Shown here: piece by piece, positions 1-64,000 of the stretch
Layout of the letters: every line of letters starts with the position of its first letter
Position numbering within the stretch: the first letter of the stretch is position 1
From: Rebecca billardiae RCC1528
Taxonomy: Eukaryota > Protista > Haptophyta
Length of the DNA stretch: 64,000 nt
Reading direction: 5' to 3'
Assembly (NCBI GenBank): GCA_965240325.2
Contig: OZ251223.1
Location: forward strand, 496,001-560,000
Made by a program: the position numbers and the translations under genes
The notes under the pieces: model-generated
Seen by the model: the letters and a program-made list of their open reading frames with translations, nothing else
Told to the model about the DNA's origin: nothing
Databases searched by the model: none

Positions 1-1194
1 TGGCATTGGGCACGTGCGCGGACCGGCAGGACGCGGCTGGCGCGGGGGCACGGCGATGGGCAACGCCGAACGGGAGCGACGCGACGGTACCATCTTGGCT
101 GCATACGCGCTGAAGCGACTGGACCTGCACACCGGATGACGCAGAGGGCTGCGGCTGCGAAGCAGCGCCGTCACTGGGCTCTGGCTCCGGTTCAGACCCC
201 TGCCAGTCCGGTCATAGAAACCGGGCGTACCGAAAATGATCTTCGCACTCCTGCGGCCGAATGAATTAACGCGGACGCCCGAAGTGTCCCACAGGGCCCC
301 AAGTAGGGTTGCTATGGATGGCCAATAAGTGCCCCCGGGAGGGCGGTGTCGCGGCCACTACTCCGTCCGAGTTTGCGGATAAAGCCTGCAGTGCCGTACT
401 TGACAGATTAGACTCTATTTTTCATAGCAGCTATTTACCCAGCCCGGTGACACATTTCCAATAGCTACGGGTGCATCCGGATCGCTCCCGGACCGTGTTC
501 TGACCAGAGTCTGAAATGGGTAAATAAATAGTAAAATAGAGTCTGAACTGTAGAGGAAGTGCTTGTCGGCCCAATATCGCTCCGATGAAGAGTGAGACTA
601 CAGAAGTCGTCATCATCTAGGCATCCTGCTTGAGGTCCTCCTGTGCAGTTTTCACGAGTGACTTCATGAAGTCTGAGCTCACAGTGCCCGTCTCTGGCAG
701 GGGTCAATCGAAGCCAGAGCCACTGCGTCAATCACTCGTCACTGCTGCTACTATTCGCCACCGTTAGTGTGACTTAGCTTGCCCGACCGAGTGACCGGCA
801 GACCGACGTCCACACTGAGAGTGAGTGCATGGGGCCCGGCGCTCTACTTAGCAGCAGTAGCAGAAAGTAGAGTGTGACGAGTGAGCAGCGCAATTATCCG
901 AATATCAGGCGCAGCATCCAGGGTCTGCGCAGCTGGCGCTCCGGTCGCTGTTGGGGAGGTCTAACAGGCGGGTACTCTACGTTCACTCAGACTCCTGCGA
1001 CCCGTGCCCCTCACTCAGGGGCCGAGCGTCACTCTGGCAGCCGGCCGTGTCTCAGTTCCGCGCCGGCCCGAGACCGCGGCAGGGGCTGAGTAGCGCCACC
1101 TACATCGCGGCGTTATTGCGCCGTGCACCACATCCCCTGAGTATGCGGCGGCTGGACCATTGCCAGCTGCTCAGCGGTCAGCCTCACAGCCTGC

Positions 1195-1992
1195 TCACCA
1201 CTGGTGGCGCGGCGGCACGCATTGATGCGAGTAGTGCAGGGCGGATTGGCTCACCATGGGCATCATCACGGGAGGGTGAAAGCTGCCGTCACGGCTCCAC
1301 ACCGAGGCACCTGCTGGTGAGGGCGAGCACGTCGGCTGCATGCACGGTGCATTGCAAGTGGGGTGCGGGGCCGGCATAGTGGGCATCTGTGGCACCCATG
1401 CCACGTAGTGCCCGGCCGTCGGAGGTGCATATACGGGCACGGGCCCTGGTGGCTGCATCGCGGACACGCTCGCGACGTTGGCGCGTAGAGTCGCTGGGCT
1501 TGGATCGAGTGAGGTTGGCGCGCTGTAGCGGTGCGTCTGCGGCGTCGAGCACATGGGCTGCGTGACGATGCCGTGATGCGTGCAGCCCCACGCCATATGA
1601 GCCGGCGCCAGTCCGAGCGGGATGCCATGCGCGCGCAGGTCACGGGCGTACGCGTCACCGGCTGAGAGAGCTAGACGCCAGCGTTCATTCGCGGCCTCCA
1701 TCTTCTGCTCGCGCACTCGCCGATTCTGGAACCACACCTGCACCTGACGCGAGGTGGTGCCAAACTGCACAGCGAGACGCTCGCGCTCCGCGGCCTGCAG
1801 GTACGGGTTGATGCGGAAGGAGCGCTCCAGGGCCTGCCGAGCCGTGGCGCTCACCTTCCAGCGGGGCTGCAGGTCGTTGTCGTGCTCATTCGCCTCGGCT
1901 ACAGCTGCACCGTCATTCGTCTTCTCGCCCGACGCTGCTACGGCGGGGCGGAGCGGCGACTCTGAACGCGTCGTCGCCTTCCGCTTCGGCAT
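1195..1992 (-). CDS. Homeodomain transcription factor
   Basis: Homeobox helices LERSFRINPYLQAAERERLAVQFGTTSRQVQVWFQNRR; basic N-terminus MPKRK (ATG at 1992); Pro/Met-rich C-terminal tail; intronless. Confidence 0.85.
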   Translation of the reverse strand: MPKRKATTRSESPLRPAVAASGEKTNDGAAVAEANEHDNDLQPRWKVSATARQALERSFRINPYLQAAERERLAVQFGTTSRQVQVWFQNRRVREQKMEAANERWRLALSAGDAYARDLRAHGIPLGLAPAHMAWGCTHHGIVTQPMCSTPQTHRYSAPTSLDPSPATLRANVASVSAMQPPGPVPVYAPPTAGHYVAWVPQMPTMPAPHPTCNAPCMQPTCSPSPAGASVWSRDGSFHPPVMMPMVSQSALHYSHQCVPPRHQW

Positions 1993-2471
1993 AATCTCCA
2001 AGTAAGTTGGCGCCTTGGCGGGTGGTGGGAACTTGATGACCGGAACTTGAGAGAATGAGAGGAAGCGGACGGGTGGCAGCCGTTGATTGACGTCATCATG
2101 ATGATAATGCTGACGAGTATTCATCACCGAGGTAGTGGTGGCCACGCTTTTTACTTTTTAACAGCTTACTAACTAGCACTACTACTGCACTAGTAGTTTT
2201 TCATTATATATGTATTATACTGCTCCGGAATTATATCAGGCCTGAAGCGGGTATCATGTATGAAGGAAATAGCAATACTGAGTCAGTGGACCTCATTTTG
2301 TTCATACATGCTCATGACTACGATATAAATACCATAATATACCAGCTGTTTGCGTCTTTTATTATTCGTAGTGAACTACTACGACTCAGCGGCTCAACCG
2401 AGGAATGGCGGCGAAAAATGACGGAACTGATTACTGAATCGGATGCGGACGGGACTCCTCTCCGCTCTCGC

Positions 2472-4360
2472 CTAACGACGTGTGCCGAACTCCGACTCGG
2501 CGAGCTGAAGGAGCGGGCGGCTGAGGCGCTCGTGCACGTTCATCAGATGCACGAACTGCGCTCGGGCGCCGCGCGGTGCGTGATCGGGGGCGCGGGGGGC
2601 CAGGGCGAGATCAGCCCGCATTCGTTGCGCGGGGCTGCCGCAACGGCGCGCGCGGCGTCCGATGACCGATCCGCTGCGGCGCGCGGCGCACCTTGTCGTT
2701 GAGCGTGCTTGCCGACGTGCTCGCGTACGGCGACGTCCGCTCCACGATGCGCTCGAGCGCGGGCAGCACGATCGAGAGCGTCGCCTTCCGGTGCGCGTAC
2801 AGCTGGTCAGCGTACGCTTTGACCTCGTCCCAGAGCTCGGGCATCGCCTCGGACAGGACGGCGCCGTGCTTGCGCTCGTGCGTCGCGGCGGCCTGCACGC
2901 GCGCGCGGAACGCGATCGTCGACTCGCTCATGTCCTGCGCCCACGCGTGCAGCTCGCGCGCGTGTGACAGCACCGCCTTGCGCTCGGACACCGCCGCGCG
3001 GTCCGCCGCGAGCCGCTCCTCCTCCTGCGTGGACTGGCCGATCGCCGCGTGCAGCCGCTGCCGGTGGCTCCCGCGCGCGCCGCCGTGCGTCTCGAGCAGC
3101 GCGAGCAGCACGCGCTCGTCGGCGCCGTGGCTCTCCGCGTCGTCGAGCGGCGTGCGGCCGAACGCGTCCTCTGCGTTCACGTCGATGCCGCGCTGGCGGA
3201 GCAGGAAGTACACGCAGCCCTGGTGCGCGCTCGAGACGGCGACGTGCAGCGGCGTGCGGCCGAACGCGTCGGTCGAGTTGACGTCGCACTTGCACCGCAG
3301 CAGCCGGCCCAGCATCGCCGTGTCGTCGGCGAACGCGGCTTGGTTGAGCTGGCGCGCGCCGTCGAGGCTGCCGAGCGCGGCGCCGCGCGTGAGCAGCAGC
3401 TCAAAGCACGCCTCGTGCCCGCCGAGCAGCGCGTCCTGCAGCGGCGTGACGCCGTTGGCGTCGACCGCGTCGACGCACGCGCCGAGGCTGAGCAGCACGT
3501 CGATGTTCGCCGCGATGCCGTCCGCCGCGGCGACGTGCAGCGCGGTGCGGCTGCTCGCGTCCGCGGCGTTGATCTCGACGCCGCACGGCCCCATCGCCAG
3601 CAGCTCGGGGCCGGCGCTCGGGTCGCGCGCCATCGCGAAGAGGTGCTGCTGCCACAGCGAGCGCGAGCCGCACGTGCCGCCGTGCTCGGCCAGCAGCTTC
3701 GCCGCCTCGATGTGCTTCGCGCGCAGCGCGTCGAGGAGCGGCGTGCTTCCGCGCTCGTCCTCGACGTCGACGCTCGCGCCGTGGCCGAGCAACAGCGCGA
3801 TCACGGCCGCGTGCCCGCCGGACGCGGCGAGGTGCAGCGCGCGCCGCCCCTGGAAGTCGGCGCTGTCGACGTCGGTGTGCTTGCTGCCCAGCACCCGGCG
3901 CACCTTGTCCACGTCGCCCGCGGCGCACGCGAGGCAGAGCCGCATGTGCTGCAGGTCGCGCTGCTTCTTGCGCGCCGACGTGACCACCTGCGCGCCGCCG
4001 CGTCACCGCGGCGGCACGGAGCGGCGGTGGCGGTGGCGGCGGTGGTGGGAGGGAAGGGGAAGGGCCGAGGGCGGGGGGAGCGCGCGAGGGGTGAGTGGGC
4101 GCGCGCGCGCGACGCGCGCGTGCGCGCGCGCGTCGGGTGCCGAGCCCCGCACCGTCTGCAGCATGTCGCTCTCCCCGCCAGCCTCCTCGCCGCCGCCCAC
4201 GTCCACCGAGGCGACGGACCTCAGGTCCATCGCCGCGCTGTCGGCGCTCACGGAGCCGGCGACCGAGCCGCGGCGCGAGGAGGCGCGGCCCGAGCGCGCC
4301 GTGAGGTGGTGCAGCACGTAGGTCCGCCGTGAGGTGGTGCAGCACCTTCGCCCAGCGCAT
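2472..4360 (-). CDS. Ankyrin-repeat protein with coiled-coil C-terminus (spliced; 5' end uncertain or frameshifted)
   Basis: Repeated ankyrin motifs (GRRALHLAA, GSTPLLDA, SRTALHVAA, GVTPLQDA, GRTPLHVA, GRTPLDDA). Predicted GT-AG introns 3988-4152 and 2556-2691; stop at 2472. The 5' frame is disrupted by a short duplication near 4297-4345. Confidence 0.8.
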
Positions 4361-4839
4361 GATCGGGAGGTTGTGAGGGGGGCGGGATGACGCGATTCGC
4401 ATGGGATCTAGTTTAGACAGGTAGGATAGTTGTAAACGACGAAGGTTCCCTCGGTTGGTTCGACCGTTCGAGCCGATCGTGTTTTGAAATACGTATCATA
4501 CCGCCGGCTATTTCTAAGGTTCTACGTGAATGAGCACACTTCGTCGCTTCGTCAACGTGTGGTATCGGATTGGTGGTCAATTCGTCAATCAATTCGTCAA
4601 CGAATACAACACCCCATCACTCTGTTAATTAATTATGTGTGCACGTATGTGGATATTGGTGTGATGAATATCGCTGGAGTGGAATATATCGCTGGATAGC
4701 ATTTCCCGAAGCGATTTGCTACCGATTGACGGATTACAGTATTCACCGCATGTCGTCCACCTCTTGTGCATCTTGCGGATCACTGGATCTGGATCCCCAT
4801 CCCCATCCATCCCCTCCAGCACCATTCTGGTGATTCATC

Positions 4840-5898
4840 ATGGGCGCCTCCGCATCGTCGGTGTGTGCGCCGGGTGGTCAGGCGCAAGAGCTCGTGCAGG
4901 TGTGGGACGGCTCCTTCGTCTTTCTCTCCCTCGTGATCAGCACGATCGGCGCCTTCACGTCGCTCACGAGCGTCGCGTACGCGTTCACGGTCCTCAGGCA
5001 GCCGCACCTGCGTGCCGCGTTCCACGCCTACATGCTGGCCTCTGGCGTGGCGATCGGTGGCGTCGCCGTGTGGGCGATGCACTTCGTGGGCATGCAGGCG
5101 CTCAAACTGCAGACATGCGATGGGCAGCCCGTGCACAAGACCTACAACGTGGCACTCACCATCACCTCGCTCGTCGCGGCGATTGCCATCGGCACGCTGG
5201 TCTTCTACCTGGTCGTGCCCGCGCACAGCGTGGCGCCAAGCGCCAGGGCGGGCGGTAGCGCGGCTTGGCGCAAACGTGGCACTGAGCACATCTCTGCATC
5301 CCAGTACTGGTCGGCCGACCTCGAGGTCTGCGGCGTCAGGCCGCGCGTGGGCAAGTTCGCGATCGGTCGCTTCGCGCTCGCGTCCGTGCTGCTCGCAACC
5401 GGCGCGTGCGTGATGCACTACATGGGCATGACCGCGATGTACGGCGCGTACACGATATCGTTCGACGCGTCCCTCGTCTTCGTGTCCGTCCTCATCGCCC
5501 TCGTCGCTGCCAGCGCGGGCCTCTTCATCGTCGTGCAGATAGCATACGCTGGGCTCACGTGGTTCTCCCTGGCGCTGCGTGTGGTCGCGTCGCTCGTCAT
5601 TGCGCTCGCAGTCAACAGCATGCACAACGTCGGCATGCTGAGCGCGCACTTCAGGCCCACGGCGAGTCCGGCGGAAAACGCCAACCACCATCTCGGCCCC
5701 AACCTGCGCATGCACGCTCTGATCGTCGTCGCCATCTCGCTGAGCTACTGCTTTGCGCAGCTCGTCTGCACTTTCTCGCACCTCGCGTCATTCCTCGAAG
5801 GCTCAAAGAACCTCACGGCAGCCAGTACAACGTCGTCTGGACACTCATATGGTGTCGCAGCAAAGGACCACGAGACGGATGGACCTTCAGCAGCATGA
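4840..5898 (+). CDS. Stand-alone MHYT-domain membrane protein
   Basis: About 7 hydrophobic helices with three MHY-type motifs: WAMHFVGM, VMHYMGM, SMHNVGM; no output domain; intronless. Confidence 0.9.
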   Translation: MGASASSVCAPGGQAQELVQVWDGSFVFLSLVISTIGAFTSLTSVAYAFTVLRQPHLRAAFHAYMLASGVAIGGVAVWAMHFVGMQALKLQTCDGQPVHKTYNVALTITSLVAAIAIGTLVFYLVVPAHSVAPSARAGGSAAWRKRGTEHISASQYWSADLEVCGVRPRVGKFAIGRFALASVLLATGACVMHYMGMTAMYGAYTISFDASLVFVSVLIALVAASAGLFIVVQIAYAGLTWFSLALRVVASLVIALAVNSMHNVGMLSAHFRPTASPAENANHHLGPNLRMHALIVVAISLSYCFAQLVCTFSHLASFLEGSKNLTAASTTSSGHSYGVAAKDHETDGPSAA

Positions 5899-6726
5899 AC
5901 GAGCTCCGAGTGCCTTACACAGTCCCCGGCAACTGGGCGTACTGGCAGCGCAGCACAGACAGGCGGCCGGGCTATAATTAGATTACATAAGACCGAGCGG
6001 TCATGTGACTGGCCGCCGCAACTCTTACGCTCCGAGACTCAGTGTAACTGATACAGTGACAGTCGTATATATATTGTCGCCGCCTGGTATATATCCGAGC
6101 AAGACGATGGCCGCCGCCCATCGGAATCGGACGGGCAGCTTGGCCCGTGGTGACGGTAGGCTGCGGTCCGACTGTCCGGTCGTCTAATTCGTGAACGGCA
6201 GCTCTCATGACTCGGCCTCCGCTTCGGATCCGGGCTGCATCAGCCGCGTGCCGCCGTGCCGGCCGGACCGTCCGGCGCGCGCAGCAGCGCATCAGCGCAT
6301 ATCAACGGTCGCCATCAGTGTCGCGCGGCCGAGCGCGGCCCCGCGCCGGAGCGCCCGGGTTGCCGACTGTCTGCTGAGTCTGGCTGCGCGCTGCCACAGT
6401 GTATGATGCGCGCCGGCGCCAAATCATCGTCTGACGACGATGCCGCCGACGATGCCGCCGGCATCATACCCGGCGTTATTTTAAATATAAGCAGCAGATA
6501 TATATGTGACAGATATATACGATGATATATATCGTCGTCATCATCATATTATATATTATATATTACTCACTCATCAGTCACTGCTCATGCCGGCATGACC
6601 GCGTGCATGATCGGATGATGATGATGCTGCTGCTGACCCGCGACGACCCGGGATGATCCGCCGCCTGATGATCTGCTGATCCGGCCGCGCGCGATGCTGA
6701 TGATGACTATGACGACAATAACTGCG

Positions 6727-9700
6727 TTAGCTACCCATATCGGCAGCAGCGGGCGCCGCGGCACTGCTGCCAGCAGCAGTCTCGTCCGTCGTGGGCTGAG
6801 CGTTGCTGGCGTCGTCGCGAGGCCGCTCGTCGTCCAAGCGAGCAGCAGGGGGCGGTGCCGACGACGCGGCAGGACTGGGAGCACCCGCCGACGTCGGTTG
6901 TCGCAGATCGTCGTTGGCCTCAGGCGGCTCAGTCCTCGGGCCTGCGACGCCTGCTGCAGCCGCGCCCTCCGCTGCTGCTCCCCCGGGCGCGTCTGCGGAC
7001 GAGCCCTCAGGCTCGACTCCCTTCTCATCCGCACCGGCTCGCTCCGCACCGGGCGCGGCGGTGGATGGGCCTGTAGGGACGGGGCCAGCGGCGGCGGCTG
7101 CTTCTCCCTGCGCCGGCTGCGCGCCCGCGAGCGGTGCCGTGGCCGGCGGCGCGCCGCCCTGCGCACCATCCGCGGAGGCCGCGGAGGCTGCCTCGATGGC
7201 AGCGGCCGCCTCGGCATTCGCGCGCGCCAGTGCCTCCGCCTGCAGGTACTGCAGGAAGCTGAAGGCGCGCTCGCGGCCGCGCGCCTGCAGCGCGGTGAAG
7301 TGAAACACAGAGCCTGCCGGGCGGCGCCCACGGGCCGAAAGCGCATGCGTGGGGCGGAGCATGGGCTGAGCAGGGGTGCGCGCGCAGCGCCCACGCTGCG
7401 TCTGTCTCTCTCTCTCTCTCGCGCGCGCGGCCGAGCGCACGGCGCCATCACGCGCGTGTGCGCACGCGGGCGCACACCGTCCGCCATGTGCACCGTGATG
7501 CCCTTGGGCGTGAACGGCCCGCCGCCCGTCTTCTCCACGCGGCGCACCTGCAGCAGCGGCAGCCTGTGCACGTCGCGCGAGCCCGGCGCGACGTAGCACA
7601 GAGAGACGGGTGTAACGAAGAGTCGCCCCTTTTGCGCCTCGCGGAAGCCGGAGCTCACGCCCGAGAGGGCGGGCAGCGGGCGCGCCGACTGCACGCGCCG
7701 GCGCCGCGGCCAGGGTGCGCGCGCACGGTGCGCGCAGGCGCGGAGGCCGCCGCGGTTAGTCAGTCAGTCAGTCAGTCAGTCAGTCAGTCAGTCAGTCAGT
7801 CAGTCAGTCGGTCTGACGCAGGGGGCGGTCGGCGCGCGGGCCGAGGCGGGGCGAAGCGCACGCAGCCAGGGGGCGTGGCGCGGCGCGGCCGCGCGGCGTG
7901 GCGCGGCGGGCACGCACCGGCGTCGACGTTGCGAGCACGCAGTCGTACTCGGCGATCGGCGTCTCGTTCACCGCGAACCGCCGCCTGAACTCGGCCGTGT
8001 TGGCGGAGGTCACCTGCTCACCGTCGCCGTGGGCATCCGTCTGCGCAGCCAGCTGCTGCTGCGGGGTGCCGCCGGCCGGCTCGGCGACGGCGACGGCGAC
8101 GGGGCGCGGCGCGGCGCGGCCGGTGCGCACGAGCGGCACCCACGTCCCCTCGGGCAGCTTGATCCGCACCCCGCAGCGCAGCAGGTACGTGAGCAGCTGG
8201 TGCCCAAGCGTCTGCAGCGCGACCAGTCGCTCGCGCAGTCTGACGTACAGTTCGTCGTGGGCGCGCGCCCAGCGCGCAGTCGCCTGCCACGCGTGCGCGC
8301 CGGAGCGGATGGGCGCGCCGGAGCCGGGCGCGACGGGCGCGTCGGGCGGCTCAAGCACGCCCGCGTGCAGCTCCTGGAACGCGGACGAGCCCACCACCTC
8401 CGCAACGAGCGGCAGGTTGTGCGCGTTGGGGCCGGCGCTGTCGGCCGCGGCTGCGCTCAGGCCCGCCTGCCCCAGCTCCACCCGACACAGCTCCGGGAGG
8501 TAGCGCAGCTTGGCGTCGCGCACGGCGTCGGCGAGCTCGTGCCGCTCGAGCTGCGCGGCCGTGAGCGCGCACAGCCGCACCGAGCGCCGGTGCAGCACGT
8601 TCACGCACCCGCTGAGCAGCTTCCAGTGCCGGACGGTCGCGCGGTCCACCTCCGAGCGCGACGCGCCGAGCGCGCCGTCGTCGCTCAGCGGGTCGCAAAG
8701 CCGCAGCGCCGCGGAGAGGAAGGCGGCGCGGACCTCCTGCTCGTCGAAGGAGCGCGCGTCGGCGGCGTGCGTGCGCAGCGCGCCGCGCAGCTCGACGAGC
8801 GCCGGCGTGCTCATCAGCTGCGCGTGCAGCCGCGCCGTGTCCGCGCTCGGCGTGACCGAGCCGTCATCTAAATTCACAACCGTCACGTCCGACGCAGCGG
8901 CGCGCACGCGCGGCAGCAGCGCAGCGTCGCAGCCGACGAGGTACGCGGTGGGCGCGTGGCAGAGGAAGGCGGCGTAGTCGGCGGCGGAGTCGACCGTCGG
9001 CAGCATCGGCATCACGAAGCCGTGGAACTCCATCGGCAGCATCAGCGCCTGCAGGCCGTGGACCGCGTGGTTGAGCGCCGCAGCGTCCGACGAGCCGATC
9101 AGAATTTTGTCGTGCAGCAGCGCGCCCAGCCACACGCGCGCGAGCTGGTCGCCCTGCCAGCGCAGCGCGCGGAGGAGCGGCTCGAGGGGCAGCCGCGGGT
9201 GCAGCCCGTCCGCGAAGAGCATCTGCGTCTGCGCCTCGAGCGAACCCAGCGCGCCGACGAAGCGCTCGAGCTGCTGCGCGAGCGCGGGCGAGCCGGGGAG
9301 CGCGCGCCCGGCGTCCGCGTGCTCTTCGGCCATCTGCTCGAGGAAGAGCGAGCACACGCGGTACAGCGGGCGGGTCGAGGCGACGAGGACGCACACGGGC
9401 GTCACCGCGTCGCGCCCCGCGCCCTCGTGCGGGTACAGCACCGTCAGGCACGCGACGTGGTCGACGCGGCCGTCTGGGCGCTCGGCCGCGAACGTGTGCA
9501 CGTGCGCCGCGGGCTGGCGCGCGTCCGCGGTCGGTGCGGGCATGCGCTCGGGGAAGCAGAAGGGCGCGAGGTGCGCGATGTCGCCGTCGCCGGGCGTCAC
9601 GAGCTCGGCGCGCACGGCGCGCATGAACTGGCTCGAGATCTGCAGCCGCACCTCCAGCGGCGCGTTGAACTCGCGGTGTGCGAGCGCCTCCACGCGCGGC

Positions 9701-9870
9701 GCGCGCGCGCAGCGCACGGTCGGCCCGATGAGCAGGCAGCCGCGCACGTCGCTGCCCGATGGTGCGCCATAGCCGCCGCCGTCCTGCGCCGCCGACGAGC
9801 CTGCCGCCGTGCGCGCGCACAGCAGCGCGGCGAGGAGGATGACTGCGCGCCACGTGGATATGGCCGCCAT
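6727..9870 (-). CDS. DENN-domain plus GRAM-domain protein (putative Rab GEF)
   Basis: DENN motifs LAPFCFPE, ALLHDKILIGSS, LQALMLPMEFHGFVMPMLP, LCHAPTAYLVG, VVNLDDG. GRAM motifs FRRRFAVNETPIAEYDC and GRLFVT are joined by predicted introns 7689-7917 and 7314-7477. Confidence 0.8.
7757..7808. repeat. (GTCA)n / (TGAC)n microsatellite inside an intron
   Basis: Direct reading of about 12 tandem GTCA units. Confidence 0.95.
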
Positions 9871-9938
9871 TGTCCGTCGACCCCGCGCGATCCGGGATCG
9901 AACAAGCTCAAAGCCGTCCGGTGCAGACCTGCGTCCGG

Positions 9939-11049
9939 CCAAGGGAGTCAAGGGTGCCCGCGCCCCAGTGGCGCGCTCGGCGGATGTTGGGATACACCTT
10001 TTTGCCCGCGGCCCTGCGGCGGCGGCGGCGATGGCGTGCTCCGCTGGCGGGGCGAGCGCACGGGGCACGGCGCTGCGGGCGCGGATGTGCCCGCGAAGCC
10101 GGCGCGTGCGGACGGGCTGTTGCGGGAGAGTATCGGGCGCCCTCCTGCGACGCGCGACTTGCGCCACGCCTCTTTCGCCTCGGCTCAGAGCAGCGCGCAC
10201 GCACGCGCCGCCTCAAGGCCAGCCTTGCCGCGCCGCAGCCGACCGCGCGCGCGCCGTGCGCGGCGTGGTCGGGAAGGAACGGGCGCTGCTGCCGGGCGAG
10301 ATGGCGACGTCATGGGCGCACGCCATGCCGCCCCGCGGCGCCGCGAAAGAGCACGAGAACGGATCCGCACAGCTGTTGACGAGTGCTGATTTCTTGCCGT
10401 GCCTGAAGCCAGACCTGAGCTCGAAGAAGATGATGAAAGAGCATCAGCGCGAGGAAAGCGTCGCACCCAGCACTTCTACATGACCACGCGGTGATGAACA
10501 TTCATGTAAGAGTAGCCCGCGTGCCCGTCTGGCACTGTTCTGTGTCTCAATGATCGTCCCGACAACGGTCACGACCGCGAGGCAGTGCACACCATTTGTG
10601 ACAAGTCGAAAAGGCGTGCAAACGGACCGACGACACTCTCGTCAAGGCGTGGCGGGGCGGCATGGCGTGCGCCTATGACGTCGCCATCTCGCCCGGCAGC
10701 AGCGCCCGTTCCTTCCCGACCACGCCGCGCACGGCGCGCGCGCGGTCGGCTGCGGCGCGGCAAGGCTGGCCTTGAGGCGGCGCGTGCGTGCGCGCTGCTC
10801 TGAGCCGAGGCGAAAGAGGCGTGGCGCAAGTCGCGCGGCGCAGGAGGGCGCCAGATGCTCTCCCGCAACAGCCCGTCCGCACGCGCCGGCTTCGCGGGCA
10901 CATCCGCGCCCGCAGCGCCGTGCCCCGTGCGCTCGCCCCGCCAGCGGAGCACGCCATCGCCGCCGCCGCCGCAGGGCCGCGGGCAAAAAGGTGTATCCCA
11001 ACATCCGCCGAGCGCGCCACTGGGGCGCGGGCACCCTTGACTCCCTTGG
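9939..11049. repeat. Long inverted repeat: 398-bp arms (9939-10336 and 10652-11049) with a 315-bp spacer
   Basis: The arms are reverse complements with about 4 substitutions seen by eye; this explains the near-identical N-termini of ORFs 7804-10200(-) and 10788-12920(+). Confidence 0.95.
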
Positions 11050-12920
11050 TCCGGCGCCCCAAGCCGCGAACGCGTCGACCGGTGGAAGCCGGTGCCACTG
11101 GTGGCTCCGCTGCCTCGGCTTTTACTCGGCTCGTCAACGAGCTCCGCGCACTCAAACGGGCTGCGCGCGCGCTCCTCGAGCGAACGAAGCAACCATCGCC
11201 CCCTTCGGTGACGCCGCTCGGCCGTCCGCCGCCGCGCCCGTTCCTGAAGAAGGGCACTGGCACCGCCTTGGTGGGCCGGCGGCCATCCTCGGGCTCCGTC
11301 CTCCCGCCGCGCGCGGGCGGCGCGGCCGAGCCGCTGCTGCCGAAACGACCGTCGTCGTCGTCGACCTCGCCAGCCAAGAAGCCGGGCTCACCTGACAAGC
11401 CGCCTTCGATCATCACCGTGGACGCGAGCACGTGCACGCGCGACGTCCGGCCCGCAAGCCCGTGGCCTGCCCGCTCGTTCGCCCTGCTGCTCTCTGCTCT
11501 CGCGATTGCGTTCACGGCCCTTCTCGGCGCGTTCGCCGAGTACGCGCCCGCGAGCGGCTCGAGCGGCGGCGTCGGGCGCTTCCTTACGCTGTCGCTCACG
11601 TCAGTCGTGGGCGTCGGCTTCGTGCTGGCCTCGGCGCGCCACTACTCGCTCGGCGTCGTGGCGCTCAACCTGCTCAGCGCGGCCGTCGTGGTCGTCGAGG
11701 CCGTGCTGCTGCGCGGCGCGCTGGACGCGAGCGCGCGCCCTCCTGCGGCGTCGCCGTCCAAGCCGATCGAGCTCGACATCGAGCTGCTCTCGCAGGGCGT
11801 GCTGGCCGCGACGTCGAGCACCGTCAGCCTTGGCGCGCTCGTCGGCTCCGCCTCGCCCACGCAGCTCCTCCTTCTGCTCGTGTTCGGAGCGCCCGCGCAT
11901 GTGCTGGCGCGCGCGCTCGGGTTTGAGGGGCTGTGCGCGCCGCTGGGCGCGGTGGACGCGGGTGGCAGCATGGGCGTGCACGCGCTCGGGGCGTACTACG
12001 GGCTCTCGAGCGCGTGGGTCCTGCAGCGCAGCCGCCGAGCACTCGGCGCCGAGCACTCGAAGCGCGCCGCCCCGCCCACGACCGAGCTGGTCTCGCTCCT
12101 AGGCGCGGCACTGCTGTGGGGTGTGATGCCCGCGTTTAACAGCGCGGCCGCGGGCGCGGAGCTGCGGTTCTGCGCGGTGGTGAACACGGTGCTCGCGATC
12201 GCGGGCGCGACGCTGGCGGCGTACGCGGCGCCCGTCGCGCTGGGCGGCGGCCGCCGCCTCGACCTGCGCGCCATGCCTCGGGCCACGCTCGCCGGCGCCG
12301 TCGCCATCGGCTCAGCTGCGGCGCTGGAGGTGTCGCCTGCCACCGCGTTTGCTGTCGGCGCCGGCGGCGGCGCGCTCGCGGCGGCGGGTCTGCTCGTCGT
12401 CGGACCACGGCTCGAGCGGCACTGTGGCCTGCGCGACGTGTGCGGCGTGCACTCGCTGCACGGCATGCCCGGCCTCTTCGGAGGCCTCGCGGCGGCCGGC
12501 CACCTCTGCGCCACGGGCGAGCGCGCGGCCGCGCTCGCGCAGCTGTGCGCGCTCGCGCTCGCGCTCGGCGTGGCGGTGGTCGCCGGCCTCAGCGCCGGGC
12601 TGCTCGTCTCGTGCGTCGACCGGTCCGACGACTCGGCCCTCGCCGCGCGCGCCTTCCACGACGCGGCCTTCTACTTTGGCGACACCGACGAGACGCACCC
12701 CTCGCCGCTGCGGCCGCACGCCGAGGACCCGGACGACATCGCGCTCGAGTCGGCCTCGCACATCACGTGCTCCCAGTGCAGCGCCGCGGGCAGCAGCCCC
12801 CAGCGCGGCGGCCCCGAGAGCCCCGGCGTCTGCGAAGAGCAGAGCCCCGGCGTCGGCCCTCGGACGAAGACGTGCGAGACCGTCTCCTCCGCCGCGACCT
12901 TCAAATCGGCGACGAGGTGA
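10788..12920 (+). CDS. Rhesus (Rh50)-type ammonia/CO2 channel, Amt/Mep/Rh family; true start uncertain
   Basis: Rh signatures DAGGSMGVHALGAYYGL, LLWGVMPAFNSA, ATLAGAVAIG, DVCGVHSLHGMPGLFGG; about 11-12 TM helices from about 11480. Confidence 0.9.
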   Translation: MRAALSRGERGVAQVARRRRAPDALPQQPVRTRRLRGHIRARSAVPRALAPPAEHAIAAAAAGPRAKRCIPTSAERATGARAPLTPLVRRPKPRTRRPVEAGATGGSAASAFTRLVNELRALKRAARALLERTKQPSPPSVTPLGRPPPRPFLKKGTGTALVGRRPSSGSVLPPRAGGAAEPLLPKRPSSSSTSPAKKPGSPDKPPSIITVDASTCTRDVRPASPWPARSFALLLSALAIAFTALLGAFAEYAPASGSSGGVGRFLTLSLTSVVGVGFVLASARHYSLGVVALNLLSAAVVVVEAVLLRGALDASARPPAASPSKPIELDIELLSQGVLAATSSTVSLGALVGSASPTQLLLLLVFGAPAHVLARALGFEGLCAPLGAVDAGGSMGVHALGAYYGLSSAWVLQRSRRALGAEHSKRAAPPTTELVSLLGAALLWGVMPAFNSAAAGAELRFCAVVNTVLAIAGATLAAYAAPVALGGGRRLDLRAMPRATLAGAVAIGSAAALEVSPATAFAVGAGGGALAAAGLLVVGPRLERHCGLRDVCGVHSLHGMPGLFGGLAAAGHLCATGERAAALAQLCALALALGVAVVAGLSAGLLVSCVDRSDDSALAARAFHDAAFYFGDTDETHPSPLRPHAEDPDDIALESASHITCSQCSAAGSSPQRGGPESPGVCEEQSPGVGPRTKTCETVSSAATFKSATR

Positions 12921-13264
12921 CGGCGACGACGGGGTCGGGGGCCCGCCCCCCGCCAAGGGCAATGGGAGCTCGCAGGCCAGCGCCGCGGCGGCGTCGCGGC
13001 GCGCGCGGCTCACTCACGCCTCACTGCTGGCGGGCGGGGAGCCTGACCGAATTATGGCGCACGGCCCCCCCGAAAGGTCTGAGCGTGAGCGAAAGCCGGG
13101 GGGGGCGGCGCACGTGCTCCGCAAAATCAAAAAAGAGGATGCGCGCAGGATTTGGGGGATTTTTGTAGGTGGATTTAGGTGTGAAATCCGCATTTGACTC
13201 GATATCGCTGCTCATGATTGCGTTTGTACTGCTCCCAACCGGTCCAGACCTCAGGATTATCCTT

Positions 13265-13301
13265 ACGTGCACGCCAGTGGGCGGCCCACTGGCGTGCACG
13301 T
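13265..13301. repeat. Perfect 18-bp palindrome/hairpin
   Basis: acgtgcacgccagtgggc-g-gcccactggcgtgcacgt. Confidence 0.9.
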
Positions 13302-14984
13302 TAAGGGTTTCGTCAGGTTGGCGCGCGCTGGGGCGGACGCTCCCGCCGCCACCTCGCTCTCGCCTTCCGCCGCCAGGGCGAGGCCGCGCGAAGTCCAGTA
13401 GATCTTCCGATGGGACGCAGCGGGGCGGTAGCGAAGCGGTGAACTACTGTCGCTTGCGCGTGGCGCAGCGCTTCGCGCCCTCGCACCTCGACGGTCAGCT
13501 GCAGGCCCGCGCGAGCGCGAGCGTGTGCCGCCGCCACATTCAGCCAGAGACATGCCGCGCCTTGCCTGCCGAGGCAGCGAAGAGGCACGCACGTGAAGCC
13601 GCTGGGCACCATGGCGTGCGCCCACGACCGTACTGTCACATGGCTCACGCCGTCCTGGGATGCGCGCCTCGGGTTGCGCTCAGCGCGCGCATACTTTGCG
13701 GGGACGACTGAGCACGGCTGAAGCCGAGAGGCGGCGCACACGCCCGTGCGGGCTCAAGGCGCCGAGAAGATGGTCAGACGCGAGTCGCCCGGCGCAGGGC
13801 GGCGCAGAAAGGCCCTATGCCTCTGCCCGACCGCGTGCGCCATCGCCGCGTGCACGTCTACGACCGAGGCGGCGCGGCAGCGGGCGGCGCCTCGCGGCGG
13901 ATGGCTGTGGCGGGCGCACGCGGCGGGTTTTGAATTTCTCTCATTTTCCGAGTTTCCCAAATCCTGAGGTCTGGACCGGTTGGTTAATCCTTGGATAGTA
14001 AGTAATAGAAGAAATCGAACTCGAATAGGACAAAGGCGTCTGCATCTTTCTGATAATTATGGTGGGCCGTTCGTGATTCTCCTGCTGATATACACTTTTG
14101 GTTTGCTGATTCCAATTCAAAGAGTAAAGTATCGTCTCCTATTATCCTTCTCCTCTGAAGAGAACCACACTTCAGCAAAAACAACGCGTTTCAGTATCAA
14201 CGTATTATGGCACGACGTTCGTCATCGCGGCTCGTTTGTCTATTGGTACCCGCGAAATGAACCCTGCCAGATCTTCGCCTAATCAAAAACGCCTAGGCAC
14301 GCGTTTTCGCACCGTTTCGCCGTACCATTTATGAGATTAACTTATAATTATACAAACTTACAAAAACGGCGGTTCGCTTCGACCAGAATATATGCGCCCG
14401 TGCGGGCGTGGCCGACTAAGTGATATGACCAAATGAGGGAATCTTACCCGTAAGCGTTATTTGGCGGCCCCGGCACACGCCGAGCGACCGAGGGCGATCG
14501 GAGGCTCAAAGCCGAAAAGGCTCTCGTTTTGCGTGCCGGTGCGCGCGACTCAGCGCAGGTGCGCGCACTGCAGCTGCGGCGGGTCCCAACAGCCGTCGGC
14601 ATCGCATTCGTGCCTCGCTCACCCCACGCGCCCCGCCCTGCCATGCGTCTTCGGCCCAAAGTGTACACCCCGCCCGGCCCGCGGCGTCGGCGCCCGCCGA
14701 CGAAGTACGTTCACGAACACGGCCATCGGACTGCCGCGCCGCGCAGGTGACTCGACCTCGAGCGAGCCTGGGGCGTGGAGGCGACCGACGGCGGGGTGCG
14801 ACTTGCCCACCGACCCGAGCTGCATCACCCAGCGCAGCTTCGCCCGCGACGATGCTTCGCCTGGCTACCACTGCTCAGCCTCGTTACCCACCGGCTGTGA
14901 TGGCGACGCTGTCTGTCCGCGCGGCGTGCGGCGGCGCGCAGGCAGGGAGAGCGGCAGCCGGGCACCGAGCCGCAGGACGAGCTC

Positions 14985-15714
14985 TTGCTGGAGGACTCGC
15001 CCGAGCGCGCGTTCGCGCGCTTGCACACCGCGCTGCGCACCATGCACGACCAGCGCGTCCTGCGCTTCTACACGCAGAACGACTCGTCGTGGACGATCGA
15101 TCACGGGACATTGGCCTGCTGCAGTCGCAGTATCGGCGCACGTGCTGCACGCGACCTCGCAGCGCGCGTGGCCCGCATTCGAGGGGAAGACGCCGAGGGC
15201 GTGCAAGGAGCGGCTGCTGCGGCTGCGGGACATCGTAGACAGGCTCGAGCCGCGGGACATTGGCCTGCTGCAGTCGCAGTATGCGCTGCTGCACGCGACC
15301 TCGCAGCGCGCGTGGCCCGCATTCGAGGGGAAGACGCCGAGGGCGTGCAAGGAGCGGCTGCTGCGGCTGCGGGACATCGTAGACAGGCTCGAGCCGCGGC
15401 TGCTCGCGACGCTCTTCCCCGCCGACGCCGACGACGAGCTGCGCGAGCTTGTCCGACGCTGCGCCGATCCCGCCGGCGCGCGAGGCTGTGCGAGGCTGAC
15501 GGACGGGCTGCCGAGCGCGATCTCCTCAGCGCTGCGCGCGGCCACAGCAGGGCTGCCCGAAGCGCACCGGGCGGAGGCGCTGCGGCTGCTGCGCGTCGAG
15601 TTCGACACGGCCCAGCCCCCCGAGGCCGTCGATCGAGTCCGGATTACTCGCGCCCGCGCCTCCTGCACGGCGACGGCGCCGGGCGCGCGCATCGTAGTGA
15701 TAAATTCACAGTGA
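14985..15714 (+). pseudogene. Coding-like fragment disrupted by a ~149-bp tandem duplication
   Basis: Protein-like segments in different frames (HDQRVLRFYTQNDSSWTIDHG; LLQSQYALLHATSQRAWPAFEGK); direct repeat 15104-15252 / 15253-15399. Confidence 0.45.
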
Positions 15715-16157
15715 TTCGGTGAAGAACGCGACAACTACCAGGGCCGTGCGCCATCAACTTCGTTGTTCACTACCCGAAGATCGGCGTAGCCGATCATATT
15801 TGCTGGTGAGTATATAGCGAGTGGACAGATACAGTGGTGATTCCGCGAGATTAATGAGCATGACACTGATGAGTCCGTGAGTTATAGTCAATACTAGTGC
15901 GGGGCCGGGACTTTGTCGGCCTAGCCCGTAGCCGGGCCCGAGGCCGAGGGCGAGTAGCCAATAAGCCAGTAGCCCGCAGTAGGCCGAGTTACGAGTAGCC
16001 TAGCCTAGGGCCCTCCGGGCCTAGCCCGTGAGGCGTGAGTAAGCCTAAGGCCTTAGGCCGGAAGGGCCACCGGCCTGACGCCGACGACGGCACGCGGTCA
16101 GCAAGTGGGCAAGGCTGCTGGGCTGTGGGCACCATTTACCACCAAGGCATCATGTCG

Positions 16158-17309
16158 TCAGAGCAGGAGTGCTGTCGCTGGAGAGTGGAGGTGCAGTTGT
16201 GACGAGTAGTGCGGTCGTCCGTCAGCGGCAGACTGTGTGACGCACGATGCCGATGATGAACGCGGCAGCCTCTCCGATTCCACAGCCAGCGTCGCAGCCA
16301 TCGACGCACTCACCGGACTCAAGCAGCTCGGCGACGAGCACCCTGGCGTGGATGGCAGGGACTTGCTGGCCGATCGCGCACCCAGGACTGCCCCGGGGCG
16401 ACCGGGCTCTCCGCCATGCTCGGCCGCCCGAGCTTGGCGACCAACAGCGAAGGCTCCGAGGGCGTACAGCCCGAGCGCGCCTCCGAGCACGAGCGCCCAT
16501 CGCGCTGCTGCCAGCCCGTCGAATGACGACGCAGCGCTCACGCTGCCGATGCGCGCCCGAGTGCCGCTGCGCGCCGCATCAATCAGCGCCTGAGGCTGCG
16601 CGCCGCCCGCTGGGCAGGCGCCGCACGTTGCCGGGCAGTGCGCTTGCACGCGACGCTCTGCGCAGCGGCTCTGCTGCTGCGACGCGGCGCCGATCCCTGC
16701 GCACCAGCGCGCCCAATCGGCGCAGCGCGACGCCGCAACCGAGCTCGCCGCCGGCGCTGGGCGGGCCGTTGCGTTGGTCGCGTTGGCTGCGGACGTGCGC
16801 AGGTTAGCGCAGCGGACTGTGGAGCGAAACGCGTACCAATCCCCGCCCGGCGCCTGGCCGAGCGGCGGCTGGCACGCGATCTCGGGTAGGACCGTGCCTG
16901 CAGAGCGCGTGGTGGTAGGGCCGTGCGCGGGGCCTCCTCTCAGACCTCGGCTTCCCAATAATGCTCCGCGGCCGAGCGCGCTCGCGCGCGCGTGCGCGCG
17001 CGCGCGCACGCCGGGGGCGCGGCACGCACAGTCGGTCTTGTACTCAATGTACACGGTGCGCAGGGTGGACTCGGGCCGCATGTAGATCTGGAACCCCGTG
17101 CACCGTATGTTTCGGCTGCACAGCTGCAGGTTCGAGAGTGGAAACAGTCGCAGCTGGTTCGTGCGCTGCCGAATGTTGTTGCCGACTACAAAGCAGCCGT
17201 CCGTGACCATGAAGTTGGTGTAGTTGCGCGACACGCCGGCGACGAGGACGTTGTGGTCGTCGACCTGGCCCAGCAGCAAGGGGACGAGCACCAGCATCGT
17301 CAGCGCCAT
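16158..17309 (-). CDS. Type I membrane protein: signal peptide, 6-Cys ectodomain, ShKT domain, TM helix, Ser-rich tail
   Basis: Signal-like MALTMLVLVPLLLG; ShKT CADWARWC...C...HCPATCGAC; TM WALVLGGALGLYALGAFAVG; predicted intron 16898-17029; paralog at 55780-57208. Confidence 0.8.
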   Translation of the reverse strand: MALTMLVLVPLLLGQVDDHNVLVAGVSRNYTNFMVTDGCFVVGNNIRQRTNQLRLFPLSNLQLCSRNIRCTGFQIYMRPESTLRTVYIEYKTDCACRAPGVRARAHARASALGRGALLGSRGLRGGPAHGPTTTRSAGTVLPEIACQPPLGQAPGGDWYAFRSTVRCANLRTSAANATNATARPAPAASSVAASRCADWARWCAGIGAASQQQSRCAERRVQAHCPATCGACPAGGAQPQALIDAARSGTRARIGSVSAASSFDGLAAARWALVLGGALGLYALGAFAVGRQARAAEHGGEPGRPGAVLGARSASKSLPSTPGCSSPSCLSPVSASMAATLAVESERLPRSSSASCVTQSAADGRPHYSSQLHLHSPATALLL

Positions 17310-17571
17310 CACGCGGCGAGCTGCGGGGTGCCTCTTCCCGCGTGCTGCAAGCCTTTTCTCACGCGATGAGCACCGGCCTGCCGCCAAAAGGCGCGGCCCG
17401 GGCAAGGCCCGGGCTCGGCTGAGCGAGTCCAGTCTTTGTCAACGGCGGAAAGTCGGAAACAGGCCAACAGCAGAGGCGAGCGGAGCGCTGGCTCCGACGA
17501 CGGGAAAAGCCGAACAGCAGAGGGAACACCGGTGCGCGCACCTAGACCGCGCGGTGGCCCCCCGCGGCCCC

Positions 17572-18862
17572 ATGGCCGAGTGGGCGGCCTACGTCGCACT
17601 GGCCGACGTGGGGGCGGAGGTGTGCTCGCTCTCGGCGTCGGAGGAGTGGCTCGTTGTCGGCACGGCCGTCGGCCGGCTGCAATGCTACGCGCTCAACGGC
17701 ACGGCGGGCGTCCCTGCGCCGACGCCGACGGCGGCGCGCGCCGCCTTCCAGCCGCCGGCCGGCGCGCCGGCGCGCTCGCCGCGGCTGGCGCCCGCGCTGC
17801 ACACCGAGCGGCAGCTGAAGCGGCACGGCCCGGTCGAGCAGCTCCACGCCGCTCGGCGCGAGCCCCTCGCGCTCGTGCTCGCCGGCGGCTCGCTCACCGT
17901 GCACTCGCTCCCATCGCTCGAGCCGGTCGGCGTGCTCGCGTCGATTGGCTGCCGAGGCTTTGCGGTGGATGACGGCGAGGACGGCGAGCGCGTGGCGGTG
18001 GCCGTGGACGGCGAGATCCGCTCGTACTCGCTCTCCCAGCCCGTCTCGCACACGCACTCCTTCCCCGTGCCCAGCCGCGTCGGCGCGCTCCACTGGAATG
18101 GCAGCCTGCTGTGTGCCGCCGTCGGCGACGGCGTCGAGCTGCGCGCCTCGCAGGGCGGGAGCAAGCTGGTGGACCTGCCCGGGCTGGCGGCGGCGGCGGC
18201 GGGCGCGTCGCCGAGCACGCCGGAGGACGAGCCCGCGCCCGGCGGCGCCGACTCGAGCCGCACGCCCTCCGAGCCGCGCACGCCGGAGAGGCGCCGCCGT
18301 CGGCCTCTGCTGGATGGGGGCGGCGGCGGCGGCGGCGGCGGCGCGGACGGCGCGCGGCGCGGCGGGATCGGGGCGCACGCCGAGGCGGAGGGCGCGCGCT
18401 CGCGGATGCTCGACGGCGGCGCGCGGCACACCGCGCGCGCGTACTCGCTGCCCTCCGGCGCGACCGCCGCCGCGTCGGCGGCGGCGTCTGTCGCCGCGTC
18501 CGCCGCGTCCGCCGCCGCCAAGTCCGCCCGCCTGTCTCTCGCATCGACGACGCCTTACGAGTCGCCGTCGGCGTCGTCGATCGCGTCGTCGCGCACCGCG
18601 ACGCTGCGCGCCGCGCGCGCCGCGCTCGCCGCGTGCTGCCGCGTGCCCACGCTCCCCGGCACCTTTCTCCTCGCGCCGCCGCTCGCCGACGGTCGCGCTG
18701 CACTCGTGCTAGCCGGCGGCGAGGCGGGCGCACTGTCACTGCGCGAGCTGGCGCCGCTCGACGCGCCGCCGCTCGCGCTGGCGTGCACGCTGACGCACGC
18801 CATCGCCGTGTTCGAGTCGAGCGTGTGCGCCGTGCCACTCGGCGTCGTCGTCGACGGCTGCA

Positions 18863-18896
<34 letters not shown>

Positions 18897-20451
18897 AGGC
18901 GGTGCCGCCGCCGCCGCCACCGCCGGCTTCGGCGGCGGCGGCGGCGGCGCGGCGGCGGAGCGTGGCATGGCGGCGGCCGACGGCGCGGGCGCGGGCGCGC
19001 CCCACGTGCCCTCCCATCGCGCGCACGCCGCCGCCGCCGCCGAGCGCGCGCAGCCGCCGCCGAGCGCGCCCGTGCCGCAGGCCGTCGCCGCGGGCACGTC
19101 CGCCTGGGTCAGCGTGAGTGCGCGCGCGGCCGGCCGACACGACGTTGGCTGCGGCGCGCGAGCGGGCGCGCGCGGCGCGTGCGGCGCGAGCGGGCTGGCG
19201 GCCGCGCGGCCTCTCGGGGCGGTGGCGCTGCCCCCCGCGCCCACGCCGCCGCCTCGCGCCAGCCGAGCCCGCGCGGCGGCCGAGGGCTCGGAGCCCACGC
19301 CCCGCGGCACCGGCGGCGCGCGCGGCGGCGCGGGCGGCGGCGCGGGCGGCGGCGCGGGCGGCGGCGCGGGCGCGTGGGTGGACTTGCCGACGCGGCTGTG
19401 CCGCGCAGCGCCCGCCCAGCCGGGCGGCTGGGCGGCCGCCGACGCGGGAGCGCGCGCCGGCGGCACGCCCGCCGGTGCCGTCTCCGCGGCCGACGGCGCC
19501 ACTCGCTGGCAGCCGCCGACCGCCGCCGCCGTCGCCGCCCTCGCGCGCTCCGGCAGCGAGCGGACTGGCGGCGGCGAGCCGCCTGCGGACCGGAGCGCCG
19601 AGCGCGGCGGCGGCGGCGGCGGCGGCGCGGGCGGCGGGTACGGCGGCGCGGCGGCGCGCTCGCGCGCGCCGCCCGTCGCGACGTGCACCGTCGGCGGCTG
19701 GCTGCTCGTCGCGCGCGGCGACGCGGTCGCCGTCATTCAACCCGCGCCCGCGTGCGCGCCCGCGCGCCGCGCTTACGCCGTGCTGGCGCGGCACTCGGCG
19801 ACACTTGAGCCGACTGTGGTGTGCCGCGCGCTGGGCGCGGCGCTGCTGTGCGCGCCGACGCACCCGCTCGGCGGCGTGTGCACCGCGCTGCGCGAGGCGG
19901 CGGTGCGCGCGTACGCGCAGCTCGACGGCGCCGCCGGCGCCGCCGCCGACGAGCTCGGCGGCGGCGGCGCGGCCGGCGGCGGCGCGGCCGGCGGCGGCGC
20001 GGCCGGCGGCGGCGCGGCCGGCGTCGGCGCGGCCCACGCCGACGCGGACGCGCGCGCGCGCGCGCTCGCCTCCGCCGTCGGCGTGTGCCGCGCCGTGCGG
20101 CGCGAGCTCGCGTGCGCGGTGCGCCTCGAGCTGCGCCACGCGCTGCTGCAGCAGCAGCGCGGCGGCGGCAGCCCCGCCGCGCGCGCCGCCGCGCTCGACG
20201 CCGCCACCTCCGACGCTGTGGAATCCGTTTTGTTCGGCCGCGCGCACGGGCCGTTGCTTGCGCTGTATCGCGCGGCGGACCGCGAGCTGAACGGCGCGTT
20301 CGCGGCGAACCTGGGCCGGCTGCGCGCGCTGCCGGCGGAGGCGTTCGGCGTGAGCGCCGAGGTGCTCGCCGCCGTGCCCGCCGCCGCCGCCGCGCTCGTC
20401 GCCGCGCCCAGCTGGGGCAGCCTGGCTGACGAAGGGCGCTCTGTGGCAGCG

Positions 20452-20485
<34 letters not shown>

Positions 20486-21240
20486 TGTCCGCCTCCGGGC
20501 TGTGCGGGCTCGGCGCGCTCTCGCGCGCGTCGAGCGTGCGCTCGCAGGGCGGCGCGCAGCAGCGCGCCGCGTCGCCGCCGGTGCTCTGCTCCGCGCCCGG
20601 CGTGCCGCCGCCCGTCGGCGCGACGCTGGCGGCGCCGGTGCCGAGGCTGGCATGCGGCGCGTGCGCGCCGCCGCCCGGCGCGGCGGGTCTGTGCGTGCGC
20701 TCGCCGCTCTCGCGCACGCCGTCGTGTGGCGGCGGGTGCAGCGGGTGCGGCTGCGTGCCCGCGGCGGCGGCGGCGGCCCCCGCCGCCTCGCCGCACGCGC
20801 ACGCGCGCGGGCCGGCCCGCCGGCCGCAGCCGCCCGCGCCGCCGCCGCTCGCGCGCGCGCGCACGCAGTCCCCTGCCGCCTACGCGGCTGGCGGCGGCGG
20901 CTTTGGGTGTGGCGGCGGGTGCGCCGCCGGCGCCACGCACGGGAGCTTCGTCAGCGTCGTCGCTGGCGGCGGCGGCCCTTCGCCGCGCACGCGCTCGCCC
21001 GCGTGCTTGGCTGGCGGCGGCGGCGGCGGCGGCGGCGGCGCGCGTGGCACGCCTCCGCCGAGCGCGGCCGAGGCGGCAGTGGCGGCGGCGGCCGCGGCGC
21101 TCGGCACGCTCGGCGCCGCGGCGGGCGGGAGCGGGGCGTGGCCTGCGTGCGCCGCCGGCGCAGCCCTCCCCGCCGCGTCGTACGAGCAGCTCTCGATCTC
21201 CGCCTCTTGCTCCTCGCTGCACGACTCAACCGCCAGCCTC

Positions 21241-21321
<81 letters not shown>

Positions 21322-21506
21322 ATGGCTGACTGGCGCCCCCCGCGGCTCTCGGCGGGGCGGGGCCCGCCGTCGCTCGGCTCGTGCGACTCGGCGAGCCTCA
21401 CGCTCAGCAGCACCACCGACCAGCTCGGCGCGGCCGGCGCCGACGACGCGCTTGGAGGAGGCTGGGGCTCATTCGGCACCGGCCGCGGCCGCGCGCCTCA
21501 AAAGCT

Positions 21507-21539
<33 letters not shown>

Positions 21540-24500
21540 GCGTGCGCAAGTCGTCACGCCGCTTGGGTGCTCGCTCGCGCCGATCGTGACGGCGCTCGCG
21601 CGCGCGCTCGCGCCGCTCCGCCGCGCGCGCACGCCCGAAGAGAAACTCAAGGTGAGTGCCGCGCACGCGCGCGCCGCCGCCGTGGCGCCGCCGCCGTGGC
21701 GCCGCCGCCGCGCGCGCTCGCCGCCGCGCGCGCTCGCCGCCGCCGCGCGCGAGCGGCGCGCACCCTCGCTCACAGCCGCGCCGCGCCGCCCGCTCGCGCG
21801 CGCGCAGGTGGTCGAGCGCGCGTGCGAGGCGCTCACGCGCGCCGTGCACCCGGCCGCGTCGGTTGGCGCGGATGAGCTGCTGCCGCTATGCGCCTATTCG
21901 CTCGTGCACGCGGCGCCGCGGCTGTGTACGGCCGCGGAGGGCAGCGGCGTGCGCGCGCCGTGCGACGGCGGGTGCGACGGCGGCTGCGCGCTGCTCTCGC
22001 ACCTGCGCCTCGTCGCGGACTTCATCCCGCGCTCCGCCAGTGTCAACAGGTGCCGAGCCGCGCCCGCGACCCCGCGCCCGCGACCCCGCCGCCGCCGCGT
22101 GTGCGCCGGCAACCGCCGCCGCCGCCGCCGTCCCGCCGCGTCGCGTCGGGCGCTGAGTGACGCGTGTGCGCCGCCGCCGCCGCCGCCGCGCGCCGCGCGC
22201 AGGGGCGGGTACGCGCTCACCACGCTGCAGGCGGCGGCACTCTTCATCGTCGACGCGCCGCTGCTGCGCGAGGGCGGCGGCGGCAGCGTGGGCGGCGGCG
22301 GCGGCAGCGGCGGCGGCGGCAGCGTCGGCGTAAGCAGCCGCGCATCATCGATGGCGGAGGTGGCGGCGGGCGCTCAACAGCCGGGCGGCGGAGGCGTCCT
22401 CGGCGGCGCCGCCGCGCCGCCGGCCGACGCGCGCTCCTATGCGCTGGCGAAGGCTGTGCCGCGCGCGGCGCACGGCGCGCTTGCGCTCAGCCGCGCGGCC
22501 GCGCCGCCGCCGGGCGCGGCTGGCGCGCCGCCACCGCCCCGCCCCGAGCGCTCCGGCTCGGCGGCGTCGCTCGCGGCGCGCGCGGCGGCGGCGCGCACGG
22601 TGGGCGACTGCCCGCTCGGCGTGCGGCCGCAGCGCTGCTCCGACGGCCGCGTGCTGCGGCGCGGCGACCACATCGCGCGCCTCGTCATCCGCCCGTGGTC
22701 GCGCGTGCCGCTGTGGCATCACGGGATTTATTTCGGCGGGCCGAGCGGTCGCGAGGTCGTGCATTTGGCTCACCACCACGACGGGTGCGAGCCGAGCGAG
22801 GCGGGGACGGACCCGGATGGCTGCTGCTCCGTCGCGCCCTCGTCCAGCGGCGCGGCGCTCGGCGGCGGCGCCGCCGCCGCCGAGCGGCTCGGCGGCGGGG
22901 CATGTAAGCCTACGCTCGCGGCCGCGGCGGCGGCCGCGCGCCACCGCGCCGCCGCCGCGTCCGCCGCCGCGTGCGCCGCGTCGGGCGTCGGCGGCGGCGG
23001 TGGCGCGATCCGCCCGACGTCGAGCGCGGGGCTCGTCGTGTACGCCACGCTTGCCGAGTTCGCCGACGGCGGCCGCGTCGTCCGCATCGACCACGACGCC
23101 ACCGACGGCGTGCACGCTACACTGGAGCGCTCGGCCGCGGCGGTGGGCGCGCGCGCGAACGACCGCGCGCACGTGGCATGCGAGCGCCTCGCGACGTGGT
23201 GCGCGTGCGGCCGCGCGCGCTCGGCGAAGCTCGCGGGCGCGCGCGTCGCGCTGCGCGGCACGCTGCTCGCGCCCGCGCTCGCGGGCGCGCCGCACGCGCT
23301 CAGCGCCGGCGCCGCGCCGCTGCTCGGCGCCGCGCTCGGCGGCGGCGCCGCGCTGAGCGCCCTGGTGGTGGCGGGAGCGGCACTCGCGTCGGCCGGCGGC
23401 GGGCTCGGCGGCTCGCTCGCCGTGCGCGCGGCGCTGCCGTCGGGCGCGCGCGCGCTGCCGCCGGCGGAGCGCGCGGCGCGGCGCGGCGCGGCGACCGCCG
23501 GCGCGCGCGGCGGCGCGCTCGGCGCGCTCGGCGTCGGCACGGCGGTCGCGGCCGCGGGCGCGGCCGCGACCACAACGGGCGCGGCCGCGGCCGGCGGCGG
23601 CGTCGGCGCCGCGCTCGGAGCAGGCCTCGTCGCGCTCGGCGGCTCGGTGGGCGGCGGGCTGCTCGCGGCCAGCCTGCTGCCGTGCTGGGCGGCGATCGCC
23701 GCCGGCTTCGGCTGGTACGGCGTCTCGCGCGCGCACACGCACGTGCAGCGCGCGCGCGGCCGCGCGCTGGTCGCGTGCGCGCGCGCGCGGCCGCGCGCGC
23801 TCGCGCACGCGGGCGCAGCGCACGCGCTCGCCGCGCTTGTGCGCGAGCTCGCGCTGCTTGCGATGGCGCGCGCGTCGCCGCTAGTCTGGTCGCGCGCCGA
23901 GCGCGAGGAGCTGCGCGCCGCGCTCGCGCGCGCGCTCGCGTACGGCGAGGCCTACGCCGCCGACGCCGCCGCCGGCGCGGCCGCCGACGCCGCCGCTCTC
24001 TCATCGCGAGGCTCAAGTCGGCGCTCGGCGGCGCGCGCGGCGCGCGCGGCGGTGGGCGCGGACGCGGCGGTTGCGGCGGCGGTGATGTCGCGCGGCGGCG
24101 GCGGGAGCCCGCTGCTCCCGCCGCCGGGCCAGCACTACCGCCACTGCCAGCCGCGCGCCGACGCGCCGGGCTCGTCCGCCGCCTCCGTCGCCTCGCTCGA
24201 CGGCGGCGGCGCGGGCGGCGCGGGCGGCGACGGCGCGCCGTGGCGCGTGCGCGCGCGCAAGAAGACCGCGGACATCGGCTGGGCGCTCGACATGTGGCTG
24301 AGCTGGGAGCCGGCGACGCCGCAGCTGGGGCGCGCGGCGATGCGCGGCGCGCCGGCGTCGTCGTACGACGAGCTCCGGGCGGACGTGGCCGCCGTGCTCA
24401 GCGCGTGCGCCGCGGGCTTGCTCTTCGAGGAGGGGGGCGGCGGCCATGCTGGCCTGGGCGGCGGCCATGCTGGCCTGGGCGGCGGCCATGCTGGCCTGGG

Positions 24501-24996
24501 CGGCGGCCATGCCGGCCTCGGCGGCGGCCATGCTGCCGGCGCGGCCGCGGACGTCGGCGGCTTGGCGGACGAGGAGGCGGCGGAGGCGGCGGAGCGCGCG
24601 GCCGCTATCCATGCGTGTAAGGAGGCCGTCGTGGGCGCGTGCGAGCTGCTGCGCTGGAGTCCGCACCCGCTCGGCGCGGGCGGCAAGGAGCGCTCGACGC
24701 GGCCGGCGCGCGCCGCCGACGCGCCGCCGCCGACGCGCGCGCCCCCGCCGCGCGCGCGCACCTATGCCCTCCTCGCCGCGCGCACGGTGCGCACGCTCGC
24801 CGACGCGCCCGCGCGCGCGCCGGCCTCGGGCGCGCTCGCGTGCGCCTGTGCGGTCTGCTGCCGCTTTGACGACGTGCGCGCCGCCGCCGCCGCAGAGCCG
24901 GAGCTGATGTGCGCCCTGTGCACGTCGCACCTCGACGGCGGCGGCGGCGGCGGCGGCGGCGGGCCGGGCGGGCTCGAGCGTCTGCTGCAGCGCTGA
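17572..24996 (+). CDS. Giant Gly/Ala-rich protein: CNH/Vps39-like beta-propeller, VPS9 GEF domain, LRAT/NlpC-P60-like domain, Cys-rich C-terminus
   Basis: CNH-like LVVGTAVGRLQCY and PVEQL...LTVHSLPSLEP; VPS9 RTPEEKLK, VGADELLPLCAYSLV, GYALTTLQAAALFI; LRAT GDHI...WHHGIYFG...VVH...ACERLATWC; predicted in-frame introns 21652-21807 and 22050-22202. Confidence 0.75.
21247..21321 (+). repeat. (GGC)n poly-Gly tract, about 25 units
   Basis: Direct reading. Confidence 0.9.
24437..24540 (+). repeat. 21-bp coding minisatellite (GGGHAGL) x ~5
   Basis: Tandem ggcggcggccatgctggcctg units. Confidence 0.9.
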
Positions 24997-26744
24997 GCGC
25001 ACTCCCAGCCGTGAGCGCGGCGGCGGCCCCTGGGAGAAGACAACAGCCCGGCAATGGCCGTGAGCCCGGGGACGGGTGGCTTGGCGCGGGAGGGGGCGCC
25101 GGGGGGCGGCGCGCTGGGCGCGGCCAGGCTGGCGGCACGCGGCTGCAGCGCACGGGGTGCACGACTCGACTCGCAGGCGAGTGGCGCCGACCGAGTTGGC
25201 GACGGGTGTCAGTGGGGATCCCGGTCGGCCCGCAGCATCGGCACAGGCGGCCGGGGCACTACACAGCCCGCTCGGCCCTGGACCGGTGCGGACCGGCGCG
25301 CGCCGGACGGCCCGCGGACACGCAGACAGAGTGAGACGCTGGAGCCGCGCATCAGATGCCCGGCCACTGCCAGAAAACTGAGGCCCGACAGGCAAGTGCG
25401 CTGGCGACAACGGTACACGTCTAGTGTTGGAGTGTGACCGCACGTGTGATGGCTGGTGCAGAGCTACCTGCCGTGACCCCGCCCAAGGGCGGTCCCCGCC
25501 AATGCCAATGGCAGCCAGGCCGTCCAAGACTCCTAAGACGTCGTGAAGTCACAGATCGCAATCTGAATACTCAGAATCTGCAATCTGTTATTGCTCCGGT
25601 TCGGCCGTCTAATACGTCAACCTTGATTTGATGCGTCAAGCCTTTCATATCAATCGATTATGCATGTGCGTCGTTGGACATTATCCGTACAGCGCCGAGA
25701 TTACGCGGGCTCTGCGATCCATGGCGAGCTTGTGACTTGGGGCGGCGACTCGCGCAGCAGTTTGGCCGCTCGATGTACGAGTTCGCGTCCGGACGAGTAC
25801 GCGCGGCATGCAGGCTGCCGCCAGTGGGTACTGGCTACGAGTCCAAGCCCGCATGACCCTCACATCTCGAGTCTGCACCCTGCCGTTCGCTGTGTCAAAG
25901 CAGTCGCAACGCACAAGCGTCGTTGAGTGTCGATCGGCTGCGCGAGCGCGGTCTCGCCCCGCCCAACCCAAGTGTGTGCGAGTGAGCATGTGTCTTGAGC
26001 ATGTGGCGTGCGTTGACGCCATCCGCGACGGCCGACATGGCCATGGAGCGCCCGCATCACTCGCCTGCACCGTGCCCTTCATAGCCTACGGGAAGCTCCG
26101 CAAATCTGTTGATTTTGCTCTTTTTTGCCCGTTGGAGTCATGTTCTTCGCTTGGTTCTTCGTGCACTGAAAACCCTATTTTAAAGAATGAATTTTAGCGC
26201 GCGCGGGCGGCAGCGGAGCGCAACCAACCAGCGGAGTGTCCGAAGGAGATCTCCGAGACGCTAAATGTGAGCCAATTCTTGTCGCCTGCGCACCAACCTT
26301 GCGCCCGGGACCGACCATTAAAGTTGAGTGAGTCTCCCGTGAGTCTCCCGGCGCTGTACGGTTATTGGGCGACGAAGTTTCCCACGCTGAGGCGCTTAAA
26401 CAGCAAGGCAAGATCTGAAGATCAGCAAGATCTCCACTCAACGTACCGCACGCTCATTCGCCCTTCGGGCAATCTGGCTTGAACCGGTATGCCACGGTAT
26501 GAAACATTCTGCAAGGTTTGCGCCGGTAGCGAACCAGCAAGATGAGTCATTAGACCGGGCTTGATGGCTCATCGACGAATGATCGACCTATCGAGTGGTA
26601 GTTCGTTTCAGTAGCGACGCGGTGGGTATTCTCAACCTCGATCAACCAATCGCGTCTTCGAGAGCGCGGGGCTTGTCGATCTCGCGCCTGCCTGGCCAAC
26701 GCTCCCTCCCGTCCGTCGCCTCGCCGCACGCACCCAATCCGAGC

Positions 26745-28796
26745 ATGGGCCACCTGCGCGTGCTCTCCGCGCTCACGCTCCTCGTCGCGCACGCGCACAC
26801 CCACGTCCACGTCGCGCGCTCGCGCGCGCGCTCGGCGGCCGCGCCGCGCCCGGCGGCGCGCGCGCTGCGCGCGCCGGCGCGCGCCGCGCCGCTCGCGGTC
26901 GCCGCCGCGGCGACGGGCGCGCCGTCGCACACGGCGATCGTCGGCGGCGGCCCGGCGGGTCTCGCGACGGCGATCATGCTCGCCCAGCGCGGCTGGACCA
27001 ACATCCACGTGTACGACCGGCTGCCCGCCGTGCCCGCGCCGGACGACGAGCGCGTGTGGCTCGACACAGCGCGCGACCGCTTCTACCTGATCGGCCTCGG
27101 CGGGCGCGGGCAGGAGTCGCTGCAGGCGCTGGGCGTGTGGGACGCCGTCGCGCCGTACACCACCACCGTCGTCGGCCGCCGCGACTGGGCCCCCGGAGAC
27201 GCCCCCGACGGCGGCGCCGAGCGGATCTTCACCGCGGCCGACCGCAAGTACATGTCCGCCGTGATCGCGCGCGACCGGCTCGTCGGCGCGCTCGACCGCG
27301 CGGTGGCGGAGCGGTACGGCGAGGCGGTGACGGTGCACCACGGCGTCGAGTGCGCCAGCGTGCAGTGGGACGCGGCGGGCGAGGCCGCCACCCTCCGCCT
27401 CCGCGCCGACGACGGCGCCGAGACGGACGTGACGACCGAGCTGCTCGTCGGCGCGGACGGCGCGGCGCGCGGCGTCGCCTCGGCGATGGCGGCGGCGAGC
27501 GAGGGCTTCCACGTGGTGCGGTACGAGGACGACAACGCGAAGGTGTTCAAGACGCTGCCGATGTCCCTCCCGCCCGACTGGCGCCCCGACCTCAACTACG
27601 CCGCGCGCACCGCCGACGGGCGCGTGTACATGGACGCGTTGCCGCGCGCAGACGGCGGCCGCTACTGCGGCGTGCTCATCCTGCGGGCAGACGACGAGCT
27701 CGCGCAGCCGAGCTCGGCGGCGGCGCTGCGCGCGCTGCTCGACGAGGCGGTGCCGCAGTTCTCCGCGTGCATCGACGACGACGCCGTCGCGCACGCCGCC
27801 GCCCGCCCCGCCCACCGCCTGCCCAACTTCCGCGCCGTCGCGCCGACGCTGCACCACGGCAGCGTCGCGCTCATGCTCGGCGACGCGATCCACACGGTGA
27901 AGCCCTATTTTGGCATGGGCGCCAACTCGGCGTTCGAGGACGTGATCGTGCTGCGCGACGCGCTGGACGGCGCGGCGGCGGCCGGCGCGCCGCTCGGCGC
28001 CGCGCTCCCCGCCTTCTCCGACGCGCGCGCCGCCGACGCGCGCACGCTCGTCCGGCTCTCGCGCGACCTCGACCGGCCGGGCGTCGCCGGCGCGTTCACG
28101 TTTATTATCCCCGTGATTTTGGACGCGATCTTCCACCGGCTGGCGCCGCGGCTGTTCGCGCCGTCGACGATCCTGATGCTGCAGCGCGAGGGTGTCTCGT
28201 ACCGCGACGTCGCCGCGCGCAAGCGCCAAGACCGCGCGCTCCAGCTCGTCGTGCTCGCCGCCGCGCTCGGCGCGGCCGGGCTCGCCGCGCGCGCCGCGCT
28301 CGGCGCGGCGGCGAGCGCGCTGCGAGCGCCCGCGGCCGCGCTGCTCGGCGCGGTCGCGCGCGCCGTGGGCGGGGCGGGCTCGACGCAGCTGGCGGCGAGC
28401 GCCGCGGCGCCGATCGCCCTCGGCGGCGCCATGGCCGCCTGCGCGGCCGTGGGCGTGCTGCGCGCGGCCGCGGCCGAGCGCAGCGCGGCGGCCGGCGGCG
28501 GCGCGCTCGCCGCCGCGCCGGCGAGCGCGCCCGCGACGAGCGGCGCGCGCCGGAGCGCTGCCCCGCTCGGCTCGGCCGCACGAGACGCGCACATGGCGCG
28601 GCGCCAGCACGATCGGCAGCGCGCGCCGCGGCAGCACCTCGTCTCCGCCCGCGCCTCCGCGGCCCGCATGAACGCGGGCGATCGCCCTTCGCGGGCCGGC
28701 GAAGCGCAGGCCGACGAGTCGGCCGCGGCGGCGGGCCCGGCGGTCGATCGCCGCCGCCGCCGGGGCCCGCCCGGCGACAGCGTCGGCCATTGCTGA
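26745..28796 (+). CDS. FAD-dependent monooxygenase (kynurenine 3-monooxygenase-like) with bipartite targeting presequence
   Basis: IVGGGPAG FAD motif, LLVGADG, LGDAIHTVKPYFGMGANSAFED; signal-like MGHLRVLSALTLLVA followed by an Arg/Ala/Pro transit-like region; hydrophobic C-terminal segments. Confidence 0.85.
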   Translation: MGHLRVLSALTLLVAHAHTHVHVARSRARSAAAPRPAARALRAPARAAPLAVAAAATGAPSHTAIVGGGPAGLATAIMLAQRGWTNIHVYDRLPAVPAPDDERVWLDTARDRFYLIGLGGRGQESLQALGVWDAVAPYTTTVVGRRDWAPGDAPDGGAERIFTAADRKYMSAVIARDRLVGALDRAVAERYGEAVTVHHGVECASVQWDAAGEAATLRLRADDGAETDVTTELLVGADGAARGVASAMAAASEGFHVVRYEDDNAKVFKTLPMSLPPDWRPDLNYAARTADGRVYMDALPRADGGRYCGVLILRADDELAQPSSAAALRALLDEAVPQFSACIDDDAVAHAAARPAHRLPNFRAVAPTLHHGSVALMLGDAIHTVKPYFGMGANSAFEDVIVLRDALDGAAAAGAPLGAALPAFSDARAADARTLVRLSRDLDRPGVAGAFTFIIPVILDAIFHRLAPRLFAPSTILMLQREGVSYRDVAARKRQDRALQLVVLAAALGAAGLAARAALGAAASALRAPAAALLGAVARAVGGAGSTQLAASAAAPIALGGAMAACAAVGVLRAAAAERSAAAGGGALAAAPASAPATSGARRSAAPLGSAARDAHMARRQHDRQRAPRQHLVSARASAARMNAGDRPSRAGEAQADESAAAAGPAVDRRRRRGPPGDSVGHC

Positions 28797-29850
28797 ATGC
28801 TCCCGTCGGGCCGCAGGCGCACATAGCATTGCCATGCTTACGTCACAGAGGCCGCGGCGTTGCAAGGACCGTGCTGCTAGTCTTAGTAGTCTTGGTCGTG
28901 AGTCACCGATCATGTGCCATCCCGCGGAGATTACGGATTTACGGTGAAACCGCGTCCGCGAGACTGTTGATCTCAGTTCGGAAACTTCGGATGCCAGTTT
29001 TTTTTATGATGGCGGTTCGTCATGCTCTTCCAAATGGAATCCCAATATGGGGGTATTATGAAACGGCGGCGCATAAAAGACGATCCATTTTGAAGATTGG
29101 TTGAAGAGGTTTGAACACGGTTGCGTCGAGTCAATTACAAGGGTGTTTTAAATACGAATCATGATTGATGGGTGCGTGCGCGGGGTCACGGGGTGGTTTG
29201 CACCCGGCCGCTCGTCGCCTAGGTGGTGAGTACTGCAGGGATGAAGCAAATGAAGTGCCAAGCGACGTCTGGGGTAATTCGCATAGCAGAAAATCAAGCG
29301 CCAAGCGACGTCAGGAGTACTCGCAGGTTGACGACGGCATCATCATGCTGAACCCTGGTTTCGGCATAACCCGCCTTACGCCGCAGGAGCGGCGTGAATC
29401 TCGACGCAAAATAACCGAAACACAACGCTACGCGAGTTTTCGAGGGTTTTTAAACTTTTTTGTTGGAGGCGGTGTTTGCACCCGGCGCATCAATAATCTC
29501 CGAATCTGGAGTACAAGATCATCCAATTCATGGTTGAGCAAGCGACATACCCGCTCGTGTTTGATTACGGTTCAGTTAACCATGATGGCAATCTCGGCGA
29601 ACCTCGAAGCTGGTCTCGGCCTTTTCGGCCCACTCAGATTCGTCTGCGGGCGTGTGAGCTCACTCTGAGACGACGATCCCCCGTGATGAGGGCCTGCATA
29701 AACGCGCCGATTGGCTCAAGGAGATTCTCTCACCCTCCCAACAACCTTTTTGGAGCTTCGAGGGCCGTGCGCACGCGCTCCCCACACCCCCGCCCGCCGG
29801 TAAGGGGGTTATACCTTGCCCACCTGGCGCCGCCGCCGCGTCCATTGGGG

Positions 29851-30968
29851 ATGCTGCGCTCGCGCGCTCGAGGCCAGGGCGCTGGGGTGGTGCTCGTCTG
29901 CTCGCCCGGGGCCGACCCGTCCGATGTGCAGACGCTCCTCACCGCGGGGGTGCTCCACCAGCAGGGCGAGATCCGGCTGGCGGGCGTGATTGCGTCCGGC
30001 GGCGCTCGTCACGCCCAGGTCGCGCGGTGCGTGCTCGACCGTCTGGGGGCGCGTGATGTACCGGTGGGTGTCGGCGCGAAGGGCGACGGCCCGCCGCCGC
30101 AGCCCCAGCCGCACGAGTTCCGCCTGCCCGGCGTCGACGCGGTCGACGTGCTCACGCTCCGCCACGGCGGCCGGCTGCTCGCGTCGCTGCTCGAGGCCGC
30201 GCCGGAGCGCGGGCTGACGATCGTGTGCATCACGGCGATGCGCGACCTCGCGGACGCGATCAGCGCGTCGCCCGAGCTCTTCCGCGCCAAGGTCGCCGAG
30301 CTCGCCGTGCAGGCCGCCGTCGAGCGCGACGCGGCCAAGGGCGCGTGGGTCCCTGACTCGTCCGCCAACAACACGCTCGACGTCGCGGCCGCGACGGCGG
30401 TGTACGACTTCTGCCTCGAGTCGCGCGTGCCGCTCGCGCTGATGAGCCGCGAGGCGGTGCCGCTGCTGCCCATGCAGCTCGCCGCCTCCTTCGCCGCGCG
30501 CACGCGCGACCCGCTGCTCGCGTACGTCGCCGAGGCGCAGCCGGCGTCGCTGCGCGCGCTCTGGCAGCGGCTGTGCGCGGGCGAGCTGCCCGCGCGCTGC
30601 ACCAAGGCGTGGTTCGTCAAGACCTTCTGCGGGAGCGCGGCGTCGAAGCTGGGCGAGGACGGCGTCGAGGCGCTCGGCGCCGACGACGACATCGGCGCGC
30701 GGCTCGCCGGCCTCAAGCCGTACGGCGTTCTCACGCTCATGTCTGTGCTGCCGCGCACGCGCAACCTCTTCCCGCCGTCTGAGCCGGTCGTCGACCGCGC
30801 GCACCGCTTCTACGTGCGGCCGAAGCACGCGGTGGACGACGCGCACGTGCTCAAGCTGATGCGCGACACCTACCACGGCGCCGTCCTCGCCACCGCCGAG
30901 GCGCTCGCGCCGCCGCGCAAGTCGATGCTCGGCGCGGTCGGCGCGTTGCTCGGTGGGCTCGTCGGCGC

Positions 30969-31003
<35 letters not shown>

Positions 31004-33384
31004 GTGGTGGCGGCAGCAGCAGCCACAGCGGCCGCGCGCGCGCCATGCAGCGCCAAGGCCTCACCTCGCGCGCGCTCCGGCAGACGCACCAGCTCTCCGC
31101 CGAGTCCAACCTCGGCGAGGTCTCCTCCAAGCGCACCGTCTCGTCGGGCTCGTCGGAGTCGATCTCGCTCGCCGACGAGCCGACGGCGGAGAAGCCTCAG
31201 CCGCAGCAGCAGCAGCAGCTCATGCAGCAGCAGCAGGGCGGCCCGGCGGCGGCGCAGCTGGGCGAGCAGGGCGCCGGCCTCGTCGGCACGCTCGAGACCG
31301 CCCTCGCCGAGGCCTCCCTCCGCCAGTGGCAGGTCTCCATCCCGCTCTTCTCCATCGGCCTCGCCGTGATTGCAACCTCGGCGCACCAGCAGCTGCACAC
31401 CAACGTGTCCCCCGAGTGGGCGACCGACGCCAACGTGACAATCCGCTCGGACATGTTCGCGCTGCTGTACCTGATGGGGCTCTCGCTGCTGATGCTCGCG
31501 CTCCAGCCCACGCGCACCTTCCTCGGCCTCGTCCGCGTCGCCGCCGCCGTCATCGCCGCCGTGTACACCATGGGCCTGCTCATGGCTGTCGGCGGCTTTG
31601 GCGCCAAGTTCCTGCGCACCTATGCGCTCACGCGCTCGCTCTCGCAGTCCCTGCAGTGGGAGGCGTTCGTCGTGGTCTCGATGCTGGGCGGCTCGCTCGC
31701 GTTCGTGGGCCGCGCGCTGCGCAAGCACTGGCGCTCCGTCCACGACCTCACCTTCGCCCTCTTCCTCGTCGTCGGCGTCGCGTCGGGCTCTGAGGTGCTC
31801 GTCGTCATCATCCGGCGCACGCTCCTCGGCTGGACCTCGGGCTCGCGCGGCCTGCCGCTCGCCGCGACGACGCTCGCGCGCACGGTGCTCAAGGGCGCGC
31901 TGTCGGGGCTGCTGCTCTGGCCGCGCTTCCGCGCGCACGTCCACGTCTTCTTCGGCCGCTGCGTCCGCGCCGTGAGCAGCACGCGCCTCGCCGAGCTCGC
32001 GCCGCTCGCACCGCTGATCGGCTTTGGGACTCTGCACCAGGCCGTCCCTGAGAAGCTTGTCGCCGGCGCGGCCGCGGTGTTCGCGCCGGTCGCGCTGAGC
32101 GAGGAGGCGCTGAAGGAGCTCACGGTGGCGTGGGAGGAGGGCAAGACGAGCGGCGCCGCGCCCGAGCCCGCCGCCGCCGCCGAGGCCAAGCCGCTCCGCA
32201 CCGTGCGCGAGAACAGCTCGGCCGACGGCGCCGGCGCGGCCTACGTTGTGCACGCGGCCGCCGACTCCGCCGCCGCCAAGGTCGACGCGCTCCGCGCGTG
32301 GGCGTCGAAGCAGTCGGCGCCGCCGACGGTGTGGATCGAGCCGCTCTGCGCCGACCTCTCGCTCTTCCCGCACGAGCAGGTCCACCACGAGCTCGTCACG
32401 CTCGCGCTCTGCCCCAAGCTGCTCCTGCTCGCCGGGCCGGCGCTGCCTGACTCGCTGCAGTGCGTCTCGCAGCTGCACGCGTGGACGTGTCTCGGCCGCT
32501 CGCTCGACGACGTGGAGGTGGTGCTCGCGGTGCCGGAGGGCGACGAGGCGGGCGAGCAGGCGACGCTCGCGGCCTTCGACACCTTCGCCGTCATGTACGC
32601 CTCGGCCACGCGCTCCGAGTACGAGCAGGCCATCTCCCACTCCGTCGAGCTCGCGACCGCCTCCGCCTACAACGAGGCGGTGCACTCGGTCGTGCCTCTC
32701 ATCCGCGCGGCCATCAACAAGCGGCGCGCGGGCAGCGAGACGCTCTCGCGCTCGCCGTCGGTCGCCGACTCGCTGTGCGCGTCATCCGGCGCGCCGTCGG
32801 CCAGCCCCTCCGACCTCGACGACCTCGACGAGGACATCGCCGAGATCGAGGCGGCGGAGGTTCGCGCGGCGGCGGGCGCGGCCGCCGAGGCGCGCGCCGC
32901 GGCCGCGGCCGTGGCGACCGCCGAGCCGGCGCCGCTGCTGCATCTGCACATCGGCCGCGCGCACTCGCACTCCGACGAGTCGCCCTCGGTCGACGACACG
33001 GTCGGCTCGTTCGATGAGGAGGACGAGCCCATCTTCGTCGCGTACGCGAAGCGCGCCGACGTGGCCGCCGCGATGAGCGCCGCGTTCAAGCTGCCCTACC
33101 AGCTGCCGGCGTCGGGGCCGTTCCGCCCGTCCGTGCGTGCCGCCGCCGACGCGCTCGTCGAAGCGCTGGCCGGCGCGTCGGGCGCGAGCGACGAGCACGC
33201 GCCGTTCGACCTCTCGATGCTCGCCTCGGGCGGCTTCGCCCCGCCGCCGCGTCGCCGCGAGTACGCCACGCCCACGAGCAGCGGCGCCCTCCTCGCCCCC
33301 GACGTTCTCTCCACGTGGGCCGAGGACGCGCGGCGCTTGCACTCGGCCGCCGCGGCCGCGCCCCTCCCCGTGCCGTGCGCCTAG
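29851..33384 (+). CDS. XopQ/HopQ1-like nucleoside-hydrolase-fold domain, ~6 TM helices, degenerate TIR-like domain
   Basis: NH fold about 29887-30895 (CSPGADPSD, VARCVLDRLGARDVPVGVG, VPDSSANNTLDVAAA, LPARCTKAWFVKTFC, PYGVLTL); TM block about 31327-31925; TIR-like about 32236-32715 (AYVVH..D, VWIEPLC, CPKLLLLAGP..DSLQCVSQL); intronless. Confidence 0.75.
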
Positions 33385-33802
33385 GCGGCGGCGTGGGCCC
33401 TGCCTTGTCCTCTTCTTCGCATGTTTTTCTACCGGCGTCATCCACGCGCTGCGTTTGGTCTGCCCGGCAGCACTCGCGCACGACGGCGCACCACGCGCCC
33501 GCGGCCGCTGCCACATCCCGGCTCGAGGCACCCCCATGTCGTCGCACCCGCAACCCACGTCCACGGTCCAGTCACCCCGGCATGTACTCCGTCCCGAGCA
33601 TGTACTGCAGGCGCATCGCCTGATGACCAGCTTCCGCTCCCCACATTCGGCACCATGCCGCATCTCCCATCGCGGCACATGCGCTCCTCTGAGTCTCGCT
33701 CGGACCTGCATTTCATATTTTATAAAAACAATTGTATTTAAGCTGCTCAATATTATTATTATAATAATAATGATATATATATATTATTTATTTATTTAAC
33801 GG

Positions 33803-34935
<1,133 letters not shown>

Positions 34936-35300
34936 GGTCGTAGTACGCGTCGCCGCGCGCCGGCCAAGCGCCAAGCGGCGCGCAGCTATATATATATGGC
35001 GATATATTAACGACGTGGTATGCAACAGGCAGGCGTCAGAGTCAGCAAGCTGTAGCAGCAGATCGAGCAGCAGAGACAAACACCAGGATCAGCGCTCCTC
35101 GCCGCGTCGTCCCCCCGCCCCCCCCCCCCCTCACGTGGCCCTCGTCCGGCGTCCGCGCCAGTCGCCCCCGGATCATCCGGGCTGACTCCGACCCGTTGCA
35201 CGGGTGAGTGACCGTAGGGCGGTGAAAATGCGACGTACCGGTGAAAATACGGTTTTGCAACTAGCGCTGGGCGATGGCTGCCGGGCGCGACGAGCCGAGC

Positions 35301-35341
35301 GGATTGGTGCACGGGGAATCCAATTCCCCGTGCACCAATCC
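35301..35341. repeat. Perfect 19-bp hairpin with 3-nt loop
   Basis: ggattggtgcacggggaat-cca-attccccgtgcaccaatcc. Confidence 0.9.
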
Positions 35342-36691
35342 AATCCGTTCGTCGCCAGGTGCTGCCGTTGCCGAGATCGAGCTGCAAAACCCTCAGCAGG
35401 TGGTCAAGAGAAGGAAACGGGGAGGGCTGTCGCAGCGCGCGCGCAGCGGTCGGAAGAGAGAAGGGCTTGCCTCCCAACTGCAGCTTTGGCAGCGTTCCCT
35501 CTTGCGGCAGTGGAAGCCGACGACGAGGAGGATGACGACGCAGCTGCTGATGACTGCTGTGAAGCAGCAGCGGTGACACTCTGCGGTGCACAGCTGCCAC
35601 CGCGCGCGCCGCGCGCGACTCGGACTCGGGTGATGGCAACAGCAGCACAGCAGTCCTCATGAAGACGATGAAGCTGCGTGCACGGGTGCACGAGGTGGCA
35701 GGCGAAAGCGCGCCGACGAGACAGCACTTGACACGCCTGAGCGCACGCCCATGCTCGCCGAGCGCGAGCGCTGCAAGTGCAACTACAGTGCGCGCCGCGC
35801 GGCAAGTGGATGCAGGCTGTACTCGGCGGCACTGCGTCCGCGGTCATCGTCTCTTCACTTGTCGAGGCTGCTGCTGCGGCGGGCCGGGGGCACTACCCGG
35901 CACGCGCGGCGTAGCGCGCTAGACGGAAGGTGATATGGTAGACGCACTGTCACGCTCCCGCCGCCGCCGCCGCCGCCTGCAAGACTGTATCGTCACTCTA
36001 GGCCGCCGAAGTGTCGTTTTTTCGGCGCTCACGCTTGCAACGGGTCCTCCGCATCGCCGAGCGGACTCGGCTCGACGCACCGTCTGGCGTCGACGCGCGC
36101 GCGCCACCGCGGTGGTCGCGCGGTGCCACGCGTCGTCAGCCGTCGTCTCGAAGTAGTCGTCGTATATATATATGTAGCGCCCCCGCGGGCGCCGTGCGGC
36201 GTAGTGCCCCGCCGGGCGCACGACTACGAGTGCCGGCACGTGTCACCGCGCGACGCAGAGTACCGCGCGCCGAGTGACAGCCTGGTCAGACCCGGACGGC
36301 GACGGGTGGCGGGGTGCCACCGGCCGTCCCTATGGCCTGCTCACTCGGAGTCAGTGAGTCGTCACTGAATGAAGTTGTCGTCCGTTCAGTCAACTGCCCA
36401 ATCGGCGGCGACGGTCCGCGGCGAACCGCGCCCGCCGCGGCGCTGCCTCAAGACTCAAGTCTCAACGGCCGCCTGGCGTGAGCCGTCAGCCGGCTGCCTC
36501 AGCACGCCGGCCGGGATCATCCGCGTGATCGAGTGCATCCGTGCCGCACCCGGCGCGTGCCCCCACGTGCACTGCGTGCGCGGAGCCGAGCCGGGCGACC
36601 CGGCGAAGCCCGCGGCCCGCCGCTTCTGTAGCCCCAGCGCGTCACGCGCGGCGCAGCTCCTCGTGCGCGCGCAGCCCGGAGCGCGGCGGCT

Positions 36692-37918
36692 TCAGAGGAA
36701 GTAATCTGGCGAGCGGCCCGACAGGTTGGGCACCTGACGAAACTTGGGCGGCGCCGCCTCAAACGTCTGGAACCGAGACTCGAACGACGACTCGAGCTCC
36801 AGGGCACTCGCCACGTTGCCGCAGCGGTAGCAGTAGTTGGGTGCCGACCAGACCGTCACGAGCCGCTCGTCGAACATCCACTTGTGGCCCTCCATGACCA
36901 GCTGGTGCGAGCGCGCGATCTTGCGCAGGTCGTTTGCGTGCAGGAACTGCTGCACGATGTCACCACCTGCGCAAACACGCCGCGCGGTGCGCCCGCGCAC
37001 AGAGCGGACGGGTCGTTCAGGCGGGATGGCGGCGGATGGCGGCGGATAGCGGCATGTGGCGGCCGATGGTAGCGCTGGGCCGGGGCGCCCACGCATGTCC
37101 GACGCCTCGGCGCGCGCGGGTGGAGGCGGAGCGCGCGCGCGCGGCGCGCACCGAAGACGTAGCCCGCCCCGCGCGCGGAGATCCCCCAGCCGTGGATGTC
37201 GTCCGGGTCGCTCCACATCAGGTCGCACATCGGCCCCTCGTGCGGCGGCTCCTGTACGCGCTGCAGCTCGCGGATCTGCTCGAGTGTGTCGAGCGTCGGC
37301 GACAGGCCGCCGTGCACGCAGAGGAACTGGTCACCGATCACGGCCGCGAGGCACAGGTAGTCGAACGTCTCGGTGCACAAGCGCCACACGTTCGTCGAGC
37401 CGTACTTGCGCAGGCACTCGTCATAGAAGCCGTACACCTGGGTGATCTGTCGGGACTCGTGGTTACCGCGGATGAGCGTGATGCGCGTCTTGTAGCGCAC
37501 CTTGAGCGCGAGGAGCAGGAGGAAGGTCTCGACCGAGTAGTACCCTGCTCGTGGCCGCAGCAGCGCGGCGCGCGTGCCCGGCGCAGCGCGTCAGCCCACC
37601 GGACAGGATGCGCGCCAGTCTGCGGCGGGTACCAAGGCGGCGGCGCGTACCGCGGTCGACAAAGTCCCCCATGAAGACGTAGTTCGTGTCTGGAACCTGG
37701 CCGCAGACGTTGAACAGCTCGATGAGGTCGTAAAACTGCCCATGGATGTCGCCCACGACCGTCACAGGCAGCGGCACGGGCTGCACATTGTCCTCATCGA
37801 TCATGATCGCGCGCGCCTGCTTGCACAGGTACTCGACGTCGCGCTCAGGGATGACCGTCCCCTCCTTGATGACGGCGCATGATTTGAGCTTATCGATGAT
37901 CGCATCCACATCGGTCAT
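36692..37918 (-). CDS. PPP4C: Ser/Thr protein phosphatase 4 catalytic subunit (PP2A-like family)
   Basis: [55 protein letters not shown]-terminal DYFL; introns 37545-37650 and 36967-37151. Confidence 0.9.
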
Positions 37919-38348
37919 CCCGCCCGTGTGCGCTGGAGACGCGCCCCTTCACTCGCTTCGCACGCCCACCCGACGAAGGCCCCAGAGGCCCAGCACACGC
38001 AGGACCTCCACACGTGCAGAGCTTTTGCCCCTCCCGCTCGCTCTCGGTCGTGAGTTGGGTGCTGCGCACCCGGGTACGTGCAACTCCGGTATTCACTCCT
38101 ATCAATGCCGCTTTACCCGCATATATACACTACCCCGACGTACCCGCTTGCTATGCATCCTTCGTATGAAAAGTTCAGCACACGTAACTGGCTAGTGGCT
38201 ACTTAGATCGCGGCGTGCAGTGCTTACGCCCCGCGTGTCGGCGGTGGTGTTCTTTGACGGTGGTCAGGAGCTCACGTCACGCCCGGCCCGCTCGACGCCA
38301 CGTCCAGGCAGCATTGAAGCGGCCATCTCGTCGGAGAGCGGTGCGGGG

Positions 38349-39368
38349 ATGCGGGCGGGGTTGTCATGGACCGACGTGCCCGAGGACTCCTTCGAGGAGC
38401 TCCCTGCCGCGGGCCCGCCGTACATGCCGATCGACGGCACTCCGGCCACCGCGGACGCGCCCGCGAGCGCGACGACCACGTCTGCGAGGCGCGACCGCGA
38501 CAGCCTCGACCTTGTCGTGTGCGAGCGATGCGAGCGAACAGTCCTGCGCGGCGCCTTCGATGATCATGCCCTCATCTGCGTGACACTGCCCACGGCCGAC
38601 GAGAGCCTGGCGGCGACGACTGCGGCAGCCTCCGCCGTGCCCACTGGCGGAAAGCGCAAGTCGCCGCCGAGCGGCGGAGGTGGCGCGGGCCGTGGCAAAG
38701 GGAGTGGCGTGGGCAAGGCGTCTGGCCTTGTCCTAGGCTCGAGCGCACTCGCGCCGGGCGGCTCCCCCGCCGGCGCACGAGCCAGTCCAGGCTCGATGAG
38801 CGATGGCCGCGGGCTTGCGGCCATGGCAGTCGGCGGCATGGCCGGCGGGCCGCAGGGAGCCAAGGCCGCGTCCAAGAAGAAGCGCGCGGGCTCACACCAC
38901 AAGGGCATCGGCATGCCGGGCGCCGACAAGGCAAGCAAGTCCGCGCGCGGGCGAGCTGGCGGCGCCGCGCTCGCCGAGGTGATCGCGCAGAACGCGGAGG
39001 AGCTGCGGGCGAGGGAGGACGAGGCGGTGACGGCGCAGTGGCGCACGACGCTCGCGCTCCTGCGCGCGCCGCCACGACGCCCGCCGATGCCGCTCGTGGA
39101 CCGCGACGCGTTGCACAGGCAACTGCGGCCCCGTGCTCGCGTCGTGCCGCTACCCGCCGACGCGCCCACCAACGCTGCCGCAGGCAGGCCGCCAGCCGGC
39201 GCCGGTGGCAGCTCAGCGGCCGCTCGCGCGCCCTCCACCGCGCCCCAGCAGGCGCAAGCGGTCCCGGCTCGGCTCGGGACGGCCGCGCCGCCCCGACGTG
39301 CCACGCCCGTGGGCGCTGCTGTTTGTGGGACGGCTGTCAACCCGAGCACGGCTCAGCATCGCGCCTGA
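38349..39368 (+). CDS. Sgf73/ataxin-7-like N-terminal zinc-finger protein (putative SAGA DUB-module subunit)
   Basis: LVVCERCERTVLRGAFDDHALIC resembles the ATXN7/Sgf73 N-terminal ZnF; basic NLS-like KKKR; no clear SCA7 domain. Confidence 0.5.
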   Translation: MRAGLSWTDVPEDSFEELPAAGPPYMPIDGTPATADAPASATTTSARRDRDSLDLVVCERCERTVLRGAFDDHALICVTLPTADESLAATTAAASAVPTGGKRKSPPSGGGGAGRGKGSGVGKASGLVLGSSALAPGGSPAGARASPGSMSDGRGLAAMAVGGMAGGPQGAKAASKKKRAGSHHKGIGMPGADKASKSARGRAGGAALAEVIAQNAEELRAREDEAVTAQWRTTLALLRAPPRRPPMPLVDRDALHRQLRPRARVVPLPADAPTNAAAGRPPAGAGGSSAAARAPSTAPQQAQAVPARLGTAAPPRRATPVGAAVCGTAVNPSTAQHRA

Positions 39369-41355
39369 CAGGCTCCCGCGCACTTAGCCCTGTCCGGAGC
39401 CATCCGCTGCCCGTCAGCCGCAGGCGGCACCGGTGGGCCCCGTTACCACGGGTCCGGGGCCGGGCAGTCATGTCTTGAGTACTACTAGTATCATTAGTAA
39501 CTATAAATTGCATGCATGCGCTGCTTGTTTATATATGACTCATGAAGTCATGAGTATCGTCGCATCGATCGACGGCGGCGTTATTCATCCGCTCGGCGAA
39601 TATGGTAACTGATTATTGATATTTACTGACTTTCCGTGAAGGCGTGAAGTACAGTGTGAGTGATACTCACTCGCGTCAGTCTCAGTGACGAGACGACTGT
39701 TAGCTTGTTAGTAGTGTTGACGCCGACGCTCGCGAAGCCTGGACAGCACTCCGAAGTCTCAGCAGTAGGGCTGCAGCAGGCGCAGCGCAGCACGGCCGCG
39801 CACTTGCCGACTTGGCTCACTTGGCTCATCCGCCAGCGCATCTGACAGCGCGTCTCGTCGGACTAATAATCCGACTCGTCGACGACACCGTGTATACTGC
39901 CTAGGCTGGCTCATAGACAACAACTTATTAGGCTTCAGACAGTCAGTGCGTCATGCGCGGCTCCGTCACCGAGTGCCGCGGTCATTGCTCACTGCGGTGC
40001 CGCCTGCGCGGGCGCCTCGGCCCGCCCGATCCGGGATGCGGCGCACCCGTGGCGTGCTCAGTGCTCTCTCTACTCCGCCACGGCCCCGGGGGGCGAGGCC
40101 GCCGTCATGGCTTGCGGCGCTCGGACTACTACGGACCGAAGCGCCGCCCCGCGCCCGTCCACCCCGTCGACATCGGCCGCATCACCTGCTGAGTGCTGGC
40201 CCCGGCGGACTTCGGCCGCAGGCGCGGCGCCGGCAGGCGCCGACCGCCTGAGCGCCCAGTGGAGTGCCCGAATGCCGCACGCATCAATGCTGCTCGCAGC
40301 ACGATTATTCTATTCATCGTTATTTCGCAGTCATCGCCAGTCCGCGACGTCTCAGTCGCGCTCAATCGCGGACGCTGACGCAGCGGCGCCTGGCGCTGAG
40401 CGCCTCCTCCTGGGCCGCCCGCCACGCATATTCAAATAATATGATGCGCACTGCGCACAAAAGGCTGCACCCTCGACGACGGGCCTCTCGATGGGTGCGC
40501 ACAGCATTTCTGCTCATCACGGCGACGAAGTGCACAGGTGCAGAGGCGCGTACGATGGCTCATCTTGCTCAAAATTCTGCCGTTTGCTGGGAGTGGCTGG
40601 TCGGCTGTCTCACCTCTGCCGCGCCGTGCGCCTGCCGCGCGCTCCCCAGCACATGTTGCATCATCAAGTGGATTGATCGCGGCCTCGTCAAAGTTATTTA
40701 AGCGCGCTTGTCCTCGATGAGGCGTACGTGAGGCACTGCACGCGCGCGCGCGCGGCTCTCTGTCAAGCCTGTGTGCGAGAAGCGCAGCTGCTGCGCGTTC
40801 GACTGGCGATGACCGAGGACTGACGATGCCGACCATGCGTGGCTATCATGAGCCTCACTGAAGGTGGGAGGGGGGCGCCCTGTCGCCGACCTCTTGATTC
40901 CAAGCTTCGTCACATGCACTCAGTCCAGATTGAGTGGACGGTCCCTGAGCTGCGTGCATGCCTATTCTTTGCAAGCTGCACAGCTTGGATGTGTCGCGGC
41001 CTCGCGGGTGTCGCGGCGAGACACCATCCACGTCGCCCTCACACTGTGACACTGAAGCAGTCTGCACATTCATCTTGCATGGACCAACGTGAATACTTTA
41101 GTATCGCTCGGGCGGAGACGCGCGGAATGGCGAGCGACGCATGCGCCAACAGCCTCTTTCTCTCCCCTAGTGGATGGATGCACCCAGGTGGCCAGGTCCA
41201 GCCGGTCCGCCATCTTTTCGAGCCGAGTGCTGCGCGAGGAGCGCTTTGCACCGTGCGGGTGGGGCTTGGTCCGGCTCAACTGCTCGCGCCTCCGGAACGG
41301 TGCCCAGCGCCCAGCGCCGTGGCAGCTTGTGTCGTGAAGGCACCCGAGCGCCGCG

Positions 41356-42220
41356 ATGTATGGCGACGGCGATATCGCGGGGATGGATGACGGGCTAGGC
41401 GACTCGTCGGCGTCTGCGCGGCTGAGTAGTGCCTTCGGCCGCAGGTTGCAGCACTACCTCGACAAAGCTGCTCCGCACACCACGGCGCGATGGATTGGGG
41501 CCGCCGTTGTGACGCTGCTCTACTGCATCCGTGTGTACCTGCTGAACGGCTGGTACATTGTGACGTACGGGCTGGGCATCTACCTGCTGAACCTGCTGAT
41601 TGCGTTCCTGTCTCCGCAGGTGAGAGCTCCGCCCCCGCTCGACCTGCCCGCCTCGACCTGCACCGCGCGCTCACGCGCGCACCCCGATTCGCGCGCTCTG
41701 CTCAGATCGACCCTGAGATGGAGGGTCCAACGCTGCCGTCGTCACGGGAGGACGAGTTCCGACCTTTCCAAAGGCGACTTCCGGAGTTCAAGTTCTGGTG
41801 CGCCGCTCGGCGCCGTGCGCGCACCTGCGGCTGCTTGTCCTCAACAGCCGCGCCGCGAACTCCACTGCGCCGCGCCACGGTGCGCGCAGGTATTCCTACG
41901 TCAAGGCCTTCCTGACAGCCATGTGCATGACGTTCTTCGAGCTCTTCAACATCCCGGTCTTCTGGCCGATCCTGCTGCTGTATTTCATCACGCTCTTCTG
42001 CCTCACGATGAAGCGCCAGATCAAGCACATGATCAAGTACAGGTGCGCTGCTGGCGAACCGCGCGCGCACTCCAGCTTGAGCAGGCGCTCATCACGTGCC
42101 CCCGCGACCTCTGCCGCCCTTCCAATGTGGGCTGCCGCGAGCAGGTACGTGCCCTTCTCGTTCGGCAAGGCGCGCTACAAGAGCAAAGAGGGGGAAGCTC
42201 CATCTGGACGAGACAAGTAA
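41356..42220 (+). CDS. RER1: Rer1 Golgi-to-ER retrieval receptor
   Basis: [72 protein letters not shown]; introns 41620-41705, 41798-41889, 42043-42144. Confidence 0.97.
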
Positions 42221-43008
42221 GCCGCACACGTCGATCATGGGCGAGCCTGCGACGCGGCTCGGAGCGGCTCGGAGCCGGAGGGTGCATGGTGCAGTTGCCC
42301 GCTTGGCAGGCGTTGCCGCTCGAGCGCCATGTCGGCTGCGGGCAGCGCGCGACGCCCTGCCCTCGCGGTGCTGGGTGGGACGGGGAAGTCCAGCCAGCGA
42401 GACACCGTGCCTGTAAGCAGACGTGGGTGCCAATTGCTTCTGTCCAGTGCCGCCTGCGGCACGACCGCACGAGTATCATTTCGCATTTGATCGCTCGGAC
42501 TCACTCACGGACTAACGAGCGGTGTCACTCCGACTCCTGACGAACGGCTGAACGACGGGCGACGGCAGACCGCCAGATGACGTGAGACGGACCCTGCCGG
42601 TTGTCCGTCGACGCTCGCCGGCCGGCCCGGGCGCTGGCCGATCCGCGCGAACGCGCTGGCAGCGGACGGCTGCTAACGGTCGCTGCGGCGGACCGCGGCC
42701 GCGCGGGCCGGGCACCGGTGCGGCTCGGTCGGACCTACTGATTACTCGGGTACGCGGACCGGTACGGTTCAGAATGATACTCGCGGACCGCGGGCGCGGT
42801 AGACGGCGGTACTGTTCCAGTGCGGCCAGTGCCGCTCGGCCGCCGGGAGCCTCACTCAGTCAGGGCGGTGCCCTCGGCGGATCGTAGGCGTAGCTCACTC
42901 CTGACTCTGACTCGGAGAGTCACACTCACTTAACTAGAGTGAGTGTCTAGACGGTGGCAGGCACTGTCGCGCGGGCAATCAGACTTGAGTCAGAGATCTC
43001 ACGGCGCT

Positions 43009-43925
43009 AGTCTCGGTTTCTTAGCCGTTATCCGGGTAGCCCGAGCGCCTACGGACTAACAGAGTCTCAGTTTCTTAGCTAGGCCCGCCCGCCGCGCAGG
43101 CGCGGGGGGCGCAGCGGGGCAGAGCCCCCCGCTGAGTCTTTAGGCCCGGCCGGCGAGGCCGAACGCCCGAAGAAAAGTTTTGGGCTATTTTGGAGCAAAT
43201 CTGGCATGATGTTGCATGGATGCGCCGCGGTGTCACACTGGCCAGGAGTCAGTCATCAGAGACAGAGAAGCCGGGACTTGGCCTGTACTCGTAGTCCGGC
43301 CGCCGGCGCCGCGTCCCACGGGTACTGCGCCTCGGCGGACCAGCCGGACCACGTCAGCCGCGACGACAGTATCTATAGTAGTTAGTCCCGCGGTTTCTTA
43401 GTGACTTAGTGTGACCATGCGTATATATATATACAGGCAATCGCGGCGGGCAATAAGAAGTCAGAGATCACACGCTTAAGAGTTAAGTCTCGGTTTCTTA
43501 GCCGTTCGGTAGCCCGAGCGCCTACGGAGGCTCCGTTTCTTAGCTAGGTCCGCCCGCCGCGCAGGCGCCGGGGGTGCAGGGGGGCAGAGCCCCCCGGCGC
43601 TGAGTCTTTACGGGCCCGGCCGGCGAGGCCGAACACATTTTGGGCCATTTTGGAGCAAATATGACATGATGTTGCATGGATGCTGCGGTGCACTGCCTGC
43701 ACTGGCCACTGGGAGTCAGCCATCAGCAGGAGAAGTCGGGACTTGGCTCACTTGGCCCGGTGTCCTCGTAGTCGGGCCGCGCGCCGCGTCCCACGGGCAC
43801 TGCGCCTCGGCGGACCACTCGTCAGCCGCGACGACGTAGTCCCGGTTTCTTACAGTACGTGATTGTATGCGTACATAGCGAAGTAGCGAACCAGCTAGCC
43901 AATCGCTAGTCTCAGTTTCTAGGCC
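43009..43925. repeat. Tandem ~477-bp diverged repeat with GC hairpins and iterated GTCTCGGTTTCTTAG submotif; possible non-autonomous element
   Basis: Units start at 43009 and 43486; both contain ggggcagagcccc and ttttggagcaaat...catgatgttgcatggatgc. Confidence 0.8.
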
Positions 43926-44706
43926 TGATCCGCAGATAGCAAGCCCCCGTAGTTAGCCTTAACGTTGACGATCAGACAGCTCCTTACAGCGTACATATAT
44001 AATTATTGCCCGCGATCAGCCTCGCGGCGGTAGGGCCGGTACATAGCTAGGCTGTAGCCAGACTAGAGTGTAGGTAGGTCTACTCGCTAGACAGAGTCTC
44101 GGAGTACGGGACCGACTCGCCGGACCGACGCGGGTACTTTTGGCGTGGTCCGACGCTGCCGCCAGTGCCGCCATCAGACCAGTCGGCCTGATCTAACAGA
44201 CACACTATAGATTCCGTCGGCGTCCGCGCCGAATAATTAATAATTAATAATTACAATAAATATCTGACTCCGATGCACAACTTGCCACGGACAATGGGCT
44301 GCGGATCACTACTGATTTCCGACAGACTCGGAGGGGCGCGCTTAACTTAATCGGCATCGATGAAACCGGCCGGCGACAGCACTGCTCAAATCTGAAGTGC
44401 GGCGCCGGCGCGCCGCGCGCGGGCAGATGCCCGAGGCCGAGACGGCGACGGTCAGAGAACTCGTCTCCGATTCTCGAAGTCGAACGGACTTCCCAGGACC
44501 GTCTCCCATGCCGCCGCTCGCGCCTGCGGCCCCGGAGACCCCGGATGCCTGGCCCTCACAGGCGCAGCAGTCGAACGACCGGGCCGCCTCCGCCAGACCG
44601 AGCCAACGCTGCGATCTCGTTCACGCTCATCAACCCGCACAGATAGACGGGGCCTGGCCCGCGCGTCTGCAGCGCGAGCCCCGCGCGCACCCCACTGCAC
44701 ACACGC

Positions 44707-45400
44707 TTAGTTCGTGATGGGGAACTCGAAGGCCACGTCCTTTCCTGTCAGCTGCTTGTACACAGTGCCGAAAGTTTCCAGCTTGTACTCGACGTTCGCG
44801 GCCTCCTTCGGGTTGAGGTAGCTGCGCACGCAGGCAGCGGGCCAGGGTGGCGGCGCGCGTGAGGGCGCGCCCGCTCGCTCTCGTGCACGCACCGGCACGG
44901 CGCGGGCCAGGCGCCGCGCGCGCGCGGTGCGCCGCGCACATTTTGAGCAGCTTCGTGCCATCCGTCTTATAGCGCATGTGCTTCCCCACAATCTCCGTCG
45001 GGTACACCAGATCCTCCAAGATCGCATCGTGCACCGCGGTGAGCGTGCGGCTGCGCGGCCGCTTCTGCGCGAGCATGCGCCCCGCCTTCGTCTCCTTGCG
45101 CTGGATACGGCGCTGCGCAATCAGCACAACGTGGCGGCCGGAGAACTTCTTCTCGAGCTCGCGCACAAGCCGCGACTGGATCTTGTGCGTCAGCTTGAGC
45201 AGGCGGAACGGCACGAAGATGACGACAGCCTTCCGGCCCTGCACGTCAACCTCCTTTGCGGCGACGATGAAGAGCTCGCGCAGCTCGGCCTTGAGGTCCG
45301 CGCTGTTCGCCTCAAGATCGCTCAGCGCCTGCGCCACCTCCAGCTCGAACGGGCTGGGCTCGGCGGCGCCCTTCTCCTTCTGGATCTTGCTTGCCGCCAT
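44707..45400 (-). CDS. RPS7: 40S ribosomal protein S7 (eS7)
   Basis: [64 protein letters not shown]; intron 44822-44939. Confidence 0.98.
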
Positions 45401-45620
45401 GTCACGCGCTCGCGGTGCCCTGACCTTGCCGCGTGGCAACAAGCAGCGTCGACTTGGTGAAAGTCCGGGAGCAGCCGGTCCGGAAGCGCTGTCCACGCCC
45501 GCACTGCAAGGTCGGCAGCTGGAGCCGGTGCCAACGCGCGGGCACGCTTCTCTTAACGGGCACGACCTCCATAGCCGCGAGCGCGCTGCCGAGCGTGCGC
45601 CGCGCCGTCGTCGAGTCACC
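45401..45620. promoter_or_regulatory. Putative bidirectional promoter between RPS7 and CCT2
   Basis: Only 220 bp separate the divergent start codons. Confidence 0.55.
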
Positions 45621-47851
45621 ATGATGATGGATGGGAATATGCCGGGCGGCGTGAACGTGCTCGAGCAGGGCGCCGGTCAGGCGCGGGGCGAGCACGCGCG
45701 CATGGTGCGGCCGCTTCGCCGCGCGCCACGTCCCAGGCTCTACGCACGCCGACAGCGGCGCTCGCGCGCACCCAACCGCCGCTGACGCACGCGTGCACGC
45801 GTGCGCACGCTCGCCCAACGCGCGGCGCAGTCGACAATCATCGGCGCACTCGCCATCTCCGACGTGGTCAAGTCGTCGCTCGGGCCGAAGGGCATGGTGC
45901 ACGCGCGCACCCGTCGGCGCCCGCACGCGGCTCGCCAGTTGGGGAGTCACGTGGGGCGCGTGTGGCCGGTCGCCGGTCGTGCGGCCCGAGCGCCGCGTGC
46001 GCGCGCGGTTCCGCCGCCTCGCACCCGCTCACGCCCGCTCCCGCGCCGCGCCGCGCAGGACAAGATCCTCCAGCCCGCGCCCGGGTCGCACAACCATCTC
46101 TCGGTAACCAACGACGGCGCGACGATTCTCAAGTCGATCCTCGTGGACAACCCGGCGGCGAAGGTGCTGATCGACATCTCGAAGACGCAGGACGACGAGG
46201 TCGGCGACGGCACCACCTCGGTCTGCGTGCTCGCCGGCGAGCTGCTGCGCCAGGCCGAGAAGCTGATGGAGCAGCAGCTGCACCCGCAGCTGATTGTGGC
46301 AGGCTACCGGCGCGCGGCCGACGCGGCGCGCAAGGCGCTGGAGGAGATGGCGTCGGACCACGGGGACGACAAGGCGGCGTTCCGGCACGACCTGCAGCGC
46401 ATCGCCGCGACGACGCTCTCGTCCAAGGTGCTCTCGCAGGACAAGGTGCACTTCTCCGAGATGGCCGTCGACGCGGTGCTCAAGCTGCAGGGCTCGAGCC
46501 ACGTCGAGCAGATCCAGATCATTAAAAAGGCGGGCGGCACGCTGCGCGACTCGTACCTCGACCGCGACGCGTTCCTGCTGGACAAGAAGATCGGCGGGCA
46601 GTGCCCGCACGTGGTGAAGAACGCGAAGATCCTGCTCGCCAACACGCCGATGGACACGGACAAGGTCAAGATCTACGGCACGAAGGTCAAGACCGACTCG
46701 ATGGCGAAGGTGGCGGACATCGAGGCGGCCGAGCGCGCCAAGATGAACGCCAAGGTGGACAAGATCCTCGCGCACGGGTGCAACGTCTTCATCAACCGGC
46801 AGCTGATCTACAACCTGCCCGAGCAGAAGCTCGCGGAGAACGGCGTGATGGTGATCGAGCACGCCGACTTCGAGGGCGTCGCGCAGCTCGCGCTCGTCAC
46901 CGGCGCCGACATCGTCTCGACGTTTGACACGCCGGAGGCGGTCAAGCTGGGCGAGTGCGAGAGCATTGAGGAGGTGATGATCGGCGAGGACAAGCTGATC
47001 CGCTTCGCGGGCGTGCCGAACGCGCAGGCGTGCTCGATCGTGCTGCGCGGCGCCAACCACCACATCCTCGACGAGGCGGAGCGCTCGCTCCACGACGCGC
47101 TGTGCGTCCTCTCGCAGACCGTGCGGGTACGAACGCGCGCGCGCGTCGGCACGGCGCGACTCGATGCCGCTGCGGATGCGGATGCAGCGCGCGGCGCGCG
47201 CGAGGCTCACGCCTCCCTCCTCCGCCGCCGCGTGCCCCTCGCGCGCCTCTCGCCCGCCCGCCCGCCCCCGCGCGCGCAGAACACCAAGGTGCTCCCGGGC
47301 GGCGGCGCGTGTGAGATGGAGATGGCTCAGGCCATCGACGACGCGGCCAAGGAGGTCCCGGGCAAGCAGGCGCTTGCGATGGAGGCGTTCGCGCGCGGGC
47401 TGCGCGCGCTGCCGGAGATCATCGCCACGAACGGCGGGCACGACGCGGCCGACCTCGTCGCCAAGCTGAAGGCGAAGCACCACACGGGCGGCCAGACGTT
47501 TGGGCTCGGTGCGGCGCGCGAAGCGCTCTGCGACTGCGCGCGCGTGGCGACTGCGCGCGCGCGGCGCGGCGCGCAGCGACGCCCCGCCCCGGGTGGGGGG
47601 CCACGGCTGCGGCAGCGCCGAGGTCCGATGGCGGAGTGGCGCGCGCTCACACGCCGGGCATCCCGCGGCGCGTGCGCGCGCGCGCGCGCGCAGACATGGA
47701 GAAGGGCGAAGTCGCCGACATGTACGAGCTCGGCATCATGGAGTCGTTCAAGGTGAAGCTGCACGTGCTCCTGTCCGCGGCGGAGGCGGCGGAGATGCTG
47801 CTGCGCGTCGACTCGGTTGTGCAGTGCGCGCCCAGGCAGCGCGAGGGCTGA
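45621..47851 (+). CDS. CCT2: T-complex protein 1 subunit beta
   Basis: [77 protein letters not shown]; introns 45705-45830, 45897-46058, 47127-47279, 47509-47693. Confidence 0.97.
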
Positions 47852-48333
47852 GTGCGCGGCGTATGGCGGGGAAGTCGCCGCCAGTGGGGCTGCTGCGGAC
47901 GGCTCGGCCGACTGGGCGCACGCCCGCGTCACGCCGGGCGCGGGCTGGTCGCCGAAAGTGTGCGGCTGCTCCGCACTCACTCGTCTTAGCCTTACTGGCT
48001 GAGAGTGCCTTGTGGCTTGTTGCGCTCGGCATGCGGTCGCGTACACGTCCGACGGCGACGTCCGTGACCGTCGTTTCCGTCATCCGGCCGGCTGCGCGCT
48101 TGCCATCCGCGCTGAGCCTGGCAACTACAGCACTCATGACTCAATGTGGCCCGGGCCGACTACGCCGACAACGTCTGAGTCCGACTGGGTGAGTGGGTCC
48201 GGGGACAACCGAGGGCGCCGCTGACTCGCTGAGCCTGAGGTCGCCAGATATTCACCGGCCTGGGCGCCTGGTGGCGCCCTGGTGGCGAGCGCCGGCCACG
48301 TGTTTGCGTGCGCCCTGTGCGTTCATCAGGGCA

Positions 48334-49173
48334 ATGGCGCCGCGCAGGCATCGACGTGCCGAGCTGGTGTTCCTCGTGTGCACCTCGCTGGCGGCCGGGA
48401 GCGCCATCAAAGTCAACTGGACTCCAAGTGCGCCGCTATGCCGTGGCGCCGCTACGGCGCCCCCACGCCCGCGCATCCCGCGCATCCCGCGCCTCGCGCA
48501 CCCGTGCGCGCGCTGACGTGCTGTCGCGCTGCTTGCGCGGCGCGGTGTTGCGTGACGGCCAGATGGCGAGGCTCCGGCCCCTTTCTCGCAGAAAGCTCGG
48601 GAAGCGATGGGCGCAGCGGGCCAGCCCGCTGCCGCGCCGAAGCCCGTCTCGCCAGTGCAGCTTGCCCTGGGCGAGGTGGCCTCATTCGGCGGCCTGCTGC
48701 TCGCACTCGTTGCGATCAACTTTGGCCGGCCATTCGTGCTGAACGACCTTCTTGACCTGAGCGTGCTGAACAAGATCGGCAACCGCGTGCGCGAGATCGC
48801 AGGCTCGGTGGTTGCGTCGTCTACGTCCGCCGCCGCGGCGGCTCGCGCAGCGGCAGCGCCGAAAGTGGCCAAGAGCAAAGTCGAGCAGAGCCGGGTCACT
48901 GCGAGCGGCAAGCGCGCAGCGTCTTCAGCGGACGCGGTGCGCCGTGCGCGGATGAGCAAGCTCGTCGCCAAGGCCGAGGACGACGACGACGAGGAGGAGG
49001 ATGACGAGGAGGTGGCGGCTGCGAGTTCGGAGGAGGATGCGGAGGACGAGGAGGACGAGTCCGCCTCAGATGAGGACGAGGAGGACGATGGCGATGTGGA
49101 GGAAGAGGAGGAGGAGGAGGAGGAGGAGGAGGGTGGCGAGGACGAGGGCGAGGATGATGATGAAGAAGAGTAA
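48334..49173 (+). CDS. Small single-pass membrane protein with acidic C-terminal tail, function unknown
   Basis: Signal-like N-terminus; predicted intron 48428-48562 restores the frame (KVNWTPNGEAPAPFSQKARE); TM FGGLLLALVAINF; Asp/Glu tail of about 65 aa. Confidence 0.7.
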
Positions 49174-49952
49174 CTACTATACGAACACCTACCATCACGC
49201 ATGGCCTCGCCTCGCTCGACACCCTGGGTGGAGTGCTTGGGGCTCATGACGCAGGCGGGTCGGGAGTGCTGCTCACCTACAGTGAATGGCTGCCATGCAA
49301 CCGGACCACTCGCGCCACCGCAGGCCACATCACAATCATCATCTATCACATCGCGGCTCACCCCGATCATCAACGGCTCAACGCGACGATCCTCCGCATC
49401 CGGGCCGTCACTTCGTCAGACATCAGTCGGCACTCTTCCGGGTTCTGACTCTGAGCTGAGAATGTCCGACGACCGGACCGGCGCCGACCGCCGCGGCGCC
49501 GCAGGGCCTACTCAGTGACTCAGTGGCTACTCACCGGCTGCGCGACTCAGGCACGCCAGGGGCGGCCAGGCACGGACTCCGAGTTCGCGCATGTCGGTGG
49601 ACGTGGACGCCGTGGACGGTGTCAGAGTCGGCATGAACTGAGAGCGCGTCACGGACGCTCACTACTCGGACGTCGTCACGGCCACGTGTGCGGCGCGGTG
49701 CGAGCCCGCCAGCCCGCCTCGAGTTGTTTCGGGGCTTCGTCGGTCCAGCGGGAGAAAGCGCAGCTTTTCCACTTTCCGGACGGCTGGGACGGTAAAGATT
49801 CCGCACGATGCCTGCGCGCCAGCCGCCAAGCGACACCGGTAGCGCTCCGGCTTCCGGCCGAACGGGAAGAGGTACTGCGCCGCCGCTGGGCGGGCCCCAG
49901 CTGCGGGCACAGTGCTGTTTGGCGCGCGTCGGTGCCGCTCGTGGCCGGGGCC

Positions 49953-51103
49953 ATGGAGCCAAACTTCCGCAGCCGCTACCTGATGAAGGTGGGCATCACG
50001 CAGCGCACAGGCACGCTTGGCGGTCGCACGCCGACCGAGGGCTCTCAGACAGACGCGGACACCGGCGCTATCGACATGGACGGCGAAGAGGACACCGAGG
50101 TGACCGTGAGCGTGAACATGCACCAGCAGCCGCGGCAACGCGCGACGGACGACTTTCGTCTCGCGTACATTCAGAAGCTGTCAGCCTCCCGCGCCACCAT
50201 ACCGCACCTCAGCCGCCCGAAGGCGGCGCAGACGGTGACGATCTTCGACTGGGATGACACGCTGATGGCGACGACGCACATCGAGCTGGTGATGCAGCAC
50301 TTTGGCGGCATACCCGCGTCGACGAAGGAGCAGCTGAAGGCGCTGGAGAAGGTCTCCTGCGCGCTGCTCGAGCTCGCGTGCAAGAACGGCAAGGTCGTCA
50401 TCATCACGAACGCGACAGAAGGGTGGGTGCAGCACTCGTCGTCGCTCTGCATGCCCGCTGTGCGCGAGCTCCTCAACACGCACCCCATCGAGGTGATCAG
50501 CGCGAGGGGCACGTACGAGCAGGCGTTTCCGGGGGACTGCCACGCGTGGAAGGTGCACGCCTTCCTCCAGGTGCAGCGCACGCTCAACTTCGAGGCGGTC
50601 ACCAACCTGATCTCGATCGGTGACTCTGTGATCGAGATGGACGCCGTGCACGTGATTGGCAGGTGCGTGCCCGGCGCAGCTGCGGCGGCGGCGGCGCGCG
50701 CACGGCGCGGCGGGGCGTGTGGGCGCACCGGCCATGCGCCCTTGCTTCGCACCTCTCACGTGCCCGTCATCCCCCGCGTGCTCGCGCGCGCGCGCGCACG
50801 CGCACGTGTACGCGCGTGCACCCCGCCTGCGCGGACGCGGTGCGCAGTTGTTTTGCTCACGCACTCGTCAAGACAGTGAAGCTGTGGGAGCGGCCGACTC
50901 CGCACGAGCTCGTGAAGCAGCTGGAGGTTGTACTATCCAAGCTGCCCGAGATCTTCTCTTCTGGCACGGCTCTCAACATCTGGATGGAACGTGACCAGAA
51001 AGCTTCGCCAGCGAACGCCGAGCAGGGCGTCCCGCAGCCACCGTCCGGCACGCAGTCCGCGCCGCCGCCCACGGGCGCAGGGACTGTTGTGGCGCAGGGC
51101 TGA
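49953..51103 (+). CDS. HAD-superfamily phosphatase-like protein
   Basis: Motif I IFDWDDTL, motif II IITNA, motif III WK, motif IV ISIGDS; intron 50663-50847. Confidence 0.85.
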
Positions 51104-53240
51104 CATGTATACACATATTATCGCTGAGCACGCGTGTACATCCTCGGCGAGCTCGCTTGGCCAGGTCCTCGAGCGGCTCGCCTTCGCGGCGTCACCCAAT
51201 TCCGTGTGGCTGCCGAATTCGGTCCGCGCCGGCGGCGGCCAGGCCCGGCGGCCAGCGCCGCTCCGTAGTCTCGGTAGTCCGTCCGACTGACCGAGGCTGC
51301 GCGGTCCAGCGCCTGTCCAGCGGCGGTGACCCACGGTGGCTGCGCGAGTCAGCGACTGAGCGAGACCTGCGAGACTGCGAGTGACGCCGGCCGAGGTCAC
51401 CGTCGTCACTGCCCGTTGCTAGTTGCTGGGGCTCATTCTCGGTCAGTGTGACGGTCGGATAAGACTCAGATGACTATCACTATTGACTGCCGAGAGCCCG
51501 GGTCCGCAGGACTCATTCTATGATTTAACGACACAGGGGACTTCAGATTCAACATTTAATAAGTTTTTTTTAAAAAAGACTACGACTAGTTTAGTAGTTA
51601 CCGCCGCCCGGGCCGCCGGGCGCGGGTACACGGATAACTCACAGCAGTCATCACAGTGACGATTCACTGAGTGCTGATTATATGGGTTGGCGCTACGCGT
51701 CAACTTGGGCTGGAAACCTGTTTCTGAAACGCATGATGGTACGCCGGGCCGGTAGCCCGAGCTCGGAATTCCGACGCTGCCAACGGCGCCACAGGGGCGC
51801 AGCGGCGGGGCTGACGACGCGCGCGCGTGTGCACGTCTGACCACGGAGTGCGCGCTGCAATGACTGGCCCGTCCGCAGCACCACGCCCCGCGCTGTGAGT
51901 GAGAGTGTGGCCCGCGCCCAAGCCGGAGAACGCGGGCCGGGCGGCACTCCGCCGACCTCGCCGGCCGCCGACCAGCCCGCGGCCGCCTGCTGCAGCTCGT
52001 GGAACACGCAGTCGCGCGCTCGCGCGTGGAGGGCGGACCTGCGCGTATGCGCCCGCCGGGCTTGCCGCTTCATCCGCTGGCACCGCAGTGCAGGTCGAGC
52101 CGTCCGCCGCCCACCGAGCCGGCGCCACGCCTCGCGCTCGTGCTCGAGCTGAGGCGGCGGCGTGTCGCCCGAGCCGGCGGGGTCGCGCGCGTGCGCGTGG
52201 TGGGCAGCCTCGCGCGTGCGCCCGCCGCGCGCCCCGCGTCGCTCGCTTGGCGCCGCACGCGAGCCGCTTGTCGCGCGACCGAACGAGACGTCAATCAAGG
52301 GCGACCCTTGGAATGGCGTGGGCTCTCCGCCTGTGTCCTGCACGGGACGTCGTCGACGCGAGGCCGCGCGAGGTTGCTCCGATGCTCATAGTCCAATGCA
52401 AGATGATACCCGCGTGCCAATATCAGCGCGCCCGTTCGCTCGTGAATTGTCTAGCGAGAAAGTGACGGTTCGTGTGAATGTGAAGTGTGAACTCGCGACG
52501 ACGAACGGGCCGATGCGATTCGCGCGAATGTGAGTACGCAAAGCGCCGAACGACGAGCGGTTTTTGACCGAACGACGAGCGGCTTCTGTCCTATCGAGCG
52601 CGTAAGTGGGTACGCGAATTCCGCTTATGTGACCCGGTGGGTGGTCAGCCGGGCGTCAAAAAAAGGCCTGCGACGGGCTGGTCCCCAGCGTGAAGTCGTG
52701 CCTTTGTTCTCGTGGGTTTCCAGAATCACAGATCGATATACATTTATATCAGAATGCTGTGCGGACAGTGCATGACAGTGCAAGACTGGGGGAGGTGCGC
52801 GCCGAGTAGGCTTGATGACCGAAATCGTCTGTCGACGAGACGGCGGAGGGCCGCAGGGCGGCGTCACGCCCGTCACTCGTAATAAGGGCCGTGCCGCGCC
52901 GCCGGGACCGCGTCGCAACGCGGGTGGCATTGTCGTCAGGCCATCGTGATCCCGAGGGCGAGGTCGAAGAAGTCGGAGGTCCAAGGCCGAAGGGGCCCGC
53001 CGAGGGTCCAAGGCATTGACCAATGGGCAAGAGTCACGAGTTCACACACAGTGCAGATGGAGACATGGACTTGGGCAGCTTGGTCCGGGCCGATGTCCGG
53101 TCAGGATGCCGATGGACTGCGCGGCGCTGAGCCAGACAAAGTGCATCGGCGGCCATTGCCAGGATCTGGGAAGTTCGAGGCTGCGGTCAGTGGACACCAC
53201 GACCTTCCACATGCCTACCATGCTTGCGCTGACCAGGTGA

Positions 53241-53840
53241 TCAAGCCAAGCCGGCGGATGTGCGCGACTCGCCCGCGGCCAACTGCCGCTCAGAGGCCGA
53301 GGCCGTGCAGGCGGCCCCAGCGTGCATCTCCCAGTTGCACTGCTCGAGGTGTGCCTGCGCAGACTTGGCGATTGGGGCCATCGCCTCACCAAGCTCGCGC
53401 ATCATGGATGCAGATGGTTCTGCGGGCGCTCGCGAGATGAAGACGACCACAAAGGCAGCTGCTTGCATGTTTCCAGGGACCAGAATGGGGATGCCGAGTG
53501 CTGATTGGAAGCCGAGCTCCTCCGCGATTTGCCCGCGAAGGAACCACGAGGTGGGCGCGATGTTGGTGATATCAGAGAGGAATTCGGGCTGCCCGAGCTC
53601 CCACACCCTCCCCGGTAGACCGTACCCGGAGGCGAACTGGATCTGCATGCTCATCTCGGCAAACTTTCGCTCTGAGGCCGATTCGTCCGTGAGGACCTTT
53701 GTGGAGGTCTCGAGCAGCTCGAGCACCGCAGTGCCGTTGGGGGTCAGTCTGGGAGCCCACAGCTCGGCCAGCGCGAAGCCGTGCACGTCACACGTGCGCT
53801 GCAGCACCTGGGCGAGCGTCTCGGCGGAAGGCTGGACCAT
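53241..53840 (-). CDS. Stand-alone GAF-domain protein
   Basis: AELW, FASGYGLPGRVWELGQPEF, FLRGQIAEELGFQSALGIPI; start may be further upstream. Confidence 0.8.
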   Translation of the reverse strand: MVQPSAETLAQVLQRTCDVHGFALAELWAPRLTPNGTAVLELLETSTKVLTDESASERKFAEMSMQIQFASGYGLPGRVWELGQPEFLSDITNIAPTSWFLRGQIAEELGFQSALGIPILVPGNMQAAAFVVVFISRAPAEPSASMMRELGEAMAPIAKSAQAHLEQCNWEMHAGAACTASASERQLAAGESRTSAGLA

Positions 53841-54489
53841 CTTCGTCAGCAACCAAGAGGCGGTGGGGTTGATGCACAAGGCGCCGTTTGGTTAGCCTGA
53901 TTCCACTTAGGTCGTTAGCAAGGTTTATCTAGGAGTCGTCTTATCACTGTATTCGACGAAACGGAGGTGTATCTTTGGAGATGGGTATCTCGAGATCTTG
54001 TTGATCTTGATATGATGTAAGGTGGTGGTTTCGTAGAAAAAGGCGGCGGAAATGTGTTTGGCGTTGTCCGCGGTGTGGCGGTGTCTGACTATGATACCGT
54101 ACTGAATCGAAGTTATTGTCATAACGACACTAGTCGTAACGGCCGAAGCAATCTGCACGAAAATAAATAATGTCGAAATCCGCCAAGAACGACGCAACGG
54201 CCCCCTGTCATTCCTTTGGCATCACCACTTCTGTACCCACGTCAATCAACCATGGCTGATGTCTGGGACCGTGCTCGCCGGCTGCTGTCAGGCCGGAGGC
54301 CCGCCAGCGGGGCGGTAGCGGCCCGCGACCGCCGACCTGTGATGTGACACGGTCACGGGGGCCCCGGCGGGGCCGGGCATCACGCCTAACGCGGTCCTAA
54401 CGCCCACGGCGGCGGCGCCGGCGCGGTCTGCCAAGCAGTCGGTCTGAATCACCTCGGCTCCGTCCGGATTGGCCGGAATGAGCCGAGGC

Positions 54490-55575
54490 TCAGGGCCGCA
54501 TGGCGCCGACGCAGTTCAGGTCGCATGCGAGTGGCGAGGTCAGCAGCACCGAGTACCGCAGGGGCGAGGTCTCGTCGACACGTAGCAGCGAGTGCTCGTT
54601 CTTGCCGCGCGAGCAGGCGACGTGCACGACGGCCTCGCGTCCGTTCGACCCGTTTCGGTACACGTGGCTGAAAGCGACGCGGGCGAGCTGCCCGGGGTAC
54701 ACGGGCGTGGAGCTGAGCTGCGACGCGTCGTCGTCCGCCGAGTACCGGCCGAGCAGGAAGGACGTGCTGATCCGGTGCGCCTCCTGCCTGAACTGGCGGA
54801 CGTGCTTGAGCGGGCACACCTCGTACGTCCAAAAGTCCTGCAGCCGCGTGAAGCAGCGCCCCTTGAGGGGGAGGAGGAGGCGCGCGCGCGGGATGGGCGC
54901 GCCCGGCCCGACGAGCGAGCGCGGCTCTCGCTGCTCGCTCGTGTCGCTCTCGCCGCCGCCGCCGCCGCGCTCGCCTTCGGGCGTGGGCGCGCCCCCAGGC
55001 CGCAGCCACAAATGGCAGATGGCCCACGAGTGGAAGGCGACGGCGTACGACTTGGGCGAAGGCTCGGAGACGGCGACGAGCGCCTCGGCGTGGTCGCGCG
55101 CCTCGGTGGCCGTGTCGAGAGTCTGCGCCGTGCGCTCGTTCGGGCACGTCACGCGCACGACCACCGAGCGGCCGTCGTCTCCATCCGTGTACCGCTGAAC
55201 GAGCGCCGGCTCGGCGCCCTCCTCGCCTGCGTGCTCACCCACGCCCGTGGTCTCGTCGAGGTGTGGCGCGTGCCGGCCGAGGACATGGATGACCGCGCCG
55301 CGCTTCCTGTCACTCGTGTGGTACTGCCGCACCACCCTCCACGGGCAGAGCTCGTACGTCCAGAAGCCGTCGCGCAGCTGGAAGCATCGGCGCTTCAGCT
55401 CGTCGAGCGGGTCCTCCTCGGACAGTGGCCGCTGCGAGCTGGGGTCAAGGGCGGCGACGCCGGGAGGCATCGATGCGCAATGATACATGCTGCCCGTGTA
55501 ATCGGACTCCAGCGAGGTCGCGACGCCCGCGATGAGCATCACCACGCGCAGCCGGCGAGCGCAGGCGGCCACCAT
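54490..55575 (-). CDS. ER lectin, OS-9/XTP3-B (ERLEC1)-like, with two MRH domains
   Basis: Two copies of C-F-x4-5-FWTYE(L/V)CP-x2-VRQ(Y/F); signal-like N-terminus. Confidence 0.85.
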   Translation of the reverse strand: MVAACARRLRVVMLIAGVATSLESDYTGSMYHCASMPPGVAALDPSSQRPLSEEDPLDELKRRCFQLRDGFWTYELCPWRVVRQYHTSDRKRGAVIHVLGRHAPHLDETTGVGEHAGEEGAEPALVQRYTDGDDGRSVVVRVTCPNERTAQTLDTATEARDHAEALVAVSEPSPKSYAVAFHSWAICHLWLRPGGAPTPEGERGGGGGESDTSEQREPRSLVGPGAPIPRARLLLPLKGRCFTRLQDFWTYEVCPLKHVRQFRQEAHRISTSFLLGRYSADDDASQLSSTPVYPGQLARVAFSHVYRNGSNGREAVVHVACSRGKNEHSLLRVDETSPLRYSVLLTSPLACDLNCVGAMRP

Positions 55576-55779
55576 GCTGCCCAGGCCGGCGCCCCGGACT
55601 ACTGCACCCGCCGCGGCGCGGGCCCGGACTTACTACTCACTTACTGGTACGATTGGCAGCTCTGAGCTCGGCACGGTCGGAGGGCGCTCAAACGCCTCGC
55701 CCGGCGCCGGCATTCCCCGCGCGCGTCGTCGTCACCACGGCGATCGCCGGCCTGCGGCGCGGGGACGGCAGGCAGACGC

Positions 55780-57208
55780 ATGGCCCGCTCGTGGCGCCCG
55801 CGCTCTGCGCTGGCGCTCGTATTCGGCGTGGCGTCCGCAGCGAAACACTTCGAATACACGGAGGACCGTATCGGGCCGTTCCCGGCCGACATCTTTGACA
55901 CGTCGTATCACAACTACGTCTTCCGCGACGGCTGCTTCCCCACGGTGCGAGCGGGCGAATTCTGCGCGCCTGATGCGTGGGTGGCGATGAGCTTGCGCGG
56001 GCGAGTCTGCGCGCGCCACCCCGCGCCCGCTTGACGCCAGCGTGGCGGCTGCGCCCCGCACCGCTCGGCAGGGTTCCATCATCTGGCAGGGCAACACGCA
56101 GGTGGCCGACTTCCCGAGGGATAACATGAAGTTCTGCAGCGCGCGCTCGGACTGCGCCGGCTTCCAGGTGTACATCAAGCCGTCGTCGACGGCGAAGGAG
56201 GTGTACATCGAGTACAAGCGCAACTGCGCCGTGATGCCGCAGATGGCGTGTGACAGCCCGTTCGGACAGCGCGGCGGTGGCGTGTGGTACACGATGCTCT
56301 CCAGCACGCGGTGCCACGACGTGCAGCCTGACCGCCGTCGTCGGGGAGGCTCGTCCGTCGTCACGCTCGACTGGGACACGCACAGCGGCCGGCACCACGA
56401 CGACGACGACGACGACCATCGTCACACGCGCGAGCCCAGGCAGCGGCGCGAGCGCACGCCGCGCGAGCCGCGCACGCCGCGCGAGCACGTCCCACGCGAG
56501 CGGCCCGAGCGCGAGCACCCGCACCGTGTGCACGTCGAGCACGTGCACGCACGCCCTGCTCGTGAGCACCACGAGCGCACACCCCGCGTCCGTCGCAACC
56601 ACACGCACCATCCGATGGAGCATCATGAGCGAATCCGTCGCAACCACACGCACCACGCTCGCGTGCATCACGAGCACCACCGGCGCAACCACACGCACCA
56701 CGCTCGCGTGCACCACGAGCACCACCGGCGCAACCACACGCACGTGCACAGGTCCCGAGCCCACCGCAACCGCACGCATCACCACCGCGTACGCGCGTCT
56801 CGCGACGAGATCGACCCAGCCGAGGTGTGTGCCTCGGAGGACAGGCGCATCTGCGGCCGCCTGGCCGACAGCGACCCATCGGAGATCGAGGAGGCGTGCA
56901 CGACTCACGCGCGCACACCGCGAGTCTGCCCGCACGTGTGCGGTCTGTGCTCTGCGTTCGACGCGCACGGGAGCTTCGCAGGCGATGTTCCGACAGCGAT
57001 GCACGCGCAGTGGCGTACGGCCCTCGACCACCTGGCAGGCTCGCCGACGGCGAGGCGTGCGGTGGCCGCCTGCGCCGGAGCGCTCGTTGGGCTCAATGCC
57101 CTCGTGCTCGGCTGGCGTGCTGCATCCCGTGCGCCCTCGCGCTACTTCGGTTGCGGTGACTACCGTCGCAAGCGGGTGCCGGGTGCTGCCGTGCCGATGG
57201 TTGGCTGA
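55780..57208 (+). CDS. Type I membrane protein: signal peptide, 6-Cys ectodomain, His-rich repeat stalk, ShKT-like domain, TM helix
   Basis: Paralog of 16158-17309; intron 55945-56071; ShKT-like CPHVCGLC; TM AVAACAGALVGLNALVLGW. Confidence 0.85.
56560..56790 (+). repeat. 45-bp coding tandem repeat (RRNHTHHARVHHEHH)
   Basis: Four to five units visible in both DNA and protein. Confidence 0.9.
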
Positions 57209-57840
57209 CGGCCGCTGACGCGTCGCTCGCGGATTCTGACTCTGAGAGTGACAGACAGATGACTATGTAGACCTATGCGGCTATGGCACCTCACTCATGC
57301 CACGCCGCCATGGCGCACTAGGCCTAGCTGCTCGCGATTCCGTGGCTGACCGCTTCCGAATCCGAGTTCCGTCATCCGTGCCGCGCGGAGCCGCGGACTC
57401 GGTCCTAACGAGTAACGGTACCGAGTCACCGTGCGCGCATACTGTATTACTGTAGTACACACGACTACGCCGGGGCACCACCACGCCCACCCTGGCCGGA
57501 CCGGCCTGACGACCCGCCTGGCACTGTCTGCACTGACGGCAGACGCCAGACGGCTGACCCGGCACTGCGGCGGGCACCGGCCCATGCCGCGTACAATCGC
57601 ACCCGCCGTCCCGCGCCAGCCTCAGCCGAGACGGCGCCAGTTCTGAGCAGCAGCTGCCGGAGCTCAACCACGGCCTGGCAGCGCTGCGCGGCCGCGAGGC
57701 AGCGTACGATCACGGCCAACGCCGTCGGAGCGCGCGGTCGATCGGCATCATGCCTTCTACTTGCCTGATTTGAGTGCTTGCCCGCGCGCCGGGCGCGGGC
57801 AAGATAGGCGCGCGCGCCGACCGCGGCTGATCATCACGGC

Positions 57841-58578
57841 TCATTGGCTCTGATGAATGTCACCATCAGCGTTGATCGCTCCACTTCTTCCCCGCAACCA
57901 TTGCCGAGGAGCCCCACCAGATTCGTCCGTACTGCTGCCTTCCGGCTGCTCGCCGAGGCCTTGCGCCGTGGGCGCGTCTCGAAGCAGGAGAACGACGCGC
58001 CTGCCCTTGTGCACGCGCACATCTCCAAAGGATGGCTCCGCTGGCACGGCGTGCGTCCATTCGTAGCGAGCCTCGCCGCTGAGGACGTAGACAGAACGGG
58101 CTGGGACGAGTATGTCCACGCCGTCCGATGCCCGCGTGACGTGGCGAAGGTGCACCACGCAGTCGGAGAGGAGATTGAGTGCGGCGATGGTCGAGCCGCT
58201 GTGGTCCACATGATCAACGTGCGCGTTGATGAAGCCGCGTGGATCCGAGTCAAGGTCGAGGATGTGGGGCGACAGCAGCTCTACGGGCGTGTCACCGAAG
58301 ACGGCCGTCGTCATCCGCGCAAGCACTCGCCGATTCCCGTCGTCAAACCAATCTCGCGCGCGTTCGAGCTCCCTGTAGCCCCCGATCACGCCATCAAAGT
58401 GCCGTTGCTGGTAGCGGCGACGGCGAAGCAGGGGATCGAGCTGGGCCACAAGGGCTGATTCTTCCTCGGGTGTGATAAAGTCGCATTCGAGGCGCAGCGG
58501 CGGTGGTGCGCATCCTGTCGAGGCCCGAACGAGGTGCCGTGGCGCGCTGCCAACGAGCCGCGCCGCGGCGGCGCGCAT
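57841..58578 (-). CDS. ALKBH7: AlkB homolog 7-like Fe(II)/2OG dioxygenase, probably mitochondrial
   Basis: RRRRYQQRHFDGVIGGYRE, HILDL, HVD (HxD), SVYVLSGEARYEWTHAV, GRRVVLLLRD; Arg-rich presequence. Confidence 0.85.
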   Translation of the reverse strand: MRAAAARLVGSAPRHLVRASTGCAPPPLRLECDFITPEEESALVAQLDPLLRRRRYQQRHFDGVIGGYRELERARDWFDDGNRRVLARMTTAVFGDTPVELLSPHILDLDSDPRGFINAHVDHVDHSGSTIAALNLLSDCVVHLRHVTRASDGVDILVPARSVYVLSGEARYEWTHAVPAEPSFGDVRVHKGRRVVLLLRDAPTAQGLGEQPEGSSTDESGGAPRQWLRGRSGAINADGDIHQSQ

Positions 58579-58783
58579 TGCTCGACGCTGCGGCACGCCC
58601 CGCCCCGTGACGCCCGCCCGACGAGTGGCCGAGTGGCCGTTAGATGGTTTGGTCGGCGCATTTCGGCGTGATTTGATTCATTTGAGGCGTCGTCTGAATA
58701 TAATAATGCATCTGCTGCCGAATTTGGCATCAAGAATGGTGCCCATCGGCATCGTCACGGGCCCAGTGACAATCATGTCGTCA

Positions 58784-61700
58784 TCAGCCGCCCGTGGACC
58801 CCGTCGCGGACGTGTTGCGGACTGGCGCTCCGCTCGCTCGCGCCGAGCGCTCGCCGACGCTCGGCGACGACGGCACGGCCGCAGCGGCGGCGGAGAGCCC
58901 GACGCTGTTTGCACGTTGCATTGGCGGCGAGGGCGCGCCCGCGTACATCCGGTACGCAGAGCCGCGCTTCCCGTCCGACTTGCGGCTCTTGCGCGCGACG
59001 CGCATGAAGCCGCTCGGCCGCGCGTGCCGGCCCGACATCTTGCCCTCGTGCTCGCGCGCCGGCGTGAGCGCCTCCTCCAGGATTTCGTCAAACCGCATCG
59101 CCTCGCGCGCGGTGAGACCGGTCGCGTGCGCGGCGGCGACGGGCAGCGCGTCGCCCGTCAACTGCCGGTTGAGGAACGTGAAGCGAGATCGGATCTCCGA
59201 GGAGGACATCTTGCGGCCCATCTCGCCCAGCTTGCGAGAGCCTGTCGTCTTGGGGCCGCCCTCAAGTCCGGGCGCCTTCGCACTCCCGTCCGAGTCGGCC
59301 GTGCCGCCACCCTCGTCACCTGCGCCGCCCGCGCCGCCCGCGCCGCCGTCCTCCATTTTCTCAGTGGTCAGACGGATCGAGTCGAGAAGCCTTCGGGAGG
59401 AGCCCAGCCGGCCGGCCGCTCCGGCGCGCATGCTGCGCGCGGTGAGGGCCGCGGCCGCCGCGGTCGTCGGCGCGGTCGTCGCGCCCGCCGCGTCGTCGCC
59501 CGCCGCGCCCGCCTCCTCCTCCGCGCCCCCTTCGGCGCCTGCCGGCCGCAGCCAGCTCGGCAGCGCGTCCGTCAGCTCCAGCTCGCCGAGGCCTGGCACG
59601 CTTAGCGTGTGCCGGCGTGACGTGAGCCGCGCGTCCGCCGCGGTGAACTCGGATGCGTCCAGCGTCGCCGCCTTCGCCACCATCGTCGCGACGAAGGGGC
59701 GCAGGCCGCTCGAGCTCGCGGCGCGCTGCCCGACCTGTCGGTGGATGGTGCCCTTCCGAGCGACCTGCCGCGTGGCCGCGTAGAAGTGACCAGAGGTGCG
59801 CGAGCTCGCGGCCAGGAGCATCGCGACGCCGGGAAGCGGTATCGCGGTCGCGCCCGCCCACACCGCCGCGCTCGGGTCGGGGTCGGCGTTCCCGCCGGTG
59901 TGCACCTGCGCGAGCGCGGCCGCGCCAAGGCCGTACTCCTCGGCGAACCATTCAGCGTCAAGCTCCGCAGGCCAGCTCGCCGCGGCGCCGCGCGCCGGCT
60001 TTGCAATGCGCGCGCGCTGCGAGCGCGCACTCACGGCGCGCACGGCGGCGCGGACGTGCTCGCGAACTGCCCAGCCGGTGCCGCCGCCGACGGCGGCGAG
60101 CTGGTCGTACAGCGCGGAGGGCAGCGAGGCGCGCGACGCCTCGGAGCGCGGCACGAGCCTCAGCGGCACGCCGAGCGCCTCGCACTGCGCCGCAAGAATC
60201 ACCGCCGCCTCGCCCGCGTGCGGCAAGCACGCCTCGGCGTTAGGCAGGATGCGGAGATCGCGGCGCGCGTTGACGGCCGTCGCGACCGCCGTGCCTGAGC
60301 TCAGCGAGTTGCGCGTCGAGGGCACGGCCGTCGGCGCGATGGCGGAGGACGAGACGCCCAGCGAGCCGGCCATGCTGTAGCCGTCATCGCCCGCGTCGTC
60401 GTCGGTCGAGTCGTCGTCGTCGCCGTCGCCGCCCTGGCTCGGCCGCCCGCCAGCGCGCTCGTGCTTCGGGCCGCCCGCGCCGCCGCCGCCCTCGTCCGCG
60501 TCTGACGGCTGCATCGACGCGGGTACGTTGGGGTTGAGGAGTCCGCTTGCGTCGGGCGAGATGTCGCCGAGCGCCACCACGCACTCGGCGTGCTCACGGA
60601 AGAGCAGCGGCCGCTGCCGCGCGAGCTGGGCCAGCAGCAGCGGGCACGTGGCGCACACGAGCCGAGCGCCCGAGGGCAGCTTGGCAAACACGGACGCAAG
60701 GCGCTCGAGCGCGCCATTCGCGCCGTTGTCCGCCTCATCAAAGCAGAGGACAGACGTCTGCGCCGTCAGCCCCAGCTGGTCGCACAGCTCGGCGGCGGAC
60801 GGGCGCATCGGCGTGCGGCGCCGCGTCGCCTCCACCCCGTCGGCGCCGAGCACGGTCGCGGTCTTGGGCGACTTGGGCGCGCCCTGCTTTCGGAAGGACG
60901 ACTCGGTGGGCGGCGGCGTGGGCGGCGGCGTCGCCGCGCGGCCAGAGAGCATACTCGACTTTGTTGGCGCGGCGTAGCTCGGCGTTCCCGACGCGGACGT
61001 CGGCCGGCTCCCCGTCGGTCGAGCCGACGACCGGCCCTGCTGCGGCGGCGTCAGCGGCGTGCCAGCCGCGTGCCGCTGCGGCGGGGGCGAGCTGCCGCCG
61101 CGCCCCGCCGCCGCCGCCGCCGCCGCGGGGCGCTCCTCCTCCACAGGGTGCGGCTCGGCGCGCGTGAAGATGAGGACGGCGGCGCACTCGAGTGCGTTGA
61201 ACTCGATCAGCGCGCGCAGCAGCAGCAGCACCGGCGCGCTCGCCACCGTCTGCGCGTCGTGCACCGCCAGCACGATCGTCTGCCGCTCGCCGCTGCGCAC
61301 GTGGACGCCGATCGCGCGCGCGATCGCCTGAAACACGAAGAGTGAAAGGTCCTTGCCAAAGCCGTCGCGCACGCCGGTGCGCTCCGCAGAGACGCCGATG
61401 ACCTCGTGAGTCACCTGTTGGCCGCCGCCGGCCCCGCCGCCCGTCGCGCGCTCCGCCTCCTCCGTCGGCAGCGAGACGGGCGCGGCGACCGACGACGAGG
61501 GCGCCGGGGAGATCGGAGGCGAGATCGGCGCCGGCACCGCCGGGATCGTCAGCTTGAGCGGGTCGAAGAAGACCGTTGCGAGCGTCGGGCAGCACGCGAC
61601 GAGAGCAAGCACTGTGCGAGCGCGCGCCGAGGGCGGCGCGGAGGCACGCGGCACGCCGCGCTCAGCCGCGCGGCGGGCGCGAAGGTGCGCGCGGCGGGCG

Positions 61701-63659
61701 GCGCGGCGCTTCGGCAAAGCGGCGCGGCCCAAGGCGCGGCGCGCCGCGCGCGCGCGCCGCATGCCGCGCGCGCATCGGCGCGCGCGCATCGGCGCGCCGC
61801 GCATCGGCGCGCCGCGCATCGGCGCGCGCGCATCCGCATCGGCGCTCACCGTCGTACATGTTGAAGGAGACGATCAGGTCCCAGATCGGGTCCTCCGAGC
61901 CGCGGTCCGACGCGCGCCCCTTGCAGAACGTGCTCGAGAACCACTCGCGGTCGCACCGCGCCGGCAGCCCCTCGCGCCCCGCGTCGCCGTCGGGCGCGCA
62001 CGCGCGGCGCCACAGCCGCTCAATCGAATCTCGCTGAACCTTCCGGAGACGCCAGCCGATCGGCGAACCGGACTGGGCGAGGTAGTCGTCTGCGCGCGCG
62101 AGGGGTCGCGGCGGCGTGGGCCGAGCGCGTGCCGGGCGGGGCGGGTGAGCGCCGGAGCAAGACTGCGCTCGGGCGGCGAGGCGCCTCGCGCCGGCGCGGC
62201 GCCCGCGAGGCCGCGCCGCGCGTCGAGCGAGCGCGCGCGCAGCGCGGCAGCATGGGGCGCGCGCGACGCACAGATCTCACGCCGGACGGGCGCCGCGTAC
62301 GCCGCGTAGCGCGTGACGACGGTGAGCGGGATGGCGCTGCGCTGGCACGCCTCGTACAGGTACGACGCGGCGCGCATGTCGAATGCCTGCGAGCCGAGTT
62401 GTCGCGCAGAGCGCGCGCGGACGCGCCGCGCGGCCGTGCGCACCGCGCGTGCAGTGCGCGCGCACAGCTCAGCACCGCCGGGGATCGGGCGGCGCCCGAG
62501 GGCGAGGCAGCAGAGAGCACGCCTGCGCGCGGGCGCGCGCGGGCGCGGGCGCGCGCGGGCGCGGGCGCGCGGGCGAGGCGAGGCGACGCACGTTGTTGTG
62601 CGCCGTGTCCGGCACCAGCATCGGCGGGTCGTGCGGGTCGTACGTGGTGGGACTGTCACGGCCGCTCGCGCTCCCGCCCGGCAGCGGCGAGAGGGGCGCC
62701 GGCGAGCCGGATGCGGCGCACGGCGTGACGGTGGCGCTCTCGCGGCCGGCGGAGTTGCGCGGGTTGTGCTCGGAGGGGTGGGCGGAGGGGCGGTCGGAGG
62801 TCCGACGCGAGCTGTCCGCCATCGACGTCTGCATCACCCCCGCGCCGAACGCCGAGGTGGGCAGCGGGATTCGCCCGCGCGTCGGCGTGGACGCCGGCGT
62901 GATCGCAGGCGTCAGCTTCCCCAGCACCTCCTCGCACGCGCTGACCGACTCGAGCGAGACGCCGCCCATCACCACGACGCGCTTGATCCGGTCGATGCAG
63001 AGCACCCCGTTGTCCCGCATGAAGAGCGCCGCGTCCTTGAACGACGAGATGCACAGCAGCGTGATCGACTTGGGCGGCGCGTCGCTCAGCGTGCGGTGCA
63101 GCAGCGCGCGGCCCGGCTCGATGTCGTGCGCGCGCTCCGAGTCGGCGGGCGGCAGGTACGACGCGGTTTCGGAGAAGTGGTCCTTCGCCTTCGGCGCGCC
63201 GCCGTCCGTGCCCGAGCCCACGGGCACGCCCTGCAAGCGCAGCAGGTCGAGCGTGCCGCGCGCGAGCCGCGCGCGCGAGCCGGACGGCTGCAGGTTCGCA
63301 ATCACAGCCTTGACCTCGATGAGCTGCTCGTCGACGAGGAAGCGTGCCATGAGGAGGGCCATCTCGTCGTCGAGGTCCTCGCCAACGTCCGTGATGATCA
63401 CCACGGCCTCGGCCGGCGGGCGCTCCTCCTCCTGCTCCTCGAGCTCGCGCGTGAGCTCGTGGAAGCGCAGGTGGTACGCGCAGAGCGCGCACACGAGCAG
63501 GAGCACGACGCACGCGAGCGCGGTGGCCGCGGCGAACCAGCCGACGCCAGAGATGGGGTCGTCCTCGTCGGTGTCGTCATCATCGTCATCCAACTGCGCC
63601 CACGCGGTGCTCGCGAAGGCGAGCAGCGCGAGGGCGTTAGCTCGTGTGGCGCCCAGCAT
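58784..63659 (-). CDS. Single-pass membrane protein with tandem XopQ/HopQ1-like nucleoside-hydrolase-fold domains (first intact, second degenerate)
   Basis: Signal MLGATRANALALLAFASTAWA, acidic mini-ectodomain, TM, IITDVGEDLDD, RARLARGTLD, VVMGG, VPDTAHNNAFD, LPARCDREWFSSTFC, FNMYDVLAL; introns 62387-62591, 62090-62271, 61612-61849; second degenerate copy about 59670-61280. Confidence 0.8.
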
Positions 63660-64000
63660 GGCTGGGCGACGCCTGCTGTGGCAAAACCCTTTGACTGGCT
63701 TGGGCCCTGCCGACGGCTCACGTACTATTCGAAAAACTATAATAGTACCATCGCGCGCAATCCCTAATAGACAGTAACGGACTTCACATACGTGGTTTTC
63801 TGTTGCTCCGAATGCTATCATACATTAGGCAAACACGTACCCATGCGGGTATGTAAGTTACGCTCGCCTTTTTTTTAAAAAAAATCTGCACTCTACTAAA
63901 GCGCGACTCGCTCGCTCGGGCAAAAGTGCGCGGTCTGGGACGCGTCTGGGACGGAGGAATTTCAGACTTTTTCGGGACTAAGCACCAGATCGACATCTGC

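What the first reader, a model, noticed from the sequence alone, without database searches (positions are those of the whole stretch)
29851..33384. XopQ/HopQ1-like domain fused via ~6 TM helices to a TIR-like domain: candidate nucleotide-messenger receptor
Seen: an intronless ORF with an N-terminal nucleoside-hydrolase-fold domain, a Gly/Gln linker, about 6 hydrophobic helices and a C-terminal alpha/beta domain patterned like protist TIR-like domains (AYVVH..D, VWIEPLC, CPKLLLLAGP, LQCVSQL). Known: the motif order of the NH domain (blocks such as PDSSANNTLDVAAA.AVY, LRALWQ, WFVKTF, KPYGVLTL) matches my recollection of the Xanthomonas XopQ / Pseudomonas HopQ1 type III effectors better than IunH/Rih enzymes. 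XopQ binds ADP-ribose, is reported to hydrolyse TIR-made 2',3'-cNMPs and is detected by the TIR-NLR ROQ1. Inference: an even TM count would put both domains in the cytosol. Both look catalytically eroded (the Asp box reads CSPGADPSD; the TIR catalytic Glu position reads Gln), which suggests a pseudoenzyme sensor or scaffold, or a ligand-gated membrane effector, in an algal TIR/NAD-derived signalling or defence pathway.
Basis: partly seen in the sequence, partly recalled or inferred. Interest (0 to 1): 0.9.

Follow-up and report, generated by a model that had tools for sequence, protein, structure and literature searches.

The report
Algal XopQ-like hydrolase–membrane–TIR fusion protein
This is a real single-exon algal gene for a six-helix membrane protein that joins a XopQ/HopQ1-type nucleoside-hydrolase domain to a TIR immune-signalling domain. 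This copy has lost the catalytic residues of both domains, whereas most of its relatives keep them, which points to an undescribed TIR-nucleotide signalling module in haptophyte-like algae.

Summary
ATG 29851 to stop 33384 (+) is one open frame of 1177 codons. GC3 is 0.96 in every segment, and full-length homologues reach E 1e-164.

- **N-terminal domain (residues 13-345):** it matches only XopQ structures in the PDB (E 1e-24) and the NCBIfam XopQ model, not Rih/IunH.
- **Membrane part (residues 482-689):** six hydrophobic helices (AF2 pLDDT 92), with no fold match in the PDB.
- **C-terminal domain (residues 796-964):** it models at pLDDT 94.7, and nearly all of the top 50 structural hits, including the best 44, are TIR domains, at modest scores.

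The gene belongs to a family. Of 151 representative relatives of the C-terminal domain, 25 share the hydrolase-membrane-TIR architecture. The named ones are from Diacronema lutheri and Pavlovales sp.

Most members keep the HopQ1-type DXXXDXDD box, the second catalytic Asp and the TIR Glu. The window copy and three orthologue-like relatives have lost both sites but stay 41-52% identical in every domain.

Best reading: intact members make and clear a TIR-derived 2'cADPR-like signal. This copy would be a conserved non-catalytic paralogue acting as sensor, regulator or scaffold. The anatomy is shown; the function is inferred. I found no paper describing this fusion.

The parts
29851..33384 (+). 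Whole gene: single open frame of 1177 codons plus stop; apparently one exon
   Evidence: GC3 is 0.96 across the ORF against 0.61 upstream, and the ORF is far longer than any in shuffles. It is colinear with P0001 and P0002.
29887..30885 (+). N-terminal XopQ/HopQ1-like (HLP-clan) nucleoside-hydrolase-fold domain, residues 13-345
   Evidence: The only significant PDB hits with a meaningful name are XopQ chains 4kl0, 4p5f and 7jlu, E 2.6e-24 to 1.3e-22, covering query residues 14-328. NCBIfam XopQ scores E 3e-28, 98.7 bits. Pfam IU_nuc_hydro scores only 26.8 bits, below its cut-off of 34.2.
29902..29925 (+). Position of the HLP-type calcium/catalytic Asp box (residues 18-25). It reads S-x3-D-x-S-D where most relatives read D-x3-D-x-D-D
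   Evidence: Alignment to XopQ chains. Column counts in A2: the first Asp is present in 13 of 18 sequences, the second in 16 of 18, the third in 17 of 18 and the fourth in 13 of 18. The motif definition comes from PMC11685791.
30724..30726 (+). Gly292, at the column of the second catalytic Asp of XopQ (the D399 of the preprint's inactive double mutant)
   Evidence: The register comes from the alignment. Asp occupies this column in 20 of 26 family members and Gly, Ser or Ala in 6. The mutant data are in 10.64898/2026.06.15.732069.
30886..31293 (+). Low-complexity Gly/Ser/Gln-rich linker, residues 346-481, not conserved
   Evidence: Alignment A1 shows length variation and no conservation. It is still coding-like, with GC3 0.94.
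31294..31917 (+). Six-helix membrane bundle, residues 482-689
   Evidence: AF2 model m58301bb3e4d5 (pLDDT 92.3, pTM 0.86) has helices 482-519, 527-550, 555-594, 603-625, 630-659 and 668-689. Six family-mean hydropathy peaks coincide with them. There is no significant PDB fold match.
31918..32148 (+). Conserved juxtamembrane segment, residues 690-766: an amphipathic helix plus a Leu-Ala-Pro-Leu-x-Gly-x-Gly block that precedes the TIR domain across the family
   Evidence: Conserved columns 717-749 in the 56-sequence alignment A4. Many hits align from query position 6-10 onwards. It is modelled as helices with high confidence.
32149..32235 (+). Short variable linker, residues 767-795
   Evidence: pLDDT dips to 56-75 here. 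Its length varies in A1.
32236..32742 (+). C-terminal TIR-superfamily domain, residues 796-964
   Evidence: AF2 model mf8b82b48bab6 has pLDDT 94.7 and pTM 0.89, with alternating strands and helices. The Foldseek PDB top 44 hits are all TIR domains: E 0.013-0.3, probability up to 1.00, TM 0.35-0.51. The best viral hit is a TIR/WD40 protein. The profile-vs-PDB hits are TLR15, SIGIRR and 4lzp.
32455..32475 (+). Helix alpha-C motif, residues 869-875. Gln870 sits at the family's Trp column and Gln874 at the TIR catalytic-Glu column
   Evidence: The register comes from the profile alignment to the TLR15 TIR. Column counts: Glu in 95 of 151, Leu in 14 and Gln in 12; Trp in 75 of 152.
32743..33381 (+). 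Low-complexity acidic/Ala-rich tail, residues 965-1177, with two short blocks shared only with the closest relatives
   Evidence: Invariant E-P-x-F and A-P...R-R columns among the window, P0002, P0012 and P0016. No Pfam hit.

Best explanation
**Anatomy (shown).** This is a nuclear, single-exon gene of a high-GC eukaryotic alga, most likely a haptophyte related to Pavlovophyceae. It encodes a 1177-aa protein with six membrane helices. The N-terminal domain belongs to the HopQ1/XopQ-like clan of nucleoside hydrolases and the C-terminal domain to the TIR superfamily. There is no signal peptide and the helix count is even, so both domains should face the cytosol.

**Family mechanism (inferred).** In the majority of members, which keep both active sites, the TIR domain would convert NAD+ into a cyclic ADP-ribose-type signal. 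The XopQ-like domain in the same polypeptide would open and inactivate that signal. The protein would then be a membrane-anchored make-and-break module with a built-in off switch.

**The window copy.** It belongs to a clade that has replaced three of the five key Asp residues of the hydrolase and the TIR Glu, yet keeps all domains well conserved. I therefore read it as a non-catalytic paralogue. It would still fold, probably still bind the nucleotide and/or co-assemble with active paralogues, and would act as a sensor, regulator or scaffold rather than as an enzyme.
For: **Shown**
- The ORF is real and coding.
- The NH domain matches XopQ chains only and the XopQ NCBIfam model.
- The TIR fold is supported. 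Relatives P0013 and P0168 are named 'TIR domain-containing protein' by UniRef, and 7 of 55 relatives give weak TIR_2 hits.
- Six helices are supported.
- The hydrolase-membrane-TIR architecture recurs in 25 of 151 representatives, including a transcript-derived ORF (P0007).
- Active-site counts: complete DXXXDXDD box in 13 of 18, second Asp in 20 of 26, TIR Glu in 16 of 26.
- The window groups with P0002, P0012 and P0016, all lacking both sites, at 41-52% identity in every domain.
- Pavlovales sp. CCMP2436 encodes both an eroded member (P0002) and an intact one (P0028).

**From the literature**
- XopQ is a specific, near diffusion-limited 2'cADPR hydrolase, and the D120N and D399N changes inactivate it (10.64898/2026.06.15.732069).
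- The HLP clan, with its DXXXDXDD motif, includes algal proteins (PMC6019455, PMC11685791).
- Multi-TM TIR genes are induced in virus-infected Gephyrocapsa huxleyi (PMC12489294).
Against: - No activity or ligand was measured for any family member.
- The product of these algal TIR domains is unknown.
- The TIR structural matches are uniform but weak (best E 0.013, TM about 0.5). No Pfam TIR model reaches threshold on the window protein.
- The Asp equivalent to XopQ D120 is retained, so residual hydrolase activity cannot be excluded.
- The link between loss of the two sites (5 of the 6 members lacking the second Asp also lack the Glu) may reflect one or two ancestral events rather than coupling.
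- The topology is deduced from helix count, not measured. The loop charges do not give a clean positive-inside pattern.
- The organism is not identified.
Confidence: 0.45

Rival explanations
1. Ligand-gated membrane effector. The dead hydrolase domain senses a cyclic ADP-ribose-type signal made by other TIR proteins, and the six-helix bundle, perhaps after TIR-driven oligomerisation, opens or perturbs the membrane. This would resemble the membrane effectors of bacterial nucleotide-signalling defence systems.
For: - A nucleotide-binding fold without catalytic residues is what a sensor would look like.
- The bundle and the juxtamembrane segment are confidently modelled as one unit with the TIR domain, pTM 0.86.
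- The TM-TIR module also occurs without the hydrolase domain in many relatives.
- Type VI Thoeris uses 2'cADPR to trigger an effector (10.64898/2026.06.15.732069).
Against: - The bundle has no significant fold match to any channel or transporter; the best E is 0.33, with scattered GPCR and ZnT hits.
- No polar or charged residue in the helix cores is conserved across the family.
- Most family members keep an active-looking hydrolase. A hydrolase would destroy the ligand, which does not fit a gate.
Confidence: 0.2
2. Still a working enzyme. The hydrolase, the TIR domain or both remain active using the retained Asp22/Asp25 or alternative residues, so this copy does the same chemistry as its intact relatives.
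For: - The Asp at the column of XopQ D120, the single residue whose change abolishes activity in the preprint, is retained, as is the fourth Asp of the box.
- The hydrolase domain is the best-conserved part against intact members, at 41-51% identity.
Against: - Three of five key Asp columns are Ser, Ser and Gly, including the D399-equivalent position.
- The TIR Glu column is Gln and the preceding Trp column is Gln.
- The closest relative P0002 has in addition a deletion of about 47 residues inside the hydrolase domain within a continuous ORF. That suggests catalysis is not what this clade conserves.
Confidence: 0.15
3. Ordinary membrane-anchored nucleoside-salvage hydrolase that happens to carry an unrelated alpha/beta domain, with no link to TIR signalling.
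For: There is a weak Pfam IU_nuc_hydro match, E 5e-6.
Against: - No Rih/IunH/UriH model or structure is hit by the window domain at E up to 1 or 10, whereas XopQ scores 98.7 bits and E 1e-24.
- The motif type in the family is DXXXDXDD, not the canonical DXDXXXDD.
- The C-terminal domain is TIR-like.
- The fusion recurs in 25 representative clusters.
Confidence: 0.05
4. Decaying gene: a pseudogene or a chance open frame in very GC-rich DNA.
For: - Both active sites are eroded.
- Long spurious ORFs are common here; for example, the antisense strand carries a 958-codon ORF.
Against: - The frame has GC3 0.96 with a sharp boundary at the ATG, whereas the antisense ORF has the mirrored pattern.
- There are no stops in 1177 codons.
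- AF2 confidence is 92-95.
- Identity to three relatives is 41-52% in every domain.
Confidence: 0.05

Closest known systems
XopQ / HopQ1 type III effectors and the HopQ1-like protein (HLP) clan of nucleoside hydrolases
   Same: - The N-terminal domain aligns over the whole nucleoside-hydrolase fold with XopQ structures (E 1e-24).
- Most relatives carry the clan's DXXXDXDD motif and the second catalytic Asp.
- An algal HLP clade has been known since 2018 (PMC6019455).
   Different: - It is not an orthologue of the bacterial effector: 98.7 bits against a cut-off of 500.
- It is a eukaryotic nuclear gene, not secreted, and fused to six membrane helices and a TIR domain.
- This copy lacks three of the five key Asp residues.
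- No XopQ or HopQ1 sequence was fetched; likeness rests on search-tool hits only.
Enzymatic TIR domains (plant TNL/TIR-only proteins, SARM1, bacterial Thoeris ThsB, SPARTA TIR-APAZ)
   Same: - The fold matches.
- The beta-A and beta-C/alpha-C motifs are in register with TIR structures.
- The family's Trp-Cys-x-x-Glu-Leu block carries a Glu at the catalytic column in 63% of members.
   Different: - The domain is very divergent: no Pfam TIR hit on the window protein and Foldseek E only about 1e-2.
- It has family-specific conserved Asp and Asn in the C-terminal helices.
- It is attached to a six-helix bundle.
- Glu is replaced by Gln in this copy.
Multi-pass membrane TIR proteins of Gephyrocapsa (Emiliania) huxleyi induced during EhV infection
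   Same: They have several N-terminal membrane helices followed by an intracellular TIR domain in a haptophyte (PMC12489294).
   Different: That paper reports no hydrolase fusion in its main text. Its TIR domains keep the Glu. Whether they belong to the same TIR subfamily was not tested, because its supplement is not held.
Fungal HET domain (a TIR-related cell-death domain)
   Same: It has a three-block motif pattern resembling that of the more canonical family members, and 4 of 55 relatives give weak Pfam HET hits (best E 0.014).
   Different: TIR_2 hits are more frequent and stronger (7 of 55, best E 0.001). The window protein itself hits neither. No solved HET structure appeared among the fold matches.
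Bifunctional second-messenger enzymes (GGDEF-EAL proteins, RelA/SpoT)
   Same: This is a functional analogy only: a signal-making and a signal-breaking domain sit in one polypeptide, and there are frequent paralogues in which one or both sites are degenerate and serve as sensors.
   Different: There is no sequence or fold relation. The analogy rests on established knowledge of those families and is inference here.

Membership tests
HopQ1/XopQ-like (HLP) clan of nucleoside hydrolases | Sequence closer to XopQ/HopQ1 than to canonical IunH/Rih hydrolases | tested here: met
   The PDB phmmer search returns XopQ chains only among real hits, E 2.6e-24 to 1.3e-22. NCBIfam XopQ scores E 3e-28, with no Rih/UriH model at E up to 1.
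HopQ1/XopQ-like (HLP) clan of nucleoside hydrolases | Modified calcium-binding motif DXXXDXDD (PMC11685791) | tested here: not met
   The window reads S-x3-D-x-S-D at residues 18-25. Thirteen of the 18 relatives that cover this region have the full motif.
HopQ1/XopQ-like (HLP) clan of nucleoside hydrolases | Second catalytic/calcium Asp (equivalent of XopQ D399) | tested here: not met
   The window has Gly292. Asp occupies this column in 20 of 26 family members.
HopQ1/XopQ-like (HLP) clan of nucleoside hydrolases | Curated model thresholds (NCBIfam XopQ equivalog 500 bits; Pfam PF01156 34.2 bits) | tested here: not met
   98.7 bits and 26.8 bits. It is a homologue, not an equivalog of the bacterial effector.
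HopQ1/XopQ-like (HLP) clan of nucleoside hydrolases | Specific hydrolysis of 2'cADPR to ADPR | not testable with these tools
   Known for bacterial XopQ only (10.64898/2026.06.15.732069).
TIR domain superfamily | Flavodoxin-like alpha/beta fold that matches solved TIR domains best | tested here: met
   pLDDT 94.7. PDB ranks 1-44 are all TIR domains, with probability up to 1.00, but E is only 0.013-0.3 and TM 0.35-0.51. The best BFVD hit is a TIR/WD40 protein.
TIR domain superfamily | Sequence-profile membership (Pfam TIR, TIR_2) | tested here: inconclusive
   There is no hit on the window domain. TIR_2 hits 7 of 55 relatives at best E 0.001. The family profile hits the TLR15 TIR at E 0.011, in register. 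UniRef names two relatives as TIR.
TIR domain superfamily | Catalytic Glu on helix alpha-C (enzymatic TIRs) | tested here: not met
   The window has Gln874. Glu occupies this column in 95 of 151 family members.
TIR domain superfamily | NAD+ cleavage or cyclic ADPR-isomer production | not testable with these tools
HET domain (PF06985) | Pfam profile match | tested here: inconclusive
   Four of 55 relatives hit weakly (best E 0.014). The window protein gives no hit.
Known ion channels or transporters (for the six-helix bundle) | Fold or sequence match to a solved membrane protein family | tested here: not met
   The best Foldseek E is 0.33, with heterogeneous hits. There is no Pfam hit and no conserved polar residue in the helix cores.

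The most novel reading that the evidence does not exclude
Haptophyte algae run an endogenous TIR-nucleotide (2'cADPR-like) signalling pathway. Its synthase (TIR) and its XopQ-type hydrolase are fused across a dedicated six-helix membrane module, and a conserved doubly inactive paralogue, the window gene, serves as the pathway's receptor or regulator. If so, the XopQ-type activity that plant pathogens inject would be a copy of a eukaryotic signal-terminating enzyme rather than a bacterial invention.
Probability: 0.3. Interest if true: 0.85.

Novelty: new variant of a known kind. Interest (0 to 1): 0.74.

Why it matters
XopQ was shown only in 2026 to be a dedicated hydrolase of the TIR product 2'cADPR. 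A recurrent natural fusion of a XopQ-type domain with a TIR domain is independent genomic evidence, of the guilt-by-fusion kind, that the two activities act on the same molecule.

The fusion also extends that chemistry to haptophyte-like algae, where TIR genes have only just been linked to virus resistance. It gives a concrete, sequence-defined family in which signal making, signal clearing and non-catalytic sensing can be compared among paralogues. It also bears on where the XopQ/HopQ1 clan came from.

The six-helix bundle and its conserved juxtamembrane segment form a membrane module with no known structural relative.

Tried and rejected
- **Single-sequence searches of the C-terminal domain:** Pfam and PDB gave nothing. 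Only the exhaustive representative search opened up the family.
- **Word-indexed protein searches:** the hydrolase domain alone and the family profile returned only 7 and 4 hits. They added one further Diacronema lutheri relative (P0181) and no new taxa. The candidate lists were probably swamped by low-complexity words.
- **Fold search of the TM+TIR model:** no significant match for the bundle.
- **Positive-inside analysis of the loops:** not decisive.
- **Literature:** searches for a described hydrolase-TM-TIR fusion found nothing. The supplement of PMC12489294 that lists G. huxleyi TIR architectures is not held.
- **Region 17-25.5 kb:** a tandem-repeat scan found nothing.
- **Rejected readings:** an ordinary IunH enzyme, a pseudogene, and two separate genes (see the rival explanations).
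- **Left out on purpose:** fetching XopQ or HopQ1 sequences for a direct alignment or tree, because injected effectors of crop pathogens may not be fetched as comparators. The pieces of the second, probably spliced, hydrolase gene at 58.8-63.7 kb were searched separately and not joined.
Full report

Yes. The + strand carries an open frame whose conserved part starts at ATG 29851 and ends at the stop 33382-33384, giving 1177 aa. The window is 63-84% G+C, so long chance ORFs are common; the antisense strand carries a 958-codon ORF. I therefore tested coding character directly.

- GC at third codon positions is 0.92-0.97 in each of the six segments of the protein. In the in-frame stretch 29530-29850 immediately upstream it is 0.61.
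- The antisense ORF shows the mirrored pattern.
- The longest stop-free run in 200 shuffles of 28001-35000 was 676 codons, against 1295 observed.

The uniform GC3, which includes the Gly/Gln linker and the tail, argues for one exon.

The neighbours are ordinary eukaryotic genes: DENN, ammonium transporter, Rer1, ribosomal protein S7e and TCP-1. This is therefore nuclear DNA of a eukaryote. It is not human-like and not viral.

**2. The N-terminal domain**

- A search of all PDB sequences with residues 1-400 returns three strong hits, and all three are XopQ: 4kl0, 4p5f and 7jlu, E 2.6e-24 to 1.3e-22. They cover residues 14-328 of the query and the whole hydrolase fold of XopQ.
- No IunH, Rih or other canonical nucleoside hydrolase appears even at E up to 10.
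- NCBIfam gives the XopQ model at E 3e-28 and no Rih/UriH model. At 98.7 bits it is far below the 500-bit equivalog cut-off.
- Pfam IU_nuc_hydro scores 26.8 bits, under its threshold of 34.2.

So the domain is a homologue within the XopQ/HopQ1-like clan and not an orthologue of the bacterial effector. That clan (HLP) was defined in 2018. It is known to include algal proteins and is marked by a DXXXDXDD calcium-binding motif instead of the canonical DXDXXXDD (PMC6019455; PMC11685791).

I did not fetch any XopQ or HopQ1 sequence. The comparison rests on what the search tools returned.

**3. The C-terminal domain**

Alone it hits nothing in Pfam or the PDB. An exhaustive HMMER scan of 1.84 billion representatives with residues 710-965 found 250 relatives at E up to 1e-3, and 98 at E up to 1e-10. 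Most carry the domain at the C-terminus of proteins of 450-1500 aa.

With 54 short relatives as the alignment, AlphaFold2 models residues 790-960 at mean pLDDT 94.7 and pTM 0.89, as an alternating strand-helix domain. Several lines place it in the TIR superfamily:

- Foldseek against the PDB puts TIR domains at ranks 1-44: SPARTA TIR-APAZ, RPP1, SNC1, RUN1, RPV1, SARM1, AbTir, TLR10, TLR15 and MyD88. Probabilities reach 1.00, but E-values are modest (0.013-0.3) and TM-scores are 0.35-0.51.
- Against viral models, the best hit is a TIR/WD40 protein of Tetraselmis virus 1. It is followed by nucleoside 2-deoxyribosyltransferases, a fold related to TIR.
- A profile of the family hits TIR chains in the PDB (TLR15 at E 0.011, SIGIRR, 4lzp) in the expected register: strand A, then strand C plus helix C.
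- Seven of 55 relatives give weak Pfam TIR_2 hits and four give weak HET hits.
- UniRef names two Diacronema lutheri relatives 'TIR domain-containing protein'.

I conclude that it is a divergent TIR-superfamily domain. The refutation criterion 'does not model as a TIR fold' is not met.

**4. The membrane part**

AlphaFold2 on residues 481-965, with 55 relatives, gives pLDDT 92.3 and pTM 0.86. It shows six long helices: 482-519, 527-550, 555-594, 603-625, 630-659 and 668-689. These are followed by an amphipathic helix and a conserved juxtamembrane segment that leads into the TIR domain.

- Hydropathy averaged over the family alignment shows six peaks (1.55-2.02) on exactly these helices and none on the seventh.
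- In the window sequence alone, helices 1 and 6 are weak.
- The hydrolase fold begins at residue 13, so there is no room for a signal peptide.
- With six passes, both domains lie on the same, presumably cytosolic, side. This is inferred and was not measured.
- The loop charges are not decisive. The loop between helices 1 and 2 carries two N-x-S/T sequons, which fits an outside loop.
- The bundle has no significant structural match (best E 0.33, heterogeneous hits). It also has no polar residue in its helix cores that is conserved across the family.

**5. The family changes the picture**

Of the 151 representatives, 25 also contain the XopQ-like domain, giving the same hydrolase-TM-TIR order. 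The rest are TM-TIR proteins with other or no N-terminal domains, or fragments.

Named members come from Diacronema lutheri and Pavlovales sp. CCMP2436. One is an MMETSP transcript (P0007) whose single ORF spans all three parts. P0001 sits on a 4-kb contig with short flanks and one continuous ORF. The 'two separate genes' refutation is therefore not supported in relatives.

Counts in the 26-sequence alignment:
- 13 of the 18 sequences that cover the site have a complete DXXXDXDD box.
- 20 of 26 have Asp at the column of XopQ D399.
- 16 of 26 have Glu at the TIR catalytic column. Across the whole TIR-like family the figure is 95 of 151.

The window protein has Ser, Asp, Ser, Asp in the box, Gly at the second Asp column, and Gln at both the Trp and the Glu columns of helix C. 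Its closest relatives by the membrane region are P0002, P0012 and P0016 (44-49% identity there). They share the loss of both sites and remain 41-52% identical to it in the hydrolase and TIR domains. P0002 additionally lacks about 47 residues inside the hydrolase domain, within a continuous ORF.

These four also share two short blocks in the otherwise low-complexity tail. Pavlovales sp. CCMP2436 encodes both an eroded member (P0002) and an intact one (P0028).

Loss of the two sites goes together: 5 of the 6 members without the second Asp also lack the Glu, against 5 of the 20 that have it. Because the sequences are related, this may reflect only one or two events.

**6. How it most likely works**

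A 2026 preprint shows that XopQ is a near diffusion-limited and highly specific hydrolase that opens the TIR product 2'cADPR to ADPR. It is inactive on 3'cADPR, canonical cADPR, pRib-AMP and 2',3'-cNMPs, and is inactivated by D120N alone or together with D399N (10.64898/2026.06.15.732069).

A recurrent fusion of this type of hydrolase with a TIR domain, both cytosolic on one membrane anchor, is most simply read as a make-and-break module for a TIR-derived cyclic ADPR-type signal. This is inference, by analogy with bifunctional second-messenger enzymes.

The window copy keeps fold and sequence conservation but not the catalytic residues of either domain. I therefore read it as a conserved pseudoenzyme: a ligand sensor, a regulator or a scaffold that may co-assemble with active paralogues, since TIR domains act as oligomers. 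I give that mechanism about 0.45, and the anatomy about 0.9.

The rivals are:
- a ligand-gated membrane effector (0.2), weakened by the featureless bundle;
- residual enzyme activity (0.15), because the D120-equivalent Asp is retained;
- a salvage hydrolase (0.05);
- a decaying gene (0.05).

**7. Comparison and novelty**

Each domain belongs to a known kind. The algal HLP clade was known (PMC6019455), and multi-pass membrane TIR proteins induced by virus infection were reported in Gephyrocapsa huxleyi (PMC12489294).

I found no paper that describes the hydrolase-TM-TIR fusion or its doubly eroded clade. The library searched is incomplete, so this is absence of evidence only. I rate it a new variant of a known kind.

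**8. Limits**

- The organism is unidentified. The only named relatives are pavlovophyte haptophytes, at 33-52% identity.
- There is no expression, activity, ligand or localisation data.
- The TIR assignment rests on consistent but weak scores.
- Steps left out: fetching XopQ or HopQ1 comparators, and joining the pieces of the second hydrolase gene.

Noticed in passing
window 58784-63659, minus strand: A second XopQ/HLP-like nucleoside-hydrolase gene, about 25 kb downstream on the opposite strand. From a Met at 63659 it has a signal-peptide-like start, an acidic run, one membrane helix, and then a hydrolase domain with an intact-looking D-x3-D-x-D-D box (NCBIfam XopQ E 1.7e-13). The domain continues in other frames, so introns are probable. 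The 1021-codon ORF 58784-61849 carries a further weak XopQ-like segment (E 4e-5). No TIR-like part was found there. The pieces were searched separately and not joined.
   Followed up: partly
window 17224-24996, plus strand: A 2590-codon open frame in the 83% G+C region. It is 25% Ala and 17% Gly, with GC3 0.93. It has a sub-threshold VPS9 match near residues 1521-1566 and a short run of an eight-residue Gly/His-rich repeat near the C-terminus. No tandem DNA repeat reaches score 200.
   Followed up: partly
window 7807-10200 (-), 10788-12917 (+), 41356-42537 (+), 44633-45622 (-), 45801-47753 (+): The flanking ORFs carry DENN, ammonium transporter, Rer1, ribosomal protein S7e and TCP-1/cpn60 domains. 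This shows an ordinary eukaryotic nuclear context around the gene.
   Followed up: partly
window 26550-28913, minus strand: A 787-codon ATG ORF lies immediately upstream of the gene on the opposite strand. It has no Pfam match. Whether it is a real divergently transcribed neighbour was not examined.
   Followed up: no
L001 (Pavlovales sp. CCMP2436, MU631406.1) 6001-10086: The annotated gene for P0002 spans 4086 nt for 1073 aa, so it has introns, whereas the window gene appears intronless. Its hydrolase domain lacks about 47 residues relative to the window protein within one continuous tblastn segment.
   Followed up: partly

Follow-up and report, generated by a model that had tools for sequence, protein, structure and literature searches.

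An intact XopQ-like domain fused to a dead copy of its fold in a predicted single-pass membrane protein of the haptophyte Rebecca billardiae

Background

Within the 64,000-nucleotide stretch of Rebecca billardiae RCC1528 DNA analysed here (the window), a gene on the minus strand raises the question of what a relative of bacterial effector enzymes does in a eukaryotic membrane protein, and in the company of a degenerate copy of itself. XopQ and HopQ1, type III effectors found in Xanthomonas and Pseudomonas syringae (PDB 4KL0, 4P5F, 7JLU chain B), belong to the nucleoside-hydrolase (NH) superfamily and have been reported to break down 2'cADPR, a TIR immune signal of plants that XopQ hydrolyses by a 2'cADPR O-glycosidase activity (bioRxiv 10.64898/2026.06.15.732069). 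XopQ is inactive on nucleosides (bioRxiv 10.64898/2026.06.15.732069; PMC8910321), on which the classical NHs act as soluble homo-oligomers (review: PMC8910321). An algal clade of HopQ1-like proteins (HLPs) was defined in 2018 through CLANS and phylogeny, with members in heterokonts and haptophytes, including Emiliania, Aureococcus and Thalassiosira, and with a non-canonical Ca2+ motif, D-x4-D-x-DD in place of DxDxxxDD (PMC6019455). The preliminary description of the gene had proposed a receptor-like membrane protein that carries one intact and one dead XopQ-like domain and may act as the signal-degrading arm of a system encoded nearby, at 29851-33384.

Gene model

The gene (63659-58784) comprises four exons and ~1416 codons, with three GT-AG introns (Table 1), and every sequence string quoted in the preliminary description occurs in the minus-strand translation where it had been placed. 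Introns were called from comparison with homologues and from codon periodicity, and the reading across exon junctions is limited to the two split codons (TAC = Y, GTG = V). The junction at intron 1, HNN|AFD, reads the same in homologues; intron 2 is absent from the closest paralogue, which reads PVRREIYDHLAQSG uninterrupted (REIYDHL straight through); and the junction at intron 3, NMYD-V-LALVAC, has its counterpart in LYDVVALMAA of the transcript-derived P0068. The introns have a GC content of 0.84-0.86 and lack codon periodicity, the GC3 periodicity along the reading frame is 0.85-1.0, and the DNA upstream of the start codon is AT-rich and non-coding-like. Removal of the three introns, the number given earlier, restores colinearity with the intron-free homologues P0015, P0016 and P0068, and it is this comparison that supports the exon structure as modelled.

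Table 1. Features of the gene, in order along the minus strand (positions in the window)
Feature	Position	Strand	Basis
Start codon and signal-peptide-like segment, aa 1-21, MLGATRANALALLAFASTAWA, AXA site	63597..63659	-	sequence, heuristic call
Acidic stub QLDDDDDDTDEDDPIS, 16 residues, whole predicted ectodomain	63549..63596	-	sequence
Single predicted TM helix, aa ~38-62	63474..63548	-	hydropathy
Domain 1, intact XopQ/HopQ1-like NH fold, across exons 1-4	61295..63407	-	PF01156, PDB matches, family profile
Asp box TDVGEDLDD, HopQ1-type spacing D-x4-D-x-DD	63366..63392	-	ungapped alignment to XopQ TDPNKDPDD
Insert 1, ~110 aa Ser/Thr/Pro-rich loop between VVMGG and PDTAHNN	62625..62954	-	GC3, homologue comparison
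Intron 1, 205 nt, GTGCGT...GCAG, phase 0; 10-nt GC tandem repeat inside	62387..62591	-	
Intron 2, 182 nt, phase 1; split codon TAC = Y	62090..62271	-	
Intron 3, 238 nt, phase 1; split codon GTG = V; 15-nt tandem repeat, ~7 copies	61612..61849	-	
Insert 1b, ~46 aa Pro/Ser/Ala-rich loop near C-end of domain 1	61412..61549	-	sequence
Domain 2, dead NH-fold copy (psiNH), exon 4 residues ~106-640	59690..61294	-	hhalign, AF2, Foldseek, VIA
Insert 2a, ~118 aa Ser/Thr/Pro/Ala-rich loop after strand 2 of psiNH	60806..61159	-	pLDDT <50, dN/dS 0.76
Insert 2b, ~100 aa Gly/Asp/Ser-rich loop between psiNH halves	60254..60553	-	pLDDT <50, dN/dS 1.0
C-terminal tail, ~300 aa, mostly low complexity; TGA stop 58784-58786	58784..59689	-	shared short motifs

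The intact domain

Domain 1 bears out the earlier reading of an NH domain with an intact Asp box and the VVMGG, NN.D and YD motifs: TDVGEDLDD, VVMGG, PDTAHNN|AFD and NMYD are all present, and the domain keeps all invariant columns of the family profile A1. PF01156 matches exon 1 alone with E 1e-7 and 32.4 bits, below its cut-off of 34.2 because this exon holds only half of the domain. The closest PDB sequence is that of XopQ (7jlu_B), which profile A1 matches at full length, including the XopQ-specific C-terminal region (174 bits, E 3e-50), as against ~34 bits and E 1e-7 for classical NHs (IU-NH). The second catalytic Asp lies in NMYD, at the exon 3/4 junction, where the 'fnlyD' of the family aligns with NLYD of XopQ (D399 class); the catalytically dead XopQ mutant is D120N D399N, in which one of the changes hits an Asp of the Asp box (bioRxiv 10.64898/2026.06.15.732069). 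Motif and profile comparisons thus place domain 1, as an intact domain close to XopQ, in the HLP clade of the NH superfamily. By analogy with the action of XopQ on 2'cADPR, we infer that it would be a Ca2+-dependent glycosidase whose substrate is a large ADP-ribose-type ribosyl compound rather than a plain nucleoside.

The dead copy

When domain 1 was compared with domain 2 or exon 4 by plain BLASTP, nothing significant came up, hence the parallel between the two copies, originally drawn by eye, needed profiles. These upheld it. With hhalign the C-terminal half of psiNH is matched with E 6e-10 from the single sequence and with E 3.9e-22 (Prob 99.5) from the paralogue profile, and the N-terminal half with E 2.9e-6 (Prob 88, moderate), in the correct register from the Asp box to VVMGG. 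An HMM of intact NHs matches the second domains of paralogues (E 2e-20 to 3e-3), while the psiNH profile matches intact NH domains in the genome as well as P0003 in the 1.84-billion library. Exon 4 had no match in a word-based protein search, probably because low-complexity words swamped it.

The preliminary description had asked for a structural check of the second region, which also returned an NH fold with XopQ as its best match. The AF2 model was built from second-domain paralogues, with the intact NH domains left out of the alignment; its mean pLDDT is 59, since half of the chain is disordered, and its structured blocks reach 75-95. Foldseek with this model gave only four significant matches, all of them XopQ. 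Superposed by VIA on XopQ 4p5f_B, the model yields Z 19.8 and an rmsd of 3.5 A over 262 residues that span both halves, compared with Z 13-15 for other NHs and at most 8.5 for unrelated folds.

In the hhalign register the Asp box (DPGQDLDD) has become HDAQTVAS (VHDAQTVAS), PDTAHNN.FD (DTAHNNEFD) has become PNAEACLPHA and the final NMYD has become PLPG, and these three losses are common to all ten psiNH sequences. The profile alignments and the model together show that domain 2 has the NH fold without the residues that bind Ca2+ and ribose. Residual ligand binding may persist, as the psiNH of the studied gene retains an LYD motif and one nearby Asp. The ten sequences also share invariant residues of their own (FRE, QC..LG, GG.LG, VW, G..H), and all psiNHs group in one clade (100/99). 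The structured blocks are conserved in Pavlovales sp. CCMP2436 and in eight paralogues; with dN/dS of 0.30, 0.37 and 0.66, against 0.76 and 1.0 in the inserts, they are under purifying selection and are not decaying.

Inserts and C-terminal tail

Both domains are interrupted by disordered loops, as had been noticed from the sequence. Insert 1 is coding by its GC3 of 0.93-0.97; the length of this loop differs between homologues, and its RRxSDxP occurs also in a paralogue. Insert 1b is absent from the closest paralogue, and the mRNA-derived P0068 has a longer insert at the equivalent place. The codon periodicity of insert 2a is weak and an intron occupies this position in CCMP2436, for which reason part of the insert could be an unrecognised intron; a search for in-frame intron candidates with the local donor consensus found none there. 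Insert 2b is unalignable between paralogues. Taken together, the Ser/Thr/Pro-rich inserts have the look of coding, disordered sequence that evolves almost neutrally, and we infer a regulatory role for these loops, possibly through phosphorylation. The C-terminal tail has no Pfam match and shares the motifs GLGELELTDALP (59549-59593), MSSSEIRSRFTFL and REAMRFDEILEEAL with a paralogue and the orthologue.

Regulation by 14-3-3 proteins, suggested earlier by comparison with XopQ/HopQ1, found no backing: a motif scan of all exons detected no mode-1 or mode-2 site and no R[SFYW].[ST].P, and only two loose R..[ST].P matches. In HopQ1 the 14-3-3 site is part of the bacterial N-terminal region (PMC10944878), and the studied protein lacks an equivalent of that region.

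Membrane anchor and topology

The signal peptide and the TM helix were called from hydropathy and from the layout of the family. A heuristic places the putative cleavage site at AWA|Q, and residues 35-69 form the sole run in the N-terminal exon with a Kyte-Doolittle hydropathy of at least 1.6 in a 19-residue window. The closest paralogue has the same N-terminal layout, and in paralogues the TM helix likewise lies 10-40 residues ahead of the NH domain. We therefore predict a single-pass type I protein with a cleavable signal peptide. Its NH domains are most likely on the cytosolic side, given that paralogues carry a signal peptide, a Venus-flytrap or LamG ectodomain and a TM helix directly before the same two domains.

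Just 16 residues separate the predicted cleavage site from the helix, in agreement with the very short acidic ectodomain and single helix described before. This stub is not conserved: the paralogue has RVGLPFQET, and the model of the CCMP2436 orthologue begins at the TM helix. The predicted ectodomain is too short for a ligand-binding receptor. Of the "receptor-like membrane protein" the membrane tether stands as a prediction and the receptor does not. ANF_receptor or LamG ectodomains occur in paralogues; the term suits the gene family, and the studied gene, nearly devoid of an ectodomain, would encode a tethered enzyme and not a ligand-gated one. The proposed membrane-tethered cytosolic enzyme-pseudoenzyme pair holds for the predicted tether and the dead copy, its cytosolic location being the most likely one from the layout of the paralogues.

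A cassette reused in a gene family

An intact NH followed by a psiNH occurs in at least 12 loci of the genome, in the Pavlovales orthologue (CCMP2436) and in MMETSP transcripts of other algae, and the layout is continuous in eight paralogous open frames and in the transcript-derived P0068. Upstream of the pair there is usually a TM helix with an ANF_receptor (Venus-flytrap), LamG/cadherin or OpuAC ectodomain; the studied gene is a family member almost without one. These occurrences identify the pair, at the level of sequence, as a conserved cassette reused behind receptor ectodomains. No description of a membrane-anchored architecture of intact and dead XopQ-like domains was found in the literature. 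PMC6019455, to whose algal HLPs domain 1 belongs by sequence, is confined to the NH domain: neither "transmembrane" nor "tandem" occurs in its text, and it describes no anchor, dead domain or ectodomains. What is new here is the intact-plus-dead pair as a conserved cassette, the algal HopQ1-like proteins themselves being already known.

A profile search finds about 70 or more NH-family loci in the 72 Mb of the genome, a figure that bears on the NH-6TM-TIR-like gene at 29851-33384, of which the studied gene had been proposed to be the signal-degrading partner. Proximity alone speaks for this link at the locus, the two family members being 25 kb apart where ~70 loci per 72 Mb lead one to expect ~0.06 further members per 64-kb window; more generally, a TIR product is degraded by XopQ (bioRxiv 10.64898/2026.06.15.732069). 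However, the NH domains of the two genes fall into separate subfamilies (E 4e-63 vs 7e-39 with the same profile), the genes are no recent tandem pair, the NH domain of the other gene has a degenerate Asp box of its own (CSPGADPSD), and neither shared regulation nor conserved synteny was seen, the called neighbours of the CCMP2436 orthologue being a kinase, FtsJ or genes with no Pfam match. We consider the partnership very unlikely and reject the functional link for lack of evidence.

Discussion

With XopQ and HopQ1 the studied protein shares the Asp box D-x4-D-x-DD, the final YD and an extra C-terminal region missing from classical NHs; domain 1 falls in the same clade, and XopQ is the best match of the dead domain as well. 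Unlike these effectors, the gene is eukaryotic, nuclear and split by introns, and its product has a predicted signal peptide and TM helix instead of the type III secretion N-terminus with its 14-3-3 site, long disordered loops interrupting the fold, and, further along the chain, a dead second copy. The classical Ca2+-dependent NHs (IU-NH 1MAS, RihA/B/C, IAG-NH) have the same fold, but only their N-terminal half aligns with the family and the spacing of their Asp box differs. Receptor guanylyl cyclases have the order ANF-receptor ectodomain, TM helix, pseudokinase, cyclase. The sister genes follow the same design logic (ANF_receptor ectodomain, one TM helix, enzyme plus pseudoenzyme), in which a sensor at the surface works through a nucleotide-handling enzyme in the cytosol that is accompanied by a dead regulatory domain, although the enzyme families are unrelated, the dead domain here comes after the live one, and the studied gene has no such ectodomain. 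Two NH domains occur together in plant NSH3-type proteins. A precedent for one NH-fold protein modulating another is offered by Arabidopsis NSH1 and NSH2, which activate each other in a heterocomplex (review: PMC8910321) but which are separate, active, classical NHs and not an HLP fused to a dead copy.

On balance we favour, as probable, the reading drawn from sequence and model that the gene encodes a single-pass membrane protein in which a cytosolic, catalytically competent XopQ/HopQ1-like domain is fused to an old dead duplicate of its fold. Domain 1 would cleave a ribosyl compound of the ADP-ribose type at the membrane, psiNH would serve it as a non-catalytic partner (scaffold, regulator or docking surface), and the Ser/Thr/Pro loops would regulate the protein, possibly via phosphorylation. 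An artefact of the gene model (two separate genes, or a pseudogene with a fortuitously open frame) is hardly credible: long chance ORFs are common in DNA of 70-76% GC, yet exon 4 first completes domain 1, contributing its final strands and helix, and then continues into psiNH with no stop, and the periodic GC3, the dN/dS below 1 in the blocks and the same continuous layout in the eight paralogous frames and P0068 all speak against it.

That the protein is an ordinary nucleoside-salvage hydrolase, membrane-anchored by accident and followed by a functionless decaying duplicate, seems quite improbable. PF01156 consists mostly of salvage enzymes and the inserts do evolve neutrally, but the family is far nearer to the nucleoside-inactive XopQ than to salvage NHs, the structured psiNH blocks are conserved across paralogues, the orthologue and other algae, and the cassette is wired to receptor ectodomains. 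Selection on the fold of psiNH, together with its own invariant residues, would also suit a domain that binds a ribosyl nucleotide without hydrolysing it and gates the neighbouring active site, sensor and eraser in one chain, and XopQ wraps around ADPR and NSH1 and NSH2 activate each other (PMC8910321); yet every residue that holds Ca2+ and the ribose hydroxyls in NHs has been replaced, and we regard this variant as rather unlikely. A wider and similarly doubtful proposal is that a large, so far undescribed class of surface receptors in algae (Venus-flytrap, LamG/cadherin, OpuAC) uses the intact and dead pair as its cytosolic output module and so sets the level of a TIR-type messenger derived from ADP-ribose, with the dead domain sensing or docking the messenger and the studied gene as a constitutive member without ectodomain. 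If this were true, the enzyme family that supplies plant pathogens with XopQ might have come from algae.

The reading we prefer, a tethered XopQ-like enzyme with a dead partner, means that in haptophytes such an enzyme would be tied to the membrane and permanently linked to a conserved dead twin; in sister genes this pair stands behind receptor ectodomains. The NH superfamily thereby gains a new enzyme-pseudoenzyme pair, and a testable picture emerges in which algae turn over a ribosyl-nucleotide signal of their own through an enzyme coupled to receptors. Should 2'cADPR or a relative of it prove to be cleaved by domain 1, TIR-type signalling chemistry would reach a major phytoplankton lineage.

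Gene structure and predicted membrane anchor

The XopQ-like gene lies in the nuclear DNA of a haptophyte (GC content of the window 63–84%; the window is C3:496001–560000 of an assembly of 72 Mb in 41 contigs), and the nearest named relatives of its product come from Pavlovales sp. CCMP2436. Its four exons sum to 4251 nt (~1416 codons) and have a third-position GC of 0.85–1.0 in the proposed frame; ahead of the ATG the DNA becomes AT-rich. We infer that three introns are spliced out: all begin with GTG(C/A)G and end with CAG, their GC is 0.84–0.86 without codon periodicity, and the exon junctions HNN/AFD, REI-Y-DYL and NMYD-V-LAL give an unbroken match to the intron-free homologs P0015, P0016 and P0068. 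Intron 2 is missing from the closest paralog of this genome, where PVRREIYDHLAQSG is read in a single frame; this settled the choice between two possible donors. Each exon was searched separately, and reading across the junctions was confined to the two split codons.

Residues 1–21, with a hydrophobic core and AWA/Q, resemble a signal peptide and are followed by an acidic stub (residues 22–37) and by the only strongly hydrophobic stretch (residues ~38–62), in agreement with the predicted signal peptide, short acidic ectodomain and single TM helix of the preliminary description. The closest paralog has the same N-terminal plan, but with a 9-residue non-acidic stub of different sequence, and the model of the CCMP2436 ortholog begins at the TM helix; thus, conservation extends to the anchor but not to the acidic stub. 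An ectodomain of 16 residues cannot house a ligand-binding receptor function, and the earlier label "receptor-like" suits the gene family better than this member.

Table. Features of the XopQ-like gene, its surroundings and its paralogs with an upstream ectodomain (nucleotide positions refer to the window; C numbers are contigs of this genome)
Feature	Location	Strand	Remark
XopQ-like gene, ATG to TGA	63659–58784	-	four exons
Exon 1	63659–62592	-	
Exon 2	62386–62272	-	
Exon 3	62089–61850	-	
Exon 4	61611–58784	-	
Repeat in intron 1	62525–62575		short, GC-rich, tandem; 10-nt unit, ~5 copies
Repeat in intron 3	61733–61834		short, GC-rich, tandem; 15-nt unit, ~7 copies
Gene directly downstream	57841–58596	-	starts ~190 nt from the stop of the XopQ-like gene; weak 2OG-Fe(II) oxygenase match (PF13532, AlkB-type; E-value 4.7e-6, under the Pfam cut-off)
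GC-rich stretch	18001–24000		6 kb, GC 0.83–0.84 vs 0.63–0.76 elsewhere in the window; negative AT skew
Paralog L018	C16		ANF_receptor ectodomain - TM - XopQ-like NH - psiNH
Paralog L021	C15		as L018
Paralog L022	C12		as L018
Paralog L024	C1		as L018
Paralog L026	C16		as L018
Paralog L020	C27		LamG and cadherin-like repeats upstream of the NH-psiNH cassette

The intact NH domain

Exon 1 by itself matches PF01156 (E-value 1e-7), and among solved structures its best match is XopQ (7jlu_B, E-value 1.7e-7), with TDVGEDLDD of the gene aligned without gaps to TDPNKDPDD of XopQ. Our profile A1, built from 12 homologs, matched the three XopQ structures with E-value 3e-50 (positions 18–306) and classical IU-NHs with E-value 1e-7 at best, over the N-terminal half only. 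The invariant columns of A1 (D-G-D-L-D-D-E-M, RARL-RGT, GTDGG, KDAA, MGG, PDTAHNN-FD, R-AYA, IYD, IGWRL and NMYD) are all kept in the gene, which bears out the earlier reading of an XopQ-like domain with intact motifs. Also intact are the motifs that house D120 and D399, the residues replaced in the dead XopQ (D120N, D399N; bioRxiv 10.64898/2026.06.15.732069). These matches and motifs place the domain, as far as its sequence can tell, in the HopQ1-like protein (HLP) clade, whose algal branch has been known since 2018 (PMC6019455), and suggest that it is catalytically competent. In the region LWxRACAP...RCDxxWFxxTFC (window 61851–62087) three Cys residues are conserved among the algal intact domains, whereas XopQ has none of them; they are also absent from the second domain of the gene, and could form a disulfide or a metal site.

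The degenerate second domain

Exon 4 has no match in Pfam, and BLASTP found no significant similarity between the two domains. Our hhalign comparison of exon 4 (residues 100–640) with A1 nevertheless aligned the C-terminal half (probability 96.6, E-value 6e-10) and, weakly, the N-terminal half in the correct register (E-value 0.044). A profile of this region (psiNH) detected 11 further loci in the genome, each immediately 3' of an intact NH domain, and it also cross-matches intact NH domains. Alignments of psiNH domains from eight paralogs and the ortholog (A4/A5) improved the E-value of the match to A1 to 3.9e-22 for the C-terminal half and 2.9e-6 for the N-terminal half, from the Asp-box strand through the VVMGG strand. 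An AlphaFold2 model, calculated from A4 without any intact NH domain, has pLDDT of 75–95 in the conserved blocks and <50 in the inserts. Its four significant Foldseek matches in the PDB are all XopQ, and VIA-align superimposes residues 8–514 of the model on XopQ 4p5f_B (Z-score 19.8, rmsd 3.5 Å, 262 residues), with Z-scores of 13–15 for other NHs and ≤8.5 for unrelated Rossmann-type folds. In the aligned register the Asp box DPGQDLDD becomes HDAQTVAS, the ribose-binding motif PDTAHNNEFD becomes PNAEACLPHA and the final NMYD becomes PLPG, and loss of the catalytic motifs is common to all psiNH sequences. The second region thus has an NH fold and is degenerate, as had been proposed.

Ser/Thr/Pro-rich inserts had been noted in both domains, and we find inserts 1 and 1b in the first and 2a and 2b in the second. 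All four are rich in Ser, Thr, Pro, Ala and Gly and poorly conserved; the psiNH blocks are kept in the CCMP2436 ortholog and the inserts are not. Insert 1, between VVMGG and PDTAHNN, is by its codon usage (GC3 0.93–0.97) clearly coding, and shares with the closest paralog a short RRxSDxP motif, a possible phosphorylation site. Inserts 2a and 2b are disordered in the model. In P0068, a relative derived from mRNA, homologous loops occur and vary in length. The case is weakest for insert 2a, whose codon periodicity is blurred and at whose position CCMP2436 has an intron, but a scan found no GT..AG pair that is in frame and fits the local donor consensus. Further downstream (window 59549–59593 and tail 58787–59200), the motifs GLGELELTDALP, MSSSEIRSRFTFL and REAMRFDEILEEAL, conserved with the paralogs and the ortholog in an otherwise low-complexity tail, match no known domain.

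Compared with the closest paralog, dN/dS is 0.30, 0.37 and 0.66 in three psiNH blocks, 0.76 in insert 2a and 1.0 in insert 2b. A tree of the C-terminal half separates the ten psiNH domains (100/99) from the intact domains (99/98). On both sides the partner of the gene is one and the same paralog, so the cassette was copied as a unit; the unrooted tree is compatible with, and does not prove, one old duplication.

The family in this genome and in other algae

Searches with the XopQ-like profile gave at least 105 exon-level matches (~70 loci), and the NH-psiNH cassette is present at at least 12 loci. The cassette paralogs carry a TM helix 10–40 residues ahead of the NH domain; five have an upstream ANF_receptor/Peripla_BP_6 Venus-flytrap domain, and in L003 and L019 the upstream part is a multi-pass block. 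Where an ectodomain is present, one TM helix separates it from the cassette, and this arrangement is the strongest reason at hand for regarding the NH domains as cytosolic.

Among 1.84 billion public representatives the psiNH profile matched only 49 proteins, and the top matches have PF01156 N-terminal to psiNH. Among them are P0020 (LamG, cadherin-like, NH and psiNH) and the MMETSP transcript P0068, whose ectodomain is of the OpuAC type. In the CCMP2436 ortholog (MU631354.1), an N-filled assembly gap inside domain 1 (locus positions 11040–11817) accounts for the truncation of the public model P0001 and for the annotation of the part downstream as a hypothetical protein of its own (P0021). Transcripts of the diatom Ditylum brightwellii (P0024/P0070) encode a TM helix, an intact NH and a second, partly degenerate NH (QLRWDNLSD, AAQNHRLD, NLYS). 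A further tandem type, with a TM helix, an intact NH and a second NH that has degenerated only in part (TQVRWDNTTDD, VILMGG, PDMEAQNNFLD), lies elsewhere in this genome (C22:1050500–1058500, minus strand); its second NH is more like those of the diatoms than like the psiNH described here.

Predicted function

XopQ was long held inactive; it is monomeric and binds ADPR in an enlarged site (PMC8910321). A 2026 preprint now reports that it cleaves 2'cADPR, a product of TIR domains, highly efficiently and specifically at the ribose-ribose O-glycosidic bond (bioRxiv 10.64898/2026.06.15.732069). The algal family shares with XopQ a special Asp box and an extra C-terminal region, both absent from classical NHs, and with this chemistry an ADPR-type hydrolase is the best reading. 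Given the anatomy demonstrated here, we propose that domain 1, held at a membrane, would hydrolyze a ribosyl compound of the ADPR type in a Ca2+-dependent manner, that psiNH would be a dead twin acting as partner or regulator, and that the disordered loops would be regulatory. Two other ideas are not upheld. A motif scan of the exons found no canonical site for 14-3-3 binding, and a partnership with the NH-multi-TM gene at window 29851–33384 (plus strand) has proximity as its sole support. The NH domain of that gene belongs to another subfamily. It matches PF01156 weakly (E-value 2.5e-5) and, with the degenerate Asp box VCSPGADPSD, may be inactive too.

Algal HopQ1-like proteins are already known (PMC6019455); that study mentions neither membrane anchors nor tandem domains, the word "tandem" is absent from an NH review (PMC8910321), and our literature search found no description of the NH-psiNH cassette. 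The interest of this gene comes mainly through its family, to which our analysis adds the dead second domain and its occurrence across Venus-flytrap receptor genes.
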